Origin: Escherichia coli | GTDB taxonomy: Bacteria > Pseudomonadota > Gammaproteobacteria > Enterobacterales > Enterobacteriaceae | DNA: 64,000 nt | Strand: one strand, 5' to 3' | NCBI RefSeq assembly: GCF_044324785.1 | Contig: NZ_CP172127.1 | Shown: piece by piece, positions 1-64,000 of the stretch | How the letters are laid out: the number at the start of each line of letters is the position of its first letter | Position numbering within the stretch: position 1 is the first letter of the stretch | Notes under the pieces: generated by a model | The model's database searches: none | What the model was told of the DNA's origin: nothing | The model's input: the letters and a program-made list of their open reading frames with translations, nothing else | Translations under genes and position numbers: made by a program

Positions 1-7730: not shown

Positions 7731-9269
7731 ATGCAACAACCTGTAGTTCGCGTTGGCGAATGGCTTGTTACTCCGTCCATAAACCAAATTAGCCGCAATG
7801 GGCGTCAACTTACCCTTGAGCCGAGATTAATCGATCTTCTGGTTTTCTTTGCTCAACACAGTGGCGAAGTACTTAGCAGGGATGAACTTATCGATAATGT
7901 CTGGAAGAGAAGTATTGTCACCAATCACGTTGTGACGCAGAGTATCTCAGAACTACGTAAGTCATTAAAAGATAATGATGAAGATAGTCCTGTCTATATC
8001 GCTACTGTACCAAAGCGCGGCTATAAATTAATGGTGCCGGTTATCTGGTACAGCGAAGAAGAGGGAGAGGAAATAATGCTATCTTCGCCTCCCCCTATAC
8101 CAGAGGCGGTTCCTGACACAGCTTCTCCCTCCCACAGTCTTAACATTCAAAACACCGCAACACCACCTGAACAATCCCCTGTTAAAAGCAAACGATTCAC
8201 TACCTTTTGGGTATGGTTTTTTTTCCTGTTGTCGTTAGGTATCTGTGTAGCACTGGTAGCGTTTTCAAGTCTTGATACACGTCTTCCTATGAGCAAATCG
8301 CGTATTTTGCTCAATCCACGCGATATTGACATTAATATGGTTAATAAGAGTTGTAACAGCTGGAGTTCTCCGTATCAGCTCTCTTACGCGATAGGCGTGG
8401 GTGATTTGGTGGCGACATCACTTAACACCTTCTCCACCTTTATGGTGCATGACAAAATCAACTACAACATTGATGAACCGAGCAGTTCCGGTAAAACATT
8501 ATCTATTGCGTTTGTTAATCAGCGCCAATACCGTGCTCAACAATGCTTTATGTCGGTAAAATTGGTAGACAATGCAGATGGTTCAACCATGCTGGATAAA
8601 CGTTATGTCATCACTAACGGTAATCAGCTGGCGATTCAAAATGATTTACTCCAGAGTTTATCAAAAGCGTTAAACCAACCATGGCCACAACGAATGCAGG
8701 AGATGCTCCAGCAAATTTTGCCGCATCGTGGTGCGTTATTAACTAATTTTTATCAGGCACATGATTATTTACTGCATGGTGATGATAAATCATTGGATCG
8801 TGCCAGTGAATTATTAGGTGAGATTGTTCAATCATCCCCAGAATTTACCTACGCGAGAGCAGAAAAAGCATTAGTTGATATCGTGCGCCATTCTCAACAT
8901 CCTTTAGCCGAAAAACAATTAGCAGCACTGAACACAGAAATAGATAACATTGTTACACTGCCGGAATTGAACAACCTGTCCATTATATATCAAATAAAAG
9001 CGGTCAGTGCCCTGGTAAAAGGTAAAACAGATGAGTCTTATCAGGCGATAAATACTGGCATTGATCTTGAAATGTCCTGGCTAAATTATGTGTTGCTTGG
9101 CAAGGTTTATGAAATGAAGGGGATGAACCGGGAAGCAGCTGATGCATATCTCACCGCCTTTAATTTACGCCCAGGGGCAAACACCCTTTACTGGATTGAA
9201 AATGGTATATTCCAGACTTCTGTTCCTTATGTTGTACCTTATCTCGACAAATTTCTCGCTTCAGAATAA
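7731..9269 (+). CDS. cadC: CadC, membrane-integrated ToxR-like transcriptional activator of the cad operon
   Basis: 512 aa, recognised as E. coli CadC; synteny with cadBA. Confidence 0.95.
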   Translation: MQQPVVRVGEWLVTPSINQISRNGRQLTLEPRLIDLLVFFAQHSGEVLSRDELIDNVWKRSIVTNHVVTQSISELRKSLKDNDEDSPVYIATVPKRGYKLMVPVIWYSEEEGEEIMLSSPPPIPEAVPDTASPSHSLNIQNTATPPEQSPVKSKRFTTFWVWFFFLLSLGICVALVAFSSLDTRLPMSKSRILLNPRDIDINMVNKSCNSWSSPYQLSYAIGVGDLVATSLNTFSTFMVHDKINYNIDEPSSSGKTLSIAFVNQRQYRAQQCFMSVKLVDNADGSTMLDKRYVITNGNQLAIQNDLLQSLSKALNQPWPQRMQEMLQQILPHRGALLTNFYQAHDYLLHGDDKSLDRASELLGEIVQSSPEFTYARAEKALVDIVRHSQHPLAEKQLAALNTEIDNIVTLPELNNLSIIYQIKAVSALVKGKTDESYQAINTGIDLEMSWLNYVLLGKVYEMKGMNREAADAYLTAFNLRPGANTLYWIENGIFQTSVPYVVPYLDKFLASE

Positions 9270-9634
9270 GTAACTCCCGGGTTGATTCATACTCGGGAAT
9301 ATTTGTTGTTGAGCTTTTGTATGTTTCTGTTGGTATAATATGTTGCGGCAATTTATTTGCCGCATAATTTTCATTACATAAATTTAACCAAAGAATGTTC
9401 CGCAATCCATTGTAAACATTGAATGTTTATCTTTTCATGATATCAACTTGCGATCCTGATGTGTTAATAAAAAACCTCAAGTTCTCACTTACAGAAACTT
9501 TTGTGTTATTTCACCTAATCTTTAGGATTAATCCTTTTTTCGTGAGTATTCTTAGCGCCAGTTTGGTCTGGTCAGGAAATAGTTATACATCATGACCCGG
9601 ACTCCAAATTCAAAAATGAAATTAGGAGAAGAGC
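9270..9634 (+). promoter_or_regulatory. Pcad regulatory region (cadBA promoter; CadC and H-NS binding region)
   Basis: AT-rich 365-bp intergenic region between cadC and cadB; site positions not resolved. Confidence 0.5.
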
Positions 9635-10969
9635 ATGAGTTCTGCCAAGAAGATCGGGCTATTTGCCTGTACCGGTGTTGTTGCCGGTAATATGATGGGG
9701 AGCGGTATTGCATTATTACCTGCGAACCTAGCAAGTATCGGTGGTATTGCTATCTGGGGTTGGATTATCTCTATTATTGGTGCAATGTCGCTGGCATATG
9801 TATATGCCCGACTGGCAACAAAAAACCCGCAACAAGGTGGCCCAATTGCTTATGCCGGAGAAATTTCCCCTGCATTTGGTTTTCAGACAGGTGTTCTTTA
9901 TTACCATGCTAACTGGATTGGTAACCTGGCGATTGGTATTACCGCTGTATCTTATCTTTCCACCTTCTTCCCAGTATTAAATGATCCTGTTCCGGCGGGT
10001 ATCGCCTGTATTGCTATCGTCTGGGTATTTACCTTTGTAAATATGCTCGGCGGTACCTGGGTAAGCCGTTTAACCACTATTGGTCTGGTGCTGGTTCTTA
10101 TTCCTGTGGTTATGACTGCTATTGTTGGCTGGCATTGGTTTGATGCTGCGACTTATGCCGCTAACTGGAATACTGCGGATACCACCGATGGTCATGCGAT
10201 CATTAAAAGTATTCTGCTCTGCCTGTGGGCCTTCGTGGGTGTTGAATCCGCAGCTGTAAGTACTGGTATGGTTAAAAACCCGAAACGTACCGTTCCGCTG
10301 GCAACCATGCTGGGTACTGGTTTAGCAGGTATTGTTTATATCGCTGCGACTCAGGTGCTTTCCGGTATGTATCCGTCTTCTGTAATGGCAGCTTCCGGTG
10401 CTCCGTTTGCAATCAGTGCTTCAACTATCCTCGGTAACTGGGCTGCGCCGCTGGTTTCTGCATTCACCGCCTTTGCGTGCCTGACTTCTCTGGGCTCCTG
10501 GATGATGTTGGTAGGCCAGGCAGGTGTACGTGCCGCTAACGACGGTAACTTCCCGAAAGTTTATGGTGAAGTCGACAGCAACGGTATTCCGAAAAAAGGT
10601 CTGCTGCTGGCTGCAGTGAAAATGACTGCCCTGATGATCCTCATCACTCTGATGAACTCTGCCGGTGGTAAAGCATCTGACCTGTTCGGTGAACTGACCG
10701 GTATCGCAGTACTGCTGACTATGCTGCCGTACTTCTACTCTTGCGTTGACCTGATTCGTTTTGAAGGCGTTAACATCCGCAACTTTGTCAGCCTGATCTG
10801 CTCTGTACTGGGTTGCGTGTTCTGCTTCATCGCGCTGATGGGCGCAAGCTCCTTCGAGCTGGCAGGTACCTTCATCGTCAGCCTGATTATCCTGATGTTC
10901 TACGCTCGCAAAATGCACGAGCGCCAGAGCCACTCAATGGATAACCACACAGCGTCTAACGCACATTAA
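9635..10969 (+). CDS. cadB: Lysine:cadaverine antiporter
   Basis: 444 aa polytopic membrane protein matching CadB. Confidence 0.95.
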   Translation: MSSAKKIGLFACTGVVAGNMMGSGIALLPANLASIGGIAIWGWIISIIGAMSLAYVYARLATKNPQQGGPIAYAGEISPAFGFQTGVLYYHANWIGNLAIGITAVSYLSTFFPVLNDPVPAGIACIAIVWVFTFVNMLGGTWVSRLTTIGLVLVLIPVVMTAIVGWHWFDAATYAANWNTADTTDGHAIIKSILLCLWAFVGVESAAVSTGMVKNPKRTVPLATMLGTGLAGIVYIAATQVLSGMYPSSVMAASGAPFAISASTILGNWAAPLVSAFTAFACLTSLGSWMMLVGQAGVRAANDGNFPKVYGEVDSNGIPKKGLLLAAVKMTALMILITLMNSAGGKASDLFGELTGIAVLLTMLPYFYSCVDLIRFEGVNIRNFVSLICSVLGCVFCFIALMGASSFELAGTFIVSLIILMFYARKMHERQSHSMDNHTASNAH

Positions 10970-11048
10970 TTAAAAGTATTTTCCGAGGCTCCTCCTTTCA
11001 TTTTGTCCCATGTGTTGGGAGGGGCCTTTTTTACCTGGAGATATGACT

Positions 11049-13196
11049 ATGAACGTTATTGCAATATTGAATCACATGGGGGTTTATTTTAAAGAAGAAC
11101 CCATCCGTGAACTTCATCGCGCGCTTGAACGTCTGAACTTCCAGATTGTTTACCCGAACGACCGTGACGACTTATTAAAACTGATCGAAAACAATGCGCG
11201 TCTGTGCGGCGTTATTTTTGACTGGGATAAATATAATCTCGAGCTGTGCGAAGAAATTAGCAAAATGAACGAGAACCTGCCGTTGTACGCGTTCGCTAAT
11301 ACGTATTCCACTCTCGATGTAAGCCTGAACGATCTGCGTTTACAGATTAGCTTCTTTGAATATGCGCTGGGTGCTGCTGAAGATATTGCTAATAAGATCA
11401 AGCAGACCACTGACGAATATATCAACACTATTCTGCCTCCGCTGACCAAAGCACTGTTTAAATATGTTCGTGAAGGTAAATATACTTTCTGTACTCCTGG
11501 TCACATGGGCGGTACTGCATTCCAGAAAAGCCCGGTAGGTAGCCTGTTCTATGATTTCTTTGGTCCGAACACCATGAAATCTGATATTTCCATTTCAGTA
11601 TCTGAACTGGGTTCTCTGCTGGATCACAGTGGTCCACACAAAGAAGCAGAACAGTATATCGCTCGCGTCTTTAACGCAGACCGCAGCTACATGGTGACCA
11701 ACGGTACTTCCACTGCGAACAAAATTGTTGGTATGTACTCTGCTCCGGCAGGCAGCACCATTCTGATTGACCGTAACTGCCACAAATCGCTGACCCACCT
11801 GATGATGATGAGCGATGTTACGCCAATCTATTTCCGCCCGACCCGTAACGCTTACGGTATTCTTGGTGGTATCCCACAGAGTGAATTCCAGCACGCTACC
11901 ATTGCTAAGCGCGTGAAAGAAACACCAAACGCAACCTGGCCGGTACATGCTGTAATTACCAACTCTACCTATGATGGTCTGCTGTACAACACCGACTTCA
12001 TCAAGAAAACACTGGATGTGAAATCCATCCACTTTGACTCCGCGTGGGTGCCTTACACCAACTTCTCACCGATTTACGAAGGTAAATGCGGTATGAGCGG
12101 TGGCCGTGTAGAAGGGAAAGTGATTTACGAAACCCAGTCTACTCACAAACTGCTGGCGGCGTTCTCTCAGGCTTCCATGATCCACGTTAAAGGTGACGTA
12201 AACGAAGAAACCTTTAACGAAGCCTACATGATGCACACCACCACTTCTCCGCACTACGGTATCGTGGCGTCCACTGAAACCGCTGCGGCGATGATGAAAG
12301 GCAATGCAGGTAAGCGTCTGATCAACGGTTCCATTGAACGTGCGATCAAATTCCGTAAAGAGATCAAACGTCTGAGAACGGAATCTGATGGCTGGTTCTT
12401 TGATGTATGGCAGCCGGATCATATCGATACGACTGAATGCTGGCCGCTGCGTTCTGACAGCACCTGGCACGGCTTCAAAAACATCGATAACGAGCACATG
12501 TATCTTGACCCGATCAAAGTCACCCTGCTGACTCCGGGGATGGAAAAAGACGGCACCATGAGCGACTTCGGTATTCCGGCCAGCATCGTGGCGAAATACC
12601 TCGACGAACATGGCATCGTTGTTGAGAAAACCGGTCCGTATAACCTGCTGTTCCTGTTCAGCATCGGTATCGATAAGACCAAAGCACTGAGCCTGCTGCG
12701 TGCTCTGACAGACTTCAAACGTGCGTTCGATCTGAACCTGCGTGTGAAAAACATGCTGCCGTCTCTGTATCGTGAAGATCCTGAATTCTATGAAAACATG
12801 CGTATTCAGGAACTGGCTCAGAATATCCACAAACTGATTGTTCACCACAATCTGCCGGATCTGATGTATCGCGCATTTGAAGTTCTGCCGACCATGGTAA
12901 TGACTCCGTATGCTGCGTTCCAGAAAGAGCTGCACGGTATGACCGAAGAAGTTTACCTCGACGAAATGGTAGGTCGTATTAACGCCAATATGATCCTTCC
13001 GTATCCGCCGGGAGTTCCTCTGGTAATGCCGGGTGAAATGATCACCGAAGAAAGCCGTCCGGTTCTGGAGTTCCTGCAGATGCTGTGTGAAATCGGCGCT
13101 CACTATCCGGGCTTTGAAACCGATATTCACGGTGCATACCGTCAGGCTGATGGCCGCTATACCGTTAAGGTATTGAAAGAAGAAAGCAAAAAATAA
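11049..13196 (+). CDS. cadA: Inducible lysine decarboxylase
   Basis: 715 aa from MNVIAILNHM; PLP-lysine region STHKLL; ORF track start at 11010 is an upstream in-frame extension. Confidence 0.95.
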   Translation: MNVIAILNHMGVYFKEEPIRELHRALERLNFQIVYPNDRDDLLKLIENNARLCGVIFDWDKYNLELCEEISKMNENLPLYAFANTYSTLDVSLNDLRLQISFFEYALGAAEDIANKIKQTTDEYINTILPPLTKALFKYVREGKYTFCTPGHMGGTAFQKSPVGSLFYDFFGPNTMKSDISISVSELGSLLDHSGPHKEAEQYIARVFNADRSYMVTNGTSTANKIVGMYSAPAGSTILIDRNCHKSLTHLMMMSDVTPIYFRPTRNAYGILGGIPQSEFQHATIAKRVKETPNATWPVHAVITNSTYDGLLYNTDFIKKTLDVKSIHFDSAWVPYTNFSPIYEGKCGMSGGRVEGKVIYETQSTHKLLAAFSQASMIHVKGDVNEETFNEAYMMHTTTSPHYGIVASTETAAAMMKGNAGKRLINGSIERAIKFRKEIKRLRTESDGWFFDVWQPDHIDTTECWPLRSDSTWHGFKNIDNEHMYLDPIKVTLLTPGMEKDGTMSDFGIPASIVAKYLDEHGIVVEKTGPYNLLFLFSIGIDKTKALSLLRALTDFKRAFDLNLRVKNMLPSLYREDPEFYENMRIQELAQNIHKLIVHHNLPDLMYRAFEVLPTMVMTPYAAFQKELHGMTEEVYLDEMVGRINANMILPYPPGVPLVMPGEMITEESRPVLEFLQMLCEIGAHYPGFETDIHGAYRQADGRYTVKVLKEESKK

Positions 13197-13209
13197 TTAG
13201 CTCGTACAA

Positions 13210-13238
13210 GGGAAGTGGCTTGCCACTTCCCTTTTTTG
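13210..13238 (+). terminator. Rho-independent terminator after cadA
   Basis: gggaagtgg cttg ccacttccc hairpin followed by ttttttg. Confidence 0.5.
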
Positions 13239-13254
13239 CTCATAAGGAGAACAC

Positions 13255-14712
13255 ATGAAAACACCCTCACAGCCGCGCGCGATATACTATATCGTGGCGA
13301 TCCAAATCTGGGAGTACTTCAGTTTTTACGGCATGCGTGCCTTACTCATTCTCTATCTCACCCATCAGCTTGGTTTTGATGATAACCATGCCATCAGCCT
13401 GTTCAGCGCATATGCTTCTCTGGTTTACGTTACCCCTATTCTCGGCGGCTGGCTTGCCGACCGCCTGCTCGGCAACCGCACTGCAGTGATTGCCGGCGCG
13501 CTGTTAATGACCCTTGGCCATGTGGTGCTGGGCATTGATACAAATTCAACTTTTAGCCTGTATCTGGCGCTGGCTATCATTATTTGTGGCTACGGTTTAT
13601 TCAAATCAAACATCAGCTGTTTACTTGGCGAGCTCTACGACGAGAACGATCATCGACGTGATGGCGGTTTTTCGCTGCTGTATGCTGCAGGCAATATCGG
13701 TTCTATCGCCGCCCCCATCGCCTGCGGCCTGGCTGCTCAGTGGTATGGATGGCATGTTGGCTTTGCCCTTGCGGGTGGCGGCATGTTTATCGGTTTGTTG
13801 ATTTTCTTAAGCGGTCATCGTCATTTCCAGTCCACGCGTAGTATGGATAAGAAAGCGCTCACTAGCGTCAAATTTGCCTTACCAGTATGGAGCTGGTTAG
13901 TGGTGATGCTCTGTTTAGCCCCAGTATTTTTTACCCTGCTGCTGGAGAACGACTGGTCCGGATATTTGCTGGCGATCGTTTGCCTCATTGCAGCACAAAT
14001 CATTGCCCGCATGATGATCAAATTCCCCGAACACCGCCGTGCTCTTTGGCAAATTGTATTGTTGATGTTTGTCGGGACGTTGTTCTGGGTACTGGCACAA
14101 CAGGGCGGCAGTACCATCAGCTTGTTTATCGATCGCTTTGTGAATCGTCAGGCATTCAATATTGAAGTACCTACAGCACTATTCCAGTCGGTGAATGCCA
14201 TTGCGGTGATGCTCGCTGGGGTTGTTCTGGCCTGGCTGGCGTCGCCAGAAAGCCGCGGCAATTCAGCATTGCGCGTCTGGCTGAAGTTTGCCTTTGGCTT
14301 ACTGCTGATGGCTTGTGGCTTTATGTTGCTGGCATTTGATGCCCGACATGCAGCGGCTGGCGGTCAAGCGTCAATGGGCGTGATGGTATCCGGGCTGGCG
14401 CTAATGGGCTTTGCTGAACTCTTTATTGACCCGGTGGCGATTGCGCAAATCACGCGTCTGAAAATGTCTGGCGTATTAACCGGTATTTATATGCTGGCAA
14501 CAGGCGCGGTCGCCAACTGGCTGGCAGGCGTCGTGGCACAGCAGACGACAGAGTCGCAAATTAGCGGTATGGCAATTGCCGCTTACCAGCGATTCTTTTC
14601 TCAGATGGGAGAGTGGACGTTGGCTTGTGTCGCGATCATCGTGGTATTGGCCTTTGCTACCCGTTTTCTGTTTAGCACGCCGACGAATATGATACAGGAG
14701 AGCAACGATTAA
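13255..14712 (+). CDS. dtpC: Proton-dependent di/tripeptide transporter DtpC (YjdL)
   Basis: 485 aa POT-family transporter in the K-12 position between cadA and lysU. Confidence 0.9.
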
Positions 14713-14948
14713 CTGTCGTAAAAACAATTGGTTATGAATAAATTAACTTTCAGTTTATCACACTAGCAAATCGAGATTAATAAGTCATTTAAACCATTTT
14801 TATGGTTATTTATTAGTGATATCAACTTGAGGTAAGCGTTAGTTTCGATAAGATAAACTGAGTTATTAATAGTCGAGGCAGATAATACAGTGTACCGATC
14901 TGTCTCTTTATCTACGCTAAATTGAAAGCTGGATTTAGAGGAACCAAA

Positions 14949-16466
14949 ATGTCTGAACGAGAAACACGGGGAGCCAATGAGGCTATTGATTTTAACGATG
15001 AACTGAGAAATCGCCGCGAAAAACTGGCGGCACTACGTCAGCAAGGTGTGGCGTTTCCCAATGATTTTCGCCGCGACCATACCTCTGACAAGTTGCACGA
15101 AGAGTTTGATGCGAAGGATAACCAGGAACTGGAATCCTTAAACATTGAAGTCTCGGTTGCTGGCCGAATGATGACCCGTCGTATCATGGGGAAAGCCTCC
15201 TTTGTAACGTTGCAGGATGTCGGTGGCCGTATTCAACTGTACGTTGCAAGAGATAGCCTGCCAGAAGGTGTTTATAACGATCAGTTTAAAAAATGGGATC
15301 TGGGTGACATTATCGGTGCCCGCGGTACGCTGTTTAAGACGCAAACGGGTGAGCTTTCCATTCACTGTACTGAGCTGCGCCTGCTGACTAAAGCACTACG
15401 TCCTTTACCAGATAAATTCCATGGTCTGCAGGATCAGGAAGTCCGTTATCGTCAACGTTATCTGGACCTCATCGCTAACGATAAATCCCGTCAAACGTTT
15501 GTTGTCCGTTCAAAAATTCTGGCCGCTATCCGTCAGTTCATGGTCGCGCGCGGCTTTATGGAAGTAGAAACCCCGATGATGCAGGTAATTCCAGGTGGGG
15601 CATCTGCTCGCCCGTTTATTACCCATCATAACGCTCTGGATTTAGATATGTACCTGCGTATCGCGCCGGAGCTGTATCTGAAACGTCTGGTTGTAGGCGG
15701 TTTTGAACGGGTATTCGAAATCAACCGTAACTTCCGTAATGAAGGTATTTCTGTTCGCCATAATCCTGAGTTCACAATGATGGAACTCTACATGGCGTAT
15801 GCGGATTACCACGATTTGATTGAACTGACGGAGTCACTGTTCCGCACCCTGGCACAAGAGGTTCTGGGTACCACTAAAGTCACTTATGGCGAGCATGTGT
15901 TTGATTTCGGCAAACCGTTTGAAAAACTCACCATGCGCGAAGCAATCAAAAAATATCGTCCAGAAACCGATATGGCCGACCTGGATAATTTTGATGCTGC
16001 TAAAGCATTAGCTGAATCTATCGGAATTACGGTAGAGAAAAGCTGGGGTCTGGGACGTATTGTTACGGAGATCTTTGATGAAGTGGCAGAAGCACATCTG
16101 ATTCAGCCAACCTTTATTACGGAATATCCGGCAGAAGTGTCCCCGCTGGCGCGCCGTAATGATGTTAACCCGGAAATCACCGACCGTTTTGAATTCTTCA
16201 TCGGTGGTCGTGAAATCGGTAATGGTTTTAGCGAATTAAACGATGCAGAAGATCAGGCTGAACGTTTCCAGGAACAGGTTAACGCTAAAGCTGCAGGTGA
16301 CGACGAAGCCATGTTCTATGACGAAGATTACGTGACTGCGCTGGAATATGGTCTGCCGCCAACCGCTGGTCTGGGTATTGGTATCGACCGAATGATTATG
16401 CTGTTTACAAACAGTCATACTATTCGCGACGTTATTCTCTTCCCGGCGATGCGCCCACAGAAATAA
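14949..16466 (+). CDS. lysU: Lysine-tRNA ligase, inducible isoform
   Basis: 505 aa from MSERETRG; class II aaRS; assigned as lysU rather than lysS by genomic context. Confidence 0.9.
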
Positions 16467-16480
16467 ATTTCACTTTAATG

Positions 16481-16515
16481 AACGAAGCAGTCAGGCGACT
16501 GCTTCGTTCGTCGTT
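16481..16515. terminator. Hairpin between convergent lysU and ghoT
   Basis: aacgaagcagtc aggc gactgcttcgtt perfect 12-bp stem. Confidence 0.4.
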
Positions 16516-16584
16516 CCGCAAATCCAGTTTTGAGGAGAGACGCTTCGTTTCACGATAACCAGCGGGTCCACTCAACTACAGCTC

Positions 16585-16758
16585 CTAAAAGAGAGAAAAA
16601 AGTAATGCCACAGGCAGACTCATTGGCCAGGTTATTCCTACCAGGAATGCACTAAGTAAACGAATATGTGTTTTCTCATGTGAGATAAACCAGATAATGA
16701 CAAAGGATATGTTCACACCAATCACATAAAAAATTAATATTTTAGAGAATAGTGCCAT
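16585..16758 (-). CDS. ghoT: GhoT membrane-lytic toxin (type V toxin-antitoxin system)
   Basis: 57-aa ORF translated by hand from the minus strand: MALFSKILIFYVIGVNISFVIIWFISHEKTHIRLLSAFLVGITWPMSLPVALLFSLF; below the ORF-track size cut-off. Confidence 0.8.
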   Translation of the reverse strand: MALFSKILIFYVIGVNISFVIIWFISHEKTHIRLLSAFLVGITWPMSLPVALLFSLF

Positions 16759-16785
16759 TTTTTATGTTCTTCTTATCCTTCCTGG

Positions 16786-17082
16786 CTACTTGTAAAACTG
16801 ACGGAAATAGTCATCAACTGTCATAATGTTGAGGTCAAAGTCAATATCCGGTAAGTCTAAGCATTTAAGCCTGATTAAATCTTCGATTTCACTTGCGGCT
16901 AATGATGTCGTTATTGCGAAGGAATTTTCATTCAATTGTCGTGGTATCCCATATTCATCAGCCACGATAGAGGAGAAATTCATATCATGCATCAATGATC
17001 TTAACCTTAAGAACACTGAGGAATAAGATGATGGATAATCAAAAGAAACAACATAAGTATTGAACTTGTTTTTACCTTCCAT
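16786..17082 (-). CDS. ghoS: GhoS antitoxin, endoribonuclease specific for ghoT mRNA (YjdK)
   Basis: 98 aa, immediately upstream of ghoT on the same strand. Confidence 0.8.
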   Translation of the reverse strand: MEGKNKFNTYVVSFDYPSSYSSVFLRLRSLMHDMNFSSIVADEYGIPRQLNENSFAITTSLAASEIEDLIRLKCLDLPDIDFDLNIMTVDDYFRQFYK

Positions 17083-17310
17083 AATATGACTCCTATCAAT
17101 TTTAAACGCTCTGGGGACGCAAAACTTATTAACCCCGAATGATGATTCTCATATAGGAGATATTCTTTTTTTTTTGCTCAGTAAAGGGGATGACTTGGGA
17201 CAAAAAAACGCTCTCTCTGACCATTCTTTGTGCATCCCCCTACCCTTCAGATGCTCACCTGCATCACACCGCGGAGAGCATGAAAAATATCGTGACTCTG
17301 TACTCTCCCA

Positions 17311-17583
17311 TCAACTGCGAATATCATCATACTCCCGTGTTTTATCAAATTCGTGTTTCGCAAATGGGCATAGTGGGATAATTTTTCGTTTTTCCCGACG
17401 CATTTTTTCCACGACTTTCGCAACCAGCTGTTTACCAATCCCCTGCCCTTTCAGGCTTTCATCGACATCGGTATGTTCGATAATCGCTAAATTCTCTCCG
17501 GTCGGCACAAAGACAATTTCAGCGATTTGCTTGCCCTGTTCGTCATTAATGTAAAATTTATTGTGGCCTTCGCGTATTTCCAT
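17311..17583 (-). CDS. yjdJ: GNAT-family acetyltransferase YjdJ
   Basis: 90 aa; K-12 position. Confidence 0.8.
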
Positions 17584-17594
17584 TTTACCCTCGC

Positions 17595-17825
17595 TTATTT
17601 ATGACGGTATTTCAGCGCGCCGCTCGGGCACGTATCAATCACTTTAACCACAGTGGCAACGTCGACTTCATCCGGCATGATCCACGGCTTTCGTTTGAGA
17701 TTAAATAACTTGCCGTTGCCACGTACGCAATTGCCAGAATGCTGACATATCGCAGTATTGAAATAGACATCGATCTTTTCGCCGGTATAACAGCGATAAC
17801 CCCCGTCCAGTAGCGCCCGATCCAT
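17595..17825 (-). CDS. yjdI: Small Cys-rich protein YjdI (DUF1271)
   Basis: 76 aa with conserved cysteines; K-12 position. Confidence 0.8.
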
Positions 17826-18005
17826 GACCTTCCCTCTCTCATCAGTATGATTATCGCTATAAGCATAGCCCCGGAATCTTCATACAGCACTGGCAGTTTC
17901 CGTTGCCAGAGTCTCTTCCCCTATATAGCCAATCATTCTTACTCCCTTTGAATTACCCGCCTCATCAGAGATAATGCTTAAGAAATTTGTCACACAAGGA
18001 AGCTG

Positions 18006-19637
18006 ATGAGACATTCATTGCCCTACCGCATGTTACGCAAACGTCCGATGAAATTGAGTACCACAGTGATCTTAATGGTCAGCGCGGTACTGTTCTCGGT
18101 GCTATTGGTGGTGCATCTGATTTACTTCTCGCAAATCAGTGATATGACGCGAGACGGGCTAGCCAACAAGGCACTGGCAGTAGCGCGTACCCTCGCCGAC
18201 TCGCCGGAAATCCGTCAGGGCTTGCAGAAAAAACCGCAGGAGAGTGGAATCCAGGCCATCGCGGAAGCCGTGCGCAAACGCAACGATCTGCTATTTATTG
18301 TCGTTACCGATATGCAAAGTCTTCGCTACTCGCATCCTGAAGCCCAGCGTATTGGTCAGCCATTTAAAGGTGATGACATCCTTAAAGCGCTGAATGGCGA
18401 AGAAAATGTCGCTATCAATCGCGGTTTTCTGGCGCAGGCTTTACGCGTATTTACCCCCATCTACGATGAAAATCATAAACAAATTGGCGTGGTGGCGATC
18501 GGCCTTGAGTTAAGTCGCGTGACCCAACAGATCAATGACAGTCGCTGGAGCATTATCTGGTCGGTACTATTTGGCATGCTGGTCGGACTGATTGGCACTT
18601 GCATTCTGGTTAAGGTACTGAAAAAAATCCTTTTCGGCCTGGAACCCTACGAAATCTCCACGCTGTTTGAGCAACGCCAGGCCATGTTGCAGTCTATCAA
18701 AGAAGGCGTCGTTGCCGTGGACGATCGCGGCGAGGTCACGCTAATCAACGATGCCGCACAAGAATTGCTGAATTACCGTAAGTCGCAGGACGATGAGAAA
18801 CTGTCGACGCTAAGCCACTCGTGGTCACAGGTGGTAGATGTCTCGGAAGTGTTACGCGACGGTACCCCGCGCCGCGACGAAGAGATTACGATTAAAGATC
18901 GGCTATTACTGATCAACACCGTTCCGGTGCGCAGTAATGGCGTTATCATCGGTGCCATTTCAACCTTCAGGGACAAAACTGAAGTACGTAAACTGATGCA
19001 GCGACTCGACGGTCTGGTCAACTATGCTGACGCACTTCGTGAACGATCCCACGAATTTATGAATAAATTGCATGTGATTCTCGGATTATTGCATCTGAAG
19101 AGTTATAAGCAGTTGGAAGATTACATTCTCAAAACAGCCAATAACTATCAGGAAGAGATTGGCTCTCTGCTGGGTAAGATCAAATCTCCGGTTATCGCTG
19201 GTTTTTTAATCAGCAAGATTAACCGCGCGACCGATTTAGGCCATACGCTGATTTTAAACAGTGAAAGCCAGCTGCCAGACAGCGGCAGTGAGGACCAGGT
19301 CGCGACGCTGATTACCACATTGGGAAATCTGATAGAAAACGCGCTGGAAGCATTAGGGCCGGAACCCGGTGGCGAAATTAGCGTAACATTGCACTACCGT
19401 CACGGCTGGCTGCACTGTGAAGTTAACGATGATGGACCGGGGATCGCACCCGATAAAATCGATCACATTTTTGACAAAGGTGTCTCGACAAAAGGAAGCG
19501 AGCGAGGCGTCGGTTTAGCACTTGTCAAACAACAGGTAGAAAATCTCGGCGGCAGCATCGCCGTGGAATCGGAACCCGGGATTTTCACACAATTTTTTGT
19601 CCAGATACCCTGGGACGGGGAGAGGTCGAACAGATGA
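18006..19637 (+). CDS. dcuS: C4-dicarboxylate sensor histidine kinase
   Basis: 543 aa; recognised DcuS sequence; overlaps dcuR start. Confidence 0.95.
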   Translation: MRHSLPYRMLRKRPMKLSTTVILMVSAVLFSVLLVVHLIYFSQISDMTRDGLANKALAVARTLADSPEIRQGLQKKPQESGIQAIAEAVRKRNDLLFIVVTDMQSLRYSHPEAQRIGQPFKGDDILKALNGEENVAINRGFLAQALRVFTPIYDENHKQIGVVAIGLELSRVTQQINDSRWSIIWSVLFGMLVGLIGTCILVKVLKKILFGLEPYEISTLFEQRQAMLQSIKEGVVAVDDRGEVTLINDAAQELLNYRKSQDDEKLSTLSHSWSQVVDVSEVLRDGTPRRDEEITIKDRLLLINTVPVRSNGVIIGAISTFRDKTEVRKLMQRLDGLVNYADALRERSHEFMNKLHVILGLLHLKSYKQLEDYILKTANNYQEEIGSLLGKIKSPVIAGFLISKINRATDLGHTLILNSESQLPDSGSEDQVATLITTLGNLIENALEALGPEPGGEISVTLHYRHGWLHCEVNDDGPGIAPDKIDHIFDKGVSTKGSERGVGLALVKQQVENLGGSIAVESEPGIFTQFFVQIPWDGERSNR

Positions 19638-20353
19638 TCAATGTATTAATTATCGATGACGACGCAATGGTCGCGGAGCTGAATCGCCGATACGTAGCAC
19701 AAATCCCAGGCTTTCAATGCTGTGGAACAGCCTCGACGCTGGAGAAAGCCAAAGAGATTATCTTCAATAGCGATACGCCTATCGACCTGATATTGCTCGA
19801 TATCTATATGCAAAAAGAGAACGGGCTCGATTTACTGCCTGTCCTGCATAACGCGCGTTGCAAAAGTGATGTGATTGTCATCTCCTCCGCAGCCGATGCG
19901 GCAACCATTAAAGATTCGCTGCATTACGGTGTCGTGGATTACCTGATCAAACCCTTCCAGGCTTCCCGCTTTGAAGAGGCGCTCACCGGCTGGCGGCAAA
20001 AGAAAATTGCGCTGGAAAAACATCAGTATTATGACCAGGCCGAGCTTGATCAGCTAATCCACGGCAGCAGCTCCAACGAGCAGGATCCTCGTCGCTTGCC
20101 AAAAGGCTTAACGCCGCAGACGTTACGCACGCTGTGCCAGTGGATTGACGCGCATCAGGACTATGAGTTTTCAACCGACGAGCTGGCCAACGAGGTTAAC
20201 ATATCGCGTGTTTCCTGCCGTAAATACCTCATCTGGCTGGTCAACTGCCACATCTTGTTCACCAGTATCCATTATGGCGTTACGGGGCGTCCGGTTTACC
20301 GTTACCGTATTCAGGCAGAACACTACTCACTGCTGAAACAATATTGCCAATAA
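19634..20353 (+). CDS. dcuR: C4-dicarboxylate response regulator
   Basis: 239 aa; receiver domain; ATGA overlap with dcuS. Confidence 0.95.
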   Translation: MINVLIIDDDAMVAELNRRYVAQIPGFQCCGTASTLEKAKEIIFNSDTPIDLILLDIYMQKENGLDLLPVLHNARCKSDVIVISSAADAATIKDSLHYGVVDYLIKPFQASRFEEALTGWRQKKIALEKHQYYDQAELDQLIHGSSSNEQDPRRLPKGLTPQTLRTLCQWIDAHQDYEFSTDELANEVNISRVSCRKYLIWLVNCHILFTSIHYGVTGRPVYRYRIQAEHYSLLKQYCQ

Positions 20354-20923
20354 CGGATCGCTGGTTATCTGTAAGTAATAATTATTACTGTAATGCAAAA
20401 TATTCCTGGCACAAGTTACATTCTTCATCAGTAAAACTTGTGCCAGATCAAATATAATTATCCCTCCATCATCGTTAAAAATTAATATCTCTTCAGATGA
20501 ACGGTGTTTTTAATTTCAAAACGCTAACAAAAGTTAATTAACTATTATGTCACCCGCATTATGTGTATTTTTACCCACAAATGGGTAGATCAGATTAATC
20601 TATAAACCTAATGACATCTGCCCTGAGAACAAAAAATAGACCAATAAATATCAATAAGATAGAAGCAAACAAAACATTAACATCTGCGCAGTACAAACTA
20701 TAAACCCATCGCCAGAGAGTCATTCTCTCTGAAAAAGCCGCTTATCACAGTGCATAAATTTGCCGCTGCTTTAATCAGCCAATATTCACTGTGAGGTATT
20801 TGCTAAAGCCGGTAACGACCAAACGGATATTTAGTCAGGCTCTGAAAACAGTTCATACAAAACAGAACGTGACTGTGATCTATTCAGCAAAAATTTAAAT
20901 AGGATTATCGCGAGGGTTCACAC

Positions 20924-22264
20924 ATGTTATTTACTATCCAACTTATCATAATACTGATATGTCTGTTTTATGGTGCCAGAAAGGGTGGTATCGCGCTGGG
21001 TTTATTAGGCGGTATCGGTCTGGTCATTCTGGTCTTCGTCTTCCACCTTCAGCCAGGTAAACCACCGGTTGATGTCATGCTGGTTATCATTGCGGTGGTG
21101 GCGGCATCGGCGACCTTGCAAGCTTCGGGCGGTCTTGATGTCATGCTGCAAATTGCCGAGAAGCTGCTGCGCCGCAACCCGAAATATGTCTCAATTGTCG
21201 CGCCGTTTGTGACCTGTACGCTGACCATTCTTTGCGGTACGGGTCATGTGGTTTACACCATTCTGCCGATCATCTACGACGTTGCTATTAAGAACAACAT
21301 CCGTCCGGAACGTCCAATGGCGGCAAGTTCTATTGGTGCACAGATGGGGATTATCGCCAGTCCGGTGTCGGTTGCGGTCGTATCTCTGGTTGCGATGCTG
21401 GGTAATGTCACCTTTGATGGTCGCCATCTTGAGTTCCTCGACCTGCTGGCAATCACCATTCCATCGACGTTAATCGGTATCCTGGCGATCGGTATCTTCA
21501 GCTGGTTCCGCGGTAAAGATCTGGATAAAGACGAAGAGTTCCAGAAATTCATCTCCGTACCGGAAAACCGTGAGTATGTTTACGGTGATACCGCGACGCT
21601 GCTGGATAAAAAACTGCCGAAAAGCAACTGGCTGGCAATGTGGATCTTCCTCGGGGCAATCGCTGTAGTCGCCCTTCTTGGTGCTGATTCGGACCTGCGT
21701 CCATCCTTCGGCGGCAAACCGCTGTCGATGGTACTGGTTATTCAGATGTTTATGCTGCTGACCGGGGCGCTGATTATTATCCTGACCAAAACCAATCCCG
21801 CGTCTATCTCAAAAAACGAAGTCTTCCGTTCCGGTATGATCGCCATCGTGGCGGTGTACGGTATCGCATGGATGGCAGAAACCATGTTCGGTGCGCATAT
21901 GTCTGAAATTCAGGGCGTACTGGGCGAAATGGTGAAAGAGTATCCGTGGGCCTATGCCATTGTTCTGCTGCTGGTTTCCAAGTTTGTAAACTCTCAGGCT
22001 GCGGCGCTGGCGGCGATTGTTCCGGTCGCGCTGGCGATCGGCGTTGATCCGGCATACATCGTGGCTTCAGCACCGGCTTGCTACGGTTATTACATCCTGC
22101 CGACTTATCCGAGCGATCTGGCAGCGATTCAGTTTGACCGTTCCGGCACCACCCACATCGGTCGCTTCGTCATCAACCACAGCTTTATTCTGCCGGGGTT
22201 GATTGGTGTGAGCGTATCGTGCGTCTTCGGCTGGATCTTCGCCGCGATGTACGGGTTCTTATAA
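20924..22264 (+). CDS. dcuB: Anaerobic C4-dicarboxylate transporter
   Basis: 446 aa; preceded by 570-bp regulatory region. Confidence 0.95.
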
Positions 22265-22341
22265 ATGCACTTTGCGTGCCGCCCGTGACTACGCGGCACG
22301 CCATTTTCGAATAACAAATACAGAGTTACAGGCTGGAAGCT

Positions 22342-23988
22342 ATGTCAAACAAACCCTTTATCTACCAGGCACCTTTCCCGATGGGGAAAGACAATACCGA
22401 ATACTATCTACTCACTTCCGATTACGTTAGCGTTTCCGACTTCGACGGCGAAACCATTCTGAAAGTGGAACCAGAAGCCCTGACCCTGCTGGCGCAGCAA
22501 GCCTTTCACGACGCTTCTTTCATGCTCCGCCCGGCCCACCAGAAACAGGTCGCGGCTATTCTTCACGATCCAGAAGCCAGCGAAAACGACAAGTACGTGG
22601 CGCTGCAATTCTTAAGAAACTCCGAAATCGCCGCCAAAGGCGTACTGCCGACCTGCCAGGACACCGGCACCGCGATCATCGTCGGTAAAAAAGGCCAGCG
22701 CGTGTGGACCGGTGGCGGTGATGAAGAAGCGCTGTCGAAAGGCGTCTATAACACCTATATCGAGGATAACCTGCGCTATTCACAGAACGCGCCGCTGGAC
22801 ATGTATAAAGAGGTCAACACCGGCACGAACCTGCCTGCGCAAATCGACCTGTACGCGGTAGATGGCGATGAGTACAAATTCCTTTGCGTTGCGAAAGGCG
22901 GCGGCTCTGCCAACAAAACCTATCTCTACCAGGAAACCAAAGCCCTGCTGACTCCCGGCAAACTGAAAAACTTCCTCGTTGAGAAAATGCGTACCCTCGG
23001 TACTGCAGCCTGCCCGCCGTACCATATCGCGTTTGTGATTGGCGGTACGTCTGCGGAAACCAACCTGAAAACCGTCAAGTTAGCAAGCGCTCACTATTAC
23101 GATGAACTGCCGACGGAAGGGAACGAACATGGTCAGGCGTTCCGCGATGTCCAGCTGGAACAGGAACTGCTGGAAGAGGCCCAGAAACTCGGTCTTGGCG
23201 CGCAGTTTGGCGGTAAATACTTCGCGCACGACATTCGCGTTATCCGTCTGCCACGTCACGGCGCATCCTGCCCGGTAGGCATGGGCGTCTCCTGCTCCGC
23301 TGACCGTAACATTAAAGCGAAAATCAACCGCGAAGGTATCTGGATCGAAAAACTGGAACACAATCCAGGCCAGTACATTCCACAAGAACTGCGTCAGGCC
23401 GGTGAAGGCGAAGCGGTGAAAGTCGACCTTAACCGCCCGATGAAAGAGATCCTCGCCCAGCTTTCGCAATACCCGGTATCCACCCGCTTGTCGCTCACCG
23501 GCACCATTATCGTGGGTCGAGATATTGCACACGCCAAGCTGAAAGAGCTGATTGACGCCGGTAAAGAACTGCCGCAGTACATCAAAGATCACCCGATCTA
23601 CTACGCGGGTCCGGCGAAAACGCCTGCCGGTTATCCATCAGGTTCACTTGGCCCAACCACCGCAGGTCGTATGGACTCCTACGTGGATCTGCTGCAATCC
23701 CACGGCGGCAGCATGATCATGCTGGCGAAAGGCAACCGCAGCCAGCAGGTTACCGACGCGTGCCATAAACACGGCGGCTTTTACCTCGGTAGCATCGGCG
23801 GTCCAGCGGCGGTACTGGCGCAGCAGAGCATCAAGCATCTGGAATGCGTCGCTTATCCGGAGCTGGGTATGGAAGCTATCTGGAAAATCGAAGTAGAAGA
23901 TTTCCCGGCGTTTATCCTGGTCGATGACAAAGGTAACGACTTCTTCCAGCAAATCGTCAACAAACAGTGCGCGAACTGCACTAAGTAA
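22342..23988 (+). CDS. fumB: Class I fumarate hydratase (anaerobic)
   Basis: 548 aa; assigned fumB rather than fumA by position downstream of dcuB. Confidence 0.9.
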
Positions 23989-24110
23989 CCTCTTCGGCCC
24001 AGCGCCTGGCAGCATGCTGCCAGGTGATCCCCCTGGGCCACCTCTTTTGCGATTGTAATTTCACGCTTGCTGGTGAATAGTCAGTATTTTCCCTGACTTG
24101 CGAACTCACC

Positions 24111-24761
24111 ATGACCCGCACACTCAAGCCGTTAATTCTTAACACCGGCGCACTGGCGCTAACGTTAATCCTGATTTATACCGGCATTTCGGCCCATGAC
24201 AAACTCACCTGGCTGATGGAAGTGACACCGGTGATTATTGTCGTGCCGCTACTGCTTGCCACCGCCAGACGTTATCCGTTAACGCCGCTGCTCTATACGC
24301 TCATTTTCTTTCACGCCATCATCCTGATGGTCGGCGGACAATACACCTACGCGAAAGTCCCCGTTGGTTTTGAGGTGCAGGAATGGCTGGGGTTGAGTCG
24401 TAATCCGTATGACAAGCTGGGGCACTTTTTCCAGGGGCTGGTGCCTGCACTGGTGGCACGAGAAATTCTCGTTCGCGGGATGTACGTGCGCGGACGTAAA
24501 ATGGTGGCGTTCCTGGTCTGCTGCGTGGCGCTGGCGATAAGCGCGATGTATGAATTAATCGAGTGGTGGGCGGCGCTGGCAATGGGCCAGGGAGCGGATG
24601 ATTTTCTCGGCACCCAGGGCGACCAGTGGGACACGCAATCCGATATGTTCTGCGCGCTGCTTGGCGCATTAACGACGGTGATATTCCTCGCTCGCTTTCA
24701 TTGCCGCCAGCTACGGCGCTTTGGCTTAATCACCAGAGCGCCGGAAGCGATTACCCCTTAA
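24111..24761 (+). CDS. yjdF: Inner membrane protein YjdF (DUF2238)
   Basis: 216 aa hydrophobic protein; stop codon shares the tetranucleotide TTAA with the melA stop on the other strand. Confidence 0.8.
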   Translation: MTRTLKPLILNTGALALTLILIYTGISAHDKLTWLMEVTPVIIVVPLLLATARRYPLTPLLYTLIFFHAIILMVGGQYTYAKVPVGFEVQEWLGLSRNPYDKLGHFFQGLVPALVAREILVRGMYVRGRKMVAFLVCCVALAISAMYELIEWWAALAMGQGADDFLGTQGDQWDTQSDMFCALLGALTTVIFLARFHCRQLRRFGLITRAPEAITP

Positions 24762-26113
24762 CGGTGCAACCAGCCAGGCAGCCAGTCGCCGTGGGCAGCA
24801 ATCAAGTCGTCAACAAGAGCATATATTTCGTCAATGCCCAGCACGGCGGCAGTATGCGGGTCCATCATCGCGGCGTGGTAAACACGGTCGCGATTTTCCG
24901 TAAGAATGGCTTCGGTCAGCAGCGTCTGTACGTTGATGTTGGTTTGCATCAGAGCGGCCAGATGCGAAGGTAGCGTACCGACTTTGGTCGGCTGAATGCC
25001 ATTAGCATCAACCAGACAGGCTACTTCCACGCAACATCCTTGTGGCAGGTTATCAATCAAACCATCGTTACGGACGTTGCCGTAAATCACACTCGGCTCG
25101 CCAGTCCAGATAGCGTTCATGATTGTGCTGGCATATTCCCGTGACGGTTTAATATCAATCCGGGAGGCGTTTTTATACTCCTCCAGCTCTTTATGCCAGT
25201 TCGCCAGCTGCTCGACGCAGCGTTTCGGGTACTCATCCAGCGGTACTTTATAACGCTCAATCAAATCCTCACGACCTGGCTTAATAAACCACGGTGTGTA
25301 CTCAGCAAAATGTTCTGACGATTCCGTGACGAAGTAGCCCAGCTTTTTGAACATTTCGTAGCGCACAATATTCTGGCAGCGAGTATTGCCATGAATATTC
25401 GGCTTCGGTGCCTGCCCTGCTTCATAAGCCGCCAGCAGTTCCGGGTAGAGATTCACGTAACTGCCGTCGGCGGTTTTGCGCTCCAGTTCCAGGTAAAACG
25501 CCATATGGTTGATACCTGCGCAACGGTAACGTAGCGTAGCCGGGTCGATATTGAGGTCACGCGCCAGCTCTTCCGCCGTTCCCTGCACCGAATGGCACAA
25601 CCCTACCTGTTTGATATGCGGATAGTGGGCATACATCGCCCAGGTATTCATCGCCATTGGGTTAACGTAGTTGAGCATGGTGGCATCGGGGCAGACTTCC
25701 GTCATGTCCTCGCAAATTTGCCACAGATGCGGAATGGTACGTAGCGCGCGCATAATACCGCCCGGCCCCAACGTATCGGCAATGGTTTGTTCCAGACCAT
25801 GCCGCTTACAGACCTCGAAATCAGTCACCGTGCAAGGTTCATAACCGCCAATCTGAAATGCCACCACCACAAAATCGGCATCCTGTAAGGCTTCTTTCTG
25901 TTGGGTGTGGCAGGTGATTTTGCCGCTGGCCCCTGCTGAATCCATCAGCTTACGCACCACAATGTGCGACTCTTCCAGGCGGGTGGGATCAATGTCCATC
26001 AGGGCAATATGCGCCGTTTTCAGCGCCTCGCGATGGAACACATCACCAAGAATATTTTTAACGAAAATCGTCGAACCAGCGCCGATAAATGTAATTTTGG
26101 GTGCAGACATCAT
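24758..26113 (-). CDS. melA: Alpha-galactosidase (melibiase), GH4
   Basis: 451 aa; N-terminal NAD-binding GAGS motif. Confidence 0.9.
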   Translation of the reverse strand: MMSAPKITFIGAGSTIFVKNILGDVFHREALKTAHIALMDIDPTRLEESHIVVRKLMDSAGASGKITCHTQQKEALQDADFVVVAFQIGGYEPCTVTDFEVCKRHGLEQTIADTLGPGGIMRALRTIPHLWQICEDMTEVCPDATMLNYVNPMAMNTWAMYAHYPHIKQVGLCHSVQGTAEELARDLNIDPATLRYRCAGINHMAFYLELERKTADGSYVNLYPELLAAYEAGQAPKPNIHGNTRCQNIVRYEMFKKLGYFVTESSEHFAEYTPWFIKPGREDLIERYKVPLDEYPKRCVEQLANWHKELEEYKNASRIDIKPSREYASTIMNAIWTGEPSVIYGNVRNDGLIDNLPQGCCVEVACLVDANGIQPTKVGTLPSHLAALMQTNINVQTLLTEAILTENRDRVYHAAMMDPHTAAVLGIDEIYALVDDLIAAHGDWLPGWLHR

Positions 26114-26395
26114 GCAGATCTCCTGGCTTGCTTGAATAACTTCATCATGGCAGGCGAATCTGCAGAAAACCTCCGGCTTCCAGGTTGAGCATTCCCATAA
26201 ACTCAGATCCTGCGTGAAGCGGCAGTAAATCTAAGTTTATGGGAATAATTTACCTGAAAAGCAGAGTTTTCGGCCTCATGATGCTCGGACAGTCCCCTCG
26301 CCGCTGTGGGAAGAGGGTGAAAACCGTGCTCCCACTCGCAGTCATCCTCCCTCACTCCTGCCATAATTCTGATATTCCAGGAAAGAGAGCCATCC
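26114..26395. promoter_or_regulatory. Divergent melA / melR promoter region
   Basis: Intergenic region between divergently transcribed melA and melR; individual MelR/CRP sites not resolved. Confidence 0.45.
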
Positions 26396-27304
26396 ATGAA
26401 TACAGATACGTTTATGTGCAGCAGCGACGAAAAACAGACCCGCAGCCCGCTGTCGCTGTATTCGGAATACCAGCGGATGGAGATTGAGTTTCGCGCACCG
26501 CATATCATGCCCACCAGCCACTGGCATGGTCAGGTCGAAGTGAATGTGCCTTTCGATGGCGATGTGGAATACCTGATCAACAATGAAAAAGTGAATATCA
26601 ATCAGGGTCATATCACGCTGTTCTGGGCCTGTACACCGCACCAACTAACAGATACCGGAACCTGTCAGAGCATGGCGATTTTTAATCTGCCGATGCATCT
26701 GTTTCTCTCCTGGCCGCTGGATAAAGACCTGATTAACCACGTCACTCACGGCATGGTGATCAAATCACTGGCCACACAGCAACTTAGCCCGTTTGAAGTG
26801 CGCCGCTGGCAGCAGGAATTGAACAGTCCGAACGAGCAAATTCGCCAGCTCGCCATTGATGAAATTGGCCTGATGCTCAAGCGATTTAGCCTCTCTGGCT
26901 GGGAACCGATTCTGGTCAATAAAACCTCGCGCACACACAAAAACAGCGTCTCGCGCCATGCGCAATTTTATGTCAGCCAGATGCTGGGCTTTATTGCCGA
27001 AAACTATGATCAGGCGCTGACCATCAACGATGTGGCTGAGCACGTCAAACTTAACGCCAACTATGCAATGGGGATATTCCAGCGGGTCATGCAATTGACG
27101 ATGAAACAGTACATAACCGCGATGCGCATCAACCACGTTCGCGCGTTACTGAGCGATACCGATAAAAATATTCTCGATATTGCCCTGACGGCAGGCTTTC
27201 GTTCAAGTAGTCGTTTTTACAGCACGTTCGGCAAATATGTCGGCATGTCGCCGCAACAATACCGCAAACTTAGCCAACAGCGCCGCCAGACGTTTCCCGG
27301 CTAA
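26396..27304 (+). CDS. melR: AraC-family melibiose operon activator
   Basis: 302 aa; C-terminal AraC-type HTH. Confidence 0.9.
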   Translation: MNTDTFMCSSDEKQTRSPLSLYSEYQRMEIEFRAPHIMPTSHWHGQVEVNVPFDGDVEYLINNEKVNINQGHITLFWACTPHQLTDTGTCQSMAIFNLPMHLFLSWPLDKDLINHVTHGMVIKSLATQQLSPFEVRRWQQELNSPNEQIRQLAIDEIGLMLKRFSLSGWEPILVNKTSRTHKNSVSRHAQFYVSQMLGFIAENYDQALTINDVAEHVKLNANYAMGIFQRVMQLTMKQYITAMRINHVRALLSDTDKNILDIALTAGFRSSSRFYSTFGKYVGMSPQQYRKLSQQRRQTFPG

Positions 27305-27502
27305 AGACGATATCAGTATCAGCCAAAAAAATAGTTTAGCCGTCGATAATAAGCAGTGAAAATAATTTAAAATAATCACATAACATATTGTTTATAAAAA
27401 CAAATATTTCAAAAATGTTTGTTTTTCACGCGCTTTACAGCCCGAAAAGGCCGGAAGATACTTGCCCGCAACGAAGATTCCTTCATAACCGGGTAAGCAA
27501 TG

Positions 27503-29770
27503 ATGAAAGTATTAATTGTTGAAAGCGAGTTTCTCCATCAAGACACCTGGGTCGGTAACGCCGTTGAGCGTCTGGCAGATGCTTTAAGCCAGCAAAATGT
27601 TACCGTGATTAAATCCACCTCCTTTGATGATGGTTTTGCCATTCTCTCTTCAAACGAAGCCATTGACTGCCTGATGTTCAGCTATCAAATGGAACATCCG
27701 GACGAACATCAAAACGTCAGACAATTGATCGGTAAGCTTCATGAGCGTCAACAAAACGTGCCGGTCTTCCTGTTGGGCGATCGGGAAAAAGCCCTCGCCG
27801 CAATGGACCGGGATCTGCTGGAGCTTGTCGATGAATTCGCCTGGATTCTGGAAGATACCGCCGACTTTATCGCCGGACGCGCCGTTGCCGCGATGACCCG
27901 CTACCGCCAGCAACTGTTGCCGCCACTGTTCAGCGCGCTGATGAAATATAGCGACATCCATGAATATTCCTGGGCAGCGCCAGGCCACCAGGGTGGCGTT
28001 GGTTTTACCAAAACACCCGCCGGACGTTTCTACCATGACTACTATGGTGAAAATCTGTTCCGCACCGACATGGGCATCGAACGAACTTCCCTCGGTTCTT
28101 TGCTTGACCATACTGGCGCATTTGGCGAAAGCGAAAAATATGCCGCACGCGTATTTGGTGCCGATCGCTCCTGGTCGGTAGTCGTCGGTACTTCCGGCTC
28201 TAACCGCACCATCATGCAGGCTTGCATGACCGATAACGATGTCGTGGTCGTTGACCGTAACTGCCATAAATCCATCGAACAAGGCTTGATGCTGACAGGC
28301 GCGAAACCGGTCTACATGGTGCCAAGCCGCAACCGCTACGGCATTATCGGGCCAATCTATCCGCAGGAAATGCAACCTGAAACCTTGCAGAAGAAAATCA
28401 GTGAAAGCCCGCTGACTAAAGACAAAGCCGGGCAAAAACCGTCTTACTGCGTAGTGACCAACTGTACCTATGACGGCGTGTGTTATAACGCTAAAGAAGC
28501 GCAGGATCTGCTGGAAAAAACCTCCGATCGTCTGCACTTTGACGAAGCCTGGTACGGCTATGCACGTTTCAACCCGATCTATGCCGATCACTATGCCATG
28601 CGCGGCGAACCTGGCGATCACAACGGTCCTACCGTTTTCGCCACCCACTCCACCCACAAACTACTGAATGCACTGTCACAGGCCTCTTATATTCATGTAC
28701 GTGAAGGTCGTGGGGCGATTAACTTCTCCCGCTTCAACCAGGCCTACATGATGCATGCCACCACCTCCCCGCTGTATGCCATCTGTGCATCCAACGACGT
28801 GGCAGTGTCGATGATGGACGGCAACAGCGGCCTGTCACTGACCCAGGAAGTGATCGACGAAGCGGTTGATTTCCGTCAGGCGATGGCGCGGCTGTATAAA
28901 GAGTTCACCGCTGACGGTAGCTGGTTCTTCAAACCGTGGAACAAAGAAGTCGTCACCGACCCACAAACCGGCAAAACCTATGACTTTGCTGACGCACCAA
29001 CCAAACTGCTGACCACCGTTCAGGACTGCTGGGTCATGCATCCGGGCGAAAGCTGGCACGGCTTCAAAGATATTCCGGATAACTGGAGTATGCTCGACCC
29101 GATTAAAGTCAGCATCCTTGCTCCGGGAATGGGTGAAGATGGTGAACTGGAAGAAACCGGTGTTCCGGCGGCGCTGGTCACTGCCTGGCTTGGTCGCCAC
29201 GGCATTGTGCCTACCCGCACCACTGACTTCCAAATCATGTTCCTGTTCTCTATGGGCATAACCCGTGGGAAATGGGGGACTCTGGTTAACACCCTTTGCT
29301 CCTTCAAACGCCACTATGACGCCAACACACCGCTGGCGCAGGTGATGCCGGAACTTGTTGAACAATATCCTGACACTTACGCGAACATGGGGATTCACGA
29401 TCTGGGTGACACCATGTTTGCCTGGCTGAAAGAAAACAACCCTGGCGCACGGTTGAACGAAGCCTATTCCGGCCTGCCGGTGGCGGAAATCACCCCGCGT
29501 GAAGCGTACAACGCGATTGTCGACAACAATGTCGAACTGGTATCCATTGAAAATCTGCCAGGACGCATCGCGGCAAACTCAGTTATCCCGTATCCGCCAG
29601 GAATCCCGATGCTGCTGTCTGGTGAAAACTTCGGCGATAAAAACAGTCCGCAAGTAAGTTATTTACGCTCGCTGCAATCCTGGGACCATCATTTCCCTGG
29701 ATTTGAACACGAAACAGAAGGGACAGAAATTATTGACGGTATTTACCACGTTATGTGTGTGAAAGCGTAA
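27503..29770 (+). CDS. adiA: Biodegradative arginine decarboxylase
   Basis: 755 aa; paralogous to CadA. Confidence 0.9.
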   Translation: MKVLIVESEFLHQDTWVGNAVERLADALSQQNVTVIKSTSFDDGFAILSSNEAIDCLMFSYQMEHPDEHQNVRQLIGKLHERQQNVPVFLLGDREKALAAMDRDLLELVDEFAWILEDTADFIAGRAVAAMTRYRQQLLPPLFSALMKYSDIHEYSWAAPGHQGGVGFTKTPAGRFYHDYYGENLFRTDMGIERTSLGSLLDHTGAFGESEKYAARVFGADRSWSVVVGTSGSNRTIMQACMTDNDVVVVDRNCHKSIEQGLMLTGAKPVYMVPSRNRYGIIGPIYPQEMQPETLQKKISESPLTKDKAGQKPSYCVVTNCTYDGVCYNAKEAQDLLEKTSDRLHFDEAWYGYARFNPIYADHYAMRGEPGDHNGPTVFATHSTHKLLNALSQASYIHVREGRGAINFSRFNQAYMMHATTSPLYAICASNDVAVSMMDGNSGLSLTQEVIDEAVDFRQAMARLYKEFTADGSWFFKPWNKEVVTDPQTGKTYDFADAPTKLLTTVQDCWVMHPGESWHGFKDIPDNWSMLDPIKVSILAPGMGEDGELEETGVPAALVTAWLGRHGIVPTRTTDFQIMFLFSMGITRGKWGTLVNTLCSFKRHYDANTPLAQVMPELVEQYPDTYANMGIHDLGDTMFAWLKENNPGARLNEAYSGLPVAEITPREAYNAIVDNNVELVSIENLPGRIAANSVIPYPPGIPMLLSGENFGDKNSPQVSYLRSLQSWDHHFPGFEHETEGTEIIDGIYHVMCVKA

Positions 29771-29887
29771 CCACTATTCCGCTGAAGGCGTAATTGTTAA
29801 ATAACATTACGCCGCCTGGCTTGAGGCCTTTTAAGTATGGCAACGTTTTCATAAAAATTGCTGCAAACAAAAAATGTCATGCTTTTT

Positions 29888-29914
29888 GCGCGGTCCCACC
29901 CCGCGCTTTTTTTT
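29888..29914 (+). terminator. Rho-independent terminator after adiA
   Basis: gcgcgg tcccacc ccgcgc followed by tttttttt. Confidence 0.5.
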
Positions 29915-30105
29915 GCCTGTTATTTATCCTTTTTTTAGCCTGTAAAAAAATATGTACATGAGAAATTACTATAAAAATTTGTAATATTAGTAAAACTCGT
30001 TATTTTTATGCATGTTTATATTCATCATACAATTATATAACCATTTCCCGGTATCGCTTCGCTTTAGCGAGAACTGGTCTTTTATTCGCACTCAGGAGTA
30101 CATGT

Positions 30106-30867
30106 ATGAGGATTTGCAGCGACCAACCTTGTATTGTTTTATTGACTGAAAAAGATGTCTGGATAAGGGTGAATGGGAAAGAACCTATTAGCCTTAAAGC
30201 TAACCATATGGCGTTATTAAATTGTGAAAATAATATTATCGACGTCTCCTCTCTTAATAACACTTTGGTTGCTCATATTAGTCACGACATCATCAAAGAT
30301 TACCTCCGGTTTCTGAATAAAGATCTCTCGCAAATACCAGTATGGCAACGTAGCGCTACGCCCATCCTCACCCTTCCATGCCTGACGCCAGACGTCTTTC
30401 GCGTTGCCGCGCAACATAGCATGATGCCCGCTGAAACTGAGTCAGAAAAGGAACGAACACGTGCATTATTATTCACTGTGCTATCCCGTTTTCTCGACAG
30501 TAAAAAATTCCTTTCGCTAATGATGTATATGTTACGTAATTGTGTAAGTGACAGCGTTTATCAAATTATTGAAAGCGATATCCACAAAGACTGGAATCTT
30601 AGTATGGTAGCCAGTTGTTTATGTCTTAGCCCAAGTCTGTTAAAGAAAAAGCTGAAAAGCGAAAACACCAGCTATAGCCAAATAATCACCACCTGCCGCA
30701 TGCGTTATGCCGTAAATGAATTAATGATGGACGGTAAAAATATCTCTCAGGTATCACAGTCCTGCGGCTACAACAGTACGTCTTACTTTATTTCTGTCTT
30801 TAAAGACTTCTACGGTATGACGCCGCTGCATTATGTTAGTCAGCACAGAGAACGCACTGTCGCCTGA
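30106..30867 (+). CDS. adiY: AraC-family regulator AdiY
   Basis: 253 aa. Confidence 0.9.
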   Translation: MRICSDQPCIVLLTEKDVWIRVNGKEPISLKANHMALLNCENNIIDVSSLNNTLVAHISHDIIKDYLRFLNKDLSQIPVWQRSATPILTLPCLTPDVFRVAAQHSMMPAETESEKERTRALLFTVLSRFLDSKKFLSLMMYMLRNCVSDSVYQIIESDIHKDWNLSMVASCLCLSPSLLKKKLKSENTSYSQIITTCRMRYAVNELMMDGKNISQVSQSCGYNSTSYFISVFKDFYGMTPLHYVSQHRERTVA

Positions 30868-31003
30868 TTTTTAACCTTAACGAAGAGCTATATTAATAAC
30901 GGCATCAGCGATAACCCGGTCGATAATAATTCAACTATCGAATGCAGGCGTATGATATGACGTAATTTATTGTCACGAAGCTCGCCTTCGCAGGAGTTTA
31001 ATT

Positions 31004-32341
31004 ATGTCTTCGGATGCTGATGCTCACAAAGTGGGCTTAATCCCCGTCACCCTGATGGTGTCGGGGAATATTATGGGGTCAGGTGTTTTTCTGTTACCTG
31101 CAAACCTGGCCTCCACTGGCGGGATTGCCATTTATGGATGGTTGGTGACGATTATCGGTGCGCTGGGGCTCTCGATGGTATACGCCAAAATGTCGTTCCT
31201 CGACCCAAGTCCTGGTGGTTCTTACGCTTACGCCCGCCGCTGCTTTGGGCCGTTTCTCGGTTATCAAACCAACGTCCTCTACTGGCTGGCCTGCTGGATC
31301 GGCAATATCGCCATGGTGGTCATTGGCGTAGGATATTTAAGTTACTTCTTCCCGATTCTGAAAGATCCACTGGTATTAACCATCACCTGCGTCGTGGTGC
31401 TGTGGATCTTCGTCCTGCTGAACATTGTCGGTCCGAAAATGATCACCCGCGTGCAGGCCGTTGCCACTGTGCTGGCGCTGATCCCCATCGTCGGGATTGC
31501 CGTATTTGGCTGGTTCTGGTTCCGTGGTGAAACCTATATGGCGGCATGGAACGTCAGCGGCCTGGGCACCTTCGGCGCGATTCAAAGTACCCTTAACGTT
31601 ACGCTGTGGTCGTTCATCGGTGTGGAAAGTGCCTCCGTTGCCGCAGGTGTGGTGAAAAACCCGAAACGCAACGTCCCTATCGCCACCATTGGTGGGGTAT
31701 TGATTGCCGCCGTTTGCTATGTGCTCTCCACCACCGCGATTATGGGGATGATCCCTAATGCCGCACTGCGCGTTTCTGCCTCGCCATTCGGTGATGCCGC
31801 ACGGATGGCGTTGGGTGACACCGCCGGGGCCATTGTTTCCTTCTGCGCAGCTGCGGGTTGCTTAGGTTCACTGGGCGGCTGGACGTTGCTGGCGGGTCAA
31901 ACGGCGAAAGCCGCTGCCGATGACGGACTGTTCCCACCGATTTTTGCCCGTGTAAATAAAGCGGGTACGCCAGTGGCAGGGCTGATTATCGTCGGTATTT
32001 TGATGACCATCTTCCAGCTCAGTAGCATTTCGCCAAACGCGACCAAAGAGTTCGGTCTGGTTTCTTCCGTGTCGGTCATCTTTACACTGGTGCCATATCT
32101 TTACACCTGTGCGGCGTTACTGCTGCTCGGCCACGGTCACTTTGGTAAAGCACGCCCGGCATATCTGGCAGTTACTACCATTGCCTTCCTCTACTGCATC
32201 TGGGCCGTGGTGGGGTCCGGGGCGAAAGAGGTTATGTGGTCATTTGTCACCCTGATGGTCATCACCGCCATGTATGCGCTGAATTACAACCGGCTGCATA
32301 AAAACCCGTATCCCTTAGATGCACCAATAAGCAAAGATTAA
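31004..32341 (+). CDS. adiC: Arginine:agmatine antiporter
   Basis: 445 aa APC-family transporter, paralogous to CadB. Confidence 0.9.
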
Positions 32342-32444
32342 TTCCCCTTAATCCAGCAAACATAAAAGCCAACCTTAAGAACTTAAGGTTGGCTTAATTT
32401 TGCTTTGCGAGCATATGCGCACTTTGTTCGATGGAAACACCGTG

Positions 32445-34088
32445 ATGTTGAAGCGCCTACTAAAAAGACCCTCTTTGAATTTACTCGCCTGGCTATTGTT
32501 GGCCGCTTTTTATATCTCTATCTGCCTGAATATTGCCTTTTTTAAACAGGTGTTGCAGGCGCTGCCGCTGGACTCGCTGCATAACGTACTGGTTTTCTTG
32601 TCGATGCCGGTCGTCGCTTTCAGCGTGATTAATATTGTCCTGACACTAAGCTCTTTCTTATGGCTTAATCGACCGCTGGCCTGCCTGTTTATTCTGGTCG
32701 GCGCGGCTGCACAATATTTCATAATGACTTACGGCATCGTCATCGACCGCTCGATGATTGCCAATATTATTGATACCACTCCGGCAGAAAGTTATGCGTT
32801 GATGACACCGCAAATGTTATTAACGCTGGGATTCAGCGGCGTGCTTGCTGCGCTGATTGCCTGCTGGATTAAAATCAAACCAGCCACCTCGCGCCTGCGC
32901 AGTGTTCTTTTCCGTGGAGCCAATATTCTGGTTTCTGTACTGCTGATTTTGCTGGTCGCCGCACTGTTTTATAAAGACTACGCCTCGTTGTTTCGCAATA
33001 ACAAAGAGCTGGTGAAATCCTTAAGCCCCTCTAACAGCATTGTTGCCAGCTGGTCATGGTACTCCCATCAGCGACTGGCAAATCTGCCGCTGGTGCGAAT
33101 TGGTGAAGACGCGCACCGCAACCCATTAATGCAGAAAGAGAAACGTAAAAATTTGACCATCCTGATTGTCGGCGAAACCTCGCGGGCGGAGAACTTCTCC
33201 CTCAATGGCTATCCGCGTGAAACTAACCCGCGGCTGGCAAAAGATAACGTGGTCTATTTCCCTAATACCGCATCTTGCGGCACGGCAACGGCAGTTTCAG
33301 TACCGTGCATGTTCTCGGATATGCCGCGTGAGCACTACAAAGAAGAGCTGGCACAGCACCAGGAAGGCGTGCTGGATATCATTCAGCGAGCGGGCATCAA
33401 CGTGCTGTGGAATGACAACGATGGCGGCTGTAAAGGTGCCTGCGACCGCGTGCCTCACCAGAACGTCACCGCGCTGAATCTGCCTGGTCAGTGCATCAAC
33501 GGCGAATGCTATGACGAAGTGCTGTTCCACGGGCTGGAAGAGTACATCAATAACCTGCAGGGTGATGGCGTGATTGTCTTACACACCATCGGCAGCCACG
33601 GTCCGACCTATTACAACCGCTATCCGCCGCAGTTCAGGAAATTTACCCCAACCTGCGACACTAACGAGATCCAGACCTGTACCAAAGAGCAACTGGTGAA
33701 CACTTACGACAACACGCTGGTTTACGTCGACTATATTGTTGATAAAGCGATTAATCTGCTGAAAGAACATCAGGATAAATTCACCACCAGCCTGGTTTAT
33801 CTTTCTGACCACGGTGAGTCGTTAGGTGAAAATGGCATCTATCTGCACGGTCTGCCTTATGCCATCGCCCCGGATAGCCAAAAACAGGTGCCGATGCTGC
33901 TGTGGCTGTCGGAGGATTATCAAAAACGGTATCAGGTTGACCAGAACTGCCTGCAAAAACAGGCGCAAACGCAACACTATTCACAAGATAATTTATTCTC
34001 CACGCTATTGGGATTAACTGGCGTTGAGACGAAGTATTACCAGGCTGCGGATGATATTCTGCAAACTTGCAGGAGAGTGAGTGAATGA
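32445..34088 (+). CDS. eptA: Lipid A phosphoethanolamine transferase EptA (PmrC)
   Basis: 547 aa from MLKRLLKRP; membrane N-terminus plus sulfatase-like domain; overlaps basR start. Confidence 0.9.
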
Positions 34089-34753
34089 AAATTCTGATTG
34101 TTGAAGACGATACGCTGTTATTGCAGGGATTGATTCTGGCGGCGCAAACCGAAGGCTACGCGTGCGATGGCGTGACAACCGCGCGGATGGCGGAACAAAG
34201 CCTTGAGGCCGGTCATTACAGCCTGGTGGTACTGGATTTAGGGTTACCCGACGAAGATGGACTGCATTTTCTCGCCCGTATCCGGCAGAAAAAATACACC
34301 CTGCCGGTACTGATCCTCACCGCTCGCGATACGCTGGCCGACAAAATCGCCGGGCTGGATGTCGGTGCCGATGACTATCTGGTGAAGCCTTTTGCGCTGG
34401 AAGAGTTACACGCCCGTATCCGCGCCCTGCTACGACGCCATAATAATCAGGGCGAAAGTGAGCTGATTGTTGGCAATCTGACGCTGAATATGGGTCGCCG
34501 TCAGGTCTGGATGGGCGGTGAAGAGTTGATTCTGACGCCCAAAGAATATGCTCTGCTGTCACGGTTAATGCTCAAAGCAGGCAGTCCGGTGCATCGGGAA
34601 ATTCTCTACAACGACATCTATAACTGGGACAATGAACCCTCGACTAACACCCTGGAAGTGCATATCCACAATCTACGCGACAAAGTGGGCAAAGCCCGTA
34701 TCCGCACCGTGCGCGGATTTGGCTATATGCTGGTCGCGAATGAGGAAAACTAA
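34085..34753 (+). CDS. basR: Response regulator BasR (PmrA)
   Basis: 222 aa OmpR-family. Confidence 0.9.
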
Positions 34754-34762
34754 TTGAATTTG

Positions 34763-35854
34763 ATGCGTTTTCTGCGCAGACCAATATCGCTGCGCCAACG
34801 GCTGATATTGACCATCGGGGCCATTTTGTTGGTGTTTGAGCTGATCAGCGTCTTCTGGCTATGGCATGAAAGTACCGAGCAGATTCAGCTGTTTGAGCAG
34901 GCGCTACGCGACAATCGCAACAACGATCGCCACATCATGCGTGAGATCCGCGAGGCGGTCGCCAGCCTGATTGTCCCCGGCGTCTTTATGGTCAGCCTGA
35001 CGCTATTTATCTGCTATCAGGCGGTACGCCGCATCACCCGGCCGCTGGCGGAGCTGCAAAAAGAGCTGGAAGCGCGCACCGCCGACAATTTAACGCCTAT
35101 TGCCATTCACAGTGCCACCCTCGAAATCGAAGCGGTGGTTTCGGCGTTAAACGATCTGGTCAGTCGCCTGACCAGCACGCTGGATAACGAAAGGTTGTTT
35201 ACCGCTGACGTCGCGCACGAACTGCGAACGCCACTGGCGGGGGTGCGTTTGCATCTGGAACTGCTGGCGAAAACGCATCACATTGATGTAGCACCGTTAG
35301 TGGCACGGCTTGATCAGATGATGGAGAGTGTCTCCCAGCTACTGCAACTGGCGCGTGCCGGACAGTCATTTTCTTCCGGGAATTATCAACATGTAAAACT
35401 GCTGGAAGATGTCATTCTCCCCTCGTATGACGAACTCAGTACCATGCTCGACCAGCGCCAGCAAACCCTGCTATTGCCAGAGAGCGCCGCCGACATCACC
35501 GTTCAGGGTGATGCAACCCTGCTGCGGATGTTATTGCGAAACCTGGTAGAAAATGCCCATCGTTACAGCCCGCAAGGCAGCAACATTATGATTAAGCTGC
35601 AAGAAGATGGCGGAGCGGTCATGGCCGTTGAAGATGAAGGACCGGGTATTGATGAGAGTAAATGCGGGGAGTTGAGTAAAGCGTTTGTACGTATGGACAG
35701 CCGTTATGGCGGGATTGGTCTGGGGTTAAGTATTGTCAGCCGCATTACACAGTTGCATCACGGGCAGTTTTTCCTGCAAAACCGGCAAGAAACTTCCGGC
35801 ACGCGGGCCTGGGTACGGCTGAAGAAAGATCAGAACGTGGCAAACCAGATATAA
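34763..35854 (+). CDS. basS: Sensor kinase BasS (PmrB)
   Basis: 363 aa from the ATG at MRFLRRP; ORF track begins at an upstream TTG (34754). Confidence 0.85.
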   Translation: MRFLRRPISLRQRLILTIGAILLVFELISVFWLWHESTEQIQLFEQALRDNRNNDRHIMREIREAVASLIVPGVFMVSLTLFICYQAVRRITRPLAELQKELEARTADNLTPIAIHSATLEIEAVVSALNDLVSRLTSTLDNERLFTADVAHELRTPLAGVRLHLELLAKTHHIDVAPLVARLDQMMESVSQLLQLARAGQSFSSGNYQHVKLLEDVILPSYDELSTMLDQRQQTLLLPESAADITVQGDATLLRMLLRNLVENAHRYSPQGSNIMIKLQEDGGAVMAVEDEGPGIDESKCGELSKAFVRMDSRYGGIGLGLSIVSRITQLHHGQFFLQNRQETSGTRAWVRLKKDQNVANQI

Positions 35855-35919
35855 AGAAAGCTGCTGACCACCAGCACGCTGAACACGGTAGTTAAACTTT
35901 CATAAACACGGTTTTTCAT
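35830..35919 (-). CDS. pmrR: PmrR small membrane protein (29 aa)
   Basis: Hand-translated minus-strand ORF MKNRVYESLTTVFSVLVVSSFLYIWFATF; overlaps the basS 3' end antisense. Confidence 0.6.
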   Translation of the reverse strand: MKNRVYESLTTVFSVLVVSSFLYIWFATF

Positions 35920-36030
35920 TGCACTCTCCTCCGTTAACCTGGAGGAGAGTATGCGCGTCAGAGATTAAGTGAACCTTAAGAGTTCAATTGGCCTGATAAG
36001 ACAGCGTCACATCAGGCCATCCGTTTCAGC

Positions 36031-37533
36031 TTATTCATCAATTCGCGGATGTTGCTGCACCAGGCGGGTACGTTTCGCCTGCAAATCGGCAATCTCGTGG
36101 TCAATATCATCGATTTTCTGCTCGATATTATCGTAATGCTCGACGAGAATTTCCTTCGCTTCCTGTATATCTGACGCCGCCGGTGTCGCACCTTTCAACG
36201 GACGATTCGCCGTCTCTTTCATGGTTACGCCGGTGATTAAACCAACCACCGCCACTACCATCAGGTAATAGGCAGGCATCATCAGATTCTGCGAGCTTTC
36301 GACCAGCCAGGCCGCCAGTGTTGGCGTCAGACCGGCAACCAGCACCGAAATATTAAATGCCGCCGCCAGCGCGCTGTAACGGATATGCGTCGGGAACATC
36401 GCTGGCAAGGTAGAAGCCATAACGCCCGTAAAGCAGTTAAGGATCACCGCCAGCATCAGTAACCCGGCAAAAATCAGGCCGATGACGTTACTGTTAATCA
36501 GAATAAACGCCGGGATCGCCAACACAAACAGTGCAACACTACCAAGTAGCACAAACGGACGACGGCCAAAACGGTCACTCAGCAAGCCCATCACCGGCTG
36601 GACAAACAGCATACCGATCATAATGGCGATAATAATCAGCACCCCGTGGTCTTCGGAGTAATGCAGGTTATGCGACAAATAACTCGGCATATAGGTCAGC
36701 AACATGTAGTAAGTCACGTTGGTGGCAATTACCAGACCAATACATGTCAACAGGCTGCGCCAGTGTTTGGTGGCAATCTCTTTAAACGAGACTTTCGGGC
36801 CATCCTGCAAACCTTCGCGGTCGCCCTGCTCCAGTTTATCAACATGCTGCTGGAACGCCGGGGTCTCTTCCAGCGCATGGCGCAGGTAAAGCCCGATAAT
36901 CCCTAACGGCAGAGCAATAAAGAACGGAATACGCCAGCCCCAGTCGAGGAAGTTCGCTTCGCCGACAATGGTCGAAATTAACACCACCACGCCCGCACCC
37001 AGCACAAACCCGGCAATAGAACCGAAGTCCAGCCAGCTGCCCATAAAGCCACGTTTACGGTCAGGGGAGTATTCCGCAACAAATATCGACGCCCCGGTAT
37101 ATTCACCGCCGACCGAGAAACCTTGTGCCATCTTACAGATCAACAGCAGAATCGGTGCCCAAATACCAATCGTGTCGTAGGACGGTATTAAGCCAATACA
37201 GAACGTACTGATCGACATAATCACAATAGTGATAGCGAGGATCTTCTGGCGACCATATTTATCGCCCAACATACCAAAGAAGAGCCCGCCAAGCGGTCGA
37301 ATCAGAAAGGGAACGGAGAAAGTGGCAAGTGCAGCAACCATCTGCACGCTGGGGTCAGCCCCCGGGAAAAAAACTTTACCTAATGCGTAAGCAACAAAAC
37401 CATAAACACCAAAATCGAACCATTCCATTGCATTACCCAGTGATGCTGCGGTAATGGCTTTACGCAGTTTACCGTCATCAATAATGGTGACATCACGAAG
37501 GGTAATCGGTTTTACTTTTTTCCTTTTCAGCAT
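36031..37533 (-). CDS. proP: Proline/glycine betaine osmoprotectant symporter
   Basis: 500 aa MFS transporter with C-terminal coiled coil; start at MLKRKKVKP. Confidence 0.9.
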   Translation of the reverse strand: MLKRKKVKPITLRDVTIIDDGKLRKAITAASLGNAMEWFDFGVYGFVAYALGKVFFPGADPSVQMVAALATFSVPFLIRPLGGLFFGMLGDKYGRQKILAITIVIMSISTFCIGLIPSYDTIGIWAPILLLICKMAQGFSVGGEYTGASIFVAEYSPDRKRGFMGSWLDFGSIAGFVLGAGVVVLISTIVGEANFLDWGWRIPFFIALPLGIIGLYLRHALEETPAFQQHVDKLEQGDREGLQDGPKVSFKEIATKHWRSLLTCIGLVIATNVTYYMLLTYMPSYLSHNLHYSEDHGVLIIIAIMIGMLFVQPVMGLLSDRFGRRPFVLLGSVALFVLAIPAFILINSNVIGLIFAGLLMLAVILNCFTGVMASTLPAMFPTHIRYSALAAAFNISVLVAGLTPTLAAWLVESSQNLMMPAYYLMVVAVVGLITGVTMKETANRPLKGATPAASDIQEAKEILVEHYDNIEQKIDDIDHEIADLQAKRTRLVQQHPRIDE

Positions 37534-37796
37534 AGCTTTCCTCGCAGAGTTGGCCCATTTCCGCAAACGCCAGAAAAATCAGCGCGACGGCCGCAAAAGG
37601 GGAGCGGGAATTGCAGGATGCAATCTCTGTAACAAGCGTAGCGGGTTTGCTTACACCCTCCGGTTAAGGAATGTACAATCAAACCAGTTGACGCCTGAAT
37701 TGGGCAGTTAATGACCTTTTTACCCTACCAGTGTTTAAATTTGTGATCAACTTCACATATGGATTTCGTTTAGGACTCATTGATGTAACTGATTAT

Positions 37797-38675
37797 TTAC
37801 ACCAAATTTACAGAGAAGATTTCCTCGACCATTGCCCCCGCCAGACGCTGCGCTGAACAGAGTCGTGGCATCCCCAGCGCGACAGTTTGCCAGCGTTGGG
37901 TCACTGACCAGCAAACGGGTTGTTTATCTGCCGTGGTCCACTTTCCCAGCCAACTTAAAAAATCAGCATGATCCCCGCCCGTCGGAACGGTCGAAGAGGC
38001 AAACCACTGATGGTAATAGTGACGCGTGGTCGGGGCCGCATTGATACTCTCTGCCAAATGTTGTGTCGCTTTCTCGCGCAAATCACCCAGCAACAACGCC
38101 ACCGCTTGCGGGCTTCCCAGACGGCAGGCATCGCCAAATGCCCCCCAGCGCAACTCCTCCAGAACGATAAAACAGCGCCCAGGCAACGACCAGGCGTTAT
38201 ACGCCCCAGCACGCCAGCGGGTAAAAATTTGCTCGCTCTGATCACCTGCCTGCACCAGTAGGCCTCGTTGCGTTAACGCCTTTTCCTTCCAGCGACAACG
38301 GGCTGAAAACCACTCATACAAGGCGGCAATTTGCTGGGGGAGCTCCGGGAAAGCAGAGTGCTGGCGGTGATCCATTTTTTGCAGCAGCGCCAGATGCTGC
38401 GCGATCTGCGTCAGTGCCAGATGACCGGGATCCAGCATCGACGCCAGTTTTTCCACCAATGTCAGACGCAGGCTAAGCGGCGCATTTAACATGCCGCCGT
38501 TCGTCCATGTCTGAAGCTGCACGCGCGCAAGAAGTTCCTGCATCAGTCGTTCACGAAACTGCTGCTGATGGGCTTGTGGAAGGCGGGCATCATCGCCCTG
38601 CGCCAAATCCACTAAAAAGCGGGGATAAACCGACTCCAGCACGCGACCGGGGCCGTCAAGTAACGTCTTGGTCAA
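37797..38675 (-). CDS. yjcZ: Uncharacterised protein YjcZ
   Basis: 292 aa; start overlaps crfC stop. Confidence 0.8.
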   Translation of the reverse strand: MTKTLLDGPGRVLESVYPRFLVDLAQGDDARLPQAHQQQFRERLMQELLARVQLQTWTNGGMLNAPLSLRLTLVEKLASMLDPGHLALTQIAQHLALLQKMDHRQHSAFPELPQQIAALYEWFSARCRWKEKALTQRGLLVQAGDQSEQIFTRWRAGAYNAWSLPGRCFIVLEELRWGAFGDACRLGSPQAVALLLGDLREKATQHLAESINAAPTTRHYYHQWFASSTVPTGGDHADFLSWLGKWTTADKQPVCWSVTQRWQTVALGMPRLCSAQRLAGAMVEEIFSVNLV

Positions 38676-40900
38676 TATCGTTCTGCCGTGAAAAGTGTTT
38701 GAATATCATCGCGTAACAGCTGGGCGTCGGTGTAAATCCAGCCGTGAGTCATCACAGCCTGCTGCAATTGCTGCTGCATCAGCCTGACCACCGATTCATT
38801 TTGTTGACGCAGAGCCAGGCTTTCGCGTAAACGCGTCTGTAATTCCGTCAAACATGAAGCGAACTCAGCGAAAAAAGTATTCATGCCTGCCGTAACAGAT
38901 TCATCGACCTGCTCTGCCAGAACTTTAGCCATTTGTTGGCAATAAAGATCGACTTCTGCGCTTAATGCTCGTTGCAACACACTGTAATCAACCGTCTCTG
39001 TCGGGGATTTCTCATTTCCCCGTCCCCAGTCGGGCTGATTCAACCAGCGCGAAAAAGTCTCACGCACAACGCCTAAACGCGTGCTCTGCTCGTCCGTTGC
39101 TTCCTGGCGCGAAATGACTTCACTGAACAGCTGGCGAGTGTTGAAGTGGGGAACTACGCCGTGAAAAACAGGAAAATGAAACCCAGGACGAAACCCTGAC
39201 TCGCTCAATTCCATTTTGATTTGTTGCTCAATGGGGCGAATAACATCGGTTAACACCCGGCAAAGGGTGGATTCCAGCTCGGCAAAACGCAGCGTAAAGT
39301 CGCGACTGATGGTGTTCTGCGCCGTCTGTAACAGTGTCTCACAGCGGGTACGAATCTCGCTTAACGGCTCCGAATCATCCTGAAACAAGGCGGCTAACTG
39401 CGCATTCAGCGCATCTTGCTGTTGACGCAGAAAGTGGTTGGCGGAGGTCAGGGCCAGCTCGATTTCATGTTTAATCTCGCCGCTCACCTGCGCCTGATTG
39501 AGTTGCAATAGCTGCAAACTTTCTTCGATCTGATGGATATTTTGCCGCAATTGTTCACAAGCGACGTTTAACCCGTGCGCACGAAAATCCAGGTATTCCC
39601 GCGCCTGCTGCGCGTAATTCAACAGTTTATGCGCGGCAGATCGCAGAGCATACAACGAGGCGTTAGCGTAAGCGGCATGAAGCAACGCCTGAATTGGCTG
39701 GGCGAACAGCGAATCTTCCCACAACTGATCGGCAGCATGACGAATATGTTCGAGGTCCGCCAGATCGGCATGACGCCAGCGCCTGCCGAGCGCGGCATGG
39801 GCAAAATCTTCCACCCAGCGTTGTTGCTCTGGCGGTGGTAACTTACCGTTGTTGGCTAACTCATTGCGCGCCCGATTCGCCAGGTAGCCCCACATCGACG
39901 ACACCGGAAATATCTGCTGTGGCGTAATACAGCCTTTCATCAGCGTCCCGGAAATCAGTGCCCGCACCTGGTCGGCGTCGTCACTGTTACGATCCTGTTG
40001 ATCGAACTTATTGACCAGCACATACAGCGGCACCGATTGCCCCACCGCCAAAATCGCCTCACGGACCTCTTCATCGGAGATCGATTTCAGTTGCGTATAA
40101 TCCAGCACCGCCAGTACCGCCGAGGCGCGTGCCAGCTGCTGGTTAAGCATTTTTTGCAGATGCGGTTGCCCGGCTTCATTTGGCCCAGGGGTATCCAGTA
40201 ACGTCAACTGACCGGGATAACTCTCCAGCCCCGCCAGATGGACAAACTCCACTTCAATCACGGGAATATGCTCAATGGCGGCGTAAGCAGAAAAAGGAAA
40301 ATCGACGTCCAGCGCCTTCGCCAATCGCACCAAATCATTCAAACTTTTCAGACAATGAAAAATAGGCTGGGCACCCAGATAATATTTTTCGAAAGCGACG
40401 CCATTTTCGATCCGCTGCATAAGCGCACGCATATCTTTATCTATTTCCAGCACATCGGTCAGATGCTTAATATCGCAATCACGCAGGCGCTGTTGTAATT
40501 TTTGAATTAAACAATCGATTGGCGCGACATGTGAAAAATGCAGTACCGGTTCCTTTTGCCCGGGCGTATGGCGAATAAGTGTCGGCAGCGCAGTCATTGG
40601 GCGATTACGATTAGGCAAAACCTCCGTACCAACAATGGCATTAATGGTGGTTGATTTCCCTGCTTTCATGGTACCGACAATCGCCAGCACCATTTCCAGT
40701 CGGGAAATTTTACGCAACTCATTATTCAGCATCGCGTGACGTTCGGCGATATTAGGCTGACTCCAGGGTAAAGCCAGTTGTGGCGCATCGTCTCCGGGGA
40801 CAGAGAGAGGCATTTTTTCCAGTAACTGCAACTGTTGGCGAGAAAGCTGTAACAGGCGTTCAGCCTCCTGACTTAACTCATACAGGGTCTGTGTGTACAT
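38672..40900 (-). CDS. crfC: Dynamin-like GTPase CrfC (YjdA)
   Basis: 742 aa; P-loop GTMKAGKST. Confidence 0.85.
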   Translation of the reverse strand: MYTQTLYELSQEAERLLQLSRQQLQLLEKMPLSVPGDDAPQLALPWSQPNIAERHAMLNNELRKISRLEMVLAIVGTMKAGKSTTINAIVGTEVLPNRNRPMTALPTLIRHTPGQKEPVLHFSHVAPIDCLIQKLQQRLRDCDIKHLTDVLEIDKDMRALMQRIENGVAFEKYYLGAQPIFHCLKSLNDLVRLAKALDVDFPFSAYAAIEHIPVIEVEFVHLAGLESYPGQLTLLDTPGPNEAGQPHLQKMLNQQLARASAVLAVLDYTQLKSISDEEVREAILAVGQSVPLYVLVNKFDQQDRNSDDADQVRALISGTLMKGCITPQQIFPVSSMWGYLANRARNELANNGKLPPPEQQRWVEDFAHAALGRRWRHADLADLEHIRHAADQLWEDSLFAQPIQALLHAAYANASLYALRSAAHKLLNYAQQAREYLDFRAHGLNVACEQLRQNIHQIEESLQLLQLNQAQVSGEIKHEIELALTSANHFLRQQQDALNAQLAALFQDDSEPLSEIRTRCETLLQTAQNTISRDFTLRFAELESTLCRVLTDVIRPIEQQIKMELSESGFRPGFHFPVFHGVVPHFNTRQLFSEVISRQEATDEQSTRLGVVRETFSRWLNQPDWGRGNEKSPTETVDYSVLQRALSAEVDLYCQQMAKVLAEQVDESVTAGMNTFFAEFASCLTELQTRLRESLALRQQNESVVRLMQQQLQQAVMTHGWIYTDAQLLRDDIQTLFTAERY

Positions 40901-41301
40901 AAAAAATTCTTCCTTAAAGCAAATTTTGTTACTTTTATTTAGCCAGATTGTTTTTGAGTTCTGTTTTCGGCTTTTATAATTACTGCAAGAAATAATTTTA
41001 TATTTAGCGTGTTGTTTTTTATTAGAATAAATAACGTCTTCCGATACGTTTAAAACGTCAGAAAGATAAAAATATCATTTGAATTAAAAAAAGAACAAGT
41101 AGAGCATTAACCTTATCTTAAATAATAAATGGAGGCAAAAAGATTATTTTCTTTTTGCGTTTCCTTTCAAATGAAAACGATCGTCGTCTAAAATCAGCAG
41201 TACCCCCGACAAACTCAGGGATTTTGTGTATAATTGCGGCCTTTTTCGGCAATCTGCCGTTTTTTGGCGCTTTTGCCCTGCTGACTTTTGAGGAAATCCA
41301 C

Positions 41302-41637
41302 ATGTCATTACCACACTGCCCAAAATGCAACTCCGAATACACCTACGAAGATAACGGCATGTACATCTGCCCGGAATGTGCCTACGAATGGAACGACGCA
41401 GAACCTGCACAGGAAAGCGACGAGCTGATCGTTAAAGATGCTAACGGCAATCTGCTGGCTGACGGCGACAGCGTTACCATCATTAAAGATCTGAAGGTGA
41501 AAGGTAGCTCTTCCATGCTGAAAATTGGCACCAAAGTGAAAAACATCCGCCTGGTTGAAGGCGACCATAACATCGATTGCAAAATCGACGGTTTTGGTCC
41601 GATGAAACTGAAATCTGAGTTTGTGAAAAAGAACTGA
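41302..41637 (+). CDS. yjdM: Zinc-ribbon protein YjdM (PhnA)
   Basis: 111 aa from MSLPHCPKC; CxxC...CxxC. Confidence 0.85.
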
Positions 41638-41655
41638 TTGTATTGTGATCGGTAA

Positions 41656-41731
41656 GCCGGATAAGGCGCTCGCGCCGCATCCGGCAACGATGCCGACAGC
41701 CTGATGCGACGCTGACCGCGTCTTATCAGGC
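41656..41731. repeat. REP/BIME palindromic repeat cluster
   Basis: gccggataaggcg...cgccgcatccggc and gcctgatgcgacgctg...cgtcttatcaggc imperfect palindromes. Confidence 0.5.
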
Positions 41732-41796
41732 TTCCCTCTCATCTGTATAAATTTCGAACTACACTTAACTGGCTTCTCTTAACTGAGGTCACCATC

Positions 41797-42240
41797 ATGC
41801 CGTTAAGTCCCTACCTCTCTTTTGCCGGTAACTGTGCCGACGCAATTGCTTATTATCAACGTACGTTGGGCGCTGAACTGCTCTATAAAATCAGCTTCGG
41901 CGAAATGCCAAAATCAGCGCAGGACAGCGCCGAGAACTGCCCTTCCGGAATGCAATTTCCCGATACCGCCATCGCCCACGCCAATGTGCGCATTGCCGGA
42001 AGCGATATCATGATGAGCGATGCTATACCGTCAGGAAAAGCCAGCTACTCCGGCTTTACGCTGGTGCTCGATTCGCAACAGGTCGAAGAAGGGAAACGCT
42101 GGTTTGACAATCTTGCCGCCAACGGAAAAATCGAAATGGCCTGGCAGGAAACTTTCTGGGCGCATGGCTTCGGCAAAGTCACCGATAAATTTGGCGTACC
42201 GTGGATGATTAATGTCGTCAAACAACAACCAACGCACTAA
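41797..42240 (+). CDS. yjdN: YjdN (PhnB), glyoxalase/VOC-like
   Basis: 147 aa. Confidence 0.8.
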   Translation: MPLSPYLSFAGNCADAIAYYQRTLGAELLYKISFGEMPKSAQDSAENCPSGMQFPDTAIAHANVRIAGSDIMMSDAIPSGKASYSGFTLVLDSQQVEEGKRWFDNLAANGKIEMAWQETFWAHGFGKVTDKFGVPWMINVVKQQPTH

Positions 42241-42265
42241 CCCGCCGGGAGGGCCGCCCTCCCGC

Positions 42266-42340
42266 ACTGTCATCGAAATCTCGTTAACTCTTCATCCGTT
42301 AGTCACTTTTAGTTAACAAAATCGTCACAATAATCCGCCA
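42266..42340 (+). promoter_or_regulatory. phnC promoter region with candidate Pho box
   Basis: CTGTCAT-like 7-bp units (ctgtcat, ttagtca, tcgtcac) with AT-rich spacers upstream of phnC. Confidence 0.4.
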
Positions 42341-42372
42341 CGATGGAGCCACTTTTTTAGGGAGGCTGCATC

Positions 42373-43161
42373 ATGCAAACGATTATCCGTGTCGAGAAGC
42401 TCGCCAAAACCTTCAATCAGCATCAGGCGCTGCACGCGGTTGATCTGAACATTCATCACGGTGAAATGGTGGCTCTGCTTGGGCCGTCGGGTTCCGGCAA
42501 ATCCACCCTTTTACGTCACTTAAGCGGTTTGATTACCGGCGATAAATCTGCCGGTAGCCATATCGAGCTGCTGGGCCGCACAGTCCAGCGCGAAGGCCGC
42601 CTGGCACGCGATATCCGCAAAAGCCGCGCCAACACCGGCTACATCTTCCAACAATTCAACCTGGTGAATCGCCTGAGCGTACTGGAGAACGTGCTGATTG
42701 GCGCGCTCGGCAGCACGCCATTCTGGCGCACCTGTTTTAGCTACTTCACCCGCGAGCAGAAACAGCGCGCGTTACAGGCGCTGACCCGCGTTGGCATGGT
42801 GCATTTTGCCCATCAGCGCGTTTCCACCCTCTCCGGCGGGCAACAGCAGCGTGTGGCGATTGCCCGCGCGCTGATGCAGCAGGCGAAGGTGATTCTGGCG
42901 GACGAACCCATCGCCTCGCTGGACCCGGAATCAGCGCGCATCGTGATGGACACCCTGCGCGACATCAACCAGAACGACGGCATTACCGTGGTCGTCACGC
43001 TGCATCAGGTGGATTACGCCCTGCGCTACTGCGAACGCATCGTCGCCCTGCGCCAGGGGCACGTCTTCTACGACGGCAGCAGCCAACAGTTTGATAACGA
43101 ACGCTTTGATCATCTCTATCGCAGCATCAACCGCGTCGAAGAGAACGCGAAAGCTGCCTGA
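42373..43161 (+). CDS. phnC: Phosphonate ABC transporter ATPase
   Basis: 262 aa; Walker [10 protein letters not shown]. Confidence 0.9.
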
Positions 43162-43185
43162 CATCCCCATCATTGAGGAAAACGA

Positions 43186-44202
43186 ATGAACGCTAAGATA
43201 ATTGCCTCGCTGGCCTTCACCAGCATGTTCAGCCTCAGCACCCTGTTAAGCCCGGCGCACGCCGAAGAGCAGGAAAAGGCGCTGAATTTCGGCATTATTT
43301 CAACGGAATCACAGCAAAACCTGAAACCGCAATGGACGCCGTTCTTACAGGATATGGAGAAGAAGCTGGGCGTAAAGGTCAACGCCTTCTTTGCCCCGGA
43401 CTACGCGGGCATTATCCAGGGGATGCGCTTCAATAAAGTGGATATCGCCTGGTACGGCAACCTGTCTGCGATGGAAGCGGTGGATCGCGCCAACGGTCAG
43501 GTCTTCGCCCAGACAGTCGCGGCGGATGGATCGCCAGGTTACTGGAGCGTGTTGATCGTCAACAAAGACAGTCCGATCAACAACCTGAACGATCTGCTGG
43601 CGAAGCGTAAAAATCTCACCTTTGGCAATGGCGATCCTAACTCCACCTCTGGCTTCCTCGTCCCCGGCTACTACGTCTTCGCCAAAAACAATATCTCCGC
43701 CAGCGACTTCAAGCGCACCGTCAACGCCGGGCATGAAACCAACGCGCTGGCCGTCGCCAACAAGCAGGTGGATGTGGCGACCAACAACACCGAGAACCTC
43801 GACAAGTTGAAAACCTCCGCACCGGAGAAGCTCAAAGAGCTGAAAGTGATCTGGAAATCGCCGCTGATCCCAGGCGATCCGATCGTCTGGCGCAAAAATC
43901 TGTCCGAAACCACCAAAGACAAGATCTACGACTTCTTTATGAACTACGGCAAAACGCCGGAAGAGAAAGCGGTGCTGGAGCGCCTGGGATGGGCCCCGTT
44001 CCGCGCCTCCAGCGACCTGCAACTGGTGCCGATTCGCCAACTCGCACTGTTTAAAGAGATGCAGGGCGTAAAAGGTAATAAAGGGCTGAATGAGCAGGAC
44101 AAGCTGGCAAAAACCAGCGCCATTCAGGCGCAACTGGATGACCTGGACCGCCTGAACAACGCGTTAAGCGCGATGAGTTCGGTGAGTAAAGCGGTGCAGT
44201 AA
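43186..44202 (+). CDS. phnD: Phosphonate ABC transporter periplasmic binding protein
   Basis: 338 aa with signal peptide. Confidence 0.9.
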   Translation: MNAKIIASLAFTSMFSLSTLLSPAHAEEQEKALNFGIISTESQQNLKPQWTPFLQDMEKKLGVKVNAFFAPDYAGIIQGMRFNKVDIAWYGNLSAMEAVDRANGQVFAQTVAADGSPGYWSVLIVNKDSPINNLNDLLAKRKNLTFGNGDPNSTSGFLVPGYYVFAKNNISASDFKRTVNAGHETNALAVANKQVDVATNNTENLDKLKTSAPEKLKELKVIWKSPLIPGDPIVWRKNLSETTKDKIYDFFMNYGKTPEEKAVLERLGWAPFRASSDLQLVPIRQLALFKEMQGVKGNKGLNEQDKLAKTSAIQAQLDDLDRLNNALSAMSSVSKAVQ

Positions 44203-44209
44203 ATCGTAA

Positions 44210-44292
44210 GTCGGATAAGACGCCACGGCGTCGCATCCGACAATGTGCAGACGTTGATGCCGGATGCGGTGCAAGCACCTTATCCGGCCTAC
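44210..44292. repeat. REP/BIME palindromic repeat cluster
   Basis: gtcggataagacgccacggcgtcgcatccgac and gccggatgcggtgcaagcaccttatccggc. Confidence 0.5.
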
Positions 44293-44307
44293 AGACCGGA
44301 GCCAAAC

Positions 44308-45087
44308 ATGCAAACCATCACCATCGCCCCACCCAAGCGCAGCTGGTTCTCGCTTCTGAGCTGGGCCGTTGTTCTCGCCGTGCTGGTCGTCTCGTGGCAG
44401 GGCGCGGAAATGGCCCCGCTCACGCTTATCAAAGACGGCGGCAACATGGCGACGTTCGCCGCCGACTTCTTCCCGCCCGATTTCAGCCAGTGGCAGGATT
44501 ACCTCACCGAAATGGCCGTCACGCTGCAAATCGCCGTCTGGGGCACCGCGCTGGCGGTGGTTCTCTCCATCCCCTTTGGCCTGATGAGCGCCGAAAACCT
44601 GGTGCCGTGGTGGGTTTACCAGCCCGTACGCCGCCTGATGGACGCCTGCCGCGCCATTAACGAGATGGTCTTCGCCATGCTGTTCGTGGTCGCCGTCGGT
44701 CTCGGTCCGTTCGCTGGCGTACTGGCGCTGTTTATCCACACCACCGGCGTGCTCTCCAAACTGCTTTCCGAAGCGGTAGAAGCAATTGAACCCGGTCCGG
44801 TGGAAGGTATTCGCGCCACCGGTGCCAACAAGCTCGAAGAGATCCTCTACGGCGTGCTGCCGCAGGTGATGCCGCTGCTGATCTCCTACTCCCTCTATCG
44901 CTTCGAATCCAACGTCCGTTCGGCCACCGTTGTTGGCATGGTCGGCGCGGGCGGGATCGGCGTCACCCTGTGGGAAGCGATTCGCGGTTTCCAGTTCCAG
45001 CAAACCTGCGCCCTGATGGTGCTGATTATCGTCACGGTCAGCCTGCTGGATTTCCTCTCTCAACGGTTGCGTAAGCACTTTATCTGA
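44308..45087 (+). CDS. phnE: Phosphonate ABC transporter permease, intact reading frame
   Basis: 259 aa continuous ORF from [10 protein letters not shown]. Confidence 0.85.
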
Positions 45088-45107
45088 TAAGCGAGGCATT
45101 GATATCT

Positions 45108-45833
45108 ATGCACTTGTCTACACATCCGACCAGCTACCCAACACGCTATCAGGAGATAGCCGCAAAACTTGAGCAGGAGCTTCGTCAACACTACCGCTGC
45201 GGCGACTATCTTCCCGCCGAGCAGCAACTGGCGGCGCGCTTTGAGGTGAACCGCCACACCCTGCGCCGCGCCATCGACCAACTGGTGGAAAAAGGCTGGG
45301 TACAGCGCCGTCAGGGCGTCGGCGTGCTGGTGCTGATGCGCCCGTTCGATTACCCGCTCAACGCCCAGGCGCGTTTTAGCCAGAACCTGCTGGATCAGGG
45401 CAGCCATCCCACCAGCGAAAAACTGCTGTCTGTGCTGCGCCCGGCCTCCGGTCACGTCGCTGACGCGCTGGGGATAACCGAGGGCGAGAACGTTATCCAC
45501 CTGCGCACCCTGCGCCGGGTCAACGGCGTCGCGCTCTGTTTAATCGACCACTACTTTGCGGACCTCACCCTCTGGCCGACGCTGCAACGCTTCGACAGCG
45601 GCTCGCTGCACGATTTTCTGCGCGAGCAAACGGGGATTGCGCTGCGCCGCAGCCAGACGCGGATCAGCGCCCGCCGCGCCCAGGCCAAAGAGTGCCAGCG
45701 TCTTGAAATCCCGAATATGTCGCCGTTGCTGTGCGTGCGCACCCTTAACCACCATGACGGTGAAAGCAGCCCGGCGGAGTACTCCGTCAGCCTGACGCGC
45801 GCCGACATGATTGAATTCACTATGGAGCACTGA
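45108..45833 (+). CDS. phnF: GntR-family repressor of the phn operon
   Basis: 241 aa from MHLSTHPTSY. Confidence 0.9.
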   Translation: MHLSTHPTSYPTRYQEIAAKLEQELRQHYRCGDYLPAEQQLAARFEVNRHTLRRAIDQLVEKGWVQRRQGVGVLVLMRPFDYPLNAQARFSQNLLDQGSHPTSEKLLSVLRPASGHVADALGITEGENVIHLRTLRRVNGVALCLIDHYFADLTLWPTLQRFDSGSLHDFLREQTGIALRRSQTRISARRAQAKECQRLEIPNMSPLLCVRTLNHHDGESSPAEYSVSLTRADMIEFTMEH

Positions 45834-46286
45834 ATGCACGCAGATACCGCGACCCGCCAGCACTGGATGTCCGTACTGGCACACAGCCAACCGGCTGAAC
45901 TGGCAGCCCGCCTGAAGGCGCTGAACATCACCGCCGACTATGAGGTGATCCGCGCCGCCGAAACTGGCCTGGTGCAGATTCAGGCGCGGATGGGTGGCAC
46001 CGGCGAACGCTTTTTTGCTGGCGACGCCACGCTCACCCGCGCCGCCGTACGCCTGACTGACGGCACGCTCGGCTACAGCTGGGTGCTGGGGCGCGACAAA
46101 CAGCACGCCGAACGCTGCGCGCTGATCGACGCGCTGATGCAGCAAACCCGCCATTTTCAAAACTTATCAGAAACTCTTATTGCCCCGCTGGACGCTGACC
46201 GTATGGCACGCATTGCCGCACGCCAGGCCGAAGTGAACGCCAGCCGGGTCGACTTCTTTACGATGGTTCGCGGAGACAACGCATGA
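45834..46286 (+). CDS. phnG: C-P lyase system protein PhnG
   Basis: 150 aa; operon order. Confidence 0.9.
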
Positions 46287-46867
46287 CCCTGGAAACCGCT
46301 TTTATGCTTCCCGTGCAGGATGCCCAGCACAGTTTTCGTCGCCTGTTAAAGGCCATGAGCGAGCCGGGCGTGATTGTCGCCCTGCATCAGCTCAAGCGCG
46401 GCTGGCAGCCGCTGAATATCGCCACCACCAGCGTGCTGCTGACGCTGGCCGATAACGACACGCCGGTGTGGCTTTCTGCGCCATTAAGTAACGATATCGT
46501 CAGCCAGAGCCTGCGTTTTCATACCAACGCGCCGCTGGTCAGCCAGCCGGAACAGGCGACCTTCGCGGTAACGGATGAGGCGATTTCCAGCGAACAGCTC
46601 AACGCCCTTTCCACCGGCACCGCCGTTGCGCCAGAAGCGGGCGCGACGCTGATTTTACAGGTCGCCAGCCTGAGCGGCGGGCGCATGCTGCGCCTTACTG
46701 GCGCGGGCATTGCCGAAGAACGAATGATCGCCCCGCAGCTGCCAGAGTGCATTCTGCACGAACTCACCGAGCGCCCGCACCCGTTCCCGCTCGGCATCGA
46801 CCTGATCCTGACCTGCGGCGAGCGCCTGCTGGCTATCCCACGAACCACTCATGTGGAGGTGTGCTGA
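46283..46867 (+). CDS. phnH: C-P lyase system protein PhnH
   Basis: 194 aa; overlapping stop/start with neighbours. Confidence 0.9.
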
Positions 46868-47931
46868 TGTACGTTGCCGTGAAAGGGGGCGAGAAGGCGA
46901 TCGACGCCGCCCACGCCCTGCAAGAGAGCCGACGCCGGGGCGATACCGATTTGCCCGAACTGAGCGTCGCCCAGATTGAACAGCAGCTTAACCTCGCGGT
47001 AGATCGCGTGATGACCGAAGGCGGCATTGCCGACCGCGAACTGGCGGCGCTGGCGCTGAAACAGGCCAGCGGCGATAACGTCGAAGCAATTTTCCTGCTG
47101 CGCGCCTACCGCACCACGCTGGCGAAGCTCGCGGTAAGCGAGCCGCTCGACACCACGGAGATGCGTCTCGAACGGCGTATTTCAGCGGTTTATAAAGATA
47201 TTCCCGGCGGCCAGCTGCTTGGCCCAACCTACGACTACACCCATCGCCTGCTCGATTTCACCCTGCTGGCAAACGGCGAAGCGCCGACGCTGACCACAGC
47301 CGACAGCGAACAACAGCCGTCGCCGCACGTTTTCAGCCTGCTGGCGCGTCAGGGGCTGGCGAAGTTTGAAGAAGATAGCGGCGCACAGCCGGACGACATC
47401 ACCCGCACGCCGCCGGTTTACCCCTGCTCACGCTCCTCCCGCCTGCAACAATTAATGCGCGGCGACGAAGGCTATTTGCTGGCACTGGCCTACTCCACCC
47501 AGCGTGGTTACGGACGCAATCATCCGTTCGCAGGCGAAATCCGCAGTGGCTATATCGACGTGTCGATTGTGCCGGAAGAGCTGGGATTTGCGGTGAACGT
47601 CGGCGAACTGCTGATGACCGAATGTGAAATGGTCAACGGTTTTATCGACCCGCCGGATGAGCCGCCGCACTTCACGCGCGGCTACGGGCTGGTGTTCGGC
47701 ATGAGCGAGCGCAAAGCGATGGCGATGGCGCTGGTTGACCGCGCTCTGCAAGCCCCGGAGTACGGCGAGCACGCGACAGGCCCGGCGCAGGATGAAGAGT
47801 TCGTGCTGGCGCATGCCGACAACGTCGAAGCCGCAGGCTTTGTCTCGCACCTTAAACTCCCGCACTACGTCGATTTCCAGGCCGAACTGGAGCTACTCAA
47901 ACGTCTGCAACAGGAGCAGAACCATGGCTAA
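46867..47931 (+). CDS. phnI: C-P lyase system protein PhnI
   Basis: 354 aa from [14 protein letters not shown] track start at 46747 is an upstream extension. Confidence 0.9.
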   Translation: MYVAVKGGEKAIDAAHALQESRRRGDTDLPELSVAQIEQQLNLAVDRVMTEGGIADRELAALALKQASGDNVEAIFLLRAYRTTLAKLAVSEPLDTTEMRLERRISAVYKDIPGGQLLGPTYDYTHRLLDFTLLANGEAPTLTTADSEQQPSPHVFSLLARQGLAKFEEDSGAQPDDITRTPPVYPCSRSSRLQQLMRGDEGYLLALAYSTQRGYGRNHPFAGEIRSGYIDVSIVPEELGFAVNVGELLMTECEMVNGFIDPPDEPPHFTRGYGLVFGMSERKAMAMALVDRALQAPEYGEHATGPAQDEEFVLAHADNVEAAGFVSHLKLPHYVDFQAELELLKRLQQEQNHG

Positions 47932-48769
47932 TCTGAGCGGCTACAACTTTGCCTACCTCGACGAGCAGACCAAACGCATGATCCGCCGCGCCATCTTAAA
48001 AGCGGTGGCGATCCCCGGTTATCAGGTGCCGTTTGGCGGGCGCGAGATGCCGATGCCATACGGCTGGGGAACTGGTGGTATCCAGCTTACCGCCAGCGTG
48101 ATTGGCGAAAGCGACGTGTTGAAGGTGATTGACCAGGGCGCGGATGACACCACCAACGCCGTGTCGATTCGCAACTTCTTTAAGCGCGTGACCGGGGTAA
48201 ACACCACTGAACGTACGGACGATGCGACGCTTATCCAGACGCGTCACCGCATCCCCGAAACGCCGCTGACCGAAGATCAGATCATTATCTTCCAGGTGCC
48301 AATCCCGGAACCGCTGCGCTTTATCGAGCCGCGCGAAACGGAAACCCGCACTATGCACGCGCTGGAGGAGTACGGCGTGATGCAGGTGAAACTGTATGAA
48401 GATATCGCCCGCTTCGGTCATATCGCCACCACTTATGCCTATCCGGTGAAGGTGAACGGGCGCTACGTGATGGACCCGTCGCCGATCCCGAAATTCGATA
48501 ACCCCAAAATGGACATGATGCCCGCCCTGCAGCTGTTCGGCGCAGGACGCGAGAAGCGCATCTATGCGGTGCCGCCGTTTACCCGCGTGGAAAGCCTCGA
48601 TTTCGACGATCACCCGTTCACCGTTCAACAGTGGGATGAGCCGTGCGCCATCTGCGGATCGACCCACAGCTATCTCGACGAAGTGGTACTGGATGACGCC
48701 GGAAACCGCATGTTTGTCTGCTCCGATACCGATTATTGCCGCCAACAGAGCGAGGCAAAAAACCAATGA
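47924..48769 (+). CDS. phnJ: C-P lyase catalytic subunit PhnJ
   Basis: 281 aa from MANLSGYNFAYLDEQ; C-terminal Cys cluster. Confidence 0.9.
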   Translation: MANLSGYNFAYLDEQTKRMIRRAILKAVAIPGYQVPFGGREMPMPYGWGTGGIQLTASVIGESDVLKVIDQGADDTTNAVSIRNFFKRVTGVNTTERTDDATLIQTRHRIPETPLTEDQIIIFQVPIPEPLRFIEPRETETRTMHALEEYGVMQVKLYEDIARFGHIATTYAYPVKVNGRYVMDPSPIPKFDNPKMDMMPALQLFGAGREKRIYAVPPFTRVESLDFDDHPFTVQQWDEPCAICGSTHSYLDEVVLDDAGNRMFVCSDTDYCRQQSEAKNQ

Positions 48770-49524
48770 ATCAACCGTTACTTTCGGTCAATAACCTGAC
48801 CCACCTTTACGCGCCGGGCAAAGGCTTTAGCGATGTCTCTTTTGATTTATGGCCGGGGGAAGTGCTGGGCATCGTCGGGGAGTCCGGCTCCGGGAAGACC
48901 ACGCTGCTGAAATCAATCTCCGCGCGCCTGACGCCGCAGCAGGGGGAGATTCGCTATGAAAACCGCTCCCTCTATGGCATGAGCGAAGCCGACCGCCGCC
49001 GTTTACTGCGCACCGAATGGGGCGTGGTACATCAGCATCCGCTCGACGGCCTGCGCCGCCAGGTGTCGGCAGGCGGCAATATCGGCGAGCGGCTGATGGC
49101 GACCGGGGCGCGTCATTACGGCGACATCCGCGCCACCGCGCAGAAGTGGCTGGAGGAGGTGGAGATTCCCTCCAACCGGATCGACGACCTGCCGACCACC
49201 TTTTCCGGCGGTATGCAGCAACGTTTGCAGATTGCCCGCAACCTGGTGACGCATCCGAAGCTGGTGTTTATGGACGAGCCAACCGGCGGGCTGGATGTAT
49301 CGGTACAGGCGCGCCTGCTCGATCTGCTGCGCGGTCTGGTGGTGGAGCTGAATCTGGCGGTGGTGATTGTCACCCACGATCTGGGCGTCGCCCGCCTGCT
49401 GGCGGACCGTTTGCTGGTGATGAAACAGGGGCAAGTGGTGGAGAGTGGGTTAACCGACCGCGTGCTCGACGACCCGCATCATCCGTATACCCAGCTGCTG
49501 GTGTCATCGGTTTTGCAGAATTGA
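48766..49524 (+). CDS. phnK: C-P lyase system ATP-binding protein PhnK
   Basis: 252 aa from MNQPLLSVNNL; Walker A GESGSGKTT. Confidence 0.9.
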   Translation: MNQPLLSVNNLTHLYAPGKGFSDVSFDLWPGEVLGIVGESGSGKTTLLKSISARLTPQQGEIRYENRSLYGMSEADRRRLLRTEWGVVHQHPLDGLRRQVSAGGNIGERLMATGARHYGDIRATAQKWLEEVEIPSNRIDDLPTTFSGGMQQRLQIARNLVTHPKLVFMDEPTGGLDVSVQARLLDLLRGLVVELNLAVVIVTHDLGVARLLADRLLVMKQGQVVESGLTDRVLDDPHHPYTQLLVSSVLQN

Positions 49525-49530
49525 GCCAGT

Positions 49531-49612
49531 GCCGGATACGGCGTAAACGCCTTATCCGGCCGACAAATGCGCTCCCCGTAGGTCGGATAAGACACGTCAG
49601 CGTCGCATCCGA
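49531..49612. repeat. REP/BIME palindromic repeat cluster between phnK and phnL
   Basis: gccggatacggcgtaaacgccttatccggc and gtcggataagacacgtcagcgtcgcatccgac. Confidence 0.5.
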
Positions 49613-49634
49613 CACCTGAACCACGAGGCGAAAA

Positions 49635-50315
49635 ATGATTAACGTACAAAACGTCAGTAAAACCTTCATCCTGCACCAGCAAAACGGCGTGCGCCTGCCC
49701 GTCTTACAACGTGCCTCGCTCACCGTCAACGCAGGCGAATGCGTGGTGCTTCACGGCCACTCCGGCAGCGGAAAATCAACCCTGCTGCGCTCGCTGTACG
49801 CCAACTATCTGCCCGACGAAGGGCAAATCCAGATCAAACACGGTGACGAATGGGTCGATCTGGTCACCGCGCCAGCGCGCAAAGTGGTGGAGATCCGCAA
49901 AACCACCATCGGCTGGGTGAGCCAGTTTCTGCGCGTCATCCCGCGTATTTCGGCACTGGAAGTGGTGATGCAGCCGCTGCTCGATACCGGCGTACCGCGT
50001 GAAGCCTGCGCCGCTAAAGCCGCCCGATTACTGACGCGCCTGAACGTGCCTGAACGCCTGTGGCACCTGGCACCATCGACCTTCTCCGGCGGCGAACAGC
50101 AGCGCGTCAACATCGCGCGCGGTTTTATCGTCGACTATCCGATTCTGCTGCTGGATGAACCCACCGCCTCGCTGGACGCTAAAAACAGCGCCGCGGTGGT
50201 GGAACTAATTCGCGAAGCCAAAGCCCGTGGCGCGGCCATCGTCGGTATCTTCCATGACGAAGCCGTACGCAATGACGTCGCCGACCGCCTGCACCCAATG
50301 GGAGTCTCTTCATGA
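49635..50315 (+). CDS. phnL: C-P lyase system ATP-binding protein PhnL
   Basis: 226 aa; Walker [10 protein letters not shown]. Confidence 0.9.
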
Positions 50316-51448
50316 TTATCAATAACGTCAAACTGGTGCTGGAAAACGAAGTGGTGCACGGTTCACTGGAAGTACAGGATGGCGAAATTCGCGCCTTTGC
50401 CGAAAGCCAGAGCCGCCAGCCGGAAGCGATGGACGGCGAAGGTGGCTGGCTACTACCCGGCCTGATTGAGCTGCATACCGACAACCTCGATAAATTCTTC
50501 ACCCCGCGCCCGAAAGTCGACTGGCCCGCCCATTCGGCGATGAGCAGCCACGACGCGCTGATGGTGGCAAGCGGCATCACCACCGTACTGGACGCCGTGG
50601 CGATTGGTGATGTGCGCGACGGCGGCGATCGGCTGGAGAATCTGGAGAAGATGATCAACGCCATCGAAGAGACGCAGAAACGCGGCGTCAACCGCGCCGA
50701 GCACCGCCTGCACCTGCGCTGCGAACTGCCGCACCACACCACGTTGCCGCTGTTTGAAAAACTGGTGCAGCGCGAACCGGTGACGCTGGTATCGCTGATG
50801 GACCACTCGCCAGGCCAGCGCCAGTTCGCCAATCGCGAGAAGTATCGCGAATATTATCAGGGCAAATATTCCCTCACCGATGCGCAGATGCAGCAGTACG
50901 AAGAAGAGCAATTGGCGCTCGCCGCACGCTGGTCACAACCTAATCGCGAAACCATCGCCGCAATGTGCCGCGCGCGACACATTGCCCTCGCCAGCCACGA
51001 TGACGCCACGCACGCCCACGTTGCCGAATCCCACCAGCTTGGCAGCGTGATCGCCGAATTTCCCACTACGTTCGAAGCGGCACAAGCCTCGCGCAAGCAT
51101 GGCATGAACGTGCTGATGGGCGCGCCGAATATCGTGCGCGGCGGTTCGCACTCCGGCAACGTGGCGGCCAGTGAACTGGCGCAGCTTGGCCTGCTGGATA
51201 TCCTCTCTTCCGACTACTACCCCGCCAGCCTGCTCGATGCGGCATTTCGCGTCGCCGATGACGAGAGCAACCGCTTTACGCTGCCGCAGGCGGTGAAGCT
51301 GGTGACTAAAAATCCGGCGCAGGCGCTTAATCTTCAGGATCGCGGGGTGATTGGCGAGGGCAAACGCGCCGACCTGGTGCTGGCGCATCGCAAGGGCAAC
51401 CACATTCATATCGACCACGTCTGGCGTCAGGGTAAAAGGGTGTTCTGA
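50312..51448 (+). CDS. phnM: PhnM, amidohydrolase-family protein of the C-P lyase pathway
   Basis: 378 aa. Confidence 0.9.
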
Positions 51449-52005
51449 TGACGGGAAAACTGATTTGGTTAATGGGGGCCTCTGGCTCCGGAAAAGACAG
51501 TCTGTTGACGGAACTCCGCCAGCGGGAACAAACTCAGTTACTGGTGGCGCATCGCTACATCACGCGCGATGCCAGCGCCGGAAGCGAAAATCATATCGCC
51601 CTGAGCGAGCAGGAGTTTTTTACCCGCGCGGGGCAAAATCTGCTGGCCTTAAGCTGGCACGCCAACGGCCTGTATTATGGCATCGGCGTCGAGATTGACC
51701 TCTGGCTGCACGCTGGATTTGACGTGGTGGTCAACGGCTCACGCGCCCATCTGCCGCAGGCGCGGGCGCGCTATCAATCGGCGCTGCTGCCCGTTTGTTT
51801 ACAGGTTTCGCCAGAGATCCTGCGCCAGCGCCTGGAAAACCGTGGTCGTGAAAATGCCAGTGAAATTAACGCCCGACTAGCACGCGCTGCCCGCTATACT
51901 CCTCAGGATTGCCATACGCTCAATAATGACGGCAGCCTGCGCCAGTCGGTCGACACGCTGCTGACGCTGATTCATCAGAAGGAGAAACACCATGCCTGCT
52001 TGTGA
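51448..52005 (+). CDS. phnN: Ribose 1,5-bisphosphate phosphokinase PhnN
   Basis: 185 aa; P-loop GASGSGKDS. Confidence 0.9.
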
Positions 52006-52426
52006 GCTTCGCCCGGCTACGCAGTACGACACCGACGCAGTTTACGCGCTGATTTGTGAGCTAAAACAGGCGGAGTTTGACCACCACGCGTTTCGCGTGG
52101 GCTTTAACGCCAACCTGCGCGACCCAAACATGCGCTACCATCTGGCGCTACTGGATGGCGAAGTTGTCGGCATGATCGGCCTGCATTTGCAGTTTCATCT
52201 GCATCATGTCAACTGGATCGGCGAAATTCAGGAGTTGGTGGTGATGCCGCAGGCGCGCGGCCTGAACGTCGGTAGCAAGTTGCTGGCGTGGGCAGAAGAA
52301 GAAGCCCGCCAGGCCGGGGCCGAAATGACCGAGCTTTCGACCAACGTGAAGCGCCACGACGCGCACCGTTTCTATCTGCGAGAAGGCTACGAGCAGAGTC
52401 ACTTCCGCTTCACCAAGGCGCTGTAA
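51992..52426 (+). CDS. phnO: Aminoalkylphosphonate N-acetyltransferase PhnO
   Basis: 144 aa GNAT. Confidence 0.9.
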
Positions 52427-52427
52427 C

Positions 52428-53186
52428 ATGAGCCTGACCCTCACACTTACTGGCACTGGCGGCGCACAGGGCGTTCCCGCATGGGGCTGTGAGTGCGTGG
52501 CCTGCGTCAGAGCGCGGCGCTCACCGCAGTATCGCCGCCAGCCATGTAGCGGCGTCGTGAAGTTTAACGACGCGATCACCCTGATCGACGCCGGGCTGCA
52601 CGATCTCGCCGATCGCTGGTCGCCCGGATCGTTCCAGCAGTTTTTGCTGACGCACTACCATATGGATCACGTGCAGGGACTGTTTCCGCTGCGCTGGGGC
52701 GTGGGCGATCAGATCCCGGTCTACGGCCCGCCGGATGAACAGGGCTGCGACGATCTGTTTAAACATTCGGGCCTGCTTGATTTCAGCCACACGGTGGAGC
52801 CATTTGTGATGTTTGATTTGCAGGGATTACAGGTCACGCCGCTGCCGCTCAACCATTCGAAACTCACTTTCGGCTATCTACTGGAAACGGCACATAGCCG
52901 GGTGGCGTGGCTGTCTGACACCGCAGGCCTGCCGGAAAAAACGCTGAAATTTTTACGCAATAATCAGCCACAGGTAATGGTGATTGATTGCAGCCACCCA
53001 CCGCGCGAGGATGCACCGCGTAATCACTGTGATTTAAATACCGTGCTTGCGCTGAATCAGGTTATCCGCTCGCCACGGGTGATTCTGACTCATATCAGCC
53101 ACCAGTTTGATGCGTGGCTGATGGAAAACGCACTGCCGTCGGGGTTTGAGGCGGGGTTTGATGGGATGGAGATTGGGGTGGCGTGA
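52428..53186 (+). CDS. phnP: PhnP, metallo-beta-lactamase-fold phosphodiesterase
   Basis: 252 aa; HYHMDH motif. Confidence 0.9.
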
Positions 53187-53220
53187 TGGGTGAGGGGCGA
53201 TGCCTGCTCTAAACTCAACA

Positions 53221-53550
53221 TCACCGCCCATACTCATCTTCCATTCTCCGCTCTTCATCCTCCAGTTGCCGACGCTCCTGATCAAGCTGGCGCTGGCGAT
53301 CGTCCAGCTGCCTGCGGCGATCTTCAAACTGGCGGCGGCGATCGTCATATTGTCTGCGCCGATCGTCGTTCACTTCACGCTGCCAGCCGTCGTCGCGCGA
53401 ATCTTCATAGTCTCGCCCACGGTCAGGGTTATAAGCATCGTTAATCGCCTGCTGAATATTGCCAATGGTGTCGTCGATAATATCGGCCTGGGCCGGAACG
53501 GTGGACAGCGTGAGCAGGGTGAATAAAAGAAATAGCGGAAAACGTTTCAT
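53221..53550 (-). CDS. yjdP: Secreted Arg/Asp-rich protein YjdP
   Basis: 109 aa with signal peptide and DRRRQ repeats. Confidence 0.8.
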   Translation of the reverse strand: MKRFPLFLLFTLLTLSTVPAQADIIDDTIGNIQQAINDAYNPDRGRDYEDSRDDGWQREVNDDRRRQYDDRRRQFEDRRRQLDDRQRQLDQERRQLEDEERRMEDEYGR

Positions 53551-53618
53551 TAGCCAACCTCAAAAAGAAACTCTATCCACATTAGTCATTACTCATCCAT
53601 GCAAGTAGTGGATGAATC

Positions 53619-53814
53619 TCAATTTCTCCGCTGCTCTATTGCCGTAATCGCCTCCACGCGTTGTTGATGACGACCGCCTTCGTACTGCGCGCCCAGCCAC
53701 GCATCCACAATCATTTTTGCCAGTTCGAGGCCAACCACTCGTGAACCAAAAGCCAGTGCAACTTCACTGGCGTAATGCGGATAATCAGTGCGCTCTGACG
53801 ACCTGGTTCTTTAT
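53619..53814 (-). pseudogene. rpiB: Degenerate remnant of rpiB (ribose-5-phosphate isomerase B)
   Basis: Minus-strand translation gives SSERTDYPHYASEVALA fused to FGSRVVGLELAKMIVDAWLGAQYEGGRHQQRVEAITAIEQRRN-stop, matching RpiB N- and C-terminal segments as I recall them with the catalytic middle missing; upstream frame is closed. Confidence 0.45.
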
Positions 53815-54147
53815 CAATCCCCTCACTCATTGACCATAAATACAAGGCTGGCACAGCAACGCGGAATCCTGCGGTGCCAGCGACATGACCGCCCATTGCT
53901 CCGGTACTTTTTTTAAAAAGAAACATCGGTTGCATTGATAAATATATAAAACACCTCATATTATTTACGGAGATAATAAATTCGCGTGCTTTTCCCTCTT
54001 CAGCACAAATGCCTAATAAAATGGCTCGTTCCGCTCACACTTCCACTTATTAAAGTCGCAATTTCCCAATTATGATAACGCCAGCTTTAAATGACGTATT
54101 TTGCATGGGTTACATATTTACGACACAAATGATAAATGGAGATTTAT

Positions 54148-56133
54148 ATGAATAACTCTCGGTTATTCCGTTTGAGCAGGATTGTTATTGCGTTAACTGC
54201 CGCCAGCGGCATGATGGTAAATACCGCTTACGCAACAGATGAAGCGAAAGCCGCCACTCAATATACCCAACAGATTAATCAGAATTACGCCAAATCATTA
54301 CCGTTTAGCGATCGTCAGGATTTTGACGATGCCCAGCGTGGATTTATCGCCCCGCTGCTGGATGAAGGTATTCTGCGTGATGCGAACGGTAAAGTTTACT
54401 ACCGCGCAGACGACTACAAATTTGATATTAATGCCGCTGCGCCGGAAACCGTAAACCCCAGCCTGTGGCGTCAGTCGCAGATCAACGGCATTTCTGGCCT
54501 GTTCAAAGTCACCGATAAAATGTATCAGGTGCGCGGCCAGGATATCTCTAACATTACATTTGTAGAAGGCGAGAAAGGCATTATTGTTATCGACCCGCTG
54601 GTGACGCCGCCTGCCGCAAAAGCCGCACTTGACCTTTACTTCCAGCATCGTCCGCAAAAACCGATTGTTGCTGTGATTTACACCCACAGCCACGCCGACC
54701 ATTATGGCGGTGTGAAAGGCATTATCTCTGAAGCGGATGTTAAATCCGGCAAAGTGCAGGTGATCGCTCCGGCAGGCTTTATGGACGAAGCCATCAGCGA
54801 AAACGTGCTGGCGGGTAACATCATGAGCCGCCGTGCGCTCTACTCTTACGGTCTGTTACTGCCGCACAACGCGCAAGGCAACGTGGGCAACGGCCTGGGC
54901 GTGACGCTGGCAACCGGCGACCCGAGCATTATTGCACCGACTAAAACTATCGTCAGAACTGGCGAGAAGATGATTATCGACGGCCTGGAATTTGACTTCC
55001 TGATGACTCCGGGTAGCGAAGCGCCAGCCGAAATGCACTTCTACATTCCGGCCCTGAAAGCCCTGTGTACCGCCGAGAACGCCACGCATACCCTGCACAA
55101 CTTCTACACTCTGCGCGGCGCGAAAACCCGCGATACCAGCAAGTGGACCGAGTACCTGAACGAAACGCTGGATATGTGGGGTAACGACGCGGAAGTACTG
55201 TTTATGCCGCACACCTGGCCGGTCTGGGGCAATAAGCATATCAATGATTATATTGGTAAATATCGCGATACTATCAAGTACATTCACGACCAGACCCTGC
55301 ACCTGGCGAACCAGGGCTACACCATGAATGAAATCGGCGACATGATTAAGCTACCGCCTGCGCTTGCCAATAACTGGGCCAGCCGCGGCTATTACGGTTC
55401 TGTCAGCCACAACGCCCGCGCGGTGTATAACTTCTATCTTGGCTATTACGACGGTAACCCGGCTAACCTGCATCCATATGGTCAGGTGGAGATGGGTAAA
55501 CGTTACGTGCAGGCTCTGGGCGGTTCTGCCCGCGTCATCAACCTGGCGAAAGAAGCGAACAAGCAAGGTGATTATCGCTGGTCGGCAGAACTGCTGAAAC
55601 AGGTGATTGCCGCCAACCCTGGTGACCAGGTCGCGAAGAATCTGCAAGCGAATAACTTTGAACAGCTGGGCTATCAGGCCGAGTCCGCCACCTGGCGCGG
55701 TTTCTACCTGACCGGCGCGAAAGAGCTGCGCGAAGGGGTGCATAAATTCAGCCACGGCACCACCGGTTCCCCGGACACCATTCGCGGAATGTCGGTCGAA
55801 ATGCTGTTCGACTTTATGTCCGTTCGCCTCGATAGCGCGAAAGCCGCGGGTAAAAATATCAGCCTGAACTTCAATATGAGCAACGGCGATAACCTCAACC
55901 TGACGCTGAACGATAGCGTGCTTAACTACCGTAAAACGCTGCAACCGCAAGCCGACGCCTCTTTCTACATCAGCCGTGAAGATCTGCACGCCGTGCTGAC
56001 CGGACAAGTCAAAATGGCGGATCTGGTAAAAGCGAAGAAAGCCAAAATTATTGGCAATGGCGCGAAACTGGAAGAAATTATTGCCTGTCTGGATAATTTC
56101 GATTTGTGGGTGAATATCGTAACCCCAAATTAA
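54148..56133 (+). CDS. yjcS: Putative alkyl/aryl-sulfatase YjcS (MBL fold)
   Basis: 661 aa from MNNSRLFRL with signal peptide; HSHADH motif. Confidence 0.85.
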
Positions 56134-56341
56134 TGCCACTCACTTTTGGGGGCGCTTAAGCCCCCAAAAGCATTTATTTTAAAAATACATACAACAAATT
56201 AATACATAAAATATATAAGTTATGAATGCGGTGGCTGAATAAAGCTATTTTTATTCATCGAGAAAATAGCCATACTGACGCCTTCAATGGATATTGATAT
56301 TCACTACAGATATTGTTCGCAGCAGACAGGATGTATTTAAT

Positions 56342-56617
56342 ATGCCAACAGTTCTCTCTCGCATGGCGATGCAACTCAAAAAAACAGCCTGGATAATTCC
56401 CGTCTTCATGGTTTCGGGATGCTCATTATCTCCGGCAATCCCGGTGATCGGCGCTTATTATCCCAGCTGGTTTTTCTGCGCCATTGCCAGCCTTATTTTG
56501 ACGCTCATCACGAGGCGAATTATTCAGCGGGCAAATATCAATCTGGCATTTGTCGGAATTATTTATACCGCCCTTTTTGCTCTCTACGCCATGCTGCTCT
56601 GGCTGGCATTTTTCTAA
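56342..56617 (+). CDS. ytcA: Small lipoprotein/membrane protein YtcA
   Basis: 91 aa from MPTVLSRMAMQL; lipobox-like SGCS. Confidence 0.75.
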   Translation: MPTVLSRMAMQLKKTAWIIPVFMVSGCSLSPAIPVIGAYYPSWFFCAIASLILTLITRRIIQRANINLAFVGIIYTALFALYAMLLWLAFF

Positions 56618-56635
56618 TCTATTTGAGACGCGCTC

Positions 56636-57667
56636 ATGGAAAGTACGCCGAAAAAAGCTCCTCGCAGTAAATTCCCTGCTCTGTTAGTGGTTGCGTTGGC
56701 GCTGGTTGCCCTTGTTTTCGTTATCTGGCGCGTAGACAGTGCGCCATCAACTAATGACGCCTACGCGTCAGCAGATACCATTGATGTGGTGCCGGAAGTC
56801 AGCGGTCGCATTGTAGAACTGGCGGTCACCGACAACCAGGCGGTGAAACAGGGCGATTTGCTGTTCCGCATCGACCCGCGCCCGTACGAAGCCAATCTGG
56901 CGAAAGCCGAAGCCTCCCTCGCGGCGCTGGATAAGCAAATTATGCTCACCCAGCGTAGCGTTGACGCACAACAGTTTGGTGCCGACTCGGTTAATGCCAC
57001 GGTAGAAAAAGCCCGTGCCGCTGCAAAACAGGCCAGCGATACATTACGCCGTACCGAGCCGTTGCTAAAAGAAGGTTTTGTCTCAGCGGAAGACGTTGAC
57101 CGTGCGAGGACCGCGCAGCGCGCCGCAGAAGCAGATCTTAATGCCGTATTGTTACAGGCGCAGTCAGCCGCCAGCGCCGTCAGCGGCGTCGATGCATTAG
57201 TTGCCCAGCGTGCGGCAGTGGAAGCAGATATTGCGTTGACGAAACTGCATCTGGAAATGGCGACCGTTCGCGCGCCGTTTGATGGCCGGGTCATTTCCCT
57301 CAAAACCTCCGTCGGGCAATTTGCTTCTGCCATGCGCCCTATTTTCACCCTAATCGACACTCGTCACTGGTACGTGATCGCCAACTTCCGCGAAACTGAT
57401 CTGAAAAATATTCGCTCAGGTACACCCGCAACCATTCGCCTGATGAGCGACAGCGGCAAAACCTTCGAGGGTAAAGTGGATTCGATTGGCTACGGCGTGC
57501 TACCGGATGACGGCGGCCTGGTGCTGGGCGGCCTGCCGAAAGTGTCTCGTTCTATTAACTGGGTCCGCGTTGCCCAGCGTTTTCCGGTCAAAATCATGGT
57601 TGATAAACCTGACCCGGAAATGTTCCGCATCGGCGCTTCGGCAGTCGCTAATCTTGAGCCGCAATAA
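56636..57667 (+). CDS. mdtN: Efflux pump membrane fusion protein MdtN
   Basis: 343 aa. Confidence 0.9.
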   Translation: MESTPKKAPRSKFPALLVVALALVALVFVIWRVDSAPSTNDAYASADTIDVVPEVSGRIVELAVTDNQAVKQGDLLFRIDPRPYEANLAKAEASLAALDKQIMLTQRSVDAQQFGADSVNATVEKARAAAKQASDTLRRTEPLLKEGFVSAEDVDRARTAQRAAEADLNAVLLQAQSAASAVSGVDALVAQRAAVEADIALTKLHLEMATVRAPFDGRVISLKTSVGQFASAMRPIFTLIDTRHWYVIANFRETDLKNIRSGTPATIRLMSDSGKTFEGKVDSIGYGVLPDDGGLVLGGLPKVSRSINWVRVAQRFPVKIMVDKPDPEMFRIGASAVANLEPQ

Positions 57668-59718
57668 TGAGCGCGCTCAACTCCCTGCCATTACCGGTGG
57701 TCAGGCTGCTGGCGTTCTTTCATGAAGAGTTAAGCGAGCGGCGACCAGGTCGCGTGCCGCAGACCGTGCAACTCTGGGTAGGCTGCCTGCTGGTGATTCT
57801 GATCTCGATGACTTTTGAGATCCCTTTTGTGGCGTTATCGCTGGCAGTGCTGTTTTACGGTATTCAGTCGAACGCGTTTTACACCAAATTTGTCGCGATC
57901 TTGTTTGTGGTCGCCACGATGCTGGAGATCGGCAGCCTGTTTTTGATCTACAAATGGTCATATGGCGAACCGTTGATCCGATTGATCATTGCCGGACCGA
58001 TCCTGATGGGCTGTATGTTTTTGATGCGCACCCATCGGTTGGGGCTGGTCTTTTTCGCCGTCGCCATTGTCGCTATTTACGGGCAAACCTTCCCCGCCAT
58101 GCTCGACTATCCGGAAGTGGTCGTGCGCTTAACCCTGTGGTGTATCGTTGTCGGCCTCTACCCGACGTTATTGATGACGTTAATCGGCGTGCTGTGGTTT
58201 CCCAGCCGCGCTATCACGCAGATGCATCAGGCGCTTAATGATCGGCTTGATGATGCCATTAGTCACCTGACGGACAGCCTCGCACCGCTACCCGAAACGC
58301 GGATTGAAAGAGAGGCGCTGGCGCTGCAAAAACTCAATGTCTTTTGCCTCGCGGACGATGCCAACTGGCGAACTCAGAGCGCATGGTGGCAAAGCTGCGT
58401 GGCAACGGTAACCTACATTTACTCGACGCTGAATCGCTACGATCCCACCTCTTTTGCTGATTCTCAGGCAATTATTGAATTTCGGCAAAAATTAGCCTCA
58501 GAAATCAACAAACTGCAGTATGCCATTGCCGAAGGTCAGTGCTGGCAAAGCGACTGGCGGATCACTGAAAGTGAAGCGATGGCGGCACGGGAATGTAACC
58601 TGGAGAATATCTGCCAGACGTTGTTACAACTGGGTCAGATGGACCCGAATACGCCGCCAATGCCCGCCACCAAACCGCCATCAATGGTCGCCGACGCTTT
58701 TACCAATCCAGACTATATGCGCTACGCGGTAAAAACGCTGCTCGCCTGTTTGATCTGTTACACCTTCTACAGCGGCGTGGACTGGGAAGGCATTCACACC
58801 TGTATGCTGACCTGCGTGATCGTCGCTAACCCGAATGTTGGTTCGTCGTATCAGAAAATGGCGCTGCGTTTTGGCGGTGCCTTCTGCGGTGCAATTCTGG
58901 CGCTGTTATTCACGTTACTGGTCATGCCCTGGCTGGACAATATTGTCGAATTGCTGTTTGTGCTGGCACCGATTTTCCTGTTGGGCGCATGGATTGCCAC
59001 CAGCTCTGAACGCTCTTCTTATATCGGCACACAGATGGTGGTCACCTTCGCGCTCGCCACGCTCGAAAACGTTTTTGGCCCGGTGTACGACCTGGTGGAA
59101 ATTCGCGATCGCGCCCTGGGTATCATCATTGGTACCGTGGTGTCCGCGGTGATTTACACCTTTGTCTGGCCTGAAAGTGAAGCGCGCACACTGCCGCAAA
59201 AACTGGCTGGCGCGCTGGGTATGTTGAGTAAAGTAATGCGGATCCCACGCCAGCAGGAAGTCACGGCTCTGCGCACTTATCTGCAAATTCGTATAGGTCT
59301 GCATGCGGCGTTTAATGCCTGTGAAGAGATGTGCCAACGCGTGGCGCTGGAGCGTCAACTGGACAGCGAAGAACGCGCTTTACTGATTGAACGTTCGCAA
59401 ACGGTTATTCGTCAGGGCCGCGATATTCTTCACGCCTGGGATGCAACCTGGAACTCGGCGCAGGCGCTGGATAACGCACTACAGCCGGACAGAGCAGGTC
59501 AGTTTGCCGACGCACTGGAGAAATACGCTGCCGGTCTGGCAACCGCACTCAGCCGTTCTCCTCAAATAACGCTTGAAGAGACACCCGCCTCGCAGGCCAT
59601 CCTGCCCACCTTATTAAAACAGGAACAACACGTCTGCCAGCTTTTCGCCCGCTTGCCAGACTGGACAGCCCCGGCATTAACGCCCGCCAAGGAACAGGTA
59701 CAAGGAGCCACGCAATGA
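57667..59718 (+). CDS. mdtO: Efflux pump inner membrane component MdtO
   Basis: 683 aa; overlapping stop/start with mdtN and mdtP. Confidence 0.9.
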   Translation: MSALNSLPLPVVRLLAFFHEELSERRPGRVPQTVQLWVGCLLVILISMTFEIPFVALSLAVLFYGIQSNAFYTKFVAILFVVATMLEIGSLFLIYKWSYGEPLIRLIIAGPILMGCMFLMRTHRLGLVFFAVAIVAIYGQTFPAMLDYPEVVVRLTLWCIVVGLYPTLLMTLIGVLWFPSRAITQMHQALNDRLDDAISHLTDSLAPLPETRIEREALALQKLNVFCLADDANWRTQSAWWQSCVATVTYIYSTLNRYDPTSFADSQAIIEFRQKLASEINKLQYAIAEGQCWQSDWRITESEAMAARECNLENICQTLLQLGQMDPNTPPMPATKPPSMVADAFTNPDYMRYAVKTLLACLICYTFYSGVDWEGIHTCMLTCVIVANPNVGSSYQKMALRFGGAFCGAILALLFTLLVMPWLDNIVELLFVLAPIFLLGAWIATSSERSSYIGTQMVVTFALATLENVFGPVYDLVEIRDRALGIIIGTVVSAVIYTFVWPESEARTLPQKLAGALGMLSKVMRIPRQQEVTALRTYLQIRIGLHAAFNACEEMCQRVALERQLDSEERALLIERSQTVIRQGRDILHAWDATWNSAQALDNALQPDRAGQFADALEKYAAGLATALSRSPQITLEETPASQAILPTLLKQEQHVCQLFARLPDWTAPALTPAKEQVQGATQ

Positions 59719-61181
59719 TCAATCGTCAACTTTCACGTCTGCTGTTGTGCAGCATTCTCGGCAGCACGACGCTGATTTCCGGCTGTGCCCTGGTACGTAA
59801 GGATTCTGCACCTCATCAACAGCTCAAACCGGAACAAATCAAACTGGCCGATGATATTCATCTTGCCAGCTCCGGCTGGCCGCAGGCGCAGTGGTGGAAA
59901 CAACTCAATGACCCGCAGTTGGATGCGCTGATCCAACGGACGCTAAGTGGTTCACACACCCTCGCCGAAGCGAAACTGCGGGAAGAAAAAGCGCAGTCGC
60001 AGGCCGATTTGTTAGATGCCGGTTCACAATTACAGGTCGCAGCGTTAGGGATGCTCAACCGCCAACGTGTCTCGGCGAACGGCTTTTTAAGCCCTTATGC
60101 GATGGATGCGCCAGCACTGGGTATGGACGGGCCGTACTATACGGAAGCCACAGTCGGTTTGTTTGCCGGACTGGATCTTGATTTGTGGGGTGTGCATCGC
60201 TCAGCGGTTGCCGCCGCCATTGGCGCGCATAATGCCGCGCTGGCAGAAACCGCAGCAGTAGAGCTATCGCTGACCACTGGCGTAGCGCAGCTTTATTACA
60301 GTATGCAGGCCAGCTATCAGATGCTCGATCTGTTAGAACAAACACGCGATGTGATTGATTACGCGGTGAAAGCGCACCAGAGTAAAGTGGCGCACGGTCT
60401 GGAAGCGCAAGTGCCTTTCCACGGCGCGCGGGCACAGATTCTGGCGGTCGATAAACAAATTGCTGCCGTTAAAGGGCAAATCACCGAAACGCGAGAATCT
60501 CTGCGTGCATTGATTGGCGCGGGAGCCAGCGATATGCCGGAGATCAAACCGGTGGCATTACCGCAAGTCCAGACCGGTATTCCGGCGACACTCTCTTATG
60601 AGTTGCTCGCCAGACGCCCGGATCTGCAAGCTATGCGCTGGTATGTTCAGGCGTCATTAGATCAGGTGGATTCCGCGCGGGCGCTGTTCTATCCGAGCTT
60701 TGATATCAAAGCGTTTTTCGGCCTGGATTCTATCCACCTGGATACCTTATTCAAAAAAACCAGTCGCCAGTTCAACTTTATCCCGGGTCTGAAATTGCCG
60801 CTGTTTGACGGTGGACGGTTGAATGCCAATCTCGAAGGCACTCGCGCCGCCAGCAACATGATGATTGAACGTTACAACCAGTCAGTGCTGAATGCGGTGC
60901 GCGACGTTGCCGTCAACGGCACGCGTCTGCAAACGCTCAACGACGAGCGAGAGATGCAGGCTGAACGCGTGGAAGCAACGCGCTTCACCCAGCGCGCTGC
61001 CGAGGCCGCCTATCAACGCGGCTTAACCAGCCGCTTACAGGCCACCGAAGCCCGGTTGCCAGTGCTTGCCGAAGAGATGTCATTACTGATGCTGGACAGC
61101 CGCCGGGTGACCCAAAGCATTCAGTTGATGAAATCGCTGGGTGGCGGGTATCAGGCAAGTCCCGTCGTCGAGAAAAAATAA
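59715..61181 (+). CDS. mdtP: Efflux pump outer membrane factor MdtP
   Basis: 488 aa with lipoprotein signal (LISGCA). Confidence 0.9.
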   Translation: MINRQLSRLLLCSILGSTTLISGCALVRKDSAPHQQLKPEQIKLADDIHLASSGWPQAQWWKQLNDPQLDALIQRTLSGSHTLAEAKLREEKAQSQADLLDAGSQLQVAALGMLNRQRVSANGFLSPYAMDAPALGMDGPYYTEATVGLFAGLDLDLWGVHRSAVAAAIGAHNAALAETAAVELSLTTGVAQLYYSMQASYQMLDLLEQTRDVIDYAVKAHQSKVAHGLEAQVPFHGARAQILAVDKQIAAVKGQITETRESLRALIGAGASDMPEIKPVALPQVQTGIPATLSYELLARRPDLQAMRWYVQASLDQVDSARALFYPSFDIKAFFGLDSIHLDTLFKKTSRQFNFIPGLKLPLFDGGRLNANLEGTRAASNMMIERYNQSVLNAVRDVAVNGTRLQTLNDEREMQAERVEATRFTQRAAEAAYQRGLTSRLQATEARLPVLAEEMSLLMLDSRRVTQSIQLMKSLGGGYQASPVVEKK

Positions 61182-61311
61182 AATGTCTGCCGCGTGATGG
61201 CTGTCACGCGGTATTTCGTTTCGTCACGTCAAAACTGACGACAGCCTGTTTTTCGTCAGAGTTTTGAATAAATAGTGCCCGTAATATCAGGGAATGCCCC
61301 CAAATAAAATG

Positions 61312-61328
61312 TGGCATAAAAGATGCAT
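61312..61328 (+). promoter_or_regulatory. Sigma-54 (-24/-12) promoter of fdhF
   Basis: tGGcataaaagaTGCat with GG and GC spaced for RpoN; upstream repeated GTCACG / CGTCA elements at 61196-61250 are consistent with an FhlA activator site. Confidence 0.6.
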
Positions 61329-61378
61329 ACTGTAGTCGAGAGCGCGTATGCGTGATTTGATTAACTGGAGCGAGACCG

Positions 61379-63526
61379 ATGAAAAAAGTCGTCACGGTTT
61401 GCCCCTATTGCGCATCAGGTTGCAAAATCAACCTGGTCGTCGATAACGGCAAAATCGTCCGGGCGGAGGCAGCGCAGGGGAAAACCAACCAGGGTACCCT
61501 GTGTCTGAAGGGTTATTATGGCTGGGATTTCATTAACGATACCCAGATCCTGACCCCGCGCCTGAAAACCCCCATGATCCGTCGCCAGCGTGGCGGCAAA
61601 CTCGAACCTGTTTCCTGGGATGAGGCACTGAATTACGTTGCCGAGCGCCTGAGCGCCATCAAAGAGAAGTACGGTCCGGATGCCATCCAGACGACCGGCT
61701 CCTCGCGTGGTACGGGTAACGAAACCAACTATGTAATGCAAAAATTTGCGCGCGCCGTTATTGGTACCAATAACGTTGACTGCTGCGCTCGTGTCTGACA
61801 CGGCCCATCGGTTGCAGGTCTGCACCAATCGGTCGGTAATGGCGCAATGAGCAATGCTATTAACGAAATTGATAATACCGATTTAGTGTTCGTTTTCGGG
61901 TACAACCCGGCGGATTCCCACCCAATCGTGGCGAACCACGTAATTAACGCTAAACGTAACGGGGCGAAAATTATCGTCTGCGATCCGCGCAAAATTGAAA
62001 CCGCGCGCATTGCTGACATGCACATTGCACTGAAAAACGGCTCGAACATCGCGCTGTTGAATGCGATGGGTCATGTCATTATTGAAGAAAACCTGTACGA
62101 CAAAGCTTTCGTCGCTTCCCGTACAGAAGGCTTTGAAGAGTATCGTAAAATCGTTGAAGGCTACACGCCGGAGTCGGTTGAAGATATCACCGGCGTCAGC
62201 GCCAGTGAGATTCGTCAGGCGGCGCGGATGTATGCCCAGGCGAAAAGCGCCGCCATCCTGTGGGGCATGGGTGTAACCCAGTTCTACCAGGGCGTGGAAA
62301 CCGTGCGTTCTCTGACCAGCCTCGCGATGCTGACTGGTAACCTCGGTAAGCCGCATGCGGGTGTAAACCCGGTTCGTGGTCAGAACAACGTGCAGGGTGC
62401 CTGCGATATGGGCGCGCTGCCGGATACGTATCCGGGATACCAGTACGTGAAAGATCCGGCTAACCGCGAGAAATTCGCCAAAGCCTGGGGCGTGGAAAAC
62501 CTGCCTGCTCATACCGGCTATCGCATCAGCGAGCTGCCGCACCGCGCAGCGCATGGCGAAGTGCGTGCCGCGTACATTATGGGCGAAGATCCGCTGCAAA
62601 CTGACGCGGAGCTGTCGGCAGTACGTAAAGCCTTTGAAGATCTGGAACTGGTCATCGTTCAGGACATCTTTATGACCAAAACCGCGTCGGCTGCGGATGT
62701 TATTTTACCATCAACGTCGTGGGGCGAGCATGAAGGCGTGTTTACTGCGGCTGACCGTGGCTTCCAGCGTTTCTTCAAGGCGGTTGAACCGAAGTGGGAT
62801 CTGAAAACGGACTGGCAAATCATCAGTGAAATTGCCACTCGTATGGGTTATCCGATGCACTACAACAACACCCAGGAGATCTGGGATGAGTTGCGTCATC
62901 TGTGCCCGGATTTCTACGGTGCGACTTACGAGAAAATGGGCGAACTGGGCTTCATTCAGTGGCCTTGCCGCGATACTTCAGATGCCGATCAGGGGACTTC
63001 TTATCTGTTTAAAGAGAAGTTTGATACCCCGAACGGTCTGGCGCAGTTCTTCACCTGCGACTGGGTAGCGCCAATCGACAAACTCACCGACGAGTACCCG
63101 ATGGTACTGTCAACGGTGCGTGAAGTTGGTCACTACTCTTGCCGTTCGATGACCGGTAACTGTGCGGCACTGGCGGCGCTGGCTGATGAACCTGGCTACG
63201 CACAAATCAATACCGAAGACGCCAAACGTCTGGGTATTGAAGATGAGGCATTGGTTTGGGTGCACTCGCGTAAAGGCAAAATTATCACCCGTGCGCAGGT
63301 CAGCGATCGTCCGAACAAAGGGGCGATTTACATGACCTACCAGTGGTGGATTGGTGCCTGTAACGAGCTGGTTACCGAAAACTTAAGCCCGATTACGAAA
63401 ACGCCGGAATACAAATACTGCGCCGTGCGCGTCGAGCCGATCGCCGATCAGCGCGCCGCCGAGCAGTACGTGATTGACGAGTACAACAAGTTGAAAACTC
63501 GCCTGCGCGAAGCGGCACTGGCGTAA
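61379..63526 (+). CDS. fdhF: Formate dehydrogenase H, selenocysteine-containing (in-frame UGA at 61796-61798 decoded as Sec)
   Basis: ORF track splits the gene at TGA 61796-61798, but the same frame continues to 63526 giving 715 codons; N-terminal Cys cluster CPYCASGC. Confidence 0.9.
61796..61840 (+). other. UGA-Sec codon plus SECIS stem-loop of fdhF
   Basis: tgacacggcccatcggttgcaggtctgcaccaatcggtcggtaatggcg immediately 3' of the in-frame UGA, matching the classical fdhF SECIS as I recall it. Confidence 0.7.
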
Positions 63527-63540
63527 TACAGTCCTTTCTA

Positions 63541-63568
63541 CAGCCTCCTTCCGGAGGCTGTTTTTTTA
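63541..63568 (+). terminator. Rho-independent terminator of fdhF
   Basis: cagcctcc ttcc ggaggctg followed by ttttttt. Confidence 0.6.
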
Positions 63569-63619
63569 TCCATTCGAACTCTTTATACTGGTTACTCCCT
63601 ACCCAATCGTATTATCAAA

Positions 63620-64000
63620 ATGAAAAAAATTATCGCATTGATGTTGTTTTTGACATTCTTTGCCCACGCCAACGACTCCGAGCCTGGCAGCCAGTATTTA
63701 AAGGCAGCAGAGGCCGGGGACCGACGCGCACAATATTTTCTTGCCGACAGCTGGTTTAGCTCCGGCGATTTGAGCAAAGCCGAATATTGGGCACAGAAAG
63801 CCGCCGACAGCGGTGATGCTGATGCCTGCGCGCTGTTAGCGCAGATCAAAATCACCAATCCGGTCAGTCTGGACTATCCACAAGCAAAAGTTCTTGCAGA
63901 GAAAGCGGCGCAAGCGGGCAGTAAAGAAGGTGAAGTAACGCTGGCGCATATTCTGGTAAATACGCAAGCGGGTAAACCGGATTATCCAAAGGCGATTTCG
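63620..64000 (+). CDS. yjcO: Sel1-repeat protein YjcO, 5' part (runs off the window end)
   Basis: ATG at 63620 with signal peptide MKKIIALMLFLTFFAHA; open frame to the window end; missing from the ORF track because it has no stop within the window. Confidence 0.7.
   Translation, partial: MKKIIALMLFLTFFAHANDSEPGSQYLKAAEAGDRRAQYFLADSWFSSGDLSKAEYWAQKAADSGDADACALLAQIKITNPVSLDYPQAKVLAEKAAQAGSKEGEVTLAHILVNTQAGKPDYPKAIS

What the first reader, a model, noticed from the sequence alone, without database searches (positions are those of the whole stretch)
16585..17082. ghoS-ghoT type V toxin-antitoxin operon, toxin gene missed by the ORF track
Hand translation of the minus strand gives the 57-aa hydrophobic GhoT immediately downstream of the 98-aa GhoS, separated by 27 bp. 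This is a small chromosomal toxin-antitoxin pair sitting between lysU and yjdJ that automated ORF calling with a 60-aa cut-off would miss.
Basis: partly seen in the sequence, partly recalled or inferred. Interest (0 to 1): 0.3.

Follow-up and report, generated by a model that had tools for sequence, protein, structure and literature searches.

The report
Known E. coli ghoS-ghoT toxin-antitoxin operon

Summary
On the minus strand, a 98-aa ORF (16786..17082) is followed after 27 bp by a 57-aa hydrophobic ORF (16585..16758), between lysU and yjdJ. The first matches Pfam GhoS (2.7e-40) and is 97/98 identical to the solved GhoS structure 2LLZ. The second matches Pfam GhoT/OrtT (8.9e-26) and is 100% identical to K-12 GhoT. 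The same locus is in 5342 of 5426 complete E. coli genomes, and RefSeq annotates it as ghoS/ghoT in every record I inspected. Features tied to the published mechanism are intact: GhoS R28 with wild-type L25 and M31, a Cas2-like fold, GhoT F38 and two hydrophobic segments, three MqsR 5'-GCU sites in ghoS and none in ghoT, and a spacer identical to K-12. The only protein difference from K-12 is GhoS Y32H, a common natural allele at a hypervariable position. The toxin gene falls below a 60-aa ORF cut-off only because it is 57 aa long; public annotation does not miss it. Co-transcription and RNase activity cannot be tested in silico and rest on the K-12 literature. Verdict: confirmed, correctly interpreted, already known, low interest. 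Minor by-products: GhoS is a very small family, R28 is not conserved in its distant members, and some of those members have the gene order reversed or have lost ghoT.

The parts
16786..17082 (-). ghoS CDS (98 aa + stop), type V antitoxin, Cas2-like endoribonuclease
16585..16758 (-). ghoT CDS (57 aa + stop), small hydrophobic membrane toxin
   Evidence: ORF. PF10753 at 8.9e-26. 57/57 identical to K-12 b4559, with one synonymous nucleotide difference. GRAVY 1.5, with two hydrophobic segments separated by the polar loop SHEKTH.
16759..16785 (-). 27-nt ghoS-ghoT spacer CCAGGAAGGATAAGAAGAACATAAAAA. It holds only purine-rich, distal Shine-Dalgarno-like motifs for ghoT.
   Evidence: Identical to K-12. 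No stable hairpin or terminator in or around it.
17090..17094 (-). ghoS Shine-Dalgarno AGGAG, 7 nt before the ATG
   Evidence: Read directly from the sequence.
16999..17001 (-). Codon for GhoS R28, reported as the most important residue for RNase activity. The nearby L25 and M31 are wild type, so this is not the toxic ArT variant.
   Evidence: Translation. Role of the residues from PMC4010927.
16987..16989 (-). Codon 32 of GhoS: His here, Tyr in K-12. This is the only amino-acid difference from K-12 in the operon.
   Evidence: Both alleles are seen on at least 1000 contigs. The column is hypervariable in the family alignment A1.
16860..16962 (-). Span holding the three 5'-GCU (MqsR) sites of ghoS, at CDS nt 121-123, 213-215 and 221-223 (window 16960-16962, 16868-16870, 16860-16862). 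ghoT has none.
   Evidence: Counts. Same positions in K-12. Matches the published statement of three sites in ghoS and none in ghoT (PMC4803016).
16645..16647 (-). Codon for GhoT F38; the F38R substitution abolishes toxicity.
   Evidence: Translation. Role from PMC4344625.
16480..16509 (.). Perfect 13-bp stem with a 4-nt loop (dG -21.4 kcal/mol on either strand) between the convergent ghoT and lysU stop codons. It is the presumed shared transcript-end structure, but has no U-tract on either strand.
   Evidence: The consensus scan does not score it as an intrinsic terminator. Its function is inferred.
17083..17310 (-). 228-nt yjdJ-ghoS intergenic region, presumed to hold the ghoST promoter (not located). 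It contains an A10 run (17166..17175), which is A8 in K-12.
   Evidence: There is no convincing sigma-70 consensus: the only minus-strand hit lies inside yjdJ, and hit numbers are at chance level.

Best explanation
This is the canonical chromosomal ghoS-ghoT (ghoST) operon of E. coli, the founding and essentially only characterised type V toxin-antitoxin system. Shown here: both genes are intact, on the same strand, 27 nt apart and in the conserved position between lysU and yjdJ; the products are (nearly) identical to the experimentally studied K-12 proteins. Taken from the literature for K-12 and inferred to apply here: the two genes are made as one ghoST transcript with ghoS at the 5' end. 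GhoS, a stable Cas2-fold endoribonuclease, cleaves the ghoT part of the mRNA, so the toxin is not translated. Under stress the type II toxin MqsR, which cuts at 5'-GCU, destroys the ghoS part (three GCU sites) but not ghoT (none), so GhoT is made. GhoT is a 57-aa protein with two predicted transmembrane segments that inserts into the inner membrane, dissipates the membrane potential and ATP, and slows growth (the 'ghost cell' phenotype).
Against: Nothing argues against the identity. The limits concern the mechanism. No promoter could be located by consensus, and the post-ghoT hairpin lacks a U-tract, so the transcript boundaries are inferred. The absence of GCU in a 174-nt AT-rich gene is expected by chance about 10% of the time, so on its own it is weak evidence. 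R28 is not conserved in distant GhoS homologues, so the published catalytic assignment may not hold for the whole family. The primary papers (Wang et al. 2012, 2013) were not available here, so mechanism statements rest on later papers that cite them. The physiological importance of the MqsR-GhoT cascade is described as 'not without controversies' (PMC11783221).
Confidence: 0.94

Rival explanations
1. The genes are ghoS and ghoT, but the toxin-antitoxin label overstates their biology. In this view GhoT is a small membrane protein that is toxic only when over-expressed, and GhoS is an RNase or regulator with other targets and a role independent of GhoT.
For: GhoS over-production is reported to reduce 20 other transcripts (purine and pyrimidine genes) besides ghoT (PMC4010927). 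Two of the five distant GhoS loci examined show no adjacent ghoT, and two others carry a frameshifted ghoT beside an intact GhoS. R28 is not conserved across the family. There is no PADLOC defence-system match. Reviews note doubt about the physiological activation of chromosomal TA toxins (PMC11783221; PMC10643148).
Against: In E. coli both genes are kept intact and adjacent in about 98% of complete genomes. GhoT is 100% conserved between this strain and K-12, with only one synonymous change. Published work reports that GhoS neutralises GhoT and that deleting ghoT has phenotypes.
Confidence: 0.1
2. The copy in this window is inactive or decaying (a pseudo-TA). For example, the Y32H change next to the catalytic region might disable GhoS or alter its specificity.
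For: Y32H lies one residue from M31 and near L25 and R28; mutating L25 and M31 turns GhoS into a broad-specificity toxin (PMC4010927). Truncated or frameshifted GhoS and GhoT variants do exist in databases.
Against: Both ORFs are full length with intact starts and stops. The H32 allele is seen on at least 1000 contigs, as common as the cap allows, and is present in complete genomes such as strain 1190. Position 32 is hypervariable in the family (H, Y, S, L, A, F, T). A disabled antitoxin beside an intact toxin would be counter-selected.
Confidence: 0.03
3. GhoT is controlled like a type I toxin, by an antisense or nearby small RNA rather than by GhoS.
For: GhoT resembles type I toxins: it is small and hydrophobic with two transmembrane segments (PMC3827094). 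A few promoter-like hexamer pairs lie on the + strand inside the operon.
Against: Those promoter-like hits are at the chance level (4 found against 3.4 expected). No Rfam family matches in or near the locus. The published evidence supports control by the GhoS protein.
Confidence: 0.02
4. The two ORFs are chance open frames in an AT-rich intergenic region.
For: The region is AT-rich (about 35% GC), and short ORFs are common.
Against: Pfam E-values of 1e-26 to 1e-40, a solved structure of the same protein, and conservation across 5342 genomes with mostly synonymous differences from K-12 (6 of 7 nucleotide changes synonymous).
Confidence: 0.01

Closest known systems
E. coli K-12 ghoS (b4128, formerly yjdK) and ghoT (b4559, formerly yjdO): the type V toxin-antitoxin system GhoT/GhoS
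   Same: Same genes at the same chromosomal position (dcuS - yjdI - yjdJ - ghoS - ghoT - lysU - dtpC - cadA). GhoT is 100% identical and GhoS is 97/98 identical. The 27-nt spacer is identical, the GCU sites are identical, and the downstream hairpin is the same.
   Different: GhoS has Y32H, a common natural allele. There are six nucleotide differences in ghoS (five synonymous) and one synonymous difference in ghoT. The A-run upstream of ghoS is A10 rather than A8.
OrtT (YdcX), the orphan toxin paralogue of GhoT
   Same: Same Pfam family, PF10753 Toxin_GhoT_OrtT. Also 57 aa with two predicted transmembrane segments and a conserved F38 (PMC4344625).
   Different: OrtT has no antitoxin partner, is not neutralised by GhoS, and its mRNA has two GCU sites (PMC4344625). 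The gene in this window is GhoT itself: it is 100% identical to K-12 GhoT and sits next to ghoS.
Cas2 and VapD endoribonucleases (ferredoxin-like fold)
   Different: Only 9-17% sequence identity, with no CRISPR context and no Pfam Cas2 hit. GhoS acts as an antitoxin, whereas VapD is a toxin.
Type I membrane toxins (Hok, TisB and similar)
   Same: Small hydrophobic inner-membrane peptides that collapse membrane potential and ATP (PMC3827094).
   Different: Type I toxins are repressed by antisense RNA. Here the antagonist is a protein RNase encoded upstream on the same strand, and there is no sign of an antisense RNA.

Membership tests
GhoS antitoxin (Pfam PF11080) | Sequence match to the family profile above the curated threshold | tested here: met
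   136.7 bits against a cut-off of 21, E = 2.7e-40, covering profile positions 6-93 of 94.
GhoS antitoxin (Pfam PF11080) | Near identity to the experimentally characterised protein (YjdK/GhoS, PDB 2LLZ) | tested here: met
   97/98 identical; the only difference is Y32H.
GhoS antitoxin (Pfam PF11080) | Cas2-like ferredoxin fold | tested here: met
GhoS antitoxin (Pfam PF11080) | Catalytic R28 present, with L25 and M31 not mutated to the toxic ArT form | tested here: met
   The sequence reads ...F24 L25 R26 L27 R28 S29 L30 M31 H32.... The residue roles come from PMC4010927.
GhoS antitoxin (Pfam PF11080) | Sequence-specific endoribonuclease activity on ghoT mRNA | not testable with these tools
   Needs an in-vitro cleavage assay. 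Reported for K-12 GhoS (PMC3827094; PMC4010927).
GhoT/OrtT toxin (Pfam PF10753) | Sequence match to the family profile above the curated threshold, and identity to GhoT rather than OrtT | tested here: met
   90.4 bits against a cut-off of 22.1, E = 8.9e-26, over the full-length profile. 57/57 identical to K-12 b4559.
GhoT/OrtT toxin (Pfam PF10753) | [quoted passage not shown] | tested here: met
   GRAVY 1.5. 19-residue hydropathy windows peak at 2.6 (N-terminal half) and 1.8 (C-terminal half), with a minimum at the SHEKTH loop. F38 is present (PMC4344625). No dedicated transmembrane predictor was available.
GhoT/OrtT toxin (Pfam PF10753) | Membrane damage, ATP depletion and growth arrest on expression | not testable with these tools
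   This is an experimental property, reported for K-12 GhoT.
Type V toxin-antitoxin system (ghoST operon) | Antitoxin gene immediately upstream of the toxin gene on the same strand with a short spacer | tested here: met
   ghoS 16786..17082 and ghoT 16585..16758, both on the minus strand, with a 27-nt spacer identical to K-12.
Type V toxin-antitoxin system (ghoST operon) | Co-transcription of ghoS and ghoT as one mRNA | tested here: inconclusive
   The sequence is consistent with it: there is no hairpin or terminator in the spacer and a strong hairpin only after ghoT. No promoter could be located. Public operon datasets were unavailable or did not list the genes. Papers describe a single ghoST transcript in K-12.
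Type V toxin-antitoxin system (ghoST operon) | Differential MqsR sensitivity: 5'-GCU sites in ghoS and none in ghoT | tested here: met
   Three sites in ghoS (nt 121, 213, 221) and none in ghoT or the spacer, the same as K-12 and as published. Caveat: zero GCU in ghoT arises in 10% of shuffles.
Type V toxin-antitoxin system (ghoST operon) | The antitoxin protein is stable and acts on the toxin mRNA, not by binding the toxin protein | not testable with these tools
   Experimental property; literature only.
Type I toxin-antitoxin system (considered) | Antisense or overlapping small RNA antitoxin | tested here: not met
   No Rfam match in or near the locus. Plus-strand promoter-like sites are at chance frequency. 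RNA-seq would be needed to exclude an undescribed RNA.
Catalogued anti-phage defence system (PADLOC; considered) | Match to a defence-system protein model | tested here: not met
   No PADLOC hit for either protein at E <= 0.01.

The most novel reading that the evidence does not exclude
This reading concerns the GhoS family, not this locus. The published 'R28-dependent cleavage of ghoT mRNA' may not be the conserved function of GhoS proteins. Among 1.84 billion representative proteins the family has only about a dozen full-length divergent members. In them R28 is replaced by K, T, N, D, S or H, whereas the motif FSxIVADxxGIPRxL (F36, D42, G45, L50 invariant) is conserved. Gene order is reversed (ghoT then ghoS) in one distant locus, ghoT is frameshifted beside an intact GhoS in another, and two loci show no ghoT at all. 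The conserved surface around D42-R48 may therefore be the real functional site, and GhoS may have a role that does not need GhoT. For the window itself, the only non-excluded twist is that the H32 allele, next to the ArT-forming positions L25 and M31, subtly changes substrate range.
Probability: 0.12. Interest if true: 0.3.

Novelty: already known. Interest (0 to 1): 0.06.

Why it matters
It matters little as a discovery. ghoST was described in 2012, is a textbook example (the type V class), and is annotated in RefSeq genomes. The useful point is methodological: a 60-aa ORF cut-off hides real, functional small genes such as this 57-aa toxin, so scans that rely on such a cut-off should add a small-protein step (for example profile searches of ORFs of 30 aa or more). 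The by-products may interest TA specialists, but they do not change the verdict on this finding. They are the very narrow distribution of GhoS, the non-conservation of the reported key catalytic residue, and the variable pairing with ghoT in distant relatives.

Tried and rejected
(1) The primary papers (Wang et al. 2012, PMC3514572 / PMID 22941047; Wang et al. 2013, PMC3620836) are not held. Mechanism statements were therefore taken from later open-access papers that cite them.

(2) Genome-wide operon and TSS datasets for co-transcription gave nothing usable. Conway 2014 has no supplements held, the SMRT-Cappable-seq supplements do not mention ghoS, ghoT, yjdK or yjdJ, and Thomason 2015 is not held.

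(3) The consensus promoter/terminator scan found no minus-strand promoter in the yjdJ-ghoS intergenic region and no canonical terminator, with hit counts at chance level. A TAAAAT hexamer 17099..17104 was considered as a -10 box and rejected, because it has no usable -35 and would start transcription inside the ghoS Shine-Dalgarno.

(4) NCBIfam has no HMM hit for either protein. This is uninformative, since PGAP still names them.

(5) One search was my own coordinate error: on the minus strand I trimmed the start codon instead of the stop. Its 'not in the collection' result for GhoS is void, and it was redone correctly.

(6) The plasmid search found ghoST only on records that are really chromosomes or very large replicons labelled as plasmids (4.8-4.9 Mb, 0.37-1.0 Mb), apart from one 94-kb record. 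The idea that ghoST is a mobile plasmid cassette was rejected.

(7) An antisense 66-aa ORF (16826..17026, + strand) inside ghoS was treated as a chance frame; I did not search it against any database.

(8) I did not run the very expensive metagenome and genome-collection scans, because identity was already settled.

Full report
OBSERVATION. An ATG-initiated 98-aa ORF lies at 16786..17082, and an ATG-initiated 57-aa, very hydrophobic ORF lies at 16585..16758. They are separated by 27 nt, CCAGGAAGGATAAGAAGAACATAAAAA. The neighbours are as stated. Lysyl-tRNA synthetase lysU ends at 16466 on the + strand and is convergent with the 57-aa ORF. The GNAT acetyltransferase yjdJ (17311..17583), yjdI (17595..17825) and dcuS (18006..19637) follow on the other side. 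A 57-aa ORF falls below a 60-aa listing threshold, so the remark about the ORF track is mechanically correct.

IDENTITY. The 98-aa protein matches Pfam PF11080 (GhoS) at E = 2.7e-40, and the 57-aa protein matches PF10753 (Toxin_GhoT_OrtT) at E = 8.9e-26, both far above the curated cut-offs. The 98-aa protein is 97/98 identical to the solved structure 2LLZ (YjdK = GhoS), differing only at Y32H. Compared with K-12 MG1655, GhoT is 57/57 identical with one synonymous nucleotide change. ghoS has six nucleotide changes, five of them synonymous. The 27-nt spacer is identical, and the 118-nt ghoT-lysU intergenic region differs at one base. The 921-bp locus is found in 5342 of 5426 complete E. coli genomes, almost always once and on the chromosome. 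The best-matching records, like the three regions I examined (strain 1190, K-12 and 042), annotate it as 'type V toxin-antitoxin system endoribonuclease antitoxin GhoS' and 'toxin GhoT'. The window itself is ordinary E. coli, collinear with strain 042 at 99.0% identity from 7092 to 38000.

ANATOMY AND MECHANISM: WHAT IS INFERRED. The following comes from the K-12 literature. The pair is transcribed as one ghoST mRNA with ghoS at the 5' end (PMC4803016; PMC11783221). GhoS cleaves ghoT mRNA and so blocks toxin synthesis (PMC3827094; PMC8230891). MqsR degrades the ghoS part and enriches ghoT under stress. GhoT damages the inner membrane and lowers ATP. Because the proteins, spacer and GCU pattern are the same here, I infer the same mechanism with high confidence.

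CAVEATS. No promoter could be located by consensus, and the post-ghoT hairpin has no U-tract, so the scan calls no terminator. Transcript ends are therefore not established. The lack of GCU in ghoT is expected by chance in about 10% of shuffles. The physiological weight of the MqsR cascade is described as controversial. Neither protein matches a PADLOC defence model.

THE ONE DIFFERENCE FROM K-12. GhoS H32 lies next to M31, and I considered whether it might alter function. It is a common natural allele: both the Y32 and H32 sequences are recorded on at least 1000 contigs, the counting cap, and H32 is the allele of E. coli strain 1190. In an alignment of the window protein with the twelve other full-length family members I used, column 32 is hypervariable: H, Y, S, L, A, F, T. 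I therefore regard it as neutral.

FAMILY CONTEXT (BY-PRODUCT). A profile-free search of 1.84 billion representative proteins found only 36 clusters related to GhoS. Most are fragments or frameshift products of the E. coli protein, and about a dozen are full-length divergent homologues at 26-58% identity. This agrees with reviews that call type V a single-instance class (PMC8230891). In the alignment, F36, D42, G45 and L50 are invariant and the motif FSxIVADxxGIPRxL stands out. R28, next to the well-anchored L27 column, is replaced by K, T, N, D, S or H. I inspected five loci that encode four distant homologues, and they differ. One (L004) has a 57-aa PF10753 gene immediately upstream of ghoS, so the order is reversed, and it follows a decarboxylase-permease pair. 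Two (L007 and L008, which carry the same 58%-identical GhoS) have a ghoT split by a frameshift beside an intact ghoS, and at least L007 follows a decarboxylase-permease pair that I recognise, from memory of the E. coli PotE sequence, as speF-potE. Two (L005, L006) show no ghoT-like ORF in the short contigs available. The paralogous locus next to potE occurs in 7 of 5426 complete E. coli genomes, where PGAP already annotates it as ghoS plus a GhoT/OrtT family toxin. These points do not change the verdict on the window. They are recorded as the basis of the 'novel case'.

COMPARISON WITH THE KNOWN AND VERDICT. The locus is not merely like ghoST; it is ghoST. Every membership feature testable in silico is met. 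The untestable ones (RNase activity, membrane damage, antitoxin stability, co-transcription) are experimental properties already reported for proteins identical or 99% identical to these. Rival readings get little support: a nominal TA whose real biology differs, an inactive copy, type I-like RNA control, or chance ORFs. Novelty: already known. Interest: low. The practical lesson is that a 60-aa ORF threshold hides real small genes.

Noticed in passing
window 3970..4338 (+) and 4369..4839 (+), within the island at about 1..7000: There is a second toxin-antitoxin pair in the window: CbeA antitoxin (PF06154, 7.8e-55) and CbtA toxin (PF06755, 2.4e-59), a type IV system. It sits in a cryptic-prophage-like island with DUF932, antirestriction, RadC, DUF987, DUF5983 and DUF4942 genes upstream of cadC. 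The island is only 91-93% identical to the corresponding island of E. coli 042, whereas the flanking core is 99% identical.
   Followed up: partly
window about 24758..24761 (junction of yjdF 24111..24761 + and melA 24758..26113 -): melB (the melibiose permease) is absent. In K-12, 1.66 kb containing melB lies between melA and yjdF. Here, as in E. coli 042, the two ORFs abut and overlap by 4 nt, and yjdF is 216 aa rather than 209 aa. Other close genomes match the 22-kb query in two pieces and carry about 1.64 kb more.
   Followed up: partly
window 16987..16989 (-): The GhoS Y32H allele is adjacent to M31 and near L25 and R28, the positions whose mutation turns GhoS into the toxin ArT (PMC4010927). 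It is a common natural allele, seen on at least 1000 contigs, at a hypervariable family position.
   Followed up: yes
window 17166..17175: The homopolymer run upstream of ghoS is A10 on the minus strand, against A8 in K-12. This is a length polymorphism in the presumed promoter/leader region. Any effect on expression is unknown.
   Followed up: no
window about 16450..17200: The ghoST cassette and its upstream region have about 35-36% GC, against 45-53% in the flanking genes. This suggests old horizontal acquisition. I did not examine the roughly 1.5% of E. coli genomes that lack the locus.
   Followed up: no
window 16480..16509: A perfect 13-bp hairpin is shared by the convergent lysU and ghoT genes, with no U-tract on either strand. 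The terminator scan does not call it. It may be a bidirectional transcript-end or stabilising structure.
   Followed up: partly
alignment A1; loci L004-L008: The GhoS family is very small: 36 clusters at 50% identity among 1.84 billion representatives. The reported key catalytic residue R28 is not conserved in distant members, whereas FSxIVADxxGIPRxL is. L004 has the order ghoT then ghoS. L007 and L008 have a frameshifted ghoT beside an intact ghoS. L005 and L006 show no ghoT. In L004 and L007 the pair lies directly after a decarboxylase-permease pair and next to an EamA transporter gene.
   Followed up: partly
L007:2300-3000 and hits H36-H42: A rare second ghoST-like locus, with a GhoS 58% identical to the main one, lies directly after a decarboxylase-permease pair that looks like speF-potE. 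It occurs in 7 of 5426 complete E. coli genomes, and PGAP annotates it as ghoS plus a GhoT/OrtT family toxin. In the copies I read (L007, L008) the toxin gene is frameshifted.
   Followed up: partly
window 14949..16466 (+): PGAP labels the lysyl-tRNA synthetase gene next to ghoT as 'lysS' in non-K-12 genomes. By synteny with K-12 it is lysU. This is an annotation naming inconsistency, not a biological feature.
   Followed up: yes
window 35823..35988 (-), 61791..61845 (+), 41655..41732 (+), 44209..44289 (-): Rfam hits elsewhere in the window are STnc630 sRNA (178 bits; in strain 042, with which the window is collinear here, the small gene pmrR lies at the same coordinates), a SECIS element (87 bits, presumably in fdhF, which is annotated under matches to this part of the window), and two naRNA4/REP-type elements. 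All are expected E. coli features.
   Followed up: no
plasmid collection hits H21-H29: Most 'plasmid' records that carry ghoST are 0.37-4.9 Mb and are evidently chromosomes or chromosome fragments filed as plasmids; one 94-kb record (NZ_CP048307.1) also carries the pair. A Salmonella plasmid (NZ_CP110932.1) carries a GhoT/OrtT-family toxin that is 69% identical at the DNA level, and the match does not extend into ghoS.
   Followed up: no

What the first reader, a model, noticed from the sequence alone, without database searches (positions are those of the whole stretch)
17160..17180. T10 homopolymer tract in the ghoS upstream region
A run of ten T at 17166-17175 lies about 85 bp upstream of the ghoS start, between ghoS and yjdJ. 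Homopolymers of this length are prone to slipped-strand length variation and could modulate the ghoST promoter.
Basis: seen in the sequence. Interest (0 to 1): 0.15.

Follow-up and report, generated by a model that had tools for sequence, protein, structure and literature searches.

The report
Variable-length T run upstream of ghoS
The ten-T run upstream of the ghoS antitoxin gene is real and its length differs between E. coli lineages, but each length is inherited stably within a lineage and the run sits in a leader or spacer rather than in a recognisable promoter, so it looks like an ordinary slippage-prone repeat, not a genetic switch.

Summary
T10 lies at 17166-17175 (A10 on the ghoS-sense strand), 84-93 nt upstream of the ghoS ATG, between yjdJ and ghoS.

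It is the longest homopolymer in the window. It is not statistically remarkable: 24 of 100 dinucleotide shuffles contain a run of ten.

Tract length varies across 5,426 complete E. coli genomes: T8 about 3,597, T10 about 1,409, T9 about 131, T11 16, T7 6, T12 1. The alleles follow clones. K-12, B and O157 carry T8. Nissle-like strains carry T10. S88, UM146 and APEC O1-type strains carry T9. This is not phase variation.

No usable sigma-70 -35/-10 pair flanks or follows the tract. The best promoter-like sites lie more than 110 nt upstream, at the yjdJ stop codon. The tract has two neighbours on the ghoS-sense strand:
- On the upstream side, a conserved hairpin (17186-17240) with a published K-12 RNA 3' end at its base.
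- On the downstream side, a CUCC segment able to pair with the ghoS Shine-Dalgarno sequence.

On the opposite strand the U-run lacks a convincing hairpin and has no mapped 3' end.

Best reading: a nearly neutral, slippage-prone poly(dA:dT) spacer in the ghoST leader. An effect on ghoS expression is untested. Interest is low.

The parts
17166..17175 (.). Poly(dA:dT) tract: T10 on the + strand, A10 on the ghoS-sense (-) strand; -93..-84 from the ghoS ATG
   Evidence: Length alleles T7-T12 across E. coli. A8/A9/A10/interrupted in other Escherichia.
17186..17240 (-). Conserved leader/3'-UTR hairpin (GGGGGAUG...CAUCCCC, containing a U7) just upstream of the tract on the ghoS-sense strand
   Evidence: MFE -23.6 kcal/mol, z -1.7 to -2.5. 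It is the most conserved part of the intergenic region, with 84% invariant columns in 6 Escherichia lineages against 72% for the whole spacer.
17180..17180 (-). Position equivalent to the published K-12 Term-seq RNA 3' end (MG1655 4352488, + strand, 96 nt before the ghoS ATG): the last U of UUUACU at the hairpin base, 4 nt before the A-tract
   Evidence: Adams et al. 2021, PMC7815308, supplementary files 1 and 3. Mapped onto the K-12 sequence. The position in the window itself is inferred by homology.
17153..17164 (-). AAUAUCUCCUAU, immediately 3' of the A-tract: a possible anti-Shine-Dalgarno arm
   Evidence: Pairs with 17096-17083 in the MFE fold (fourth sequence). The arm is nearly invariant in 6 lineages. 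The fold is not better than shuffles (z -0.76), so this is only a possibility.
17083..17096 (-). ghoS ribosome-binding region (AUAGGAGUCAUAUU, GGAG at 17093-17090), partner of the anti-SD arm
17286..17314 (-). Candidate sigma-70 promoter TTGATG-17-GATATT overlapping the yjdJ stop codon (prediction only)
   Evidence: PWM score 8.7, 99.98th percentile of window positions. The hexamers and the 17-nt spacing are kept while the spacer sequence diverges in other Escherichia. No TSS data were obtained.
17320..17348 (-). Candidate sigma-70 promoter TTGATA-17-GATATT inside the 3' end of yjdJ (prediction only)
   Evidence: PWM 10.5.
17129..17224 (-). Mechanical 31-codon ORF that crosses the tract (..EQKKKN..). 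Its frame and stop depend on tract length. Judged not a conserved protein.
   Evidence: A10 gives 31 aa with the stop 45 nt before the ghoS ATG; A9 gives 24 aa; A8 in K-12 gives 71 aa running 77 nt into ghoS. No Pfam hit. No annotation in MG1655.
16786..17082 (-). ghoS (type V antitoxin endoribonuclease)
   Evidence: Pfam PF11080, E 2.7e-40; RefSeq annotation of homologous loci.
16585..16758 (-). ghoT (membrane toxin)
   Evidence: Pfam PF10753, E 8.9e-26.
17311..17583 (-). yjdJ (GNAT acetyltransferase), the upstream gene on the same strand

Best explanation
The T10 is a simple poly(dA:dT) repeat in the untranslated spacer between yjdJ and ghoS. It gains and loses single bases by replication slippage, and these changes are tolerated because the tract is a linker, not a spaced recognition element. 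Shown here: the length polymorphism, its clonal inheritance, the conserved flanks, and the lack of an adjacent core promoter or terminator hairpin. Inferred: the ghoS-sense transcript, whether yjdIJ read-through or a transcript from a promoter-like site at the yjdJ stop, contains a conserved hairpin, then (in K-12) a mapped RNA 3' end, then the A-run, then a CUCC segment and the ghoS Shine-Dalgarno. The A-run would be a single-stranded A-rich linker in that leader. Changing it from 8 to 10 nt shifts the spacing by 2 nt, with little or no effect on ghoST expression. It is a lineage marker, not a phase-variation switch.
For: (1) Census of 5,426 complete genomes with 68-73-nt queries whose 61 flanking bases are invariant in the sampled alignment. 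The exact-length counts (the >=99% identity band, minus about 6 partial hits per search) are T8 about 3,597, T10 about 1,409, T9 about 131, T11 16, T7 6 and T12 1, out of 5,328 full-length places. This is a +/-1-step ladder around two main alleles, as slippage predicts.
(2) Alleles follow clones. About 93 of the T9 genomes share one 92-nt haplotype and include S88, UM146, APEC O1, IMT5155 and ATCC 11775. K-12, B, O157 and O145 records carry T8. Nissle 1917 and FDAARGOS_536 carry T10.
(3) Other Escherichia lineages carry A8, A9, A10 or an interrupted AAAGGAAAAA at the same place, within conserved flanks. A pure run of fixed length is therefore not required.
(4) There is no promoter-like pair next to the tract, no Rfam family, and the tract is unpaired in the predicted folds.
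(5) K-12 Term-seq places an RNA 3' end 5 nt upstream of the A-run on the sense strand and none on the other strand within 4352400-4352599 (PMC7815308).
(6) Control: the T8 of a GC-hairpin terminator at 29907-29914 shows no indel in 29 of 30 genomes sampled across the ranking. Constrained runs stay fixed while this one drifts.
Against: The flanks of the tract are well conserved, and an A-rich run of 8-10 is retained in every Escherichia lineage seen, so the tract may not be entirely free of function. The ghoS transcription start site was not obtained, so a non-consensus or activator-dependent promoter downstream of the tract cannot be excluded. No expression data compare T8, T9 and T10 strains. 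Two assemblies of strain NC101 differ (T9 against T11). That is either assembly error or a real rapid change.
Confidence: 0.65

Rival explanations
1. Leader tuning. The A-run is part of the ghoST 5' leader, and its length sets either the spacing between the leader hairpin and the anti-SD/SD pairing, or the frame and stop of a leader ORF starting at AUG 17224. Lineages with A8, A9 or A10 would then translate ghoS with different efficiency.
For: A conserved hairpin with a K-12 RNA 3' end lies just 5' of the tract. A CUCCUAU segment just 3' of it can pair with AUAGGAG of the ghoS RBS. An AUG-initiated ORF of at least 24 codons crossing the tract is open in all nine sequences examined, and its stop moves from 65 nt or 45 nt before the ghoS ATG (A9, A10) to 77 nt inside ghoS (A8 in K-12, A11).
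Against: The anti-SD fold is no better than shuffles (z -0.76). The ORF's AUG is base-paired inside the hairpin, with a poor SD spacing. Its changes among lineages are mostly non-synonymous, by manual comparison of the codons, and its N-terminal conservation is explained by the hairpin. It is not annotated in MG1655, and no paper found mentions a uORF or small protein there. There is no evidence that the leader is transcribed from its own promoter.
Confidence: 0.15
2. Promoter modulator. The A/T run acts as an UP-like or curved-DNA element, or as a spacer of the ghoST promoter, and length changes alter transcription initiation.
For: A-tracts upstream of core promoters can stimulate transcription (established knowledge of UP elements). 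The tract lies at the edge of an AT-rich (33-37% GC) ghoST segment. Its length does vary.
Against: There is no sigma-70-like core promoter at the right distance. The scan finds none between 17083 and 17310. The best PWM pairs touching the tract score 5.6-6.2 bits. TTTACT...GAATAT would have a spacer of 12-14 nt. The segment GAGAAT downstream is not conserved in other Escherichia (GAGAAG, GTGAAG). Lengths are clonally fixed, not switching.
Confidence: 0.1
3. Antisense terminator or pause. On the + strand the run is U10 in RNA that reads through from lysU, antisense to ghoT and ghoS. It helps to stop or pause that transcription before it enters yjdJ.
For: lysU (14922..16466, +) has no predicted intrinsic terminator before the tract. 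K-12 data place one of the stronger Rho-dependent termination regions on that strand at 4352446, about window 17222, 47 nt past the run (Rho score 10.97, p 3.5e-50, PMC7815308 supplementary file 2). RNase III cleavage was reported in the ghoS transcript (PMC6212723), which is compatible with sense/antisense duplexes.
Against: The hairpin preceding U10 is weak (-4.7 kcal/mol, z +0.38, three G-C pairs with a 5-nt bulge) and was not picked up by the terminator scan. No Term-seq 3' end is listed on that strand at 4352400-4352599. The drop in coverage is abolished by bicyclomycin, so it is Rho-dependent, not intrinsic. The Rho-region coordinate has a resolution of hundreds of nt.
Confidence: 0.05
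4. Sequencing artefact. The apparent length differences are homopolymer miscalls in long-read assemblies.
For: Two assemblies of NC101 give T9 and T11. The rare T7 calls come largely from one pig-ETEC project.
Against: The three main alleles are each carried by hundreds to thousands of genomes from many projects, and they are linked to flanking SNP haplotypes. The T9 genomes include older finished genomes (APEC O1, S88, UM146).
Confidence: 0.05

Closest known systems
Polymorphic mononucleotide simple-sequence repeats in E. coli non-coding DNA (Gur-Arie et al. 2000 Genome Res; Diamant et al. 2004 Appl Environ Microbiol; cited from my own knowledge, not retrieved here)
   Same: A perfect A/T run of at least 8 in an intergenic region, with conserved flanks, length alleles differing by single units, and alleles that track lineages so they can serve as typing markers.
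   Different: Nothing essential. As far as I could find, this particular locus has not been described. It happens to sit in the leader of a toxin-antitoxin operon.
Phase-variable (contingency) homopolymers in promoters, e.g. Neisseria porA/opc poly-G/C spacers, Bordetella fim poly-C, Mycoplasma vlp poly-A (own knowledge)
   Same: A homopolymer upstream of a gene, whose length can change by slippage.
   Different: In those systems the run lies between -35 and -10 or next to an activator site, lengths differ among sibling colonies, and expression switches on and off. Here no core promoter flanks the run, and alleles are stable across whole clones. E. coli is also mismatch-repair proficient, and a run of only 8-10 is shorter than typical contingency tracts (own knowledge).
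UP elements and A-tract curvature upstream of sigma-70 promoters (own knowledge)
   Same: An A-rich run on the non-template strand upstream of a gene.
   Different: No -35/-10 pair is found 40-60 nt downstream, and no TSS data are available.
U-tract of intrinsic terminators (example in this window: GC hairpin + T8 at 29888-29914)
   Same: A T-run on one strand following an inverted repeat.
   Different: The preceding hairpin is AU-rich and weak (-4.7 kcal/mol). No 3' end is mapped there in K-12. The true terminator's T8 is length-invariant, whereas this run is not.
Transcriptional-slippage tracts (runs of at least 9 A/T used in IS elements and Shigella mxiE; Baranov et al. 2005, own knowledge)
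   Same: The A10 length is in the range where E. coli RNA polymerase slips.
   Different: Those tracts lie inside coding sequences and restore a reading frame. This one is non-coding, and the ORF that crosses it is not conserved as a protein.

Membership tests
Polymorphic mononucleotide SSR locus | Perfect homopolymer of at least 8 in non-coding DNA | tested here: met
   T10 at 17166-17175, between the yjdJ stop (17311) and the ghoS start (17082).
Polymorphic mononucleotide SSR locus | Length alleles differing by single units among strains, with conserved flanks | tested here: met
   T7 6, T8 about 3,597, T9 about 131, T10 about 1,409, T11 16, T12 1, with 61 identical flanking bases. Alignment.
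Phase-variable promoter homopolymer (contingency locus) | The tract lies in the -35/-10 spacer, or at a fixed distance from a core promoter or activator site | tested here: not met
   No promoter-like site at 17083-17310. The only pairs spanning the tract score 5.6-6.2 bits. TTTACT/GAATAT would have a 12-14-nt spacer.
Phase-variable promoter homopolymer (contingency locus) | Length differs among very close relatives or within a clone | tested here: not met
   T9 is shared by S88, UM146, APEC O1-type genomes on one haplotype. T8 is in all K-12, B and O157 records listed. The single exception is NC101, T9 against T11 in two assemblies, which may be assembly error.
Phase-variable promoter homopolymer (contingency locus) | Expression of the downstream gene switches with tract length | not testable with these tools
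   No expression data were found for T8, T9 and T10 strains.
Intrinsic terminator (+ strand, U10 as the U-tract) | A stable G+C-rich stem-loop ending 0-2 nt before the U-run | tested here: not met
   The best hairpin is -4.7 kcal/mol, z +0.38. The terminator scan found 0 sites in 16400-18100.
Intrinsic terminator (+ strand, U10 as the U-tract) | RNA 3' ends map in the U-run | tested here: not met
   K-12 Term-seq lists no 3' end at 4352400-4352599 other than 4352488 on the opposite strand. This holds for the T8 allele only.
UP element | An A/T-rich block at -40 to -60 of a mapped or consensus core promoter | tested here: inconclusive
   No consensus core promoter 40-60 nt downstream. The ghoS TSS was not obtainable: the Thomason 2015 data are not held, and other supplements had no entry.
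Coding slippage tract / small protein | An ORF across the tract conserved as a protein, with the frame kept or restored | tested here: not met
   Three different frames and C-termini occur among the alleles. Changes among lineages are mostly non-synonymous by manual codon comparison. No Pfam hit.
Known RNA family | A match to an Rfam covariance model | tested here: not met
   No hit with E of 1 or less in 16300-18100 on either strand.

The most novel reading that the evidence does not exclude
The A-run is a lineage-specific tuner of a type V toxin-antitoxin operon. By setting the frame and stop of a leader ORF (AUG at 17224), or the spacing between the leader hairpin/attenuator and the anti-SD:SD pairing, A8, A9 and A10 alleles would give different GhoS translation, and hence different GhoS:GhoT balance, in K-12-like, ST95-like and Nissle-like lineages. 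The ORF stops 45 or 65 nt before ghoS with A10 or A9, and runs 77 nt into ghoS with A8.
Probability: 0.06. Interest if true: 0.5.

Novelty: new member of a known kind. Interest (0 to 1): 0.1.

Why it matters
As it stands it matters little. It is one more slippage-prone intergenic A/T run, and its alleles mark E. coli lineages: T8 in most, T10 in Nissle-like strains, T9 in S88/APEC O1-like strains. It is a useful caution that homopolymer length at this site can differ between assemblies of one strain (NC101). The context is of more interest than the tract. The yjdJ-ghoS spacer holds a conserved hairpin with a mapped RNA 3' end, a possible anti-SD element, and convergent Rho-terminated read-through from lysU. 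None of these is part of the published picture of ghoST regulation. If tract length did alter ghoS translation, natural lineages would differ in the set-point of a toxin-antitoxin system, but nothing found here shows that.

Tried and rejected
(1) I looked for a published ghoS transcription start. The Wang 2012, Wang 2013 and Thomason 2015 papers are not held. The supplements of Cappable-seq, SMRT-Cappable-seq, ROSE, Shigella dRNA-seq and Kim 2012 contain no ghoS entry or coordinate. Two other papers hold no supplements. Text searches for ghoS with promoter or TSS terms gave nothing relevant, and the 'ghoST' search only matched 'ghost'.
(2) A Rfam search of 16300-18100 gave no family.
(3) An intrinsic terminator on the + strand was rejected: the hairpin is weak and no 3' end is mapped there.
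(4) The small protein across the tract was rejected as a conserved protein. No literature mentions it.
(5) A whole-spacer RNA structure is not supported: the fold energy is no better than shuffles (z -0.19). Only the hairpin stands out. Its few substitutions are one-sided or disruptive, so there is no covariation support (manual reading).
(6) The genome-contig scan with GhoS found only four Escherichia lineages and one contaminant contig, too few for structure statistics.
(7) NCBIfam has no model for GhoS or GhoT; Pfam does.

Full report
**1. What is in the sequence**

The window reads GGAGATATTC-TTTTTTTTTT-GCTCAGTAAA at 17156-17185, and the run of ten T occupies 17166-17175. The neighbouring ORFs on the - strand are:
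- ghoT, 16585..16758 (Pfam Toxin_GhoT_OrtT, E 8.9e-26)
- ghoS, 16786..17082 (Pfam GhoS, E 2.7e-40)
- yjdJ, 17311..17583 (GNAT)
- yjdI, 17595..17825 (Fer4_19)

lysU (14922..16466) and dcuS (18006..) are on the + strand. RefSeq annotation of near-identical loci gives the same names.

On the ghoS-sense strand the tract is therefore A10 at -93..-84 from the ATG, and it lies 136 nt past the yjdJ stop.

It is the only homopolymer of 9 or more bases in the 64 kb. A ten-base A/T run is nevertheless not improbable for this composition: dinucleotide shuffles give a mean of 0.37 per window, and 24 of 100 shuffles have at least one.

The window is an Escherichia coli-type sequence. It is not close to any of the 5,426 complete RefSeq genomes; the best match is 99.1% over 12 kb.

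**2. Does the length vary?**

Yes. An alignment of six RefSeq loci with the window shows T8 (a K-12-like strain, O157:H7, 94-3024), T9 (ST95-32) and T10 (window, FDAARGOS_536, CUVET19-1993). The 25 bases to the left and 36 bases to the right of the tract are identical in all of them.

I used those invariant flanks with T7 to T12 as 68-73-nt blastn queries. At that length a single gap drops identity below 99%, so the '>=99%' band counts genomes with exactly that tract length. Each search also includes about 6 partial hits in that band. This follows from the T7, T11 and T12 searches, where only 6, 16 and 1 full-length 100% rows account for bands of 12, 21 and 7.

| Tract | Raw '>=99%' count | After correction |
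|---|---|---|
| T7 | 12 | 6 |
| T8 | 3,603 | about 3,597 |
| T9 | 137 | about 131 |
| T10 | 1,415 | about 1,409 |
| T11 | 21 | 16 |
| T12 | 7 | 1 |

These counts are out of 5,328 full-length places. About 168 genomes (3%) have a substitution in the flanks or in the tract. The locus is absent, or not matched, in about 90 of the 5,426 genomes.

**3. Is it phase variation?**

The pattern says no. The alleles are linked to flanking SNP haplotypes and to clones:
- A T9 query carrying the haplotype of the T10 strains is matched exactly by about 93 genomes. They include S88, UM146, APEC O1, IMT5155, several O1/O2:K1 APEC strains and ATCC 11775. By my own knowledge these are ST95-complex strains.
- All K-12, B, O157, O145 and ATCC 8739 records that appeared in the listings carry T8.
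- Nissle 1917 carries T10.
- The remaining roughly 38 T9 genomes, and the T7, T11 and T12 genomes, are +/-1 steps from the main alleles, as expected from occasional slippage.

One warning sign is strain NC101: one assembly has T9 and another has T11. Some rare calls may therefore be homopolymer assembly errors. Hundreds to thousands of genomes per allele, and the inclusion of older finished genomes, rule this out for the main alleles.

As a control, the T8 that forms the U-tract of a GC-hairpin terminator at 29907-29914 shows no indel in 29 of 30 genomes sampled across the ranking.

Other Escherichia lineages show that an A-rich run is retained at this spot but without a fixed length or purity:
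- E. whittamii: A8
- Escherichia sp. E1V33: A9 followed by T
- a divergent 'E. coli' representative: A10
- Escherichia sp. MOD1-EC7003: an interrupted AAAGGAAAAA

**4. Is there a promoter next to it?**

None was found. The consensus scan finds no sigma-70-like site between 17083 and 17310. Its only - strand hit is TTGATA-17-GATATT at 17348..17320, inside yjdJ.

A position-weight scan that I wrote ranks that site first (10.5 bits) and TTGATG-17-GATATT at 17314..17286 second (8.7 bits). Pairs that touch or span the tract score 5.6-6.2 bits, a level reached by about 0.2% of all positions.

The most natural-looking pair, TTTACT (17185-17180) and GAATAT (17165-17160), would be separated by 14 nt with A10 and by 12 nt with A8. 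Both spacings are outside the working range. The GAGAAT downstream of the tract is not conserved in other Escherichia.

In the 17314..17286 candidate, both hexamers and the 17-nt spacing are retained while the spacer sequence diverges. This is suggestive, but the -35 hexamer overlaps the yjdJ stop codon. I could not obtain any published TSS for ghoS (see the section on what was tried and rejected).

**5. What does flank the tract?**

On the sense strand, 17240-17186 folds into a hairpin: GGGGGAUG...CAUCCCC, with ACAAAGAA paired to a U7. Its energy is -23.6 kcal/mol, with z of -1.7 to -2.5. This is the most conserved part of the spacer, with 84% invariant columns in six lineages, compared with 72% for the whole spacer and 74% for yjdJ.

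Adams et al. 2021 (PMC7815308) list a Term-seq RNA 3' end at MG1655 4352488 (+), 96 nt before the ghoS ATG, in two growth conditions. On the K-12 sequence this is the last T of CCCCTTTACT at the base of the hairpin, 5 nt before the first A of the K-12 A8 tract at 4352493-4352500. The equivalent window position is 17180.

Immediately 3' of the tract, AAUAUCUCCUAU (17164-17153) can pair with AUAGGAG..AUAUU (17096-17083), which contains the ghoS Shine-Dalgarno sequence. Both arms are almost invariant, but the fold is no better than shuffles (z -0.76).

The tract itself is unpaired in every prediction. It therefore looks like a single-stranded A-rich linker between a hairpin (a terminator, attenuator or protected 3' end) and the ghoS translation-initiation region.

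**6. The other strand**

On the + strand the run would be U10 in RNA coming from lysU, antisense to ghoT and ghoS. The same paper lists a strong Rho-dependent termination region on that strand at 4352446, about window 17222 (Rho score 10.97, p 3.5e-50). Such read-through evidently exists in K-12.

The tract does not behave as an intrinsic terminator for that RNA:
- The stem before U10 is weak (-4.7 kcal/mol, z +0.38).
- The terminator scan finds nothing.
- No 3' end is listed on that strand at 4352400-4352599.
- The stop is bicyclomycin-sensitive, so it depends on Rho.

RNase III cleavage in the ghoS transcript has been reported (PMC6212723).

**7. The ORF across the tract**

A 31-codon ORF (17224..17129) runs through the tract (..EQKKKN..). 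It is open for at least 24 codons in all nine sequences examined. A8, A9 and A10 put it in three different frames, with stops 77 nt inside ghoS, 65 nt before the ghoS ATG, or 45 nt before it.

Several points argue against a conserved protein:
- Its AUG lies in the paired part of the hairpin.
- The differences among lineages are mostly non-synonymous, by my manual comparison of the codons.
- It has no Pfam match.
- It is not annotated in MG1655.

I treat it as not a conserved protein. A purely regulatory leader ORF is not excluded, and that is the 'novel case'.

**8. Verdict**

The tract is length-polymorphic, but as stable lineage alleles generated by rare slippage, not as a switch. It is not part of a recognisable ghoST promoter.
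- The best-supported description is a nearly neutral poly(dA:dT) spacer in the ghoST leader or yjdIJ 3' region (confidence about 0.65).
- The rivals are leader or uORF tuning (0.15), an UP-like promoter effect (0.1), an antisense pause or terminator (0.05), and sequencing artefact (0.05, which applies only to rare calls).
- It is an ordinary new example of a known kind, the polymorphic mononucleotide repeats of E. coli non-coding DNA. That literature is cited from my own knowledge.
- Interest is low (0.1).

Noticed in passing
window 17186-17240 (- strand), 3' end equivalent at 17180: A conserved hairpin in the yjdJ-ghoS spacer, the best-conserved part of that spacer across six Escherichia lineages. 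A published K-12 Term-seq RNA 3' end (MG1655 4352488 +) maps to its base. It could be a yjdIJ terminator, a ghoST leader attenuator, or the end of a roughly 100-nt RNA. There is no Rfam match.
   Followed up: partly
window 17286-17314 and 17320-17348 (- strand): Two promoter-like sites (TTGATG-17-GATATT and TTGATA-17-GATATT) at and just before the yjdJ stop codon. In the first, the hexamers and the 17-nt spacing are kept while the spacer diverges in other Escherichia. If active, ghoST would have a 5' leader of about 200 nt.
   Followed up: partly
window 17153-17164 and 17083-17096 (- strand): A CUCCUAU-containing segment just 3' of the A-run is complementary to the ghoS Shine-Dalgarno region (AUAGGAG), and both arms are nearly invariant. 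This is possible translational occlusion of the antitoxin gene, but the fold is not better than shuffles.
   Followed up: partly
window 16466-17250 (+ strand): No intrinsic terminator is predicted after lysU. Published K-12 data put a strong Rho-dependent termination region (score 10.97) on this strand at about 17222, so lysU read-through is antisense to the whole ghoT-ghoS operon. RNase III cleavage in the ghoS transcript has also been reported.
   Followed up: partly
L014 (NZ_CP047057.1) and L015 (NZ_CP072787.1): Two complete assemblies of the same strain, E. coli NC101, differ at this tract (T9 against T11). This is either a homopolymer assembly error or a real change in the laboratory.
   Followed up: partly
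window 16600-17200: The ghoT-ghoS segment is 33-37% G+C, against 45-50% in lysU and yjdJ/yjdI. This is consistent with a foreign or H-NS-type AT-rich module. The tract lies at its upstream edge.
   Followed up: no
L011:1400-1500 (Escherichia sp. MOD1-EC7003): This lineage has a 53-nt insertion between the anti-SD segment and the ghoS Shine-Dalgarno, and an interrupted tract (AAAGGAAAAA).
   Followed up: no
L013 (NZ_BOQB01000692.1, labelled Bacillus sanguinis): A 306-nt contig in a Bacillus assembly encodes residues 44-98 of GhoS at 100% identity. It is almost certainly E. coli contamination of that assembly.
   Followed up: no
window 29888-29914 (+ strand): GCGCGGTCCCACCCCGCGC followed by T8, after the ORF ending at 29770: a canonical intrinsic terminator. 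It was used as a control, and its T8 shows no indel in 29 of 30 E. coli genomes sampled.
   Followed up: yes
window 12000-24000: No complete RefSeq E. coli genome matches this window better than 99.1% over 12 kb, or 98.7% over the 228-nt spacer. The source is a lineage not represented among the 5,426 complete genomes.
   Followed up: partly
window 8217-8224: The other T8 run in the window lies inside the 512-aa ORF 7731..9269, so it is a coding homopolymer.
   Followed up: no

Follow-up and report, generated by a model that had tools for sequence, protein, structure and literature searches.

The stretch of Escherichia coli DNA analysed here (the window; 64,000 nt) carries dcuB, fumB, yjdF, melA, melR and adiA between 20.9 and 29.8 kb, which is the gene order of E. 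coli K-12 with melB left out. In a BLAST alignment with K-12 MG1655, homology on the yjdF side extended up to window position 24737 and resumed at 24758, the melA stop. The space between the homologous flanks is only 20 nt; in K-12 the same breakpoints are separated by 1,665 bp, consisting of a 102-bp melA–melB spacer, melB (473 aa), a 138-bp melB–yjdF spacer and the yjdF stop. The K-12-type melAB operon has melB directly 3' of melA, and this arrangement was not found in the window; a tblastn search with K-12 MelB matched nothing anywhere in its 64 kb (best E = 0.38, over 13 residues). A first-pass annotation, made from the sequence of the window, had reported that melB is absent from between melA and yjdF, that this departs from the K-12 order and that the stop codons of the two genes overlap in a TTAA with no spacer between them; all of this was borne out by the alignments. 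The features are listed in Table 1. Convergent yjdF and melA genes with a 4-nt overlap, the order fumB–yjdF–melA–melR without melB, the junction sequence …ACCAGAGCGCCGGAAGCGATTACCCCTTAA… and a 216-aa YjdF with the tail RAPEAITP together define the B2/042-type junction allele, and each of these was present in the window.

Table 1. Features of the yjdF–melA region in the window, followed by two features of comparison loci.
Feature	Position	Strand	Details
fumB	22342-23988	+	
yjdF, 216-aa form	24111-24761	+	ORF; DUF2238 inner-membrane protein, Pfam DUF2238 E = 1e-58
Stem-loop spanning the left breakpoint	24714-24743		Repeat search; 11-bp stem CGGCGCTTTGG / CCAGAGCGCCG, 8-nt loop
Changed YjdF C-terminus	24735-24758	+	Codon 209 AGA (R) versus GGA (G), then seven added codons (APEAITP)
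Junction remnant, 20 nt	24738-24757		BLAST breakpoints; in place of 1,665 bp in K-12
TTAA common to both convergent stops (yjdF, melA)	24758-24761		
yjdF stop codon TAA	24759-24761	+	
melA stop codon	complement of 24758-24760	-	
melA, predicted alpha-galactosidase (GH4), intact	24758-26113	-	ORF and Pfam; 451 aa
melR, AraC-family activator of the mel promoter, intact	26396-27304	+	ORF and Pfam; 302 aa
SemiSWEET gene (Citrobacter/Kluyvera)	L018 6645-6899	-	Also in loci L016, L017, L019, L020, L052 and L055
Low-divergence melB tract	L007 ~6710-8310 (MOD1-EC7003)		Corresponds to L003 12826-14419 (E. coli ST69)

YjdF ends in ...GLITRAPEAITP (216 aa) in the window and in ...GLITG (209 aa) in K-12. 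The difference, G209R followed by APEAITP, lies outside the DUF2238 domain (residues 42–182); the altered YjdF C-terminus suspected in the first-pass annotation is real. A tail of the same length was present in all melB-less Escherichia loci, reading RAPEAITP or RAPEATTP and, in E. albertii, RAPEALNL. A two-base overlap between opposite-strand TAA stops necessarily gives TTAA. TTAG stands in its place in 042, CMZE087, Escherichia sp. E1V33, E. whittamii and E. albertii, and the variable A/G base is silent in both genes (melA Arg CGT/CGC; yjdF stop TAA/TAG). Judged from these alignments, the palindrome is incidental and unconserved, several relatives having TTAG. As a separate observation, yjdF is annotated as a pseudogene in CFT073 (frameshift; L061 31811-32453) and in CFSAN018748 (internal stop; L070 3672-4322), which suggests that yjdF is under weak constraint in parts of the species.

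The RNA fold of positions 24700–24775 had a free energy of −27.5 kcal/mol (z = −2.8 on the + strand; z = −2.2 on the − strand). No U-run adjoins the stem-loop on either strand, a terminator and promoter scan of the junction found no canonical terminator between the convergent yjdF and melA, and an Rfam search of the junction returned no RNA family. On this anatomy, antisense read-through transcription between the two genes is possible. The marks of a mobile-element-mediated deletion were not found at the junction: there was no IS remnant, no terminal inverted repeats and no target-site duplication, the 11-bp inverted repeat of the stem-loop being the sole repeat.

The frequency of the junction was determined among 5,426 complete E. 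coli genomes. A 2.1-kb query over the junction was matched without interruption in 1,267 of them, and a 221-bp junction query was covered over at least 80% of its length in 1,264 (identity 95.5–100%). The melB-less junction is therefore carried by ~23% of complete E. coli (~1,265 of 5,426), including 042, CFT073 and the type strain ATCC 11775. The K-12 melB was found in 4,136 genomes (76%). The melB set and the junction set are thus near-complementary, adding up to 5,403 of the 5,426 genomes, and melB can therefore be located elsewhere in the genome at most rarely; a displaced melB had been offered as one way in which the reported absence could fail, and the population sets make it improbable. 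The junction of the window is 100% identical over 221 bp to that of CFSAN018748 and identical over the 53 nt compared to those of ATCC 11775, CFT073 and Z247. In the RefSeq annotation, the same 651-nt yjdF overlaps melA in 042, CFT073 and ATCC 11775 (= DSM 30083T), and the YjdF and MelA proteins of the window are 100% identical to those of 042. That the junction arose by a recent loss in this strain alone, or from collapse of the assembly, the latter a concern raised at the outset, can be given practically no credence: nothing speaks for it beyond the plain difference from K-12, the identical junction occurs in ~1,265 independently finished genomes as well as in other species, and the junction has gathered polymorphism of its own.

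The complete genomes nearest to the window are ~99.0% identical to it over 25 kb, with 042 as the best match, and they mix both states, 042 being melB-less and MS 69-1, for example, melB-positive. Identity to the B2 strain CFT073 was 97.2%. Because the window is closest to 042 rather than to B2, the melB-less allele is not confined to B2. Between the window and the melB-less loci of B2 and some D strains (CFT073, ATCC 11775 / DSM 30083T, 042) there is no structural difference, as all share the gene order, the breakpoints, the 20-nt remnant, the 216-aa YjdF and the 4-nt overlap. With K-12 the window is collinear over melR, the divergent promoter region and melA (98.7% identity); K-12 differs in having the melA–melB spacer, melB, the melB–yjdF spacer and the 209-aa YjdF ending in ...ITG*.

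Loci from other species were gathered by a scan of species-representative genomes with YjdF, which returned no type genome of E. fergusonii, E. marmotae or E. ruysiae, so that the cross-species picture is incomplete. The same geometry and remnant were present in Escherichia sp. E1V33 (93.1% identical to the window over 12.6 kb), in 'E. coli' SCPM-O-B-8794, a separate species representative (92.8%), and in E. whittamii (91.8%). In E. albertii (NBRC 107761, L008 6640-6890; 89.6%) the 216-aa yjdF and the junction are followed by only 34 nt of melA, from its 3' end, before the adiA upstream region begins. This arrangement is a nested deletion of 2.5 kb that took out melA and melR later on; it is consistent with the melibiose-negative phenotype of that species (PMC9523302). 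Over the 300 nt around the junction, identity was close to the locus-wide value (93.0 versus 92.8%, 90.7 versus 91.8% and 88.0 versus 89.6%). Since the divergence of the junction equals the species divergence of the locus as a whole, the junction is shared by old common descent and not by recent introgression or transfer. E1V33 is a mosaic in fumB–yjdF and hence less informative on age. When its locus was used as a query for cryptic-clade genomes among the complete 'E. coli', none was closer than 96.2%.

The window thus very probably carries the common, old, inherited melB-less form of the Escherichia mel locus. The allele would have had a single origin long before E. coli diversified and would since have been vertically inherited. 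A loss of ~1.65 kb, comprising the yjdF stop, the melB–yjdF spacer, melB and most of the melA–melB spacer, would have joined the 3' ends of yjdF and melA, after which yjdF would have continued over ~20 nt of residual spacer and ended at a new stop overlapping that of melA. Within the remnant lies GCGCCGGAA, which matches the left arm of the melA–melB spacer hairpin and is in the expected place and orientation; this hairpin is conserved in Escherichia (K-12), Citrobacter and Kluyvera. Although GCGCCGGAA is the best match of the remnant in the K-12 insert, 25% of shuffled queries scored equally, and the collinear match, insignificant alone, only suggests that the remnant may be derived from the spacer. 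Such an origin also requires a second small loss, namely that of the right arm of the hairpin.

The direction of the change was read from Citrobacter and Kluyvera. The order yjdF–(84-aa SemiSWEET)–melB–melA–melR was found in Citrobacter braakii, C. portucalensis, Kluyvera and C. amalonaticus S646, the last being the one of two sampled C. amalonaticus genomes with the SemiSWEET–melB arrangement. The YjdF of C. amalonaticus ends in ...IAG*, like the ...ITG* of K-12. From this gene order and the short YjdF end it follows that the melB-containing form is ancestral in the family and that the 216-aa fused YjdF is derived. The SemiSWEET gene (84 aa; Pfam PQ-loop, MtN3_slv), which sits between melB and yjdF in the melB-keeping Citrobacter and Kluyvera, was absent from every Escherichia locus examined. 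Convergent yjdF and melA genes without melB, with melA and melR kept, also occur in the Citrobacter youngae group and in Citrobacter sp. MGH106 (L010-L012 ~6620-6695; L015 ~4620-4690), likewise without SemiSWEET. Unlike the window, these loci have a 67–70-nt spacer with a REP-like hairpin and a YjdF of normal length; because their junctions differ, their melB losses were independent. Erosion of this catabolic locus has been stepwise, SemiSWEET being lost first, then melB and then, in E. albertii, melA and melR, and with the parallel losses in Citrobacter the enzyme and the regulator are seen to outlast the dedicated transporter.

Within Escherichia the history of melB itself is less straightforward. 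The melB tract of Escherichia sp. MOD1-EC7003 differs from that of E. coli ST69 by 3 nt over ~1.5–1.6 kb, compared with ~4% in the flanks, which are ~96–97% identical to E. coli, and the ends of the low-divergence tract lie close to the indel boundaries. This pattern indicates that the melB segment has been exchanged by recombination, in the MOD1-EC7003/ST69 pair recently and over a species-level boundary. One may therefore ask whether the melB-less form is the older one within Escherichia, the melB now present in K-12-like E. coli (phylogroups A, B1, E and ST69) having come back at a later time from some other lineage that retained the gene, by homologous recombination via yjdF and melA; the window would then show the original state and no loss. 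This is possible but doubtful. None of the four non-coli Escherichia lineages sampled has melB, phylogroup B2 lacks it too, and the exchange just described demonstrates that the segment moves. In six E. coli genomes the diversity of melB (0.72%) was below that of melA, yjdF and fumB (1.3–2.7%), which speaks for a re-import, but not below that of melR or adiA (~1.0%). Also in its favour, no flank site showed a fixed difference between genomes with and without melB; near-association with the melB indel was limited to the two final synonymous sites of yjdF. A re-import is countered by the divergence of MOD1-EC7003 from E. coli at 5 of 87 nt in the portion of the insert nearest yjdF, which makes the allele with melB old in its own right; moreover, the MelB protein search made no outside donor visible, the nearest non-Escherichia MelB being 87% identical (S. 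bongori) and others 83–85%, and the sampling of Escherichia species is incomplete. A seemingly intermediate MelB, P0003 (89% identical), was set aside as a donor; it comes from a low-coverage (2.7×) metagenome contig and is a chimera in which the first ~400 nt are foreign and the remainder is 99.9% K-12.

A further tentative reading is that the presence or absence of melB is a very long-lived polymorphism across species, in which both forms would have coexisted in a gene pool common to the genus since before the E. albertii split, kept by niche-dependent selection for and against the Na+/melibiose symporter, with melB repeatedly shuttled between lineages by homologous recombination and melA–melR always retained. 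Two elements of this reading, the age of the melB-less junction and one exchange of melB across lineages, are direct observations; the coexistence and the selection are conjectural. What looks modestly new in the present analysis is this picture of a very old cross-species Escherichia polymorphism with recombinational exchange of melB, which may be of interest to E. coli population geneticists; nothing fundamental is changed by it.

The two mel genes that remain appear sound, in agreement with the first-pass annotation, which had an alpha-galactosidase and its regulator (MelR, of the AraC family) retained at the locus. MelA has full-length Glyco_hydro_4 N- and C-terminal domains (Pfam E = 7e-82 and 8e-60) and is 99% identical to the K-12 protein; by its domains and this identity it is predicted to be a GH4 alpha-galactosidase. 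In comparisons with the melB-less Escherichia species, dN/dS was 0.014–0.020 for melA and 0.017–0.041 for melR at dS values of 0.28–0.43. Such low ratios imply that the enzyme and its activator stayed useful without a dedicated carrier.

The strain was further said to have no dedicated melibiose transporter. The absence of melB upholds this statement as such, but the melibiose-negative phenotype that it implies would be an unsafe prediction. The simplest expectation, that loss of melB makes a strain melibiose-negative and that the allele explains the ~25% of E. coli that do not ferment the sugar, draws on an apparent agreement in frequency, since 76% of complete genomes have melB and 75% of E. 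coli are reported as melibiose-positive (quoted in PMC11546641), and on a negative association of B2 with the melibiose pathway in gene content (Touchon et al., 2020; PMC7314097). We nevertheless regard it as unlikely. The type strain DSM 30083T (= ATCC 11775), in which the 53 nt of the junction are identical to those of the window, scored positive for melibiose in the API 20E and OmniLog tests, and M9 with this sugar supported its growth (PMC4334874), so that the melB frequency was set aside as the cause of the 75% positive rate. LacY, moreover, catalyses melibiose transport (PMC4308713), and the strong purifying selection on melA and melR in the melB-less lineages also speaks against this expectation. 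As the melB-less type strain uses melibiose, uptake probably proceeds via LacY. In the likeliest scheme, melibiose would enter through LacY or a different galactoside carrier, and melA would then be induced via MelR; the LacY route is drawn from other strains, lacY lying outside the window. On the preferred reading of an old, inherited melB-less allele, MelR and MelA would still be functional, melibiose and other alpha-galactosides would enter via another galactoside carrier, most likely LacY, and the strain would be without the dedicated Na+/melibiose symporter only, its use of melibiose probably being kept.

The absence of melB in B2 is already on record and the feature is in this respect ordinary: melB was listed as 'specifically absent' in group B2 strains (Touchon et al., 2009; PMC2617782, Table 5). 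A literature search found no paper on this melA–yjdF junction itself. Another natural lesion of the mel locus is the '70mel' allele of O80:H2, in which a 70-bp fragment stands in place of the entire mel operon (melR, melA, melB); these strains do not ferment melibiose and the lesion has a diagnostic use (PMC11945584). The window differs from it in lacking melB alone, with melA and melR left whole. Absence of melB next to a complete melA–melR pair is a normal allelic state of E. coli, found even in the type strain, and gives no ground for flagging an assembly error or for predicting a melibiose-negative strain.

Several further features were noted elsewhere in the window. Positions 1–7091 form the tail of a CP4-like island (DUF932, antirestriction, RadC, CbeA/CbtA toxin–antitoxin and DUF4942 genes), which shares only 91–93% identity with its counterpart in 042, against 99% for the neighbouring core from cadC on. 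Between yjdP and yjcS (53757–53937) the window, like 042, has no D-allose operon and no rpiB, the yjdP–yjcS segment measuring 6.85 kb in ATCC 11775 and ~180 nt in the window. A 5.5-kb ABC-transporter cluster between fdhF and yjcO, present in ATCC 11775, is absent from the window (63529–63559). Rfam matches above the gathering score were located at 35823–35988 (−), 41655–41732 (+), 44209–44289 (−) and 61791–61845 (+) and correspond to the sRNA STnc630 (between pmrB and proP), two naRNA4 elements (REP-derived) and the SECIS of fdhF.

Follow-up and report, generated by a model that had tools for sequence, protein, structure and literature searches.

The antisense reading frame at the 3' end of Escherichia coli basS is pmrR, a gene with putative orthologues across Enterobacteriaceae and a conserved leader hairpin that may restrict its translation

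What is encoded on the strand opposite the 3' end of basS (pmrB), and what decides when it is expressed? In the 64,000-nt window of E. coli DNA analysed here, the basS sensor kinase gene (34754..35854, plus strand) converges on a minus-strand reading frame that the original prediction had taken for a 29-residue hydrophobic peptide. The frame lies at exactly the coordinates proposed, 35830..35919 on the minus strand; it opens with ATG, runs for 29 codons and closes with TGA (product MKNRVYESLTTVFSVLVVSSFLYIWFATF). The gene upstream of it, proP (36031..37533, minus strand), is co-directional. Because 89 open reading frames of at least 20 residues overlap the surrounding 6-kb stretch, a frame of 29 residues is uninformative by itself. 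What places this one beyond chance is the combination of an NCBIfam match, a Shine-Dalgarno (SD) sequence, a PmrA box, conservation in other genomes and the distribution of variability over codon positions.

The peptide matches the NCBIfam PmrR equivalog NF033224 over model positions 1-29 of 29 with 72.7 bits (E = 1.5e-20), well above the curated cutoff of 30 bits. A 401-nt query around the reading frame matches 5408 of 5426 complete E. coli genomes, where the locus is annotated pmrR and the product, encoded between proP and pmrB, carries the RefSeq name "LpxT activity modulator PmrR" (WP_000797656.1). Public protein records list the identical peptide as "LpxT activity modulator PmrR" or "Putative membrane protein PmrR ... 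PMRR_ECOLI"; a Pfam family for it was not found. The N-terminus is basic (MKNR), a single transmembrane helix is predicted, and the C-terminus carries an aromatic motif, F21-x3-W25-x2-T28-F29. Compared with PMRR_ECOLI and NF033224, the sequence, the position after proP and convergent on pmrB, the PmrA-box promoter, the length of 29 residues and the single hydrophobic helix are all the same, with no substantive difference. The original prediction had named the peptide as PmrR; there is no counter-evidence to this identity, and the frame is almost certainly the known E. coli gene pmrR, encoding a 29-residue single-pass inner-membrane peptide. The finding is correct and already known, and for E. 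coli it adds nothing new.

A PmrA box had been anticipated somewhere around 35920-35990. Within that interval, a perfect box (CTTAAGGTTCACTTAAT, pattern YTTAAK-N5-YTTAAK) is located at 35964..35980 on the minus strand, 44 nt upstream of the pmrR ATG. Chance would give 0.08 matches to the pattern in 64 kb; there are two, and the second (32382..32398, plus strand) lies upstream of eptA, in the same regulon. An inferred -10 hexamer, CATACT (35948..35953, minus strand), follows the pmrR box at a distance of 10 nt, and at eptA the promoter is built likewise, with a hexamer (GAGCAT) 10 nt after the box. Among the window and the 55 other loci described below, a hexamer with A2 and T6 sits at this 10-nt offset in 55 of the 56 sequences, and at 11 nt in the other one. 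A strict sigma-70 scan found no promoter at the pmrR leader, as expected for an activator-dependent promoter in which the PmrA box replaces the -35 element. Taken together, the sequence features predict a pmrR promoter with its PmrA box in an activating position, 10 nt before a -10-like hexamer. Since the hexamer is held 10 nt from the box, promoter geometry would place the PmrA-dependent transcription start 7-9 nt after it, at 35939..35941 on the minus strand; a literature search for a mapped pmrR 5' end found none. In published work, the E. coli eptA-pmrAB-pmrR locus is drawn with the gene overlap and with a PmrA box in the pmrR promoter, and removal of that box from PmrA-constitutive E. coli renders cells polymyxin-sensitive and deoxycholate-resistant, phenotypes reversed by deletion of lpxT (PMC8129183). 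Low Mg2+ elicited no response from a reporter that contained the sequence immediately upstream of pmrR (PMC11429745).

The conservation of this arrangement was assessed in 80 basS loci, one per GTDB species, that were found by peptide patterns from E. coli BasS and fetched; the patterns matched no Salmonella locus, although the Rfam consensus described below suggests that Salmonella shares the layout. The set comprises 63 loci of the Enterobacteriaceae type and 17 from Pectobacterium, Rahnella, Serratia, Rouxiella, Ewingella and relatives. Each locus was searched by position, for an antisense small reading frame and a PmrA box just past the basS stop. The window and 55 of the 63 Enterobacteriaceae-type loci contain the same module, in which a PmrA box is followed after 40-46 nt by the start codon of a hydrophobic 28-33-residue frame; the full order is box, 10 nt, -10 hexamer, hairpin, SD and reading frame. 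In all 55, the frame lies at the basS 3' end in convergent orientation. The module is absent from the other 8 Enterobacteriaceae-type loci, in several of which uvrB ends close to basS (for example, L009, L012, L014 and L032), and from 17 of 17 loci in the second group. The peptide is therefore kept in related genomes, the point on which the original prediction had staked itself.

Within the module, the peptide length is tightly held, with 30 residues in 43 loci and 29 in 10 (53 of 55 at 29-30 residues). Variability at the first, second and third codon positions is 1.04, 0.65 and 1.41 bits, respectively. This ordering, third above first above second, is a coding signature as read from the alignment.

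How, then, does the reading frame relate to basS, with which it shares sequence? The proposed antisense overlap with the basS 3' end is borne out: the two coding sequences share 25 nt (35830..35854), tail to tail. An overlap of 25 bp between pmrR and pmrB has already been described for E. coli (PMC8129183, PMC8004244), in one case as a "small ORF (90 bp) ... with 25 bp overlapping region" (PMC8004244). Within it, a single-nucleotide polymorphism at 35834 couples residue 29 of PmrR (F or Y) to residue 361 of BasS (N or Y), such that other Escherichia have Y29 with Y361 where the window has F29 with N361. Across genera the overlap ranges from -8 to +57 nt. It is 25 nt in Escherichia, 4 in C. amalonaticus and Raoultella, 22 in Klebsiella and 57 in Pseudocitrobacter, and zero or negative in many others. 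Because its length varies to this extent, the overlap is incidental, a by-product of tight convergent packing, and it was rejected both as the functional point of the locus and as a conserved, selected feature.

The same stretch is also represented in Rfam. The family RF02052, "Enterobacterial sRNA STnc630", matches at full length at 35823..35988 on the minus strand (178.5 bits against a gathering score of 55). This match invites the reading that the locus acts mainly through RNA, either as a non-coding sRNA or as an antisense excludon partner that lowers basS expression, with the reading frame incidental. Two further observations are in line with it: pmrR-basS is listed among E. coli convergent excludons, with a transcript overlap reported from RNA-seq coverage (PMC12288877), and both convergent promoters are PmrA-activated, so the two transcripts must collide or pair. 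The content of the Rfam model points the other way. The PmrA box, the hairpin and the entire reading frame from AUG to UGA all fall within its consensus, which translates to MKNRIYESLTTVFSVLIVSSFLYVWVTTY; STnc630 and pmrR are the same locus. Although typed as an sRNA gene by Rfam, the model spans a promoter element and a complete translated frame, and because it does so RF02052 corresponds to an mRNA or 3'-UTR region and not to a non-coding RNA. With a conserved frame under coding constraint and the promoter box inside the model, STnc630 did not qualify as a non-coding RNA gene; a literature search found no mention of it. More broadly, frame, length and start are kept while the nucleotides diverge, the extent of the overlap with basS is free to vary, and complementation of a pmrR deletion fails once a stop codon replaces the ATG (PMC11429745). 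That the locus acts mainly through RNA is very improbable on this evidence, and the start-codon mutant has already largely refuted RNA as its sole function. An antisense effect could accompany that of the peptide.

With the peptide as the product, attention turns to its leader. Between the promoter and the start codon, the minus strand can fold into a hairpin (35922..35951, -19.4 kcal/mol). Its 5' arm (TACTCTCCTCC, 35951..35941) overlaps the -10 hexamer and the discriminator, its loop is AGGTTAAC, and its 3' arm (GGAGGAGAGTG, 35932..35922) contains the pmrR SD (GGAGGAGAG, 35924..35932, minus strand), whose GGAGG core stops 8 nt short of the ATG. Nearly all of the 56 sequences have this hairpin. 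Across an alignment of 55 sequences, 85% of cells are paired, whereas sliding the partner column lowers this to 42-58%, and none of 500 shuffles reaches the observed covariation score. Individual positions illustrate the exchange: one pair occurs as AU in 17 loci, CG in 17, GC in 6 and GU in 6, and Klebsiella and Raoultella show a compensatory change in the two arms (ACTATCCTCA/TGAGGATAGT). RNAalifold recovers the core of the helix, and the consensus structure of the Rfam STnc630 model includes the same helix. These data point to an inverted repeat, predicted to sequester the SD, that is conserved through compensatory change.

The position of the predicted start relative to this repeat suggests what the hairpin may do. 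Starting at 35939..35941, PmrA-dependent transcription would begin at the top of the stem, and the resulting mRNA should lack the anti-SD arm. The mean folding energy is -15.0 kcal/mol for RNA that extends from the -10 hexamer, compared with -1.5 kcal/mol for RNA that begins at the predicted start. RNA that reads through from the upstream gene would carry both arms. In this way the hairpin may act as a filter on the site of initiation, masking the SD on read-through RNA while transcripts initiated at the PmrA promoter, inside the hairpin, alone are translated. Such a filter would add to the account of pmrR as a PmrA-controlled peptide gene and would not replace it.

Read-through RNA is likely, given a co-directional upstream neighbour, in many genera no room for a terminator, and in E. 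coli an upstream transcript reported to end inside pmrR. In Escherichia and C. amalonaticus this neighbour is proP; most other genera have uvrB in its place. The stop of the neighbour often lies -4 to 45 nt from the PmrA box, too close for a terminator to fit. A REP-like palindrome (GGCCTGATAAGACAGCGTCACATCAGGCC, 35990..36018) lies between the proP stop and the box in the window. SEnd-seq shows that the gene upstream of pmrR terminates within the pmrR coding sequence (PMC10687069). This 3' end fits a terminator-like hairpin with a T-rich tail inside the coding sequence (TGCTGGTGGTCAGCA, 35852..35876, minus strand; hairpin 35876..35862), which is the probable 3' end of proP transcripts. The in-frame terminator-like hairpin is found in 4 of 6 Escherichia sequences and, with unrelated sequences, at 4 other loci; as it is not kept across genera, it was dropped as a conserved device.

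Further observations bear on the filter. The single locus that lacks an adjacent co-directional upstream gene (L059) has essentially no leader hairpin (-5.1 kcal/mol), a natural experiment that amounts to one case. The Rfam model begins 8 nt upstream of the PmrA box and so describes an RNA with both arms; if its boundaries are exact, which they may not be, this would fit an RNA derived from read-through and not one from the PmrA promoter. In line with such a filter, PmrR made at the wrong time is harmful (PMC11429745). Against these points, the key step, the position of the start, comes from promoter geometry, and comparisons of the two strands do not settle on which of them the hairpin acts. 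Among the core pairs, 39 are G.U and 13 A.C, an excess that favours the pmrR strand and is confounded by the constraint on the SD. Folding is stronger on the pmrR strand in 28 loci and on the basS strand in 18 (Wilcoxon p = 0.063). The strand tests lean to the pmrR strand and are not decisive. We hold the filter tentatively, at somewhat less than an even chance.

The main rival to this filter assigns the hairpin to the other strand, as a 3'-end stabiliser or terminator of the eptA-basRS mRNA, with the complementarity to the pmrR SD a by-product. The sequence downstream of pmrB does matter in E. coli. With 86 bp of it, Xu et al. found ~315-fold less pmrB mRNA and no colistin resistance, whereas 103 bp gave partial and 126 bp full resistance (PMC8004244). 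Mapped onto the window, the +86 construct ends at 35940, in the hairpin loop; the +103 construct ends at 35957, with the hairpin and the -10 hexamer complete; and the +126 construct ends at 35980, which the primer CTTAAGGTTCACTTAATCTC confirms is precisely where the PmrA box has its first base. Loss of mRNA and resistance in a construct that breaks the hairpin, and partial resistance once the hairpin is complete, are as a role at the basS 3' end would have it, and the hairpin is nearly as stable on the basS strand (mean -12.8 kcal/mol, against -13.9 on the pmrR strand). Such a role is nonetheless harder to reconcile with the equal half-lives of pmrB mRNA from the +86 and +126 constructs (PMC8004244). 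It also sits uneasily with G.U pairs that favour the pmrR strand, and in E. coli, Klebsiella and Raoultella the basS-strand hairpin is not followed by a T-run. Moreover, because the +126 construct ends at the first base of the box, what it gains over +103 is the pmrR promoter, with no additional RNA structure. The stepwise gain in colistin resistance tracks the stepwise completion of the pmrR leader and promoter, a correspondence that fits either reading; overall, a 3'-end role for the hairpin in the basS mRNA appears unlikely.

The initiation-site filter proposed for pmrR has a precedent in the fold-back inhibition of IS10 and IS50 transposase. There, an inverted repeat pairs the ribosome-binding site with sequence upstream of the gene's own transcription start, so that only transcripts arriving from outside form the hairpin; in IS10, this protects the transposase gene from outside promoters. 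The anti-SD logic is alike, with the difference that in pmrR the transcription start is a predicted one. Unlike the insertion sequences, pmrR has a 5' arm that also serves an activator-dependent promoter as its -10 and discriminator.

The comparison across genera also bears on how far the PmrR family extends. When E. coli PmrR was used as a tblastn query, it returned the Escherichia/Citrobacter class and a few weak matches. The 30-residue class, which this query missed, could be recovered only by position. It occurs in Klebsiella, Raoultella, Kosakonia, Kluyvera, Phytobacter, Pseudocitrobacter, Pluralibacter and other genera, and is represented in Klebsiella pneumoniae by MQKINFREYLAVATALVIIVAFFHQWVLTF. 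These peptides fall below the NF033224 cutoff of 30 bits or are unmatched by the model, and public records name them only "hypothetical" or "uncharacterised". By hhalign, the 30-residue class aligns end to end with the Escherichia/Citrobacter class (probability 96.5%, E = 7.6e-10). Both share an F-x3-W motif near the C-terminus, in which the F and W are invariant in the two classes, and the 30-residue class has the promoter and leader design of pmrR. On the strength of these resemblances, the 30-residue peptides are read as unrecognised putative PmrR orthologues.

The combined proposal is that the PmrR family reaches beyond Escherichia, Salmonella and Citrobacter, and that its -10 and discriminator are kept complementary to the SD such that only PmrA-initiated transcripts can be translated. 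It is plausible, with the balance tilted slightly against its holding in full. The wider family and the promoter-embedded anti-SD hairpin, both beyond the published work that we found, constitute two modest leads.

The role of the peptide itself can be outlined from these features together with earlier work. Phosphorylated PmrA (BasR) would bind the direct-repeat box at 35980..35964, which would substitute for a -35 element 10 nt upstream of the weak -10 hexamer and send transcription towards basS. The resulting peptide would insert into the inner membrane and inhibit LpxT, which transfers a second phosphate onto lipid A at position 1. With LpxT inhibited, position 1 would be left free for phosphoethanolamine addition by EptA, and the expected outcome is polymyxin resistance, paid for in deoxycholate resistance. 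The biochemical evidence for LpxT inhibition is said to come from the original Salmonella PmrR study (Kato et al. 2012), and Salmonella PmrR reportedly also lowers Fe3+ binding at the surface, giving negative feedback on PmrB. The present analysis demonstrates the reading frame and the family it belongs to, the box and the promoter layout, and the conservation of these features. That pmrR depends on PmrA, is translated, associates with the membrane and is linked to LpxT is taken from published work on E. coli and Salmonella.

Consistent with a translated membrane peptide, Ribo-RET in low Mg2+ detects initiation at PmrR, PmrR-6xHis is recovered in the membrane fraction, and complementation of a pmrR deletion needs the start codon (PMC11429745). 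Growth defects in low Mg2+ caused by either deletion or overexpression of pmrR persist without lpxT (PMC11429745), so PmrR may have targets besides LpxT. MgrB, which is PhoP-activated and inhibits PhoQ, and MgtS are likewise small single-pass inner-membrane peptides induced by two-component systems, and all three act on a membrane protein and feed back on envelope signalling (PMC11429745). They have no sequence relationship to PmrR. The route also differs, in that MgrB binds its kinase directly, whereas PmrR targets the enzyme LpxT and reaches its own kinase indirectly, via surface charge.

PmrR is of biological importance: by determining how far position 1 of lipid A carries phosphoethanolamine or diphosphate, it governs how polymyxin resistance is traded against resistance to bile salts. 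Should the anti-SD hairpin function in the way proposed, it would illustrate how a small reading frame in the 3' UTR of another gene remains under its own regulator, and it would reinterpret the unexplained requirement for sequence downstream of pmrB (PMC8004244). If the Klebsiella-type peptide is a working PmrR, a modulator of colistin resistance would be missing from Klebsiella annotations and from resistance-gene panels.

On the minus strand of the window, a leader hairpin at 35922..35951 pairs the Shine-Dalgarno sequence of pmrR with the -10/discriminator region of the PmrA promoter. This pairing is maintained across genera through compensatory changes, and a hairpin lies at the equivalent position in 55 of the fetched basS loci (for example, 4163..4190 in locus L022). 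The hairpin should form only in transcripts that begin upstream of the PmrA promoter. Separately, RNA covering the full interval between the proP stop codon and the pmrR AUG has a much stronger fold than shuffled sequences do (z = -5.5), and a REP-like palindrome, GGCCTGATAAGACAGCGTCACATCAGGCC, lies at 35990..36018, between the PmrA box and the proP stop.

The hairpin and promoter also bear on the subcloning ends used by Xu et al. (PMC8004244), who describe a 'critical pmrB 3'-downstream region'. When these boundaries are placed on the window, +86 falls at 35940, in the hairpin loop; +103 at 35957, immediately beyond the -10; and +126 at 35980, exactly where the PmrA box begins. The 'critical' pmrB region therefore coincides with the intact pmrR leader and promoter.

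A second hairpin, terminator-like and followed by a T-rich tail, is located within the pmrR coding sequence (35852..35876, minus strand), ~20 nt before the stop codon. Its position fits the published end of the upstream-gene transcript inside pmrR; a transcript ending there would contain a pmrR ORF without a stop codon. This terminator-like hairpin is not conserved beyond part of Escherichia.

Because pmrR and basS overlap, one A/T SNP at 35834 alters both proteins simultaneously: this window encodes PmrR F29 and BasS N361, and other Escherichia species encode PmrR Y29 and BasS Y361. PmrR position 27 is likewise coupled to BasS position 363.

Beyond Escherichia, a PmrA-box-driven 30-aa ORF homologous to PmrR is found at the pmrB end in Klebsiella, Raoultella, Kosakonia, Kluyvera, Phytobacter and other genera. 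Examples among the basS loci include L021 (4050..4157), L022 (4068..4160), L013 (4080..4172), L017 (4078..4170) and L058 (4077..4169), with others besides. The Klebsiella-type peptide is named only 'hypothetical' in public records and scores below the NCBIfam PmrR cutoff. Both the small ORF and the PmrA box are absent from eight Enterobacteriaceae-type basS loci (L009, L012, L014, L032, L035, L046, L047 and L081), among them the Pseudescherichia vulneris group and Superficieibacter. Several of these have the end of uvrB near basS, an arrangement suggesting secondary loss of the module.

The record behind L048 bears the title Chryseobacterium sp. 18061, yet its basS-pmrR-uvrB locus is enterobacterial and near-identical to that of Citrobacter sp. 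18056 (L041), which belongs to the same project. Either the organism is probably mislabelled or the assembly is contaminated. In the window, the eptA promoter (32374..32398, plus strand) has a third CTTAAG half-site (32374..32379), which immediately precedes the two repeats of the canonical PmrA box.

Finally, the Rfam family RF02052 ('sRNA STnc630') matches along the entire length of its model at 35823..35988 (minus strand; 178.5 bits). That model takes in the PmrA box and the leader hairpin together with the entire pmrR ORF, so what Rfam types as an sRNA is in fact the region of the pmrR gene.

Follow-up and report, generated by a model that had tools for sequence, protein, structure and literature searches.

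The crfC–rdcB pair of Escherichia coli is a known core dynamin operon with relatives in a mobile three-gene phospholipase cassette

In this work, we combine sequence comparison, predicted structures and published genetics to place a pair of minus-strand genes at positions 37,797–40,900 of a 64,000-nucleotide stretch of Escherichia coli DNA (assembly GCF_044324785.1, contig NZ_CP172127.1), which as a whole we call the window. The pair is the known core E. coli rdcA(crfC)–rdcB operon, and the locus is an ordinary one. With a probability of about 80%, we read the region as a core two-gene system in which activation of the diguanylate cyclase DgcE depends on both RdcA, a GTPase of the BDLP/mitofusin class, and its partner RdcB. 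The window pair is thus already known; a three-gene cassette of related genes, outside the window, appears to be uncharacterised.

The locus and its two proteins

Both open reading frames lie exactly where the initial annotation placed them, and they are real, conserved genes rather than chance reading frames. The first, crfC (also yjdA or rdcA; 38,672–40,900, minus strand), starts with ATG and encodes a BDLP-class dynamin-like GTPase of 742 amino acids, as judged from the open reading frame, Pfam, NCBIfam and an AF2 model; the second, rdcB (also yjcZ; 37,797–38,675, minus strand), starts with TTG and encodes the 292-amino-acid, all-alpha partner protein of RdcA. RefSeq names the two genes crfC and rdcB and gives them, in E. 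coli 042, the same boundaries as in the window. We found the locus in 5,418 of 5,426 complete E. coli genomes, which bears out its description as a core-genome pair, with a DNA identity across the species of 95–99% and E. coli 042 as the nearest relative of the window strain (99.4%). The site is syntenic and of a housekeeping kind, between proP and yjdM/phn, and a 263-bp spacer separates the 3′ end of rdcB from proP. Compared with RdcA/RdcB (YjdA/YjcZ) of E. coli K-12 (PMC6510439), the locus, the gene order, the lengths (742 and 292 amino acids) and residues K82 and T103 are identical, and the window pair shows no substantive difference, the proteins being near-identical across E. coli. Neither an Rfam scan nor a repeat scan returned a match within the operon (37,797–40,900).

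That the larger protein is a dynamin-like GTPase, as first proposed, is confirmed by a Pfam Dynamin_N match at residues 72–277 (E = 2.7e-18) and by the NCBIfam equivalog NF007368, ‘clamp-binding protein CrfC’, which scores 1,595.1 bits against a cut-off of 1,146 and covers positions 1–742 of 742; an island-borne paralogue of CrfC reaches 571 bits against the same cut-off. The G domain (about residues 69–350; 39,851–40,696, minus strand) carries G1 (76-GTMKAGKS-83), G2 (T103), G3 (236-DTPG-239) and G4 (297-NKFD-300), which we read from the translation and which are invariant among 39 homologues. K82 and T103, the residues mutated in PMC6510439, and the motif 41-QLALP stand at their published positions in the window's CrfC. 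GTP hydrolysis and nucleotide-dependent self-assembly have been reported experimentally for the protein (cited in PMC6510439 and PMC6374313).

The AF2 model predicts an N-terminal helix (residues 2–29) and long helices at 414–443, 448–505, 513–567, 639–698 and 702–741, the latter forming the neck and trunk, or stalk (about residues 400–742; 38,675–39,703, minus strand), with a low-confidence tip at residues 573–635 (38,996–39,184, minus strand; pLDDT below 50). Most homologues carry the stalk-tip aromatic motifs GF...P.F and DWGW, the second of which is degraded to DWGRG in E. coli. Foldseek aligns the model with IniA, BDLP and SynDLP over 700–840 columns with E values of 1e-13 to 1e-11, at TM-scores of only about 0.3, as expected with hinged stalks. 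CrfC has a G domain and a helical neck and trunk in common with Nostoc BDLP (2j68), Mycobacterium smegmatis IniA (6j72), SynDLP (7zw6) and Campylobacter DLP1/DLP2 (5owv), which it matches over most of its length at E values of 1e-13 to 1e-7; it differs from these solved proteins in sequence, with an identity of only 12–15%, and in having no evident membrane paddle. On its predicted model, CrfC is a full-length dynamin of the BDLP/IniA type.

Its partner belongs to Pfam PF13990 (E = 2.5e-144; 480 bits against a cut-off of 27), with residues 21–287 covering positions 1–272 of the 272-position model. The predicted RdcB structure is confident and all-alpha; a structure search with it found no solved relative and no match to any dynamin, and neither the translation of the 292 amino acids nor Pfam nor the model contains a P-loop or G domain. 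The pair is therefore not a tandem of two dynamin-like GTPases: whereas in DLP1/DLP2, IniA/IniC, DynA and LeoA/LeoBC the partner is a second dynamin, that of CrfC is a small all-alpha protein without a G domain. The YjcZ family is small. A CrfC-type dynamin gene lies immediately upstream in all 50 genome loci examined, which were searched with a 15-sequence subset of a 78-sequence YjcZ alignment, and in each of the six metagenomic contigs with a classifiable upstream gene; the tree of YjcZ is congruent with that of the dynamins. We infer that this dynamin subfamily has RdcB as an obligate regulatory subunit.

Junction and expression of the pair

On the minus strand, crfC ends in ...GAA CGA TAT TGA and yjcZ begins with TTG ACC AAG, the stop codon of the former and the start codon of the latter overlapping in the four bases TTGA (38,672–38,675, minus strand; read directly). 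The 742- and 292-amino-acid reading frames and the 4-bp overlap of the initial annotation are thereby upheld by the open reading frame list and by the sequence itself, to which we add that yjcZ starts with TTG, a weak start codon, and not with ATG. This start is supported because homologues align from residue 1, and the junction in E. coli 042 is identical. A tight stop/start junction is kept in 48 of 48 intact homologous loci, with an overlap of 4 bp in 36 and an ATG start for the downstream gene in 45, in line with the proposal of a conserved, tightly joined pair.

Within crfC lies an intragenic FliA (sigma-28) promoter driving rdcB (38,900–38,927, minus strand; TAAAGTTCTGGCAGAGCAGGTCGATGAA), which matches the mapped site with 0 mismatches where 0 matches are expected by chance. 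The site was mapped by ChIP-seq and RNA-seq by Fitzgerald et al. 2014 (PMC4183435) and is active in a reporter fusion (bioRxiv 188474); the motif stands at the same place in the nearest genera and is confined to the subclade of E. coli, Leclercia and Phytobacter. An in-frame ATG of crfC lies at 38,881–38,883. Pairing of the sRNA GlnZ close to the rdcB ribosome-binding site has been reported. Expression of rdcB follows two routes, read-through from crfC across the TTGA overlap and initiation at the FliA promoter within crfC, the second of which puts the gene in the flagellar regulon. The earlier statement that the two genes are translationally coupled holds as far as the overlap is real and conserved, but rdcB also has a FliA promoter of its own and the reported GlnZ pairing.

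Between the divergent genes crfC and yjdM, an AT-rich intergenic region (40,901–41,301) holds the crfC promoter, with binding and repression of crfC by H-NS reported (PMC6374313); GC content is 0.356 across 40,750–41,249. A scan of 40,901–41,301 with the FliA consensus, allowing up to 3 mismatches, found no match for a FliA promoter upstream of crfC, in agreement with Fitzgerald 2014, who judged an earlier prediction of one incorrect (PMC4183435). A candidate sigma-70-like match is present at 41,170–41,143. For NtrC control of yjcZ–proP, a ChIP peak exists, but the authors' own EMSA was negative, and we do not count it as regulation.

Activation of DgcE and competing readings

Pfiffer et al. 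2019, who renamed YjdA and YjcZ as RdcA and RdcB, found that deletion of rdcA or rdcB phenocopies deletion of dgcE in CsgD, curli, cellulose and c-di-GMP, the three phenotypes being identical and non-additive (PMC6510439). [quoted passage not shown] A genome-wide transposon screen of 2026 recovered both rdcA and rdcB as positive regulators, whose mutants are low in c-di-GMP (PMC13031359). Deletion of yjcZ has no motility phenotype in a wild-type background (PMC4183435). Support for the DgcE model comes largely from the genetics and two-hybrid data of one laboratory plus one screen, and the group that studied CrfC sees its main role in clamp binding and nucleoid partition instead (PMC6374313).

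According to the model we favour, RdcA, a soluble protein built of a G domain and a long helical stalk, docks onto MASE1 of DgcE, RdcB binds RdcA, and both are required to switch on this membrane-anchored cyclase. Because K82A works and T103D is dead, the active form of RdcA appears to be nucleotide-free, so that c-di-GMP is produced when the GTP pool falls as growth ends; c-di-GMP then engages the flagellar brake YcgR and induces CsgD, curli and cellulose. CrfC also carries an E. coli-type clamp-binding motif, and a second role, in nucleoid partitioning, has been reported for it. To call the role of YjcZ unknown is accordingly out of date, given PMC6510439, PMC13031359 and the RefSeq name rdcB. 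The initial annotation had named as refutation a YjcZ function both already defined and unrelated to CrfC; half of this applies, as the function has been defined but is tied to that of CrfC. The label ‘uncharacterised partner’ should go, which for the window itself is bookkeeping.

An unlikely alternative is that the locus is primarily a chromosome-partition device, in which oligomeric CrfC, bound to the beta-clamp behind replication forks, tethers sister forks to each other, with YjcZ an irrelevant passenger. This function was proposed for the very protein found in the window, which carries the motif and matches the equivalog model, and differs from the DgcE role in leaving YjcZ uninvolved (PMC6374313). 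The beta-clamp-binding motif 41-QLALP-45 (codons at 40,766–40,780, minus strand; read from the translation) was defined in Ozaki 2013 and Taniguchi 2019 (PMC6374313); anucleate cells are reported for Delta-crfC and Q41A mutants, CrfC foci form at nucleoid poles in dependence on HU, SlmA and MukB, with crfC repressed by H-NS (PMC6374313), and the NCBI equivalog is named for the clamp-binding role. However, clamp binding cannot explain the conservation of the whole family or the obligate pairing with RdcB, because Q41 is not conserved in the alignment of other genera examined that keep the gene pair; in the CrfC model the motif sits in a low-confidence loop (residues 33–43). Pfiffer et al. further point out that most in vivo partition data come from plasmid expression, that clamp binding is independent of GTP and that cells with the deletion grow no more slowly (PMC6510439). 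The partition and DgcE roles can also coexist in one moonlighting protein. Decidedly improbable, in our judgement, is that CrfC acts as a classical membrane-remodelling BDLP in inner-membrane fusion, tethering or repair, with YjcZ as membrane adaptor and DgcE activation as a side effect of recruitment. The whole-length fold does match the membrane-active BDLP, IniA, SynDLP and mitofusins, the family conserves the tip aromatics GF..P.F and DWGW, and the target, MASE1 of DgcE, is a membrane domain; yet CrfC/RdcA is soluble and has no typical membrane-binding motif according to both groups that have published on it (PMC6510439, PMC6374313), the E. coli tip motif is the degraded DWGRG, in the region where the model has its lowest confidence, a qualitative look at the RdcB model revealed no transmembrane or obviously amphipathic segment, and no membrane phenotype has been reported.

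We find it hardly credible that the core pair is an anti-phage system based on dynamins, like Eleos/LeoABC or Bacillus subtilis DynA. Other dynamin-like proteins do defend against phages, as in Eleos, composed of LeoA and LeoBC (bioRxiv 2022.12.12.520048), and the paralogous three-gene cassettes sit amid defence and mobile genes. CrfC belongs to the same dynamin-like GTPase superfamily, with a weak structural match to LeoA (E = 5e-7) and weak PADLOC matches to LeoBC (23.6 bits, 6.3e-6) and LeoA (22.1 bits, 1.7e-5); these scores are far from family level, and PADLOC returned no match for YjcZ. Whereas Eleos consists of two dynamin-like proteins, each matching its system HMM, and lies on accessory DNA, CrfC–RdcB comprises one dynamin and a partner without a G domain, with neither a second dynamin nor an effector gene at the locus, and is fixed in the core genome (5,418 of 5,426) at the housekeeping proP–yjdM/phn site, unlike typical defence cargo. 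Its regulation by FliA and H-NS and its defined c-di-GMP phenotype also speak against defence, and the literature we searched holds no phage phenotype for crfC–yjcZ. An early hint at phage resistance thus finds no support for this pair, and DgcE activation remains our preferred reading.

Three-gene relatives on mobile DNA

We define a three-gene cassette, as yet unnamed, as a CrfC-type dynamin gene, an RdcB-like gene and, directly downstream, a patatin-like phospholipase gene. The patatin gene directly follows the RdcB-like gene in 18 of the 50 genome loci and in 5 of 5 distant metagenomic homologues. Cassettes sit on islands and plasmids, those of Klebsiella and Enterobacter among the latter, and some 48% of the complete genomes of E. 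coli contain one; their neighbours include restriction-modification, WYL, JukA-like, HEPN, toxin–antitoxin and integrase genes. Their patatins retain an intact SGGGAxGAY oxyanion motif, GxSxG nucleophile and DGG catalytic Asp motif. PADLOC (2023) matches the cassette to no system, and our literature search for dynamin and patatin with defence or islands found only a genome-survey mention and no function described for it. No conserved fourth component was found upstream, where the genes vary by locus (YeeP-like GTPase, YfjJ-like, Transposase_31, AcaB, WYL and HEPN), and we rejected a conserved upstream regulator gene on the same grounds.

The window pair lies outside this definition, with no patatin gene directly 3′ of rdcB, and a tblastn search with 21 cassette patatins detected no patatin remnant in the window (best E = 0.036, at an unrelated site). 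Any likeness to the CapV-type patatin effectors of CBASS therefore concerns only the patatin of the three-gene relatives, not the window pair, and even there the match to CBASS lipase models is weak (E = 7e-9 to 6e-3) and the patatin is paired with a GTPase, whereas that of CBASS is paired with a cyclic-nucleotide synthase.

Two-gene loci form one monophyletic Enterobacteriaceae clade, with the three-gene Budvicia dynamin as its sister; in loci outside this clade a patatin gene follows the pair. In the YjcZ tree, Budvicia does not stand beside the two-gene clade. Read from these midpoint-rooted neighbour-joining trees together with the breadth of distribution, on which the direction of patatin loss or gain rests, a mobile three-gene cassette was probably the ancestor of the E. 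coli pair, which would have lost the phospholipase and been rewired to DgcE and FliA. More tentatively, and with a likelihood that we place clearly below even, the core pair may be the domesticated, effector-less descendant of a mobile module that is itself an unrecognised GTPase-gated membrane-lytic system, for example in anti-phage abortive infection or in competition between plasmids or islands. There, the complex of dynamin and RdcB would respond to a nucleotide or membrane signal by releasing the lipase into action; the Enterobacteriaceae would have dispensed with this lipase and kept the sensor, now tied to a diguanylate cyclase and to the flagellar regulon.

This comparison offers a new handle on how RdcB acts on the GTPase. 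RdcB probably acts on the nucleotide or oligomeric state of the dynamin, and we infer that it does not serve to connect the dynamin with the output enzyme. The E. coli pair has no patatin, yet it has kept RdcB and needs it. What appears to be the same dynamin–RdcB sensor pair serves DgcE when encoded in the core genome of E. coli and a patatin lipase when encoded on mobile DNA, as in about half of E. coli strains. Should the cassette turn out to serve defence or competition, it would represent the first phospholipase module gated by a dynamin and would present a housekeeping second-messenger regulator that arose from, or donated to, mobile immunity; in strains with both systems, cross-talk could arise between the cassette and the control of c-di-GMP.

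The core-genome pair and its published function

The two minus-strand open reading frames, crfC (742 aa, 38672..40900, ATG start) and rdcB/yjcZ (292 aa, 37797..38675, TTG start), lie where the initial annotation had placed them and share the four bases TTGA between the end of crfC (...CGA TAT TGA) and the start of rdcB (TTG ACC AAG), as read from the sequence. The TTG codon, overlooked at that stage, is the orthologous start because homologues align from residue 1; E. coli 042 has an identical junction, with the same RefSeq boundaries as in the window. The larger protein is indeed a dynamin-like GTPase, with a Dynamin_N match (E = 2.7 × 10−18) and 1595 bits against a cut-off of 1146 for the NCBIfam equivalog ‘clamp-binding protein CrfC’, and the smaller one matches PF13990 YjcZ (E = 2.5 × 10−144). 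Core-genome status was borne out, as 5418 of 5426 complete E. coli genomes carry the locus, mostly at 95–99% identity. It is flanked by proP on one side and the divergent yjdM-yjdN-phnCD on the other. For proP (36031-37566), a mechanical ORF call reaches a TTG at 37566 (511 aa); the RefSeq start is at 37533 (500 aa). The yjdM-yjdN spacer holds an Rfam match to naRNA4/CssrE (RF02564; 41655-41732; 85.5 bits on the plus strand, 48 on the minus), a REP-type nucleoid-associated RNA element.

As a locus this is known already; the observation is confirmed and its interpretation partly supported. The view that YjcZ has no assigned role is out of date, as RdcB is required for activation of the membrane-anchored diguanylate cyclase DgcE (PMC6510439) and in RefSeq the genes already appear as crfC and rdcB. 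Loss of either yjdA (crfC, encoding RdcA) or yjcZ reproduces the effects of a dgcE deletion on CsgD, curli, cellulose and c-di-GMP, and these effects are not additive (Pfiffer et al. 2019, PMC6510439). By two-hybrid analysis, RdcA binds itself, RdcB and the MASE1 domain of DgcE, and RdcB–DgcE binding is absent (PMC6510439). RdcA-K82A loses GTP binding and keeps function, and RdcA-T103D loses both GTP hydrolysis and function, which led to a model in which nucleotide-free RdcA/RdcB activates DgcE as GTP drops (PMC6510439); K82 and T103 are at the published positions in the window's CrfC translation. By this published work, the window's pair is a GTP-responsive activator of DgcE. An independent genome-wide transposon screen by FRET-To-Sort, from 2026, found both rdcA and rdcB among the mutants with low c-di-GMP, as well as dgcE and ynjH (PMC13031359). 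The small FliA-dependent gene ynjH, outside the window, is described as strongly associated with the rdcA-rdcB-dgcE system (PMC13031359, PMC4183435). As to its biochemical action on RdcA, RdcB was suggested to be a GTPase-activating or nucleotide-release factor (PMC6510439).

In earlier work RdcA was presented as CrfC, a nucleoid partition factor that binds the clamp and bears the motif 41-QLALP; H-NS represses its gene (PMC6374313). The motif is present in the window's CrfC, and Q41 is not conserved outside E. coli in the homologue alignment, a pattern that supports clamp binding as a putative lineage-specific addition.

The predicted RdcB structure (78-sequence alignment) is a confident all-alpha model of 16 helices (pLDDT 90.9, pTM 0.91). 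That of CrfC (39 homologues; pLDDT 79, pTM 0.68) combines a G domain with five very long helices, has a helix at its N-terminus, and is of low confidence at the tip (residues 573-635). Foldseek aligned 700–840 of its columns to IniA, Nostoc BDLP and SynDLP (E values of 10−13 to 10−11), with mitofusins, Campylobacter DLP1/2 and LeoA next, which makes the ‘uncharacterised C-terminal half’ of CrfC a BDLP-type stalk. The family shows no variation in motifs G1 to G4. At the stalk tip, nearly all dynamins of the two-gene and three-gene loci keep DWGWE(D/E)Y, which in E. coli reads DWGRGNEKS (residues 620-632, about 39005-39043, minus strand); E. coli CrfC and RdcB have long branches compared to other Enterobacteriaceae.

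Junction and regulation

Of the proposed translational coupling, the tight overlap is real and family-wide, but rdcB also has its own FliA (sigma-28) promoter inside crfC. All 48 intact homologous loci have a tight junction (36 four-base, 4 one-base and one 13-base overlaps, and 7 two-base gaps), so co-translation is an old family trait. The rdcB homologue starts with ATG in 45 of these 48; in E. coli the start is weakened to TTG and a promoter added.

This promoter, within yjdA, drives yjcZ, whose RNA-seq signal falls from 52 to 1 upon fliA deletion, and one once predicted upstream of yjdA was called wrong (Fitzgerald et al. 2014, PMC4183435). The mapped 28-nt site is found at 38900-38927 (minus strand) with 0 mismatches (0 expected by chance), roughly 225–250 nt upstream of the rdcB TTG; a reporter fusion of it was active, and our scan of the crfC upstream region gave no FliA-consensus match. 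At the homologous position, a FliA-like motif occurs in Phytobacter, Leclercia, Silvania and several Enterobacter species and is absent in Cedecea, Atlantibacter, Franconibacter, Siccibacter and the three-gene relatives; coding constraint could contribute to its conservation. Just downstream of the promoter lies an in-frame crfC ATG (38881-38883, minus strand; Met in ...AGMNTFF...). Purely speculatively, a 69-codon C-terminal CrfC frame on the FliA transcript might bring ribosomes to the TTGA overlap.

The divergent crfC-yjdM intergenic region (40901-41301, 401 bp) is unusually AT-rich (GC 0.356, long A/T tracts), which agrees with reports that H-NS binds and represses crfC; promoter scans of this region did not define a crfC promoter. 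GlnZ sRNA chimeras map close to the rdcB ribosome-binding site. EMSA did not bear out an NtrC ChIP peak labelled yjcZ-proP. No convincing terminator was seen right after rdcB in the rdcB-proP spacer (37534-37796); one paper handles yjcZ-proP as one transcription unit (PMC4066584).

Conserved pairing and a lipase-bearing relative

YjcZ-like proteins are rare, with 201 representative clusters (E ≤ 1 × 10−3) among 1.84 billion proteins, nearly all single-domain and 285–325 aa long. One match (P0001, 438 aa), 96% identical to YjcZ residues 82-292 with roughly 227 additional N-terminal residues, probably reflects a frameshift in some assembly that fuses it to the C-terminus of CrfC. We scanned one genome per species, and in all 50 loci a CrfC-type dynamin gene lies directly upstream of the YjcZ homologue. 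Two are frameshifted: in Leclercia adecarboxylata NCTC13032 (L061) and Enterobacter sp. EA-1 (L063) both genes are split into several ORFs, which could reflect real pseudogenisation or long-read assembly errors.

Two-gene loci (32/50) belong to Enterobacteriaceae (Kosakonia, Leclercia, Phytobacter, Cedecea, Atlantibacter, Citrobacter, Siccibacter and others). In the other 18, which belong to Pseudomonas, Allochromatium, Thiodictyon, Gallionella, Pantoea, Erwinia, Budvicia, Pontibacterium, Yanghanlia and Escherichia albertii, a third, overlapping gene encodes a patatin-like phospholipase. All five distant metagenomic homologues (23–32% identity) likewise have a patatin neighbour. The SGGGAxGAY oxyanion, G[AT]SIG nucleophile and DGG catalytic Asp motifs are kept in 21/21 patatins. 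Dynamin and YjcZ trees are congruent, two-gene loci forming one clade with the Budvicia three-gene dynamin as sister; the 64-kb window holds no patatin remnant.

Of the 5426 complete E. coli genomes, 2606 contain the paralogous E. albertii-type cassette (L014:4608-8973, genes overlapping) at ≥90% DNA identity, in up to five places per genome. Its settings are CP4-like or tRNA-linked islands; in E. coli O121 RM8352 (L064:12001-16366) it adjoins ter genes in a tRNA-Ile island with a CP4-like backbone (YeeP-like GTPase, DUF932, antirestriction, RadC/JAB, YeeU/CbtA). Klebsiella, Enterobacter and E. coli plasmids (H25-H31) carry a variant at 61.5% protein identity, and no phage record with the YjcZ family was found. 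Flanks vary among loci and contain many genes of mobile and defence type (type III methyltransferase, JukA-like, Cas3-like and SNF2 helicases, PIN, HEPN, CbtA toxin, integrases, TraG, AcaB), with WYL regulators in 6 of 120 flanking ORFs of three-gene loci. RefSeq labels the products ‘dynamin family protein’ (a full-length CrfC paralogue, 571 bits, under the equivalog cut-off), ‘diguanylate cyclase regulator RdcB family protein’ and ‘patatin-like phospholipase family protein’. Among PADLOC (2023) models none represents the RdcB-like protein, and the cassette draws only weak LeoBC and generic lipase matches and is assigned to no system. In the searchable literature we found passing mention as island cargo and no functional paper, and Pfiffer et al. 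do not mention the patatin (PMC6510439).

Defence, regulation and origin

The suggested link to phage resistance finds no backing for the core pair, which lies in core-genome synteny with no effector gene and scores weakly in PADLOC. Unlike Eleos, the known dynamin defence system, it does not consist of LeoA and LeoBC; nothing supports a defence role for it. For this dynamin subfamily, RdcB would be an obligate regulatory subunit rather than an output adaptor, because its pairing with the dynamin is universal, it is still kept and needed where there is no lipase, and it lacks contact with DgcE. Less securely, the core pair may descend from a lipase-bearing three-gene module, later rewired to DgcE and FliA. 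The interest of the crfC-rdcB locus comes mainly from the three-gene cassette outside the window.

Follow-up and report, generated by a model that had tools for sequence, protein, structure and literature searches.

A two-unit phnE allele with an uninterrupted reading frame in a complete phn operon of an Escherichia coli strain

The phn operon and its surroundings

In this study, we analysed a stretch of Escherichia coli DNA of 64,000 nucleotides (contig NZ_CP172127.1, assembly GCF_044324785.1), referred to here as the window, with emphasis on phnE and on the phosphonate utilization operon to which it belongs. All 14 phn genes are present and uninterrupted, and they are without insertions or deletions relative to K-12 save for one repeat unit in phnE. 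Every product matches its family, and in profile searches the family models were matched essentially end to end by each of them. The operon and the elements within it are as follows.

42241–42372, + strand: yjdN–phnC spacer with the phn promoter and the putative Pho-box region (alignment with K-12)
42373–43161, + strand: phnC, ABC transporter ATPase, 262 aa (NF007438, 606 bits, positions 1–262 of 262; K-12 length, four amino acid differences)
43186–44202, + strand: phnD, periplasmic phosphonate-binding protein, 338 aa (TIGR03431, 375 bits; K-12 length, four amino acid differences)
44209–44289, − strand: REP-type palindromic element in the phnD–phnE spacer (Rfam naRNA4, RF02564, 64.6 bits against a gathering score of 59.5)
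44308–45087, + strand: phnE, ABC transporter permease, 259 aa, intact (translation, TIGR01097, PF00528)
44713–44728, + strand: 8-bp repeat tract within phnE, two units, GCTGGCGT ACTGGCGC (alignment; K-12 has three)
45108–45833, + strand: phnF, GntR-family regulator, 241 aa (NF007486, 517 bits, positions 1–241 of 241; one amino acid difference from K-12)
45834–46286, + strand: phnG, 150 aa (TIGR03293)
46283–46867, + strand: phnH, 194 aa (TIGR03292)
46867–47931, + strand: phnI, 354 aa (PF05861, 515 bits)
47924–48769, + strand: phnJ, C-P lyase catalytic subunit, 281 aa (PF06007, 502 bits)
48766–49524, + strand: phnK, 252 aa (TIGR02323, 410 bits)
49635–50315, + strand: phnL, 226 aa (TIGR02324, 371 bits)
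50312–51448, + strand: phnM, 378 aa (NF011981, 810 bits)
51448–52005, + strand: phnN, 185 aa (NF007485, 356 bits)
51992–52426, + strand: phnO, 144 aa (NF007530, 315 bits; protein identical to that of K-12)
52428–53186, + strand: phnP, 252 aa (TIGR03307, 426 bits)

The plus strand from 44308 to 45087 translates without interruption over 259 codons up to a terminal TGA, and an earlier note on this DNA, which had described a continuous phnE of 259 codons, was therefore right in both coordinates and codon count. In the mechanically generated list of open reading frames the same frame is opened at a GTG codon at 44245, which would yield a protein of 280 aa. This start falls within the REP element, ahead of a GGAG sequence that is itself located 8 nt upstream of the ATG at 44308, and the RefSeq start for the identical PhnE protein of strain TUM1886 is the ATG equivalent to 44308; the latter was therefore preferred. 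The protein scores 311.5 bits against the NCBIfam equivalog TIGR01097 (cutoff 216.7), with residues 16–258 covering profile positions 8–251 of 252, and 91.8 bits against the Pfam family PF00528 (BPD_transp_1) over residues 88–258. A loop with the pattern E166-x5-G172-x11-L184-P185 can be read from the translation, and we take it to be the EAA-type cytoplasmic coupling loop of ABC importer permeases. The exact 259-aa sequence has been recorded under the name PhnE on at least 1000 contigs, so that an open reading frame which is intact by chance is not an issue here, and phnC and phnD adjoin the gene directly upstream on the same strand. An antisense open reading frame of 311 aa that covers phnE (44164–45099, − strand) is without a Pfam match and was taken as a chance frame opposite a GC-rich gene. 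The phnD–phnE spacer is near-identical in the window and in K-12; in the sampled listing of matches, the alignment of some E. coli genomes begins at query base 98 and does not include the spacer.

The earlier note had also described a complete phnF–P set. The genes phnF to phnP are indeed intact downstream of phnE, and phnC and phnD are likewise intact upstream of it. These 13 genes are collinear with those of K-12 and of equal length, start with ATG and are free of internal stops. Relative to K-12 there are 436 nucleotide differences in them but only 48 amino acid differences, which indicates purifying selection, and about nine in ten of the codons that differ across the operon leave the amino acid unchanged. 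Two gap positions seen in phnL with blastn were an artefact, as the global alignment shows none.

The operon as a whole (42373–53186) is 93–97 % identical to K-12 at the nucleotide level, whereas its flanks are 98–99.7 % identical (yjdM 99.7 %, rdcA 98.9 %). Among the E. coli complete-genome matches listed, the best identity to the operon over 13 kb is 98.1 %. This divergence from K-12, combined with an identity of at most 98.1 % to the listed complete genomes, points to a mosaic or recombinant haplotype. The top-listed E. coli matches to the window show identities of 97–98.7 %, and these low values probably reflect the ranking of matches by coverage, the island at 1–7500 and the apparently mosaic phn operon. 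A reading of the window as part of a divergent Escherichia lineage was dropped in view of the flank identities to K-12 and of the adiA–rdcA block (the adi–proP block), which is 99.3 % identical to E. coli strain 042.

Among the GTDB species representatives, an exact 46-mer of the window has its only match in Pseudocitrobacter vendiensis. In the type strain of this species (NZ_CALSBS010000011.1) the phnE–phnF segment at 10179–11780 shares 97.2 % identity with the window and has an identical repeat tract, while the yjdM–phnD segment at 7147–10128 shows 89 % and the proP region 82 % identity. The phnE–phnF segment of P. vendiensis looks like an E. coli-like segment, introduced by recombination or transfer, or like the product of a mosaic assembly.

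Several further differences from K-12 were seen outside the operon. At 24735–24757, 23 bp take the place of 1,668 bp of K-12 (the melA–melB spacer, the whole of melB and a few terminal bases of yjdF), such that the ends of melA and yjdF nearly abut and melB is absent; the strain is accordingly predicted to be without the melibiose permease. Downstream of phnP, at 53187–54136, the window has neither the D-allose (als) operon nor the 5' part of rpiB; homology to K-12 ends at 53756 within rpiB, yjcS follows at 54136, and 112 bp that K-12 has between phnP and yjdP are missing as well. At the other end of the window, positions 1–7500 hold island-type genes adjoining cadC, where K-12 has yjdQ, the pheU tRNA gene and dicD. 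Judged by eye from the translated frames, the island encodes a YeeP-like GTPase, DUF945-like, antirestriction, RadC-like and CbeA/CbtA-like proteins, and a ParD/ParE-like pair at 6262–6848. A search of the window with ARAGORN found no tRNA gene, which implies that pheU lies beyond the island or has been displaced. Rfam searches placed three additional elements in the window.

35823–35988, − strand: sRNA STnc630, overlapping pmrR and the end of basS
41655–41732, + strand: further REP-type element (naRNA4), located between yjdM and yjdN
61791–61845, + strand: fdhF SECIS element

The 8-bp repeat unit in phnE

The earlier note had described laboratory K-12 as carrying a frameshifted phnE. This agrees with the annotation of MG1655, in which both RefSeq copies of the gene are marked 'frameshifted' or pseudo, and published work likewise describes this gene as a frameshifted pseudogene whose tract holds three 8-bp units (PMC6469041; PMC7566553). 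An alignment with the MG1655 gene, which the earlier note had proposed as a check, was run at the nucleotide level, with the window, MG1655 and the intact annotated phnE of TUM1886 aligned together. The sole indel relative to MG1655 is one 8-bp repeat unit, and there is none relative to TUM1886; a hidden frameshift, the result that the earlier note had named as contrary to its claim, was thus not found in either comparison. The tract of MG1655 consists of the three units GCTGGCGT GCTGGCGT GCTGGCGC. While a K-12-type OFF allele is marked by three tandem units together with the frameshift, the window has two units.

When one unit is removed from MG1655 phnE in silico, the resulting protein is identical to the PhnE of the window at 259 of 259 residues, and the 25 nucleotide differences that separate the window from the unit-deleted K-12 gene are all synonymous. 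In the unmodified K-12 gene the frame departs after residue 139 and runs into a stop at codon 190. What is lost in this way is the second half of the protein, and with it the E166...G172...L184-P185 loop. In a K-12 revertant, an 8-bp deletion of 5'-GCTGGCGT at phnE positions 407–414 reactivated PhnCDE (PMC6469041), and the unit that is missing from the window sits at the position of this published deletion. According to PMC6469041 and its references 5–7, K-12 phnE+ revertants regain the uptake of both phosphonate and Pi via PhnCDE.

Variation of the tract among E. coli genomes

To place the two-unit tract in the species, 5,426 complete E. coli genomes were surveyed with a probe of 100 nt that covers the tract of K-12, and with this probe the phnE tract locus was found in 4,944 records. 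The three-unit (K-12 type) tract is present in about 1,009 records at a probe identity of at least 95 % (1001 at 99 % or more, 8 at 95–99 %), which puts the share of complete E. coli genomes with the three-unit OFF allele at about 19 %. About 3,935 records fall in the 80–95 % identity band and were assigned to the two-unit tract, each two-unit entry among the matches listed having a 92-nt span; counted within this number is one record among the matches listed with a 108-nt span and a four-unit tract. The intact two-unit phnE is the majority state, found in about 80 % of complete E. coli genomes. That the gene is intact in the window is correct but already known for the species, and is well documented (Makino 1991; Iqbal 2004; Stasi 2019).

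The three-unit OFF allele extends beyond K-12, and its carriers include natural isolates of human faecal, pig, dog and seawater origin. Two loci were inspected for the expanded tract (NZ_CM147699.1 and NZ_CP139125.1; tract from locus position 939). A human faecal isolate from Germany with a genome of 5.40 Mb has a three-unit phnE annotated as 'frameshifted', and a pig-farm isolate from China has a four-unit tract. In both isolates the PhnD and PhnF proteins are identical to those of K-12, which places the expanded alleles on a K-12-like haplotype. The literature of 2004 reportedly described the OFF form of phnE as peculiar to K-12, and the distribution of the three-unit allele is wider than this. 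That roughly one in five complete E. coli genomes carries the K-12-type OFF allele bears on the status of phnE as a K-12 marker, and the population count is relevant to studies of contingency switching at the phnE tract.

The tract of the window differs from that of K-12 not only in length. At position 44721, where the second unit begins, an A takes the place of G. This change from GTG to GTA (Val138) is silent, and it leaves a perfect repeat of 6 bases in place of 7, a loss of a single base. An exact 39-mer with this A is present in 408 of the 5,426 genomes (about 7.5 %), all of which have two units. When the 5,426 genomes were probed for an expanded A-containing tract, none was found, and the best full-length matches were G-type three-unit tracts with 2–3 mismatches. 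On the G-type haplotype the number of units varies between 2, 3 and 4, while the A-type has only 2 in its 408 genomes, counts that are not phylogenetically independent.

These data bear on whether the ON state of phnE in the window is lasting. It is conceivable, although in our estimate unlikely, that phnE is phase-variable, being ON as sequenced and flipping OFF at an appreciable frequency through slipped-strand gain of 8 bp; 'functional' would then describe a state of the population rather than a fixed property of the gene. Iqbal 2004 reportedly described reversible switching at the phnE tract in K-12, and the three- and four-unit alleles of natural isolates would fit with such a process. 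However, the two units of the window share only six consecutive bases (CTGGCG), as the silent G to A change breaks the repeat, and among the 5,426 genomes no expanded A allele was found, as opposed to about 1,009 of the G-type. Furthermore, 1001 of these 1,009 expanded alleles are at least 99 % identical to K-12 over the 100 nt and may trace to few events. The converse suggestion, that the A-interrupted tract represents a slippage-resistant, 'locked-ON' phnE allele, would be in keeping with these counts, but we put it forward tentatively and consider it doubtful, since the genomes counted share ancestry and the repeat is only one base shorter.

Function of the operon and likeness to known alleles

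Taken together, the sequence comparisons lead us to suggest with high confidence that 44308–45087 is an ordinary functional, two-unit ON allele of phnE in a complete 14-gene C-P lyase operon. In its sequenced form the PhnCDE transporter very probably works, because the PhnE sequence is that of experimentally active revertants. Based on the amino acid identity with the PhnE of an active K-12 revertant (PMC6469041), we infer that the protein of the window would transport phosphonate, as well as Pi, in vivo. The steps that follow have been established in E. coli and are here extended to the window strain. Under phosphate limitation, PhoB would activate the promoter upstream of phnC, PhnD would bind phosphonate in the periplasm, the PhnE permease would import it, powered by the PhnC ATPase, and PhnG–P would turn phosphonate into phosphate-yielding products. 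It has been reported that orthophosphate is also imported by PhnCDE (PMC6469041). K-12, in turn, is Phn-negative only through the third copy of GCTGGCGT, which throws phnE out of frame after codon 139, ahead of the conserved cytoplasmic loop for coupling to the ATPase. As the extra 8-bp unit is absent from the window, reversion should not be needed, and phosphonate use without a reversion event is the best-supported expectation for this strain.

The promoter was also compared with that of K-12. The yjdN–phnC spacer carries six substitutions in 132 positions (95 % identity). Three of the six fall in a stretch upstream of phnC that is the putative Pho box, reportedly described by Makino 1991: CTGTTAG to CCGTTAG, TTTTAAT to TTTTAGT and CAAATCG to AAAATCG. 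The first of these is a T to C change in the second base of the first putative half-site, and it could lower activation by PhoB. The 132-bp promoter allele of the window is present at an identity of at least 99 % in 391 E. coli records and is identical in TUM1886; since it is natural and common, a silent phn operon in the window strain seems unlikely.

A broader possibility is that all frames are intact and that the strain is nevertheless Phn-negative or only weakly positive, through the Pho-box variants, through a substitution in PhnC, PhnD or PhnG–P, or through a defect outside the window, for example in phoBR. The three substitutions in the putative Pho-box stretch, including the T to C change in its first half-site, and the 48 amino acid differences from K-12 across the other 13 phn genes might be taken to point in this direction. 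However, the promoter allele is shared with the 391 records, silent changes prevail among the differing codons at about nine in ten, which would be unexpected for a long-silent operon, and each phn protein gives a full-length match to its family model, so that we regard a Phn-negative or weakly positive strain as unlikely. A hidden defect in phnE itself, be it a frameshift masked by a second, compensating indel, an incorrectly chosen start or a number of units miscounted in the assembly at what is a known slippage site where genomes vary at 2, 3 or 4 units, is extremely improbable and refuted as far as sequence analysis reaches, given that the only indel in either alignment is the 8-bp unit relative to MG1655, that PhnE is identical at every residue to that of the K-12 revertant and of TUM1886, and that the GGAG sequence 8 nt upstream of the ATG agrees with the RefSeq start.

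An ordinary functional phnE therefore remains our preferred reading. For the window it means the annotation of a functional phnE in a complete phn operon, which has little import beyond being correct. The strain is predicted to be Phn+, with phosphonate use and phosphate uptake via PhnCDE, which is the expected state for E. coli other than K-12.

Among known systems, the phnE+ alleles known from E. coli B and from Phn+ revertants of K-12 (Makino et al. 1991; Stasi et al. 2019, PMC6469041) resemble that of the window in having two units and the same position in phnCDEFGHIJKLMNOP. On the K-12 haplotype the phnE+ tract reads GCTGGCGT GCTGGCGC, whereas that of the window reads GCTGGCGT ACTGGCGC, with the G to A change at the unit junction. 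The cryptic phnE of K-12 (b4583, the phnE1 pseudogene) has the same locus and neighbours as in the window at 96–97 % nucleotide identity, but it carries the third 8-bp unit, which the window is without. The phnE of E. coli TUM1886 (WP_001193500.1) shares with the window an identical protein, tract and 132-bp promoter allele, and the two differ by a few synonymous changes, with 99.3 % identity over a 1001-bp query.

Follow-up and report, generated by a model that had tools for sequence, protein, structure and literature searches.

The yjdP–yjcS region

The window, which is the whole stretch of 64,000 nucleotides of Escherichia coli DNA that was analysed, has phnN-phnO-phnP on the plus strand, then yjdP on the minus strand, a non-coding gap, and yjcS on the plus strand, and the arrangement in strain MG1655 is the reverse complement of this (Table 1). 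The K-12 locus holds rpiB, rpiR (alsR), and alsBACEK between yjdP and yjcS, as the preliminary description of this DNA had it. The same description put about 585 bp between the flanking genes here, in agreement with a measured gap of 585–597 bp, where K-12 has 7.3 kb. The start codon of yjdP is at 53550, while that of yjcS is either at 54148 (the K-12/PGAP start, by homology) or at an upstream in-frame ATG at 54136. The YjcS protein has the Pfam Lactamase_B/Alkyl_sulf domains.

When the gap, here called the scar, is aligned with the MG1655 interval between yjdP and yjcS, both flanking genes and both ends of the intervening cluster are collinear with it. On the left, 53418–53756, covering yjdP and the last 138 nt of rpiB, is 98.5% identical to K-12 by blastn, and on the right the sequence from 53938 onward is 94.8–96.8% identical by blastn to the K-12 alsK-yjcS spacer and yjcS. 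A search of the gap against Rfam returned zero families at E ≤ 1, and a scan of the gap found promoter-like and terminator-like sites in numbers no greater than in shuffled sequences.

There are differences in yjdP itself between lineages. The gene is 357 nt in the B2 strain C31 (L003 12001–12357) and 330 nt in the window, and identity between the window copy and that of O157 Sakai is only about 85%. The divergence of this small gene, which adjoins a hotspot, is unusual.

Table 1. Features of the yjdP–yjcS region, in window coordinates; L002 is the K-12 locus.
Feature	Position	Strand	Basis
yjdP, DDRRRQL-repeat protein, left flank	53221..53550	-	109-aa ORF; name as in homologous E. coli loci
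rpiB 3' remnant, codons 105–149 and stop (53619–53621)	53619..53756	-	blastn to K-12 L002 10663–10800, 98.5%; tblastn; Pfam
Internal rpiB deletion junction, 159 bp (53 codons), in-frame, CTGGCT microhomology	53751..53756	-	K-12 comparison; tblastn gap
rpiB middle fragment, codons ~29–53, '..IDKE/TRSSERTDYPHYASEVALA'	53757..53825	-	blastn; alignment with six other scars and full-length rpiB alleles
Large-deletion junction (~6.55 kb), few bases between alsK stop and rpiB codon ~29	53826..53833	.	Sequence comparison
alsK 3' end (last codons and stop, TAA here) and terminator-like hairpin (stem-loop 53847–53881)	53834..53885	+	blastn to K-12 L002 3876–3825
Filler, 52 bp kept of a 78-bp scar-only segment	53886..53937	.	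Absent from K-12, B2, and O157 alleles
40-bp deletion junction between ATTTAT direct repeats, lineage-specific	53937..53938	.	Alignment with six scar alleles; L012 and L013
yjcS upstream region, distal alsK-yjcS intergenic spacer of K-12	53938..54147	+	blastn to K-12 L002 3809 downward
yjcS, alkyl sulfatase, right flank	54148..56133	+	661-aa ORF; named so in homologous loci

The rpiB remnant

Searching the window with K-12 RpiB by tblastn gives a single significant match, residues 35–149 against 53807–53622 on the minus strand (E = 7e-28), in an alignment that carries a single gap of 53 residues. The remaining tblastn hits all have E > 0.4, so that the window contains no second RpiB homologue and no intact rpiB lies elsewhere at this locus. 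The Pfam family LacAB_rpiB (PF02502) is also found, at 45.5 bits against a gathering cut-off of 24.7, but the match covers only positions 102–138 of the 138 in the profile, whereas intact K-12 RpiB spans positions 1–138. A full-length LacAB_rpiB domain is not present.

Two pieces of rpiB make up this match. Residues 105–149, at the 3' end of the gene, are the same as those of K-12 at 45 of 45 positions. The middle fragment is less well conserved, 53747–53825 being 88.8% identical to nt 84–163 of K-12 rpiB by blastn, with the substitutions G34E, W36R, and Q49E. At the junction between the two pieces the sequence CTGGCT encodes Leu-Ala, which corresponds both to L52-A53 and to L105-A106. In K-12 rpiB, GCACTGGCTGTTG and GTGCTGGCTTTTG are 159 bp apart; in the window they are merged into a single hybrid copy, GCACTGGCTTTTG. 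The deletion of 159 bp at this microhomology would be typical of slippage. The minus strand at 53752–53771, across this junction, can also form a hairpin resembling a terminator, after which comes TTTTGGTT (GCCAGTGAAGTTGCACTGGC); with one terminator-like site found in the scan and 1.0 expected, this hairpin is probably fortuitous.

Residues 1–28 and 54–106 of RpiB have no counterpart in the window, and Cys66, His99, and His10 are thus absent. In E. coli RpiB, Cys66 is the catalytic base, and His99 (from the H99N mutant) and His10 (which contacts the phosphate) are active-site residues (PMC4783025). With these three residues gone, isomerisation of sugar phosphates by the remnant is not expected and, judged by its sequence, the remnant cannot be an enzyme. 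In addition, compared with six other scar genomes, a 1 bp deletion (AAA to AA, 53807/53808) frameshifts the rpiB fragment, which puts the frame of the available ATG and the frame of RpiB apart.

The preliminary description had reported similarity to RpiB, with a C-terminus fused in frame to an N-terminal segment, the catalytic middle missing, and the upstream frame broken. The similarity holds by both tblastn and Pfam, the missing middle is the 53-codon deletion that removed Cys66 and His99, and the broken frame is the 1 bp deletion. The fusion is indeed in frame, but the segment that is joined to the C-terminus comprises residues ~29–53, the true N-terminus having been lost.

The alsK end, the filler, and the large deletion

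The other end of the cluster is represented in the scar by the end of alsK, where TTATGG, read on the opposite strand, gives the last alsK codon and stop. This stop and the hairpin that follows it are 73% identical to K-12 in the window, and 79% in strain 1190, and are collinear with the next block in both blastn and global alignment. The alsK-derived hairpin has a predicted energy of -24 kcal/mol (z = -1.25), which is not a stability beyond that of shuffled sequences.

Between the alsK stop and codon ~29 of rpiB there are approximately 8 bases to which neither K-12 flank aligns unambiguously. The large deletion that meets here spans ~3877–10433 of the K-12 locus (L002), taking with it the 5' end and promoter of rpiB, alsR, alsBAC, alsE, and all of alsK except its last codons. 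The total that is missing relative to K-12 is ~6.7 kb. The junction of rpiB codon ~29 with the alsK stop and hairpin, TCAATGAGTGAGG, is the same in all of the scar alleles compared. The lost genes are not found elsewhere in the window: tblastn with the K-12 proteins detects no homologue of AlsK, AlsE, AlsC, AlsB, or AlsR in the 64 kb, and AlsA matches only the ABC ATPases of phn, generically, at 25–30%. The window therefore does not have an als+ locus, which is taken here as one with alsR, alsB, alsA, alsC, alsE, and alsK present.

The filler is specific to scar alleles. Of its 78 bp, the 26 bp that are not in the window were lost with a 40 bp deletion. Comparison with the K-12 and B2 alleles and with the O157-type island gave no source for it, and it matches nothing outside the scar alleles. 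Across the scar interior (53826–53937) as a whole, the homology to the alsK terminator is the sole match to these same three alleles. The minus strand of the filler provides the ATG (53933–53935) of a 105 aa ORF that is annotated in other E. coli.

Alleles of the site in E. coli

The scar is present in 1567 of 5426 complete RefSeq E. coli genomes, with at least 80% cover of an 1180 bp query. The 78 bp filler, searched for in the same genomes, is in 1569–1570, always in single copy and always beneath an annotated RpiB-family CDS. The full 6.9 kb rpiB-alsK stretch is in 3367 genomes, at a median of one place and a maximum of two, and an unrelated 9.2 kb sugar-utilisation island of O157 type is found at the yjdP–yjcS site in 411. 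The als+ allele thus accounts for 62% of genomes, the scar for 29%, and the O157-type island for 7.6%, the three together making up 98.5%. Among the scar-type matches listed (H48–H55), K-12 rpiB is matched over the 138 nt remnant only, at one place in each genome, and a second copy of rpiB is not evident in them.

Six scar genomes were fetched from across the range of identity (strains 1190, 1424KP, 1919D62, 2014C-3061, 2014C-3051, and FDAARGOS_944). All six (L001, L005–L009) have the same 159 bp CTGGCT junction as the window. The scar alleles of other E. coli share with the window the deletion junctions, the filler, and the hairpin remnant, with 96–99% nucleotide identity, and the window differs from them in one missing A, which is the frameshift, in 40 bp missing upstream of the ORF, and in four private substitutions.

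One of the six, strain 1919D62 (L006 599–916), is identical to K-12 over rpiB codons 30–53, without the G34E/D, W36R, and Q49E of the other scars. Its yjcS-proximal spacer is of a distinct haplotype, and its yjcS is a pseudogene with an internal stop. The K-12-like middle fragment and the distinct spacer of this strain suggest that scar alleles are mosaic.

In O157:H7 strain Sakai, what lies between yjdP and yjcS in place of rpiB-als is the island ECs_5067–ECs_5074 (L004 2771–11921, equivalent to 53625–53937 of the window), with one breakpoint at the stop codon of rpiB and the other within the alsK-yjcS spacer. It carries genes for a hybrid sensor kinase/response regulator, a sugar ABC transporter, a class II aldolase, a pfkB-family kinase, and a regulator. 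Unlike the deletion scar, it is a 9.2 kb replacement, and it has no similarity to the scar interior. The position between yjdP and yjcS is a tri-allelic site for sugar modules.

Further decay in the lineage of the window

The 40 bp deletion that is specific to this lineage lies immediately before the ATG of the ORF, and takes out the 26 bp of filler and, from the AT-rich alsK-yjcS spacer, another 14 bp. Its junction is spanned by none of the 5426 complete E. coli genomes. The private substitutions of the window, relative to the six scars, are at positions 53838, 53843, 53863, and 53908, and would all be non-synonymous if the ORF were read (R10S, C25R, F31L, S33L).

It might be supposed that the short gap is an artefact, either of a collapsed or mis-joined contig or, in the case of the frameshift, of a homopolymer error, particularly as short A-runs, such as the one with the frameshift, are well known for sequencing errors. 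However, two independent assemblies have the same 597 bp gap, the same frameshift, and the same 40 bp deletion, base for base. The first (GCA_054216615.1, L012) has 0 mismatches to the window over 7986 bp and the second (GCA_964055045.1, L013) is identical to it through the scar. The exact YjcS protein of the window is indexed in 459 collection blocks, and the architecture of the scar is that of 1569 complete genomes. The identity between independent assemblies indicates that the private changes are not sequencing errors, and an artefactual origin of the region can be set aside as next to impossible. The lineage of the window is simply further along in the decay of a pseudogene.

Beyond the scar, GCA_964055045.1 follows the window without a difference through phnN-yjcS-ytcA and then has 51 clustered mismatches from 57196 onward (L013 6049 onward), in mdtN, where the boundary looks like the edge of a recombination patch inside that gene. 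On the other side of the scar, positions 30000–53200 of the window (23 kb) reach at most 98.6% identity to any of the 5426 complete RefSeq E. coli genomes, and no genome matches at 99% or more. A Shigella origin was considered for the pathway decay and the lack of a match of at least 99%, and was ruled out by intact cadC, cadB, cadA, and lysU. Two ORFs in the window are of the size of IS transposases, and no NCBIfam model matched them.

The 105 aa ORF of other scar alleles

In all six of the scar genomes fetched, PGAP annotates an intact 318 nt CDS of 105 aa as "RpiB/LacA/LacB family sugar-phosphate isomerase", under five distinct protein accessions (including WP_001182929.1 in strain 1190, and WP_001183287.1), and in every other scar genome shown the match is listed under the same RpiB-family name. 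In L001 the ORF is at 1899–2216, which is equivalent to 53619–53935 of the window. Codons 1 to ~38 are derived from the filler and the antisense of the alsK terminator (~30 codons being antisense), and the remainder from the two fragments of RpiB.

This raises the possibility that a small protein is made from the ORF and has taken on a new role other than catalysis, the window having an inactivated copy of the gene. The frame is open in six of six sampled scar genomes, where it is a CDS with five accessions, and the 19 variable sites among the six alleles, 11 non-synonymous and 8 synonymous, are somewhat under the neutral expectation of ~3:1. However, the alleles have diverged so little that an open frame of 105 codons is expected by chance, and the synonymous excess comes mostly from clustered changes in the mosaic allele of strain 1919D62 (L006). 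The native promoter of rpiB is deleted, the promoter scan is at chance level, and no Shine-Dalgarno-like sequence was seen before the ATG on inspection of the sequence. Non-synonymous changes strike the conserved KGTW motif, the catalytic residues are missing from the ORF, and the lineage of the window has lost the frame with no compensating ORF. There is no good evidence for the ORF as a gene, and a functional small protein at this position seems very unlikely.

Equally hard to credit is the more elaborate proposal of a young, expressed fusion micro-protein that is under selection or, more broadly, of a site where the three alleles are kept by balancing or niche-dependent selection. If there were such a micro-protein, the window would document only the loss of its ORF. 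The name given by PGAP to what is a gutted remnant is likely to be over-annotation.

Loss versus gain of the rpiB-als cluster

The outgroups are the two genomes returned by a search of GTDB species representatives with a codon-degenerate RpiB C-terminal motif. One is E. whittamii and the other a further divergent Escherichia, and both have an intact yjdP-rpiB-alsR arrangement with further als genes. The second, L010 (NZ_JAATUR010000012.1), labelled as E. coli strain SCPM-O-B-8794, is only 91.7% identical to K-12 across rpiB-als and has an RpiB with several substitutions; despite its label, it is probably from a different species of Escherichia. With the cluster intact in two divergent Escherichia, the als+ state is the older one at this site.

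The preliminary description had left two possibilities, loss of the cluster or a gain that was never completed. Under the second, the short form would be ancestral, with rpiB-als inserted later in K-12-like strains, and the rpiB-like piece would be primordial or the product of a partial transfer. The site is a hotspot for sugar-module swaps, with an unrelated 9.2 kb island in O157-type strains, and the scar does have a 78 bp segment that als+ alleles lack, both of which could be taken to favour gain. Against this, both extremities of the cluster have left fragments in the scar, correctly ordered and oriented (rpiB codons 29–53 and 105–149 from one, the alsK stop with its hairpin from the other), which argues for loss and not for an unfinished gain. 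The rpiB pieces are moreover split by an internal deletion flanked by microhomology, which is sensible only as the decay of a complete gene, and the two divergent Escherichia have the intact cluster adjoining yjdP. A never-completed gain is largely refuted and can hardly be believed, while the loss proposed as the other possibility stands.

The reading preferred here, with a probability of roughly 0.93, is that the gap is what a deletion of the D-allose regulon has left behind, a scar without function. The ancestor would have had a K-12-like yjdP-rpiB-alsR-alsBACEK-yjcS arrangement. One deletion, of ~6.55 kb from rpiB codon ~29 to the last codons of alsK, is associated with the 78 bp filler, and another is the 159 bp in-frame slippage inside rpiB at CTGGCT. 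Together these two deletions, which are common to all of the scar alleles examined, would have generated the chimeric 105-codon ORF without His10, Cys66, and His99. In the lineage of the window there would then have been the loss of 1 bp from the A-run, the 40 bp deletion by slippage between ATTTAT repeats, and the four private substitutions.

A simple version of this history is not in keeping with the divergence of the parts. Identity to the K-12 and B2 alleles is 73–79% for the alsK segment and 84–89% for the rpiB middle fragment, as against 95–98% for the flanks. With an interior more diverged than its flanks, the scar is not explained by a simple recent deletion in an allele like that of K-12. 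The pattern fits a scar that is old, or that was born in a divergent als haplotype, or that is mosaic through later recombination. The scar shares CGC at Arg40 and GAA at codon 49 with the divergent Escherichia allele (L010), while G34E/D and W36R are specific to the scar and lie in a conserved motif.

Predicted phenotype and comparison with known systems

From the gene content, the strain of the window is predicted to have no uptake or catabolism of D-allose and no RpiB to back up RpiA. It is plausible that rpiA, which itself lies outside the 64 kb window, is the sole ribose-5-phosphate isomerase gene of the strain. K-12 rpiA mutants reportedly recover through mutations in alsR/rpiR, an RpiB bypass that Sørensen and Hove-Jensen are said to have described in 1996. 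With no such bypass here, pentose-phosphate interconversion should depend strictly on rpiA.

The absence of als is a common and already documented presence/absence variant, and in that respect the locus is ordinary and has little importance beyond correct annotation. For annotation it does matter, as a homologous 105 aa ORF is named as an isomerase in ~1,570 genomes although it has no catalytic core, and metabolic reconstructions that count it would err. The locus also illustrates how a sugar-module site can have three alleles and how a pseudogene decays step by step through slippage. What is added here to the known variant is the anatomy of the scar base by base, the frequencies of the alleles, the polarity of the change, the missing catalytic core, and the decay specific to one lineage.

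The closest known system is the D-allose regulon of K-12, rpiB (alsI)-alsR (rpiR)-alsBACEK in the b4083–b4090 region (Kim et al. 1997 and Poulsen et al. 1999, as cited in PMC2808357), which occupies the same site as the scar, between yjdP and yjcS. Compared with it, the scar is without all of the als genes, the rpiB promoter, and residues 1–28 and 54–106 of RpiB, and its frame is broken. The als operon (rpiB, rpiR, alsBACEK) is also absent from EAEC strain 042 (PMC2808357) and from E. coli W (PMC3032704), neither of which uses D-allose as judged by phenotype arrays or growth tests. Their failure on allose is the phenotype predicted for the strain of the window. The papers report the absence of the operon and not the anatomy of a remnant, and the als-negative allele that the two strains carry may be this scar or another one.
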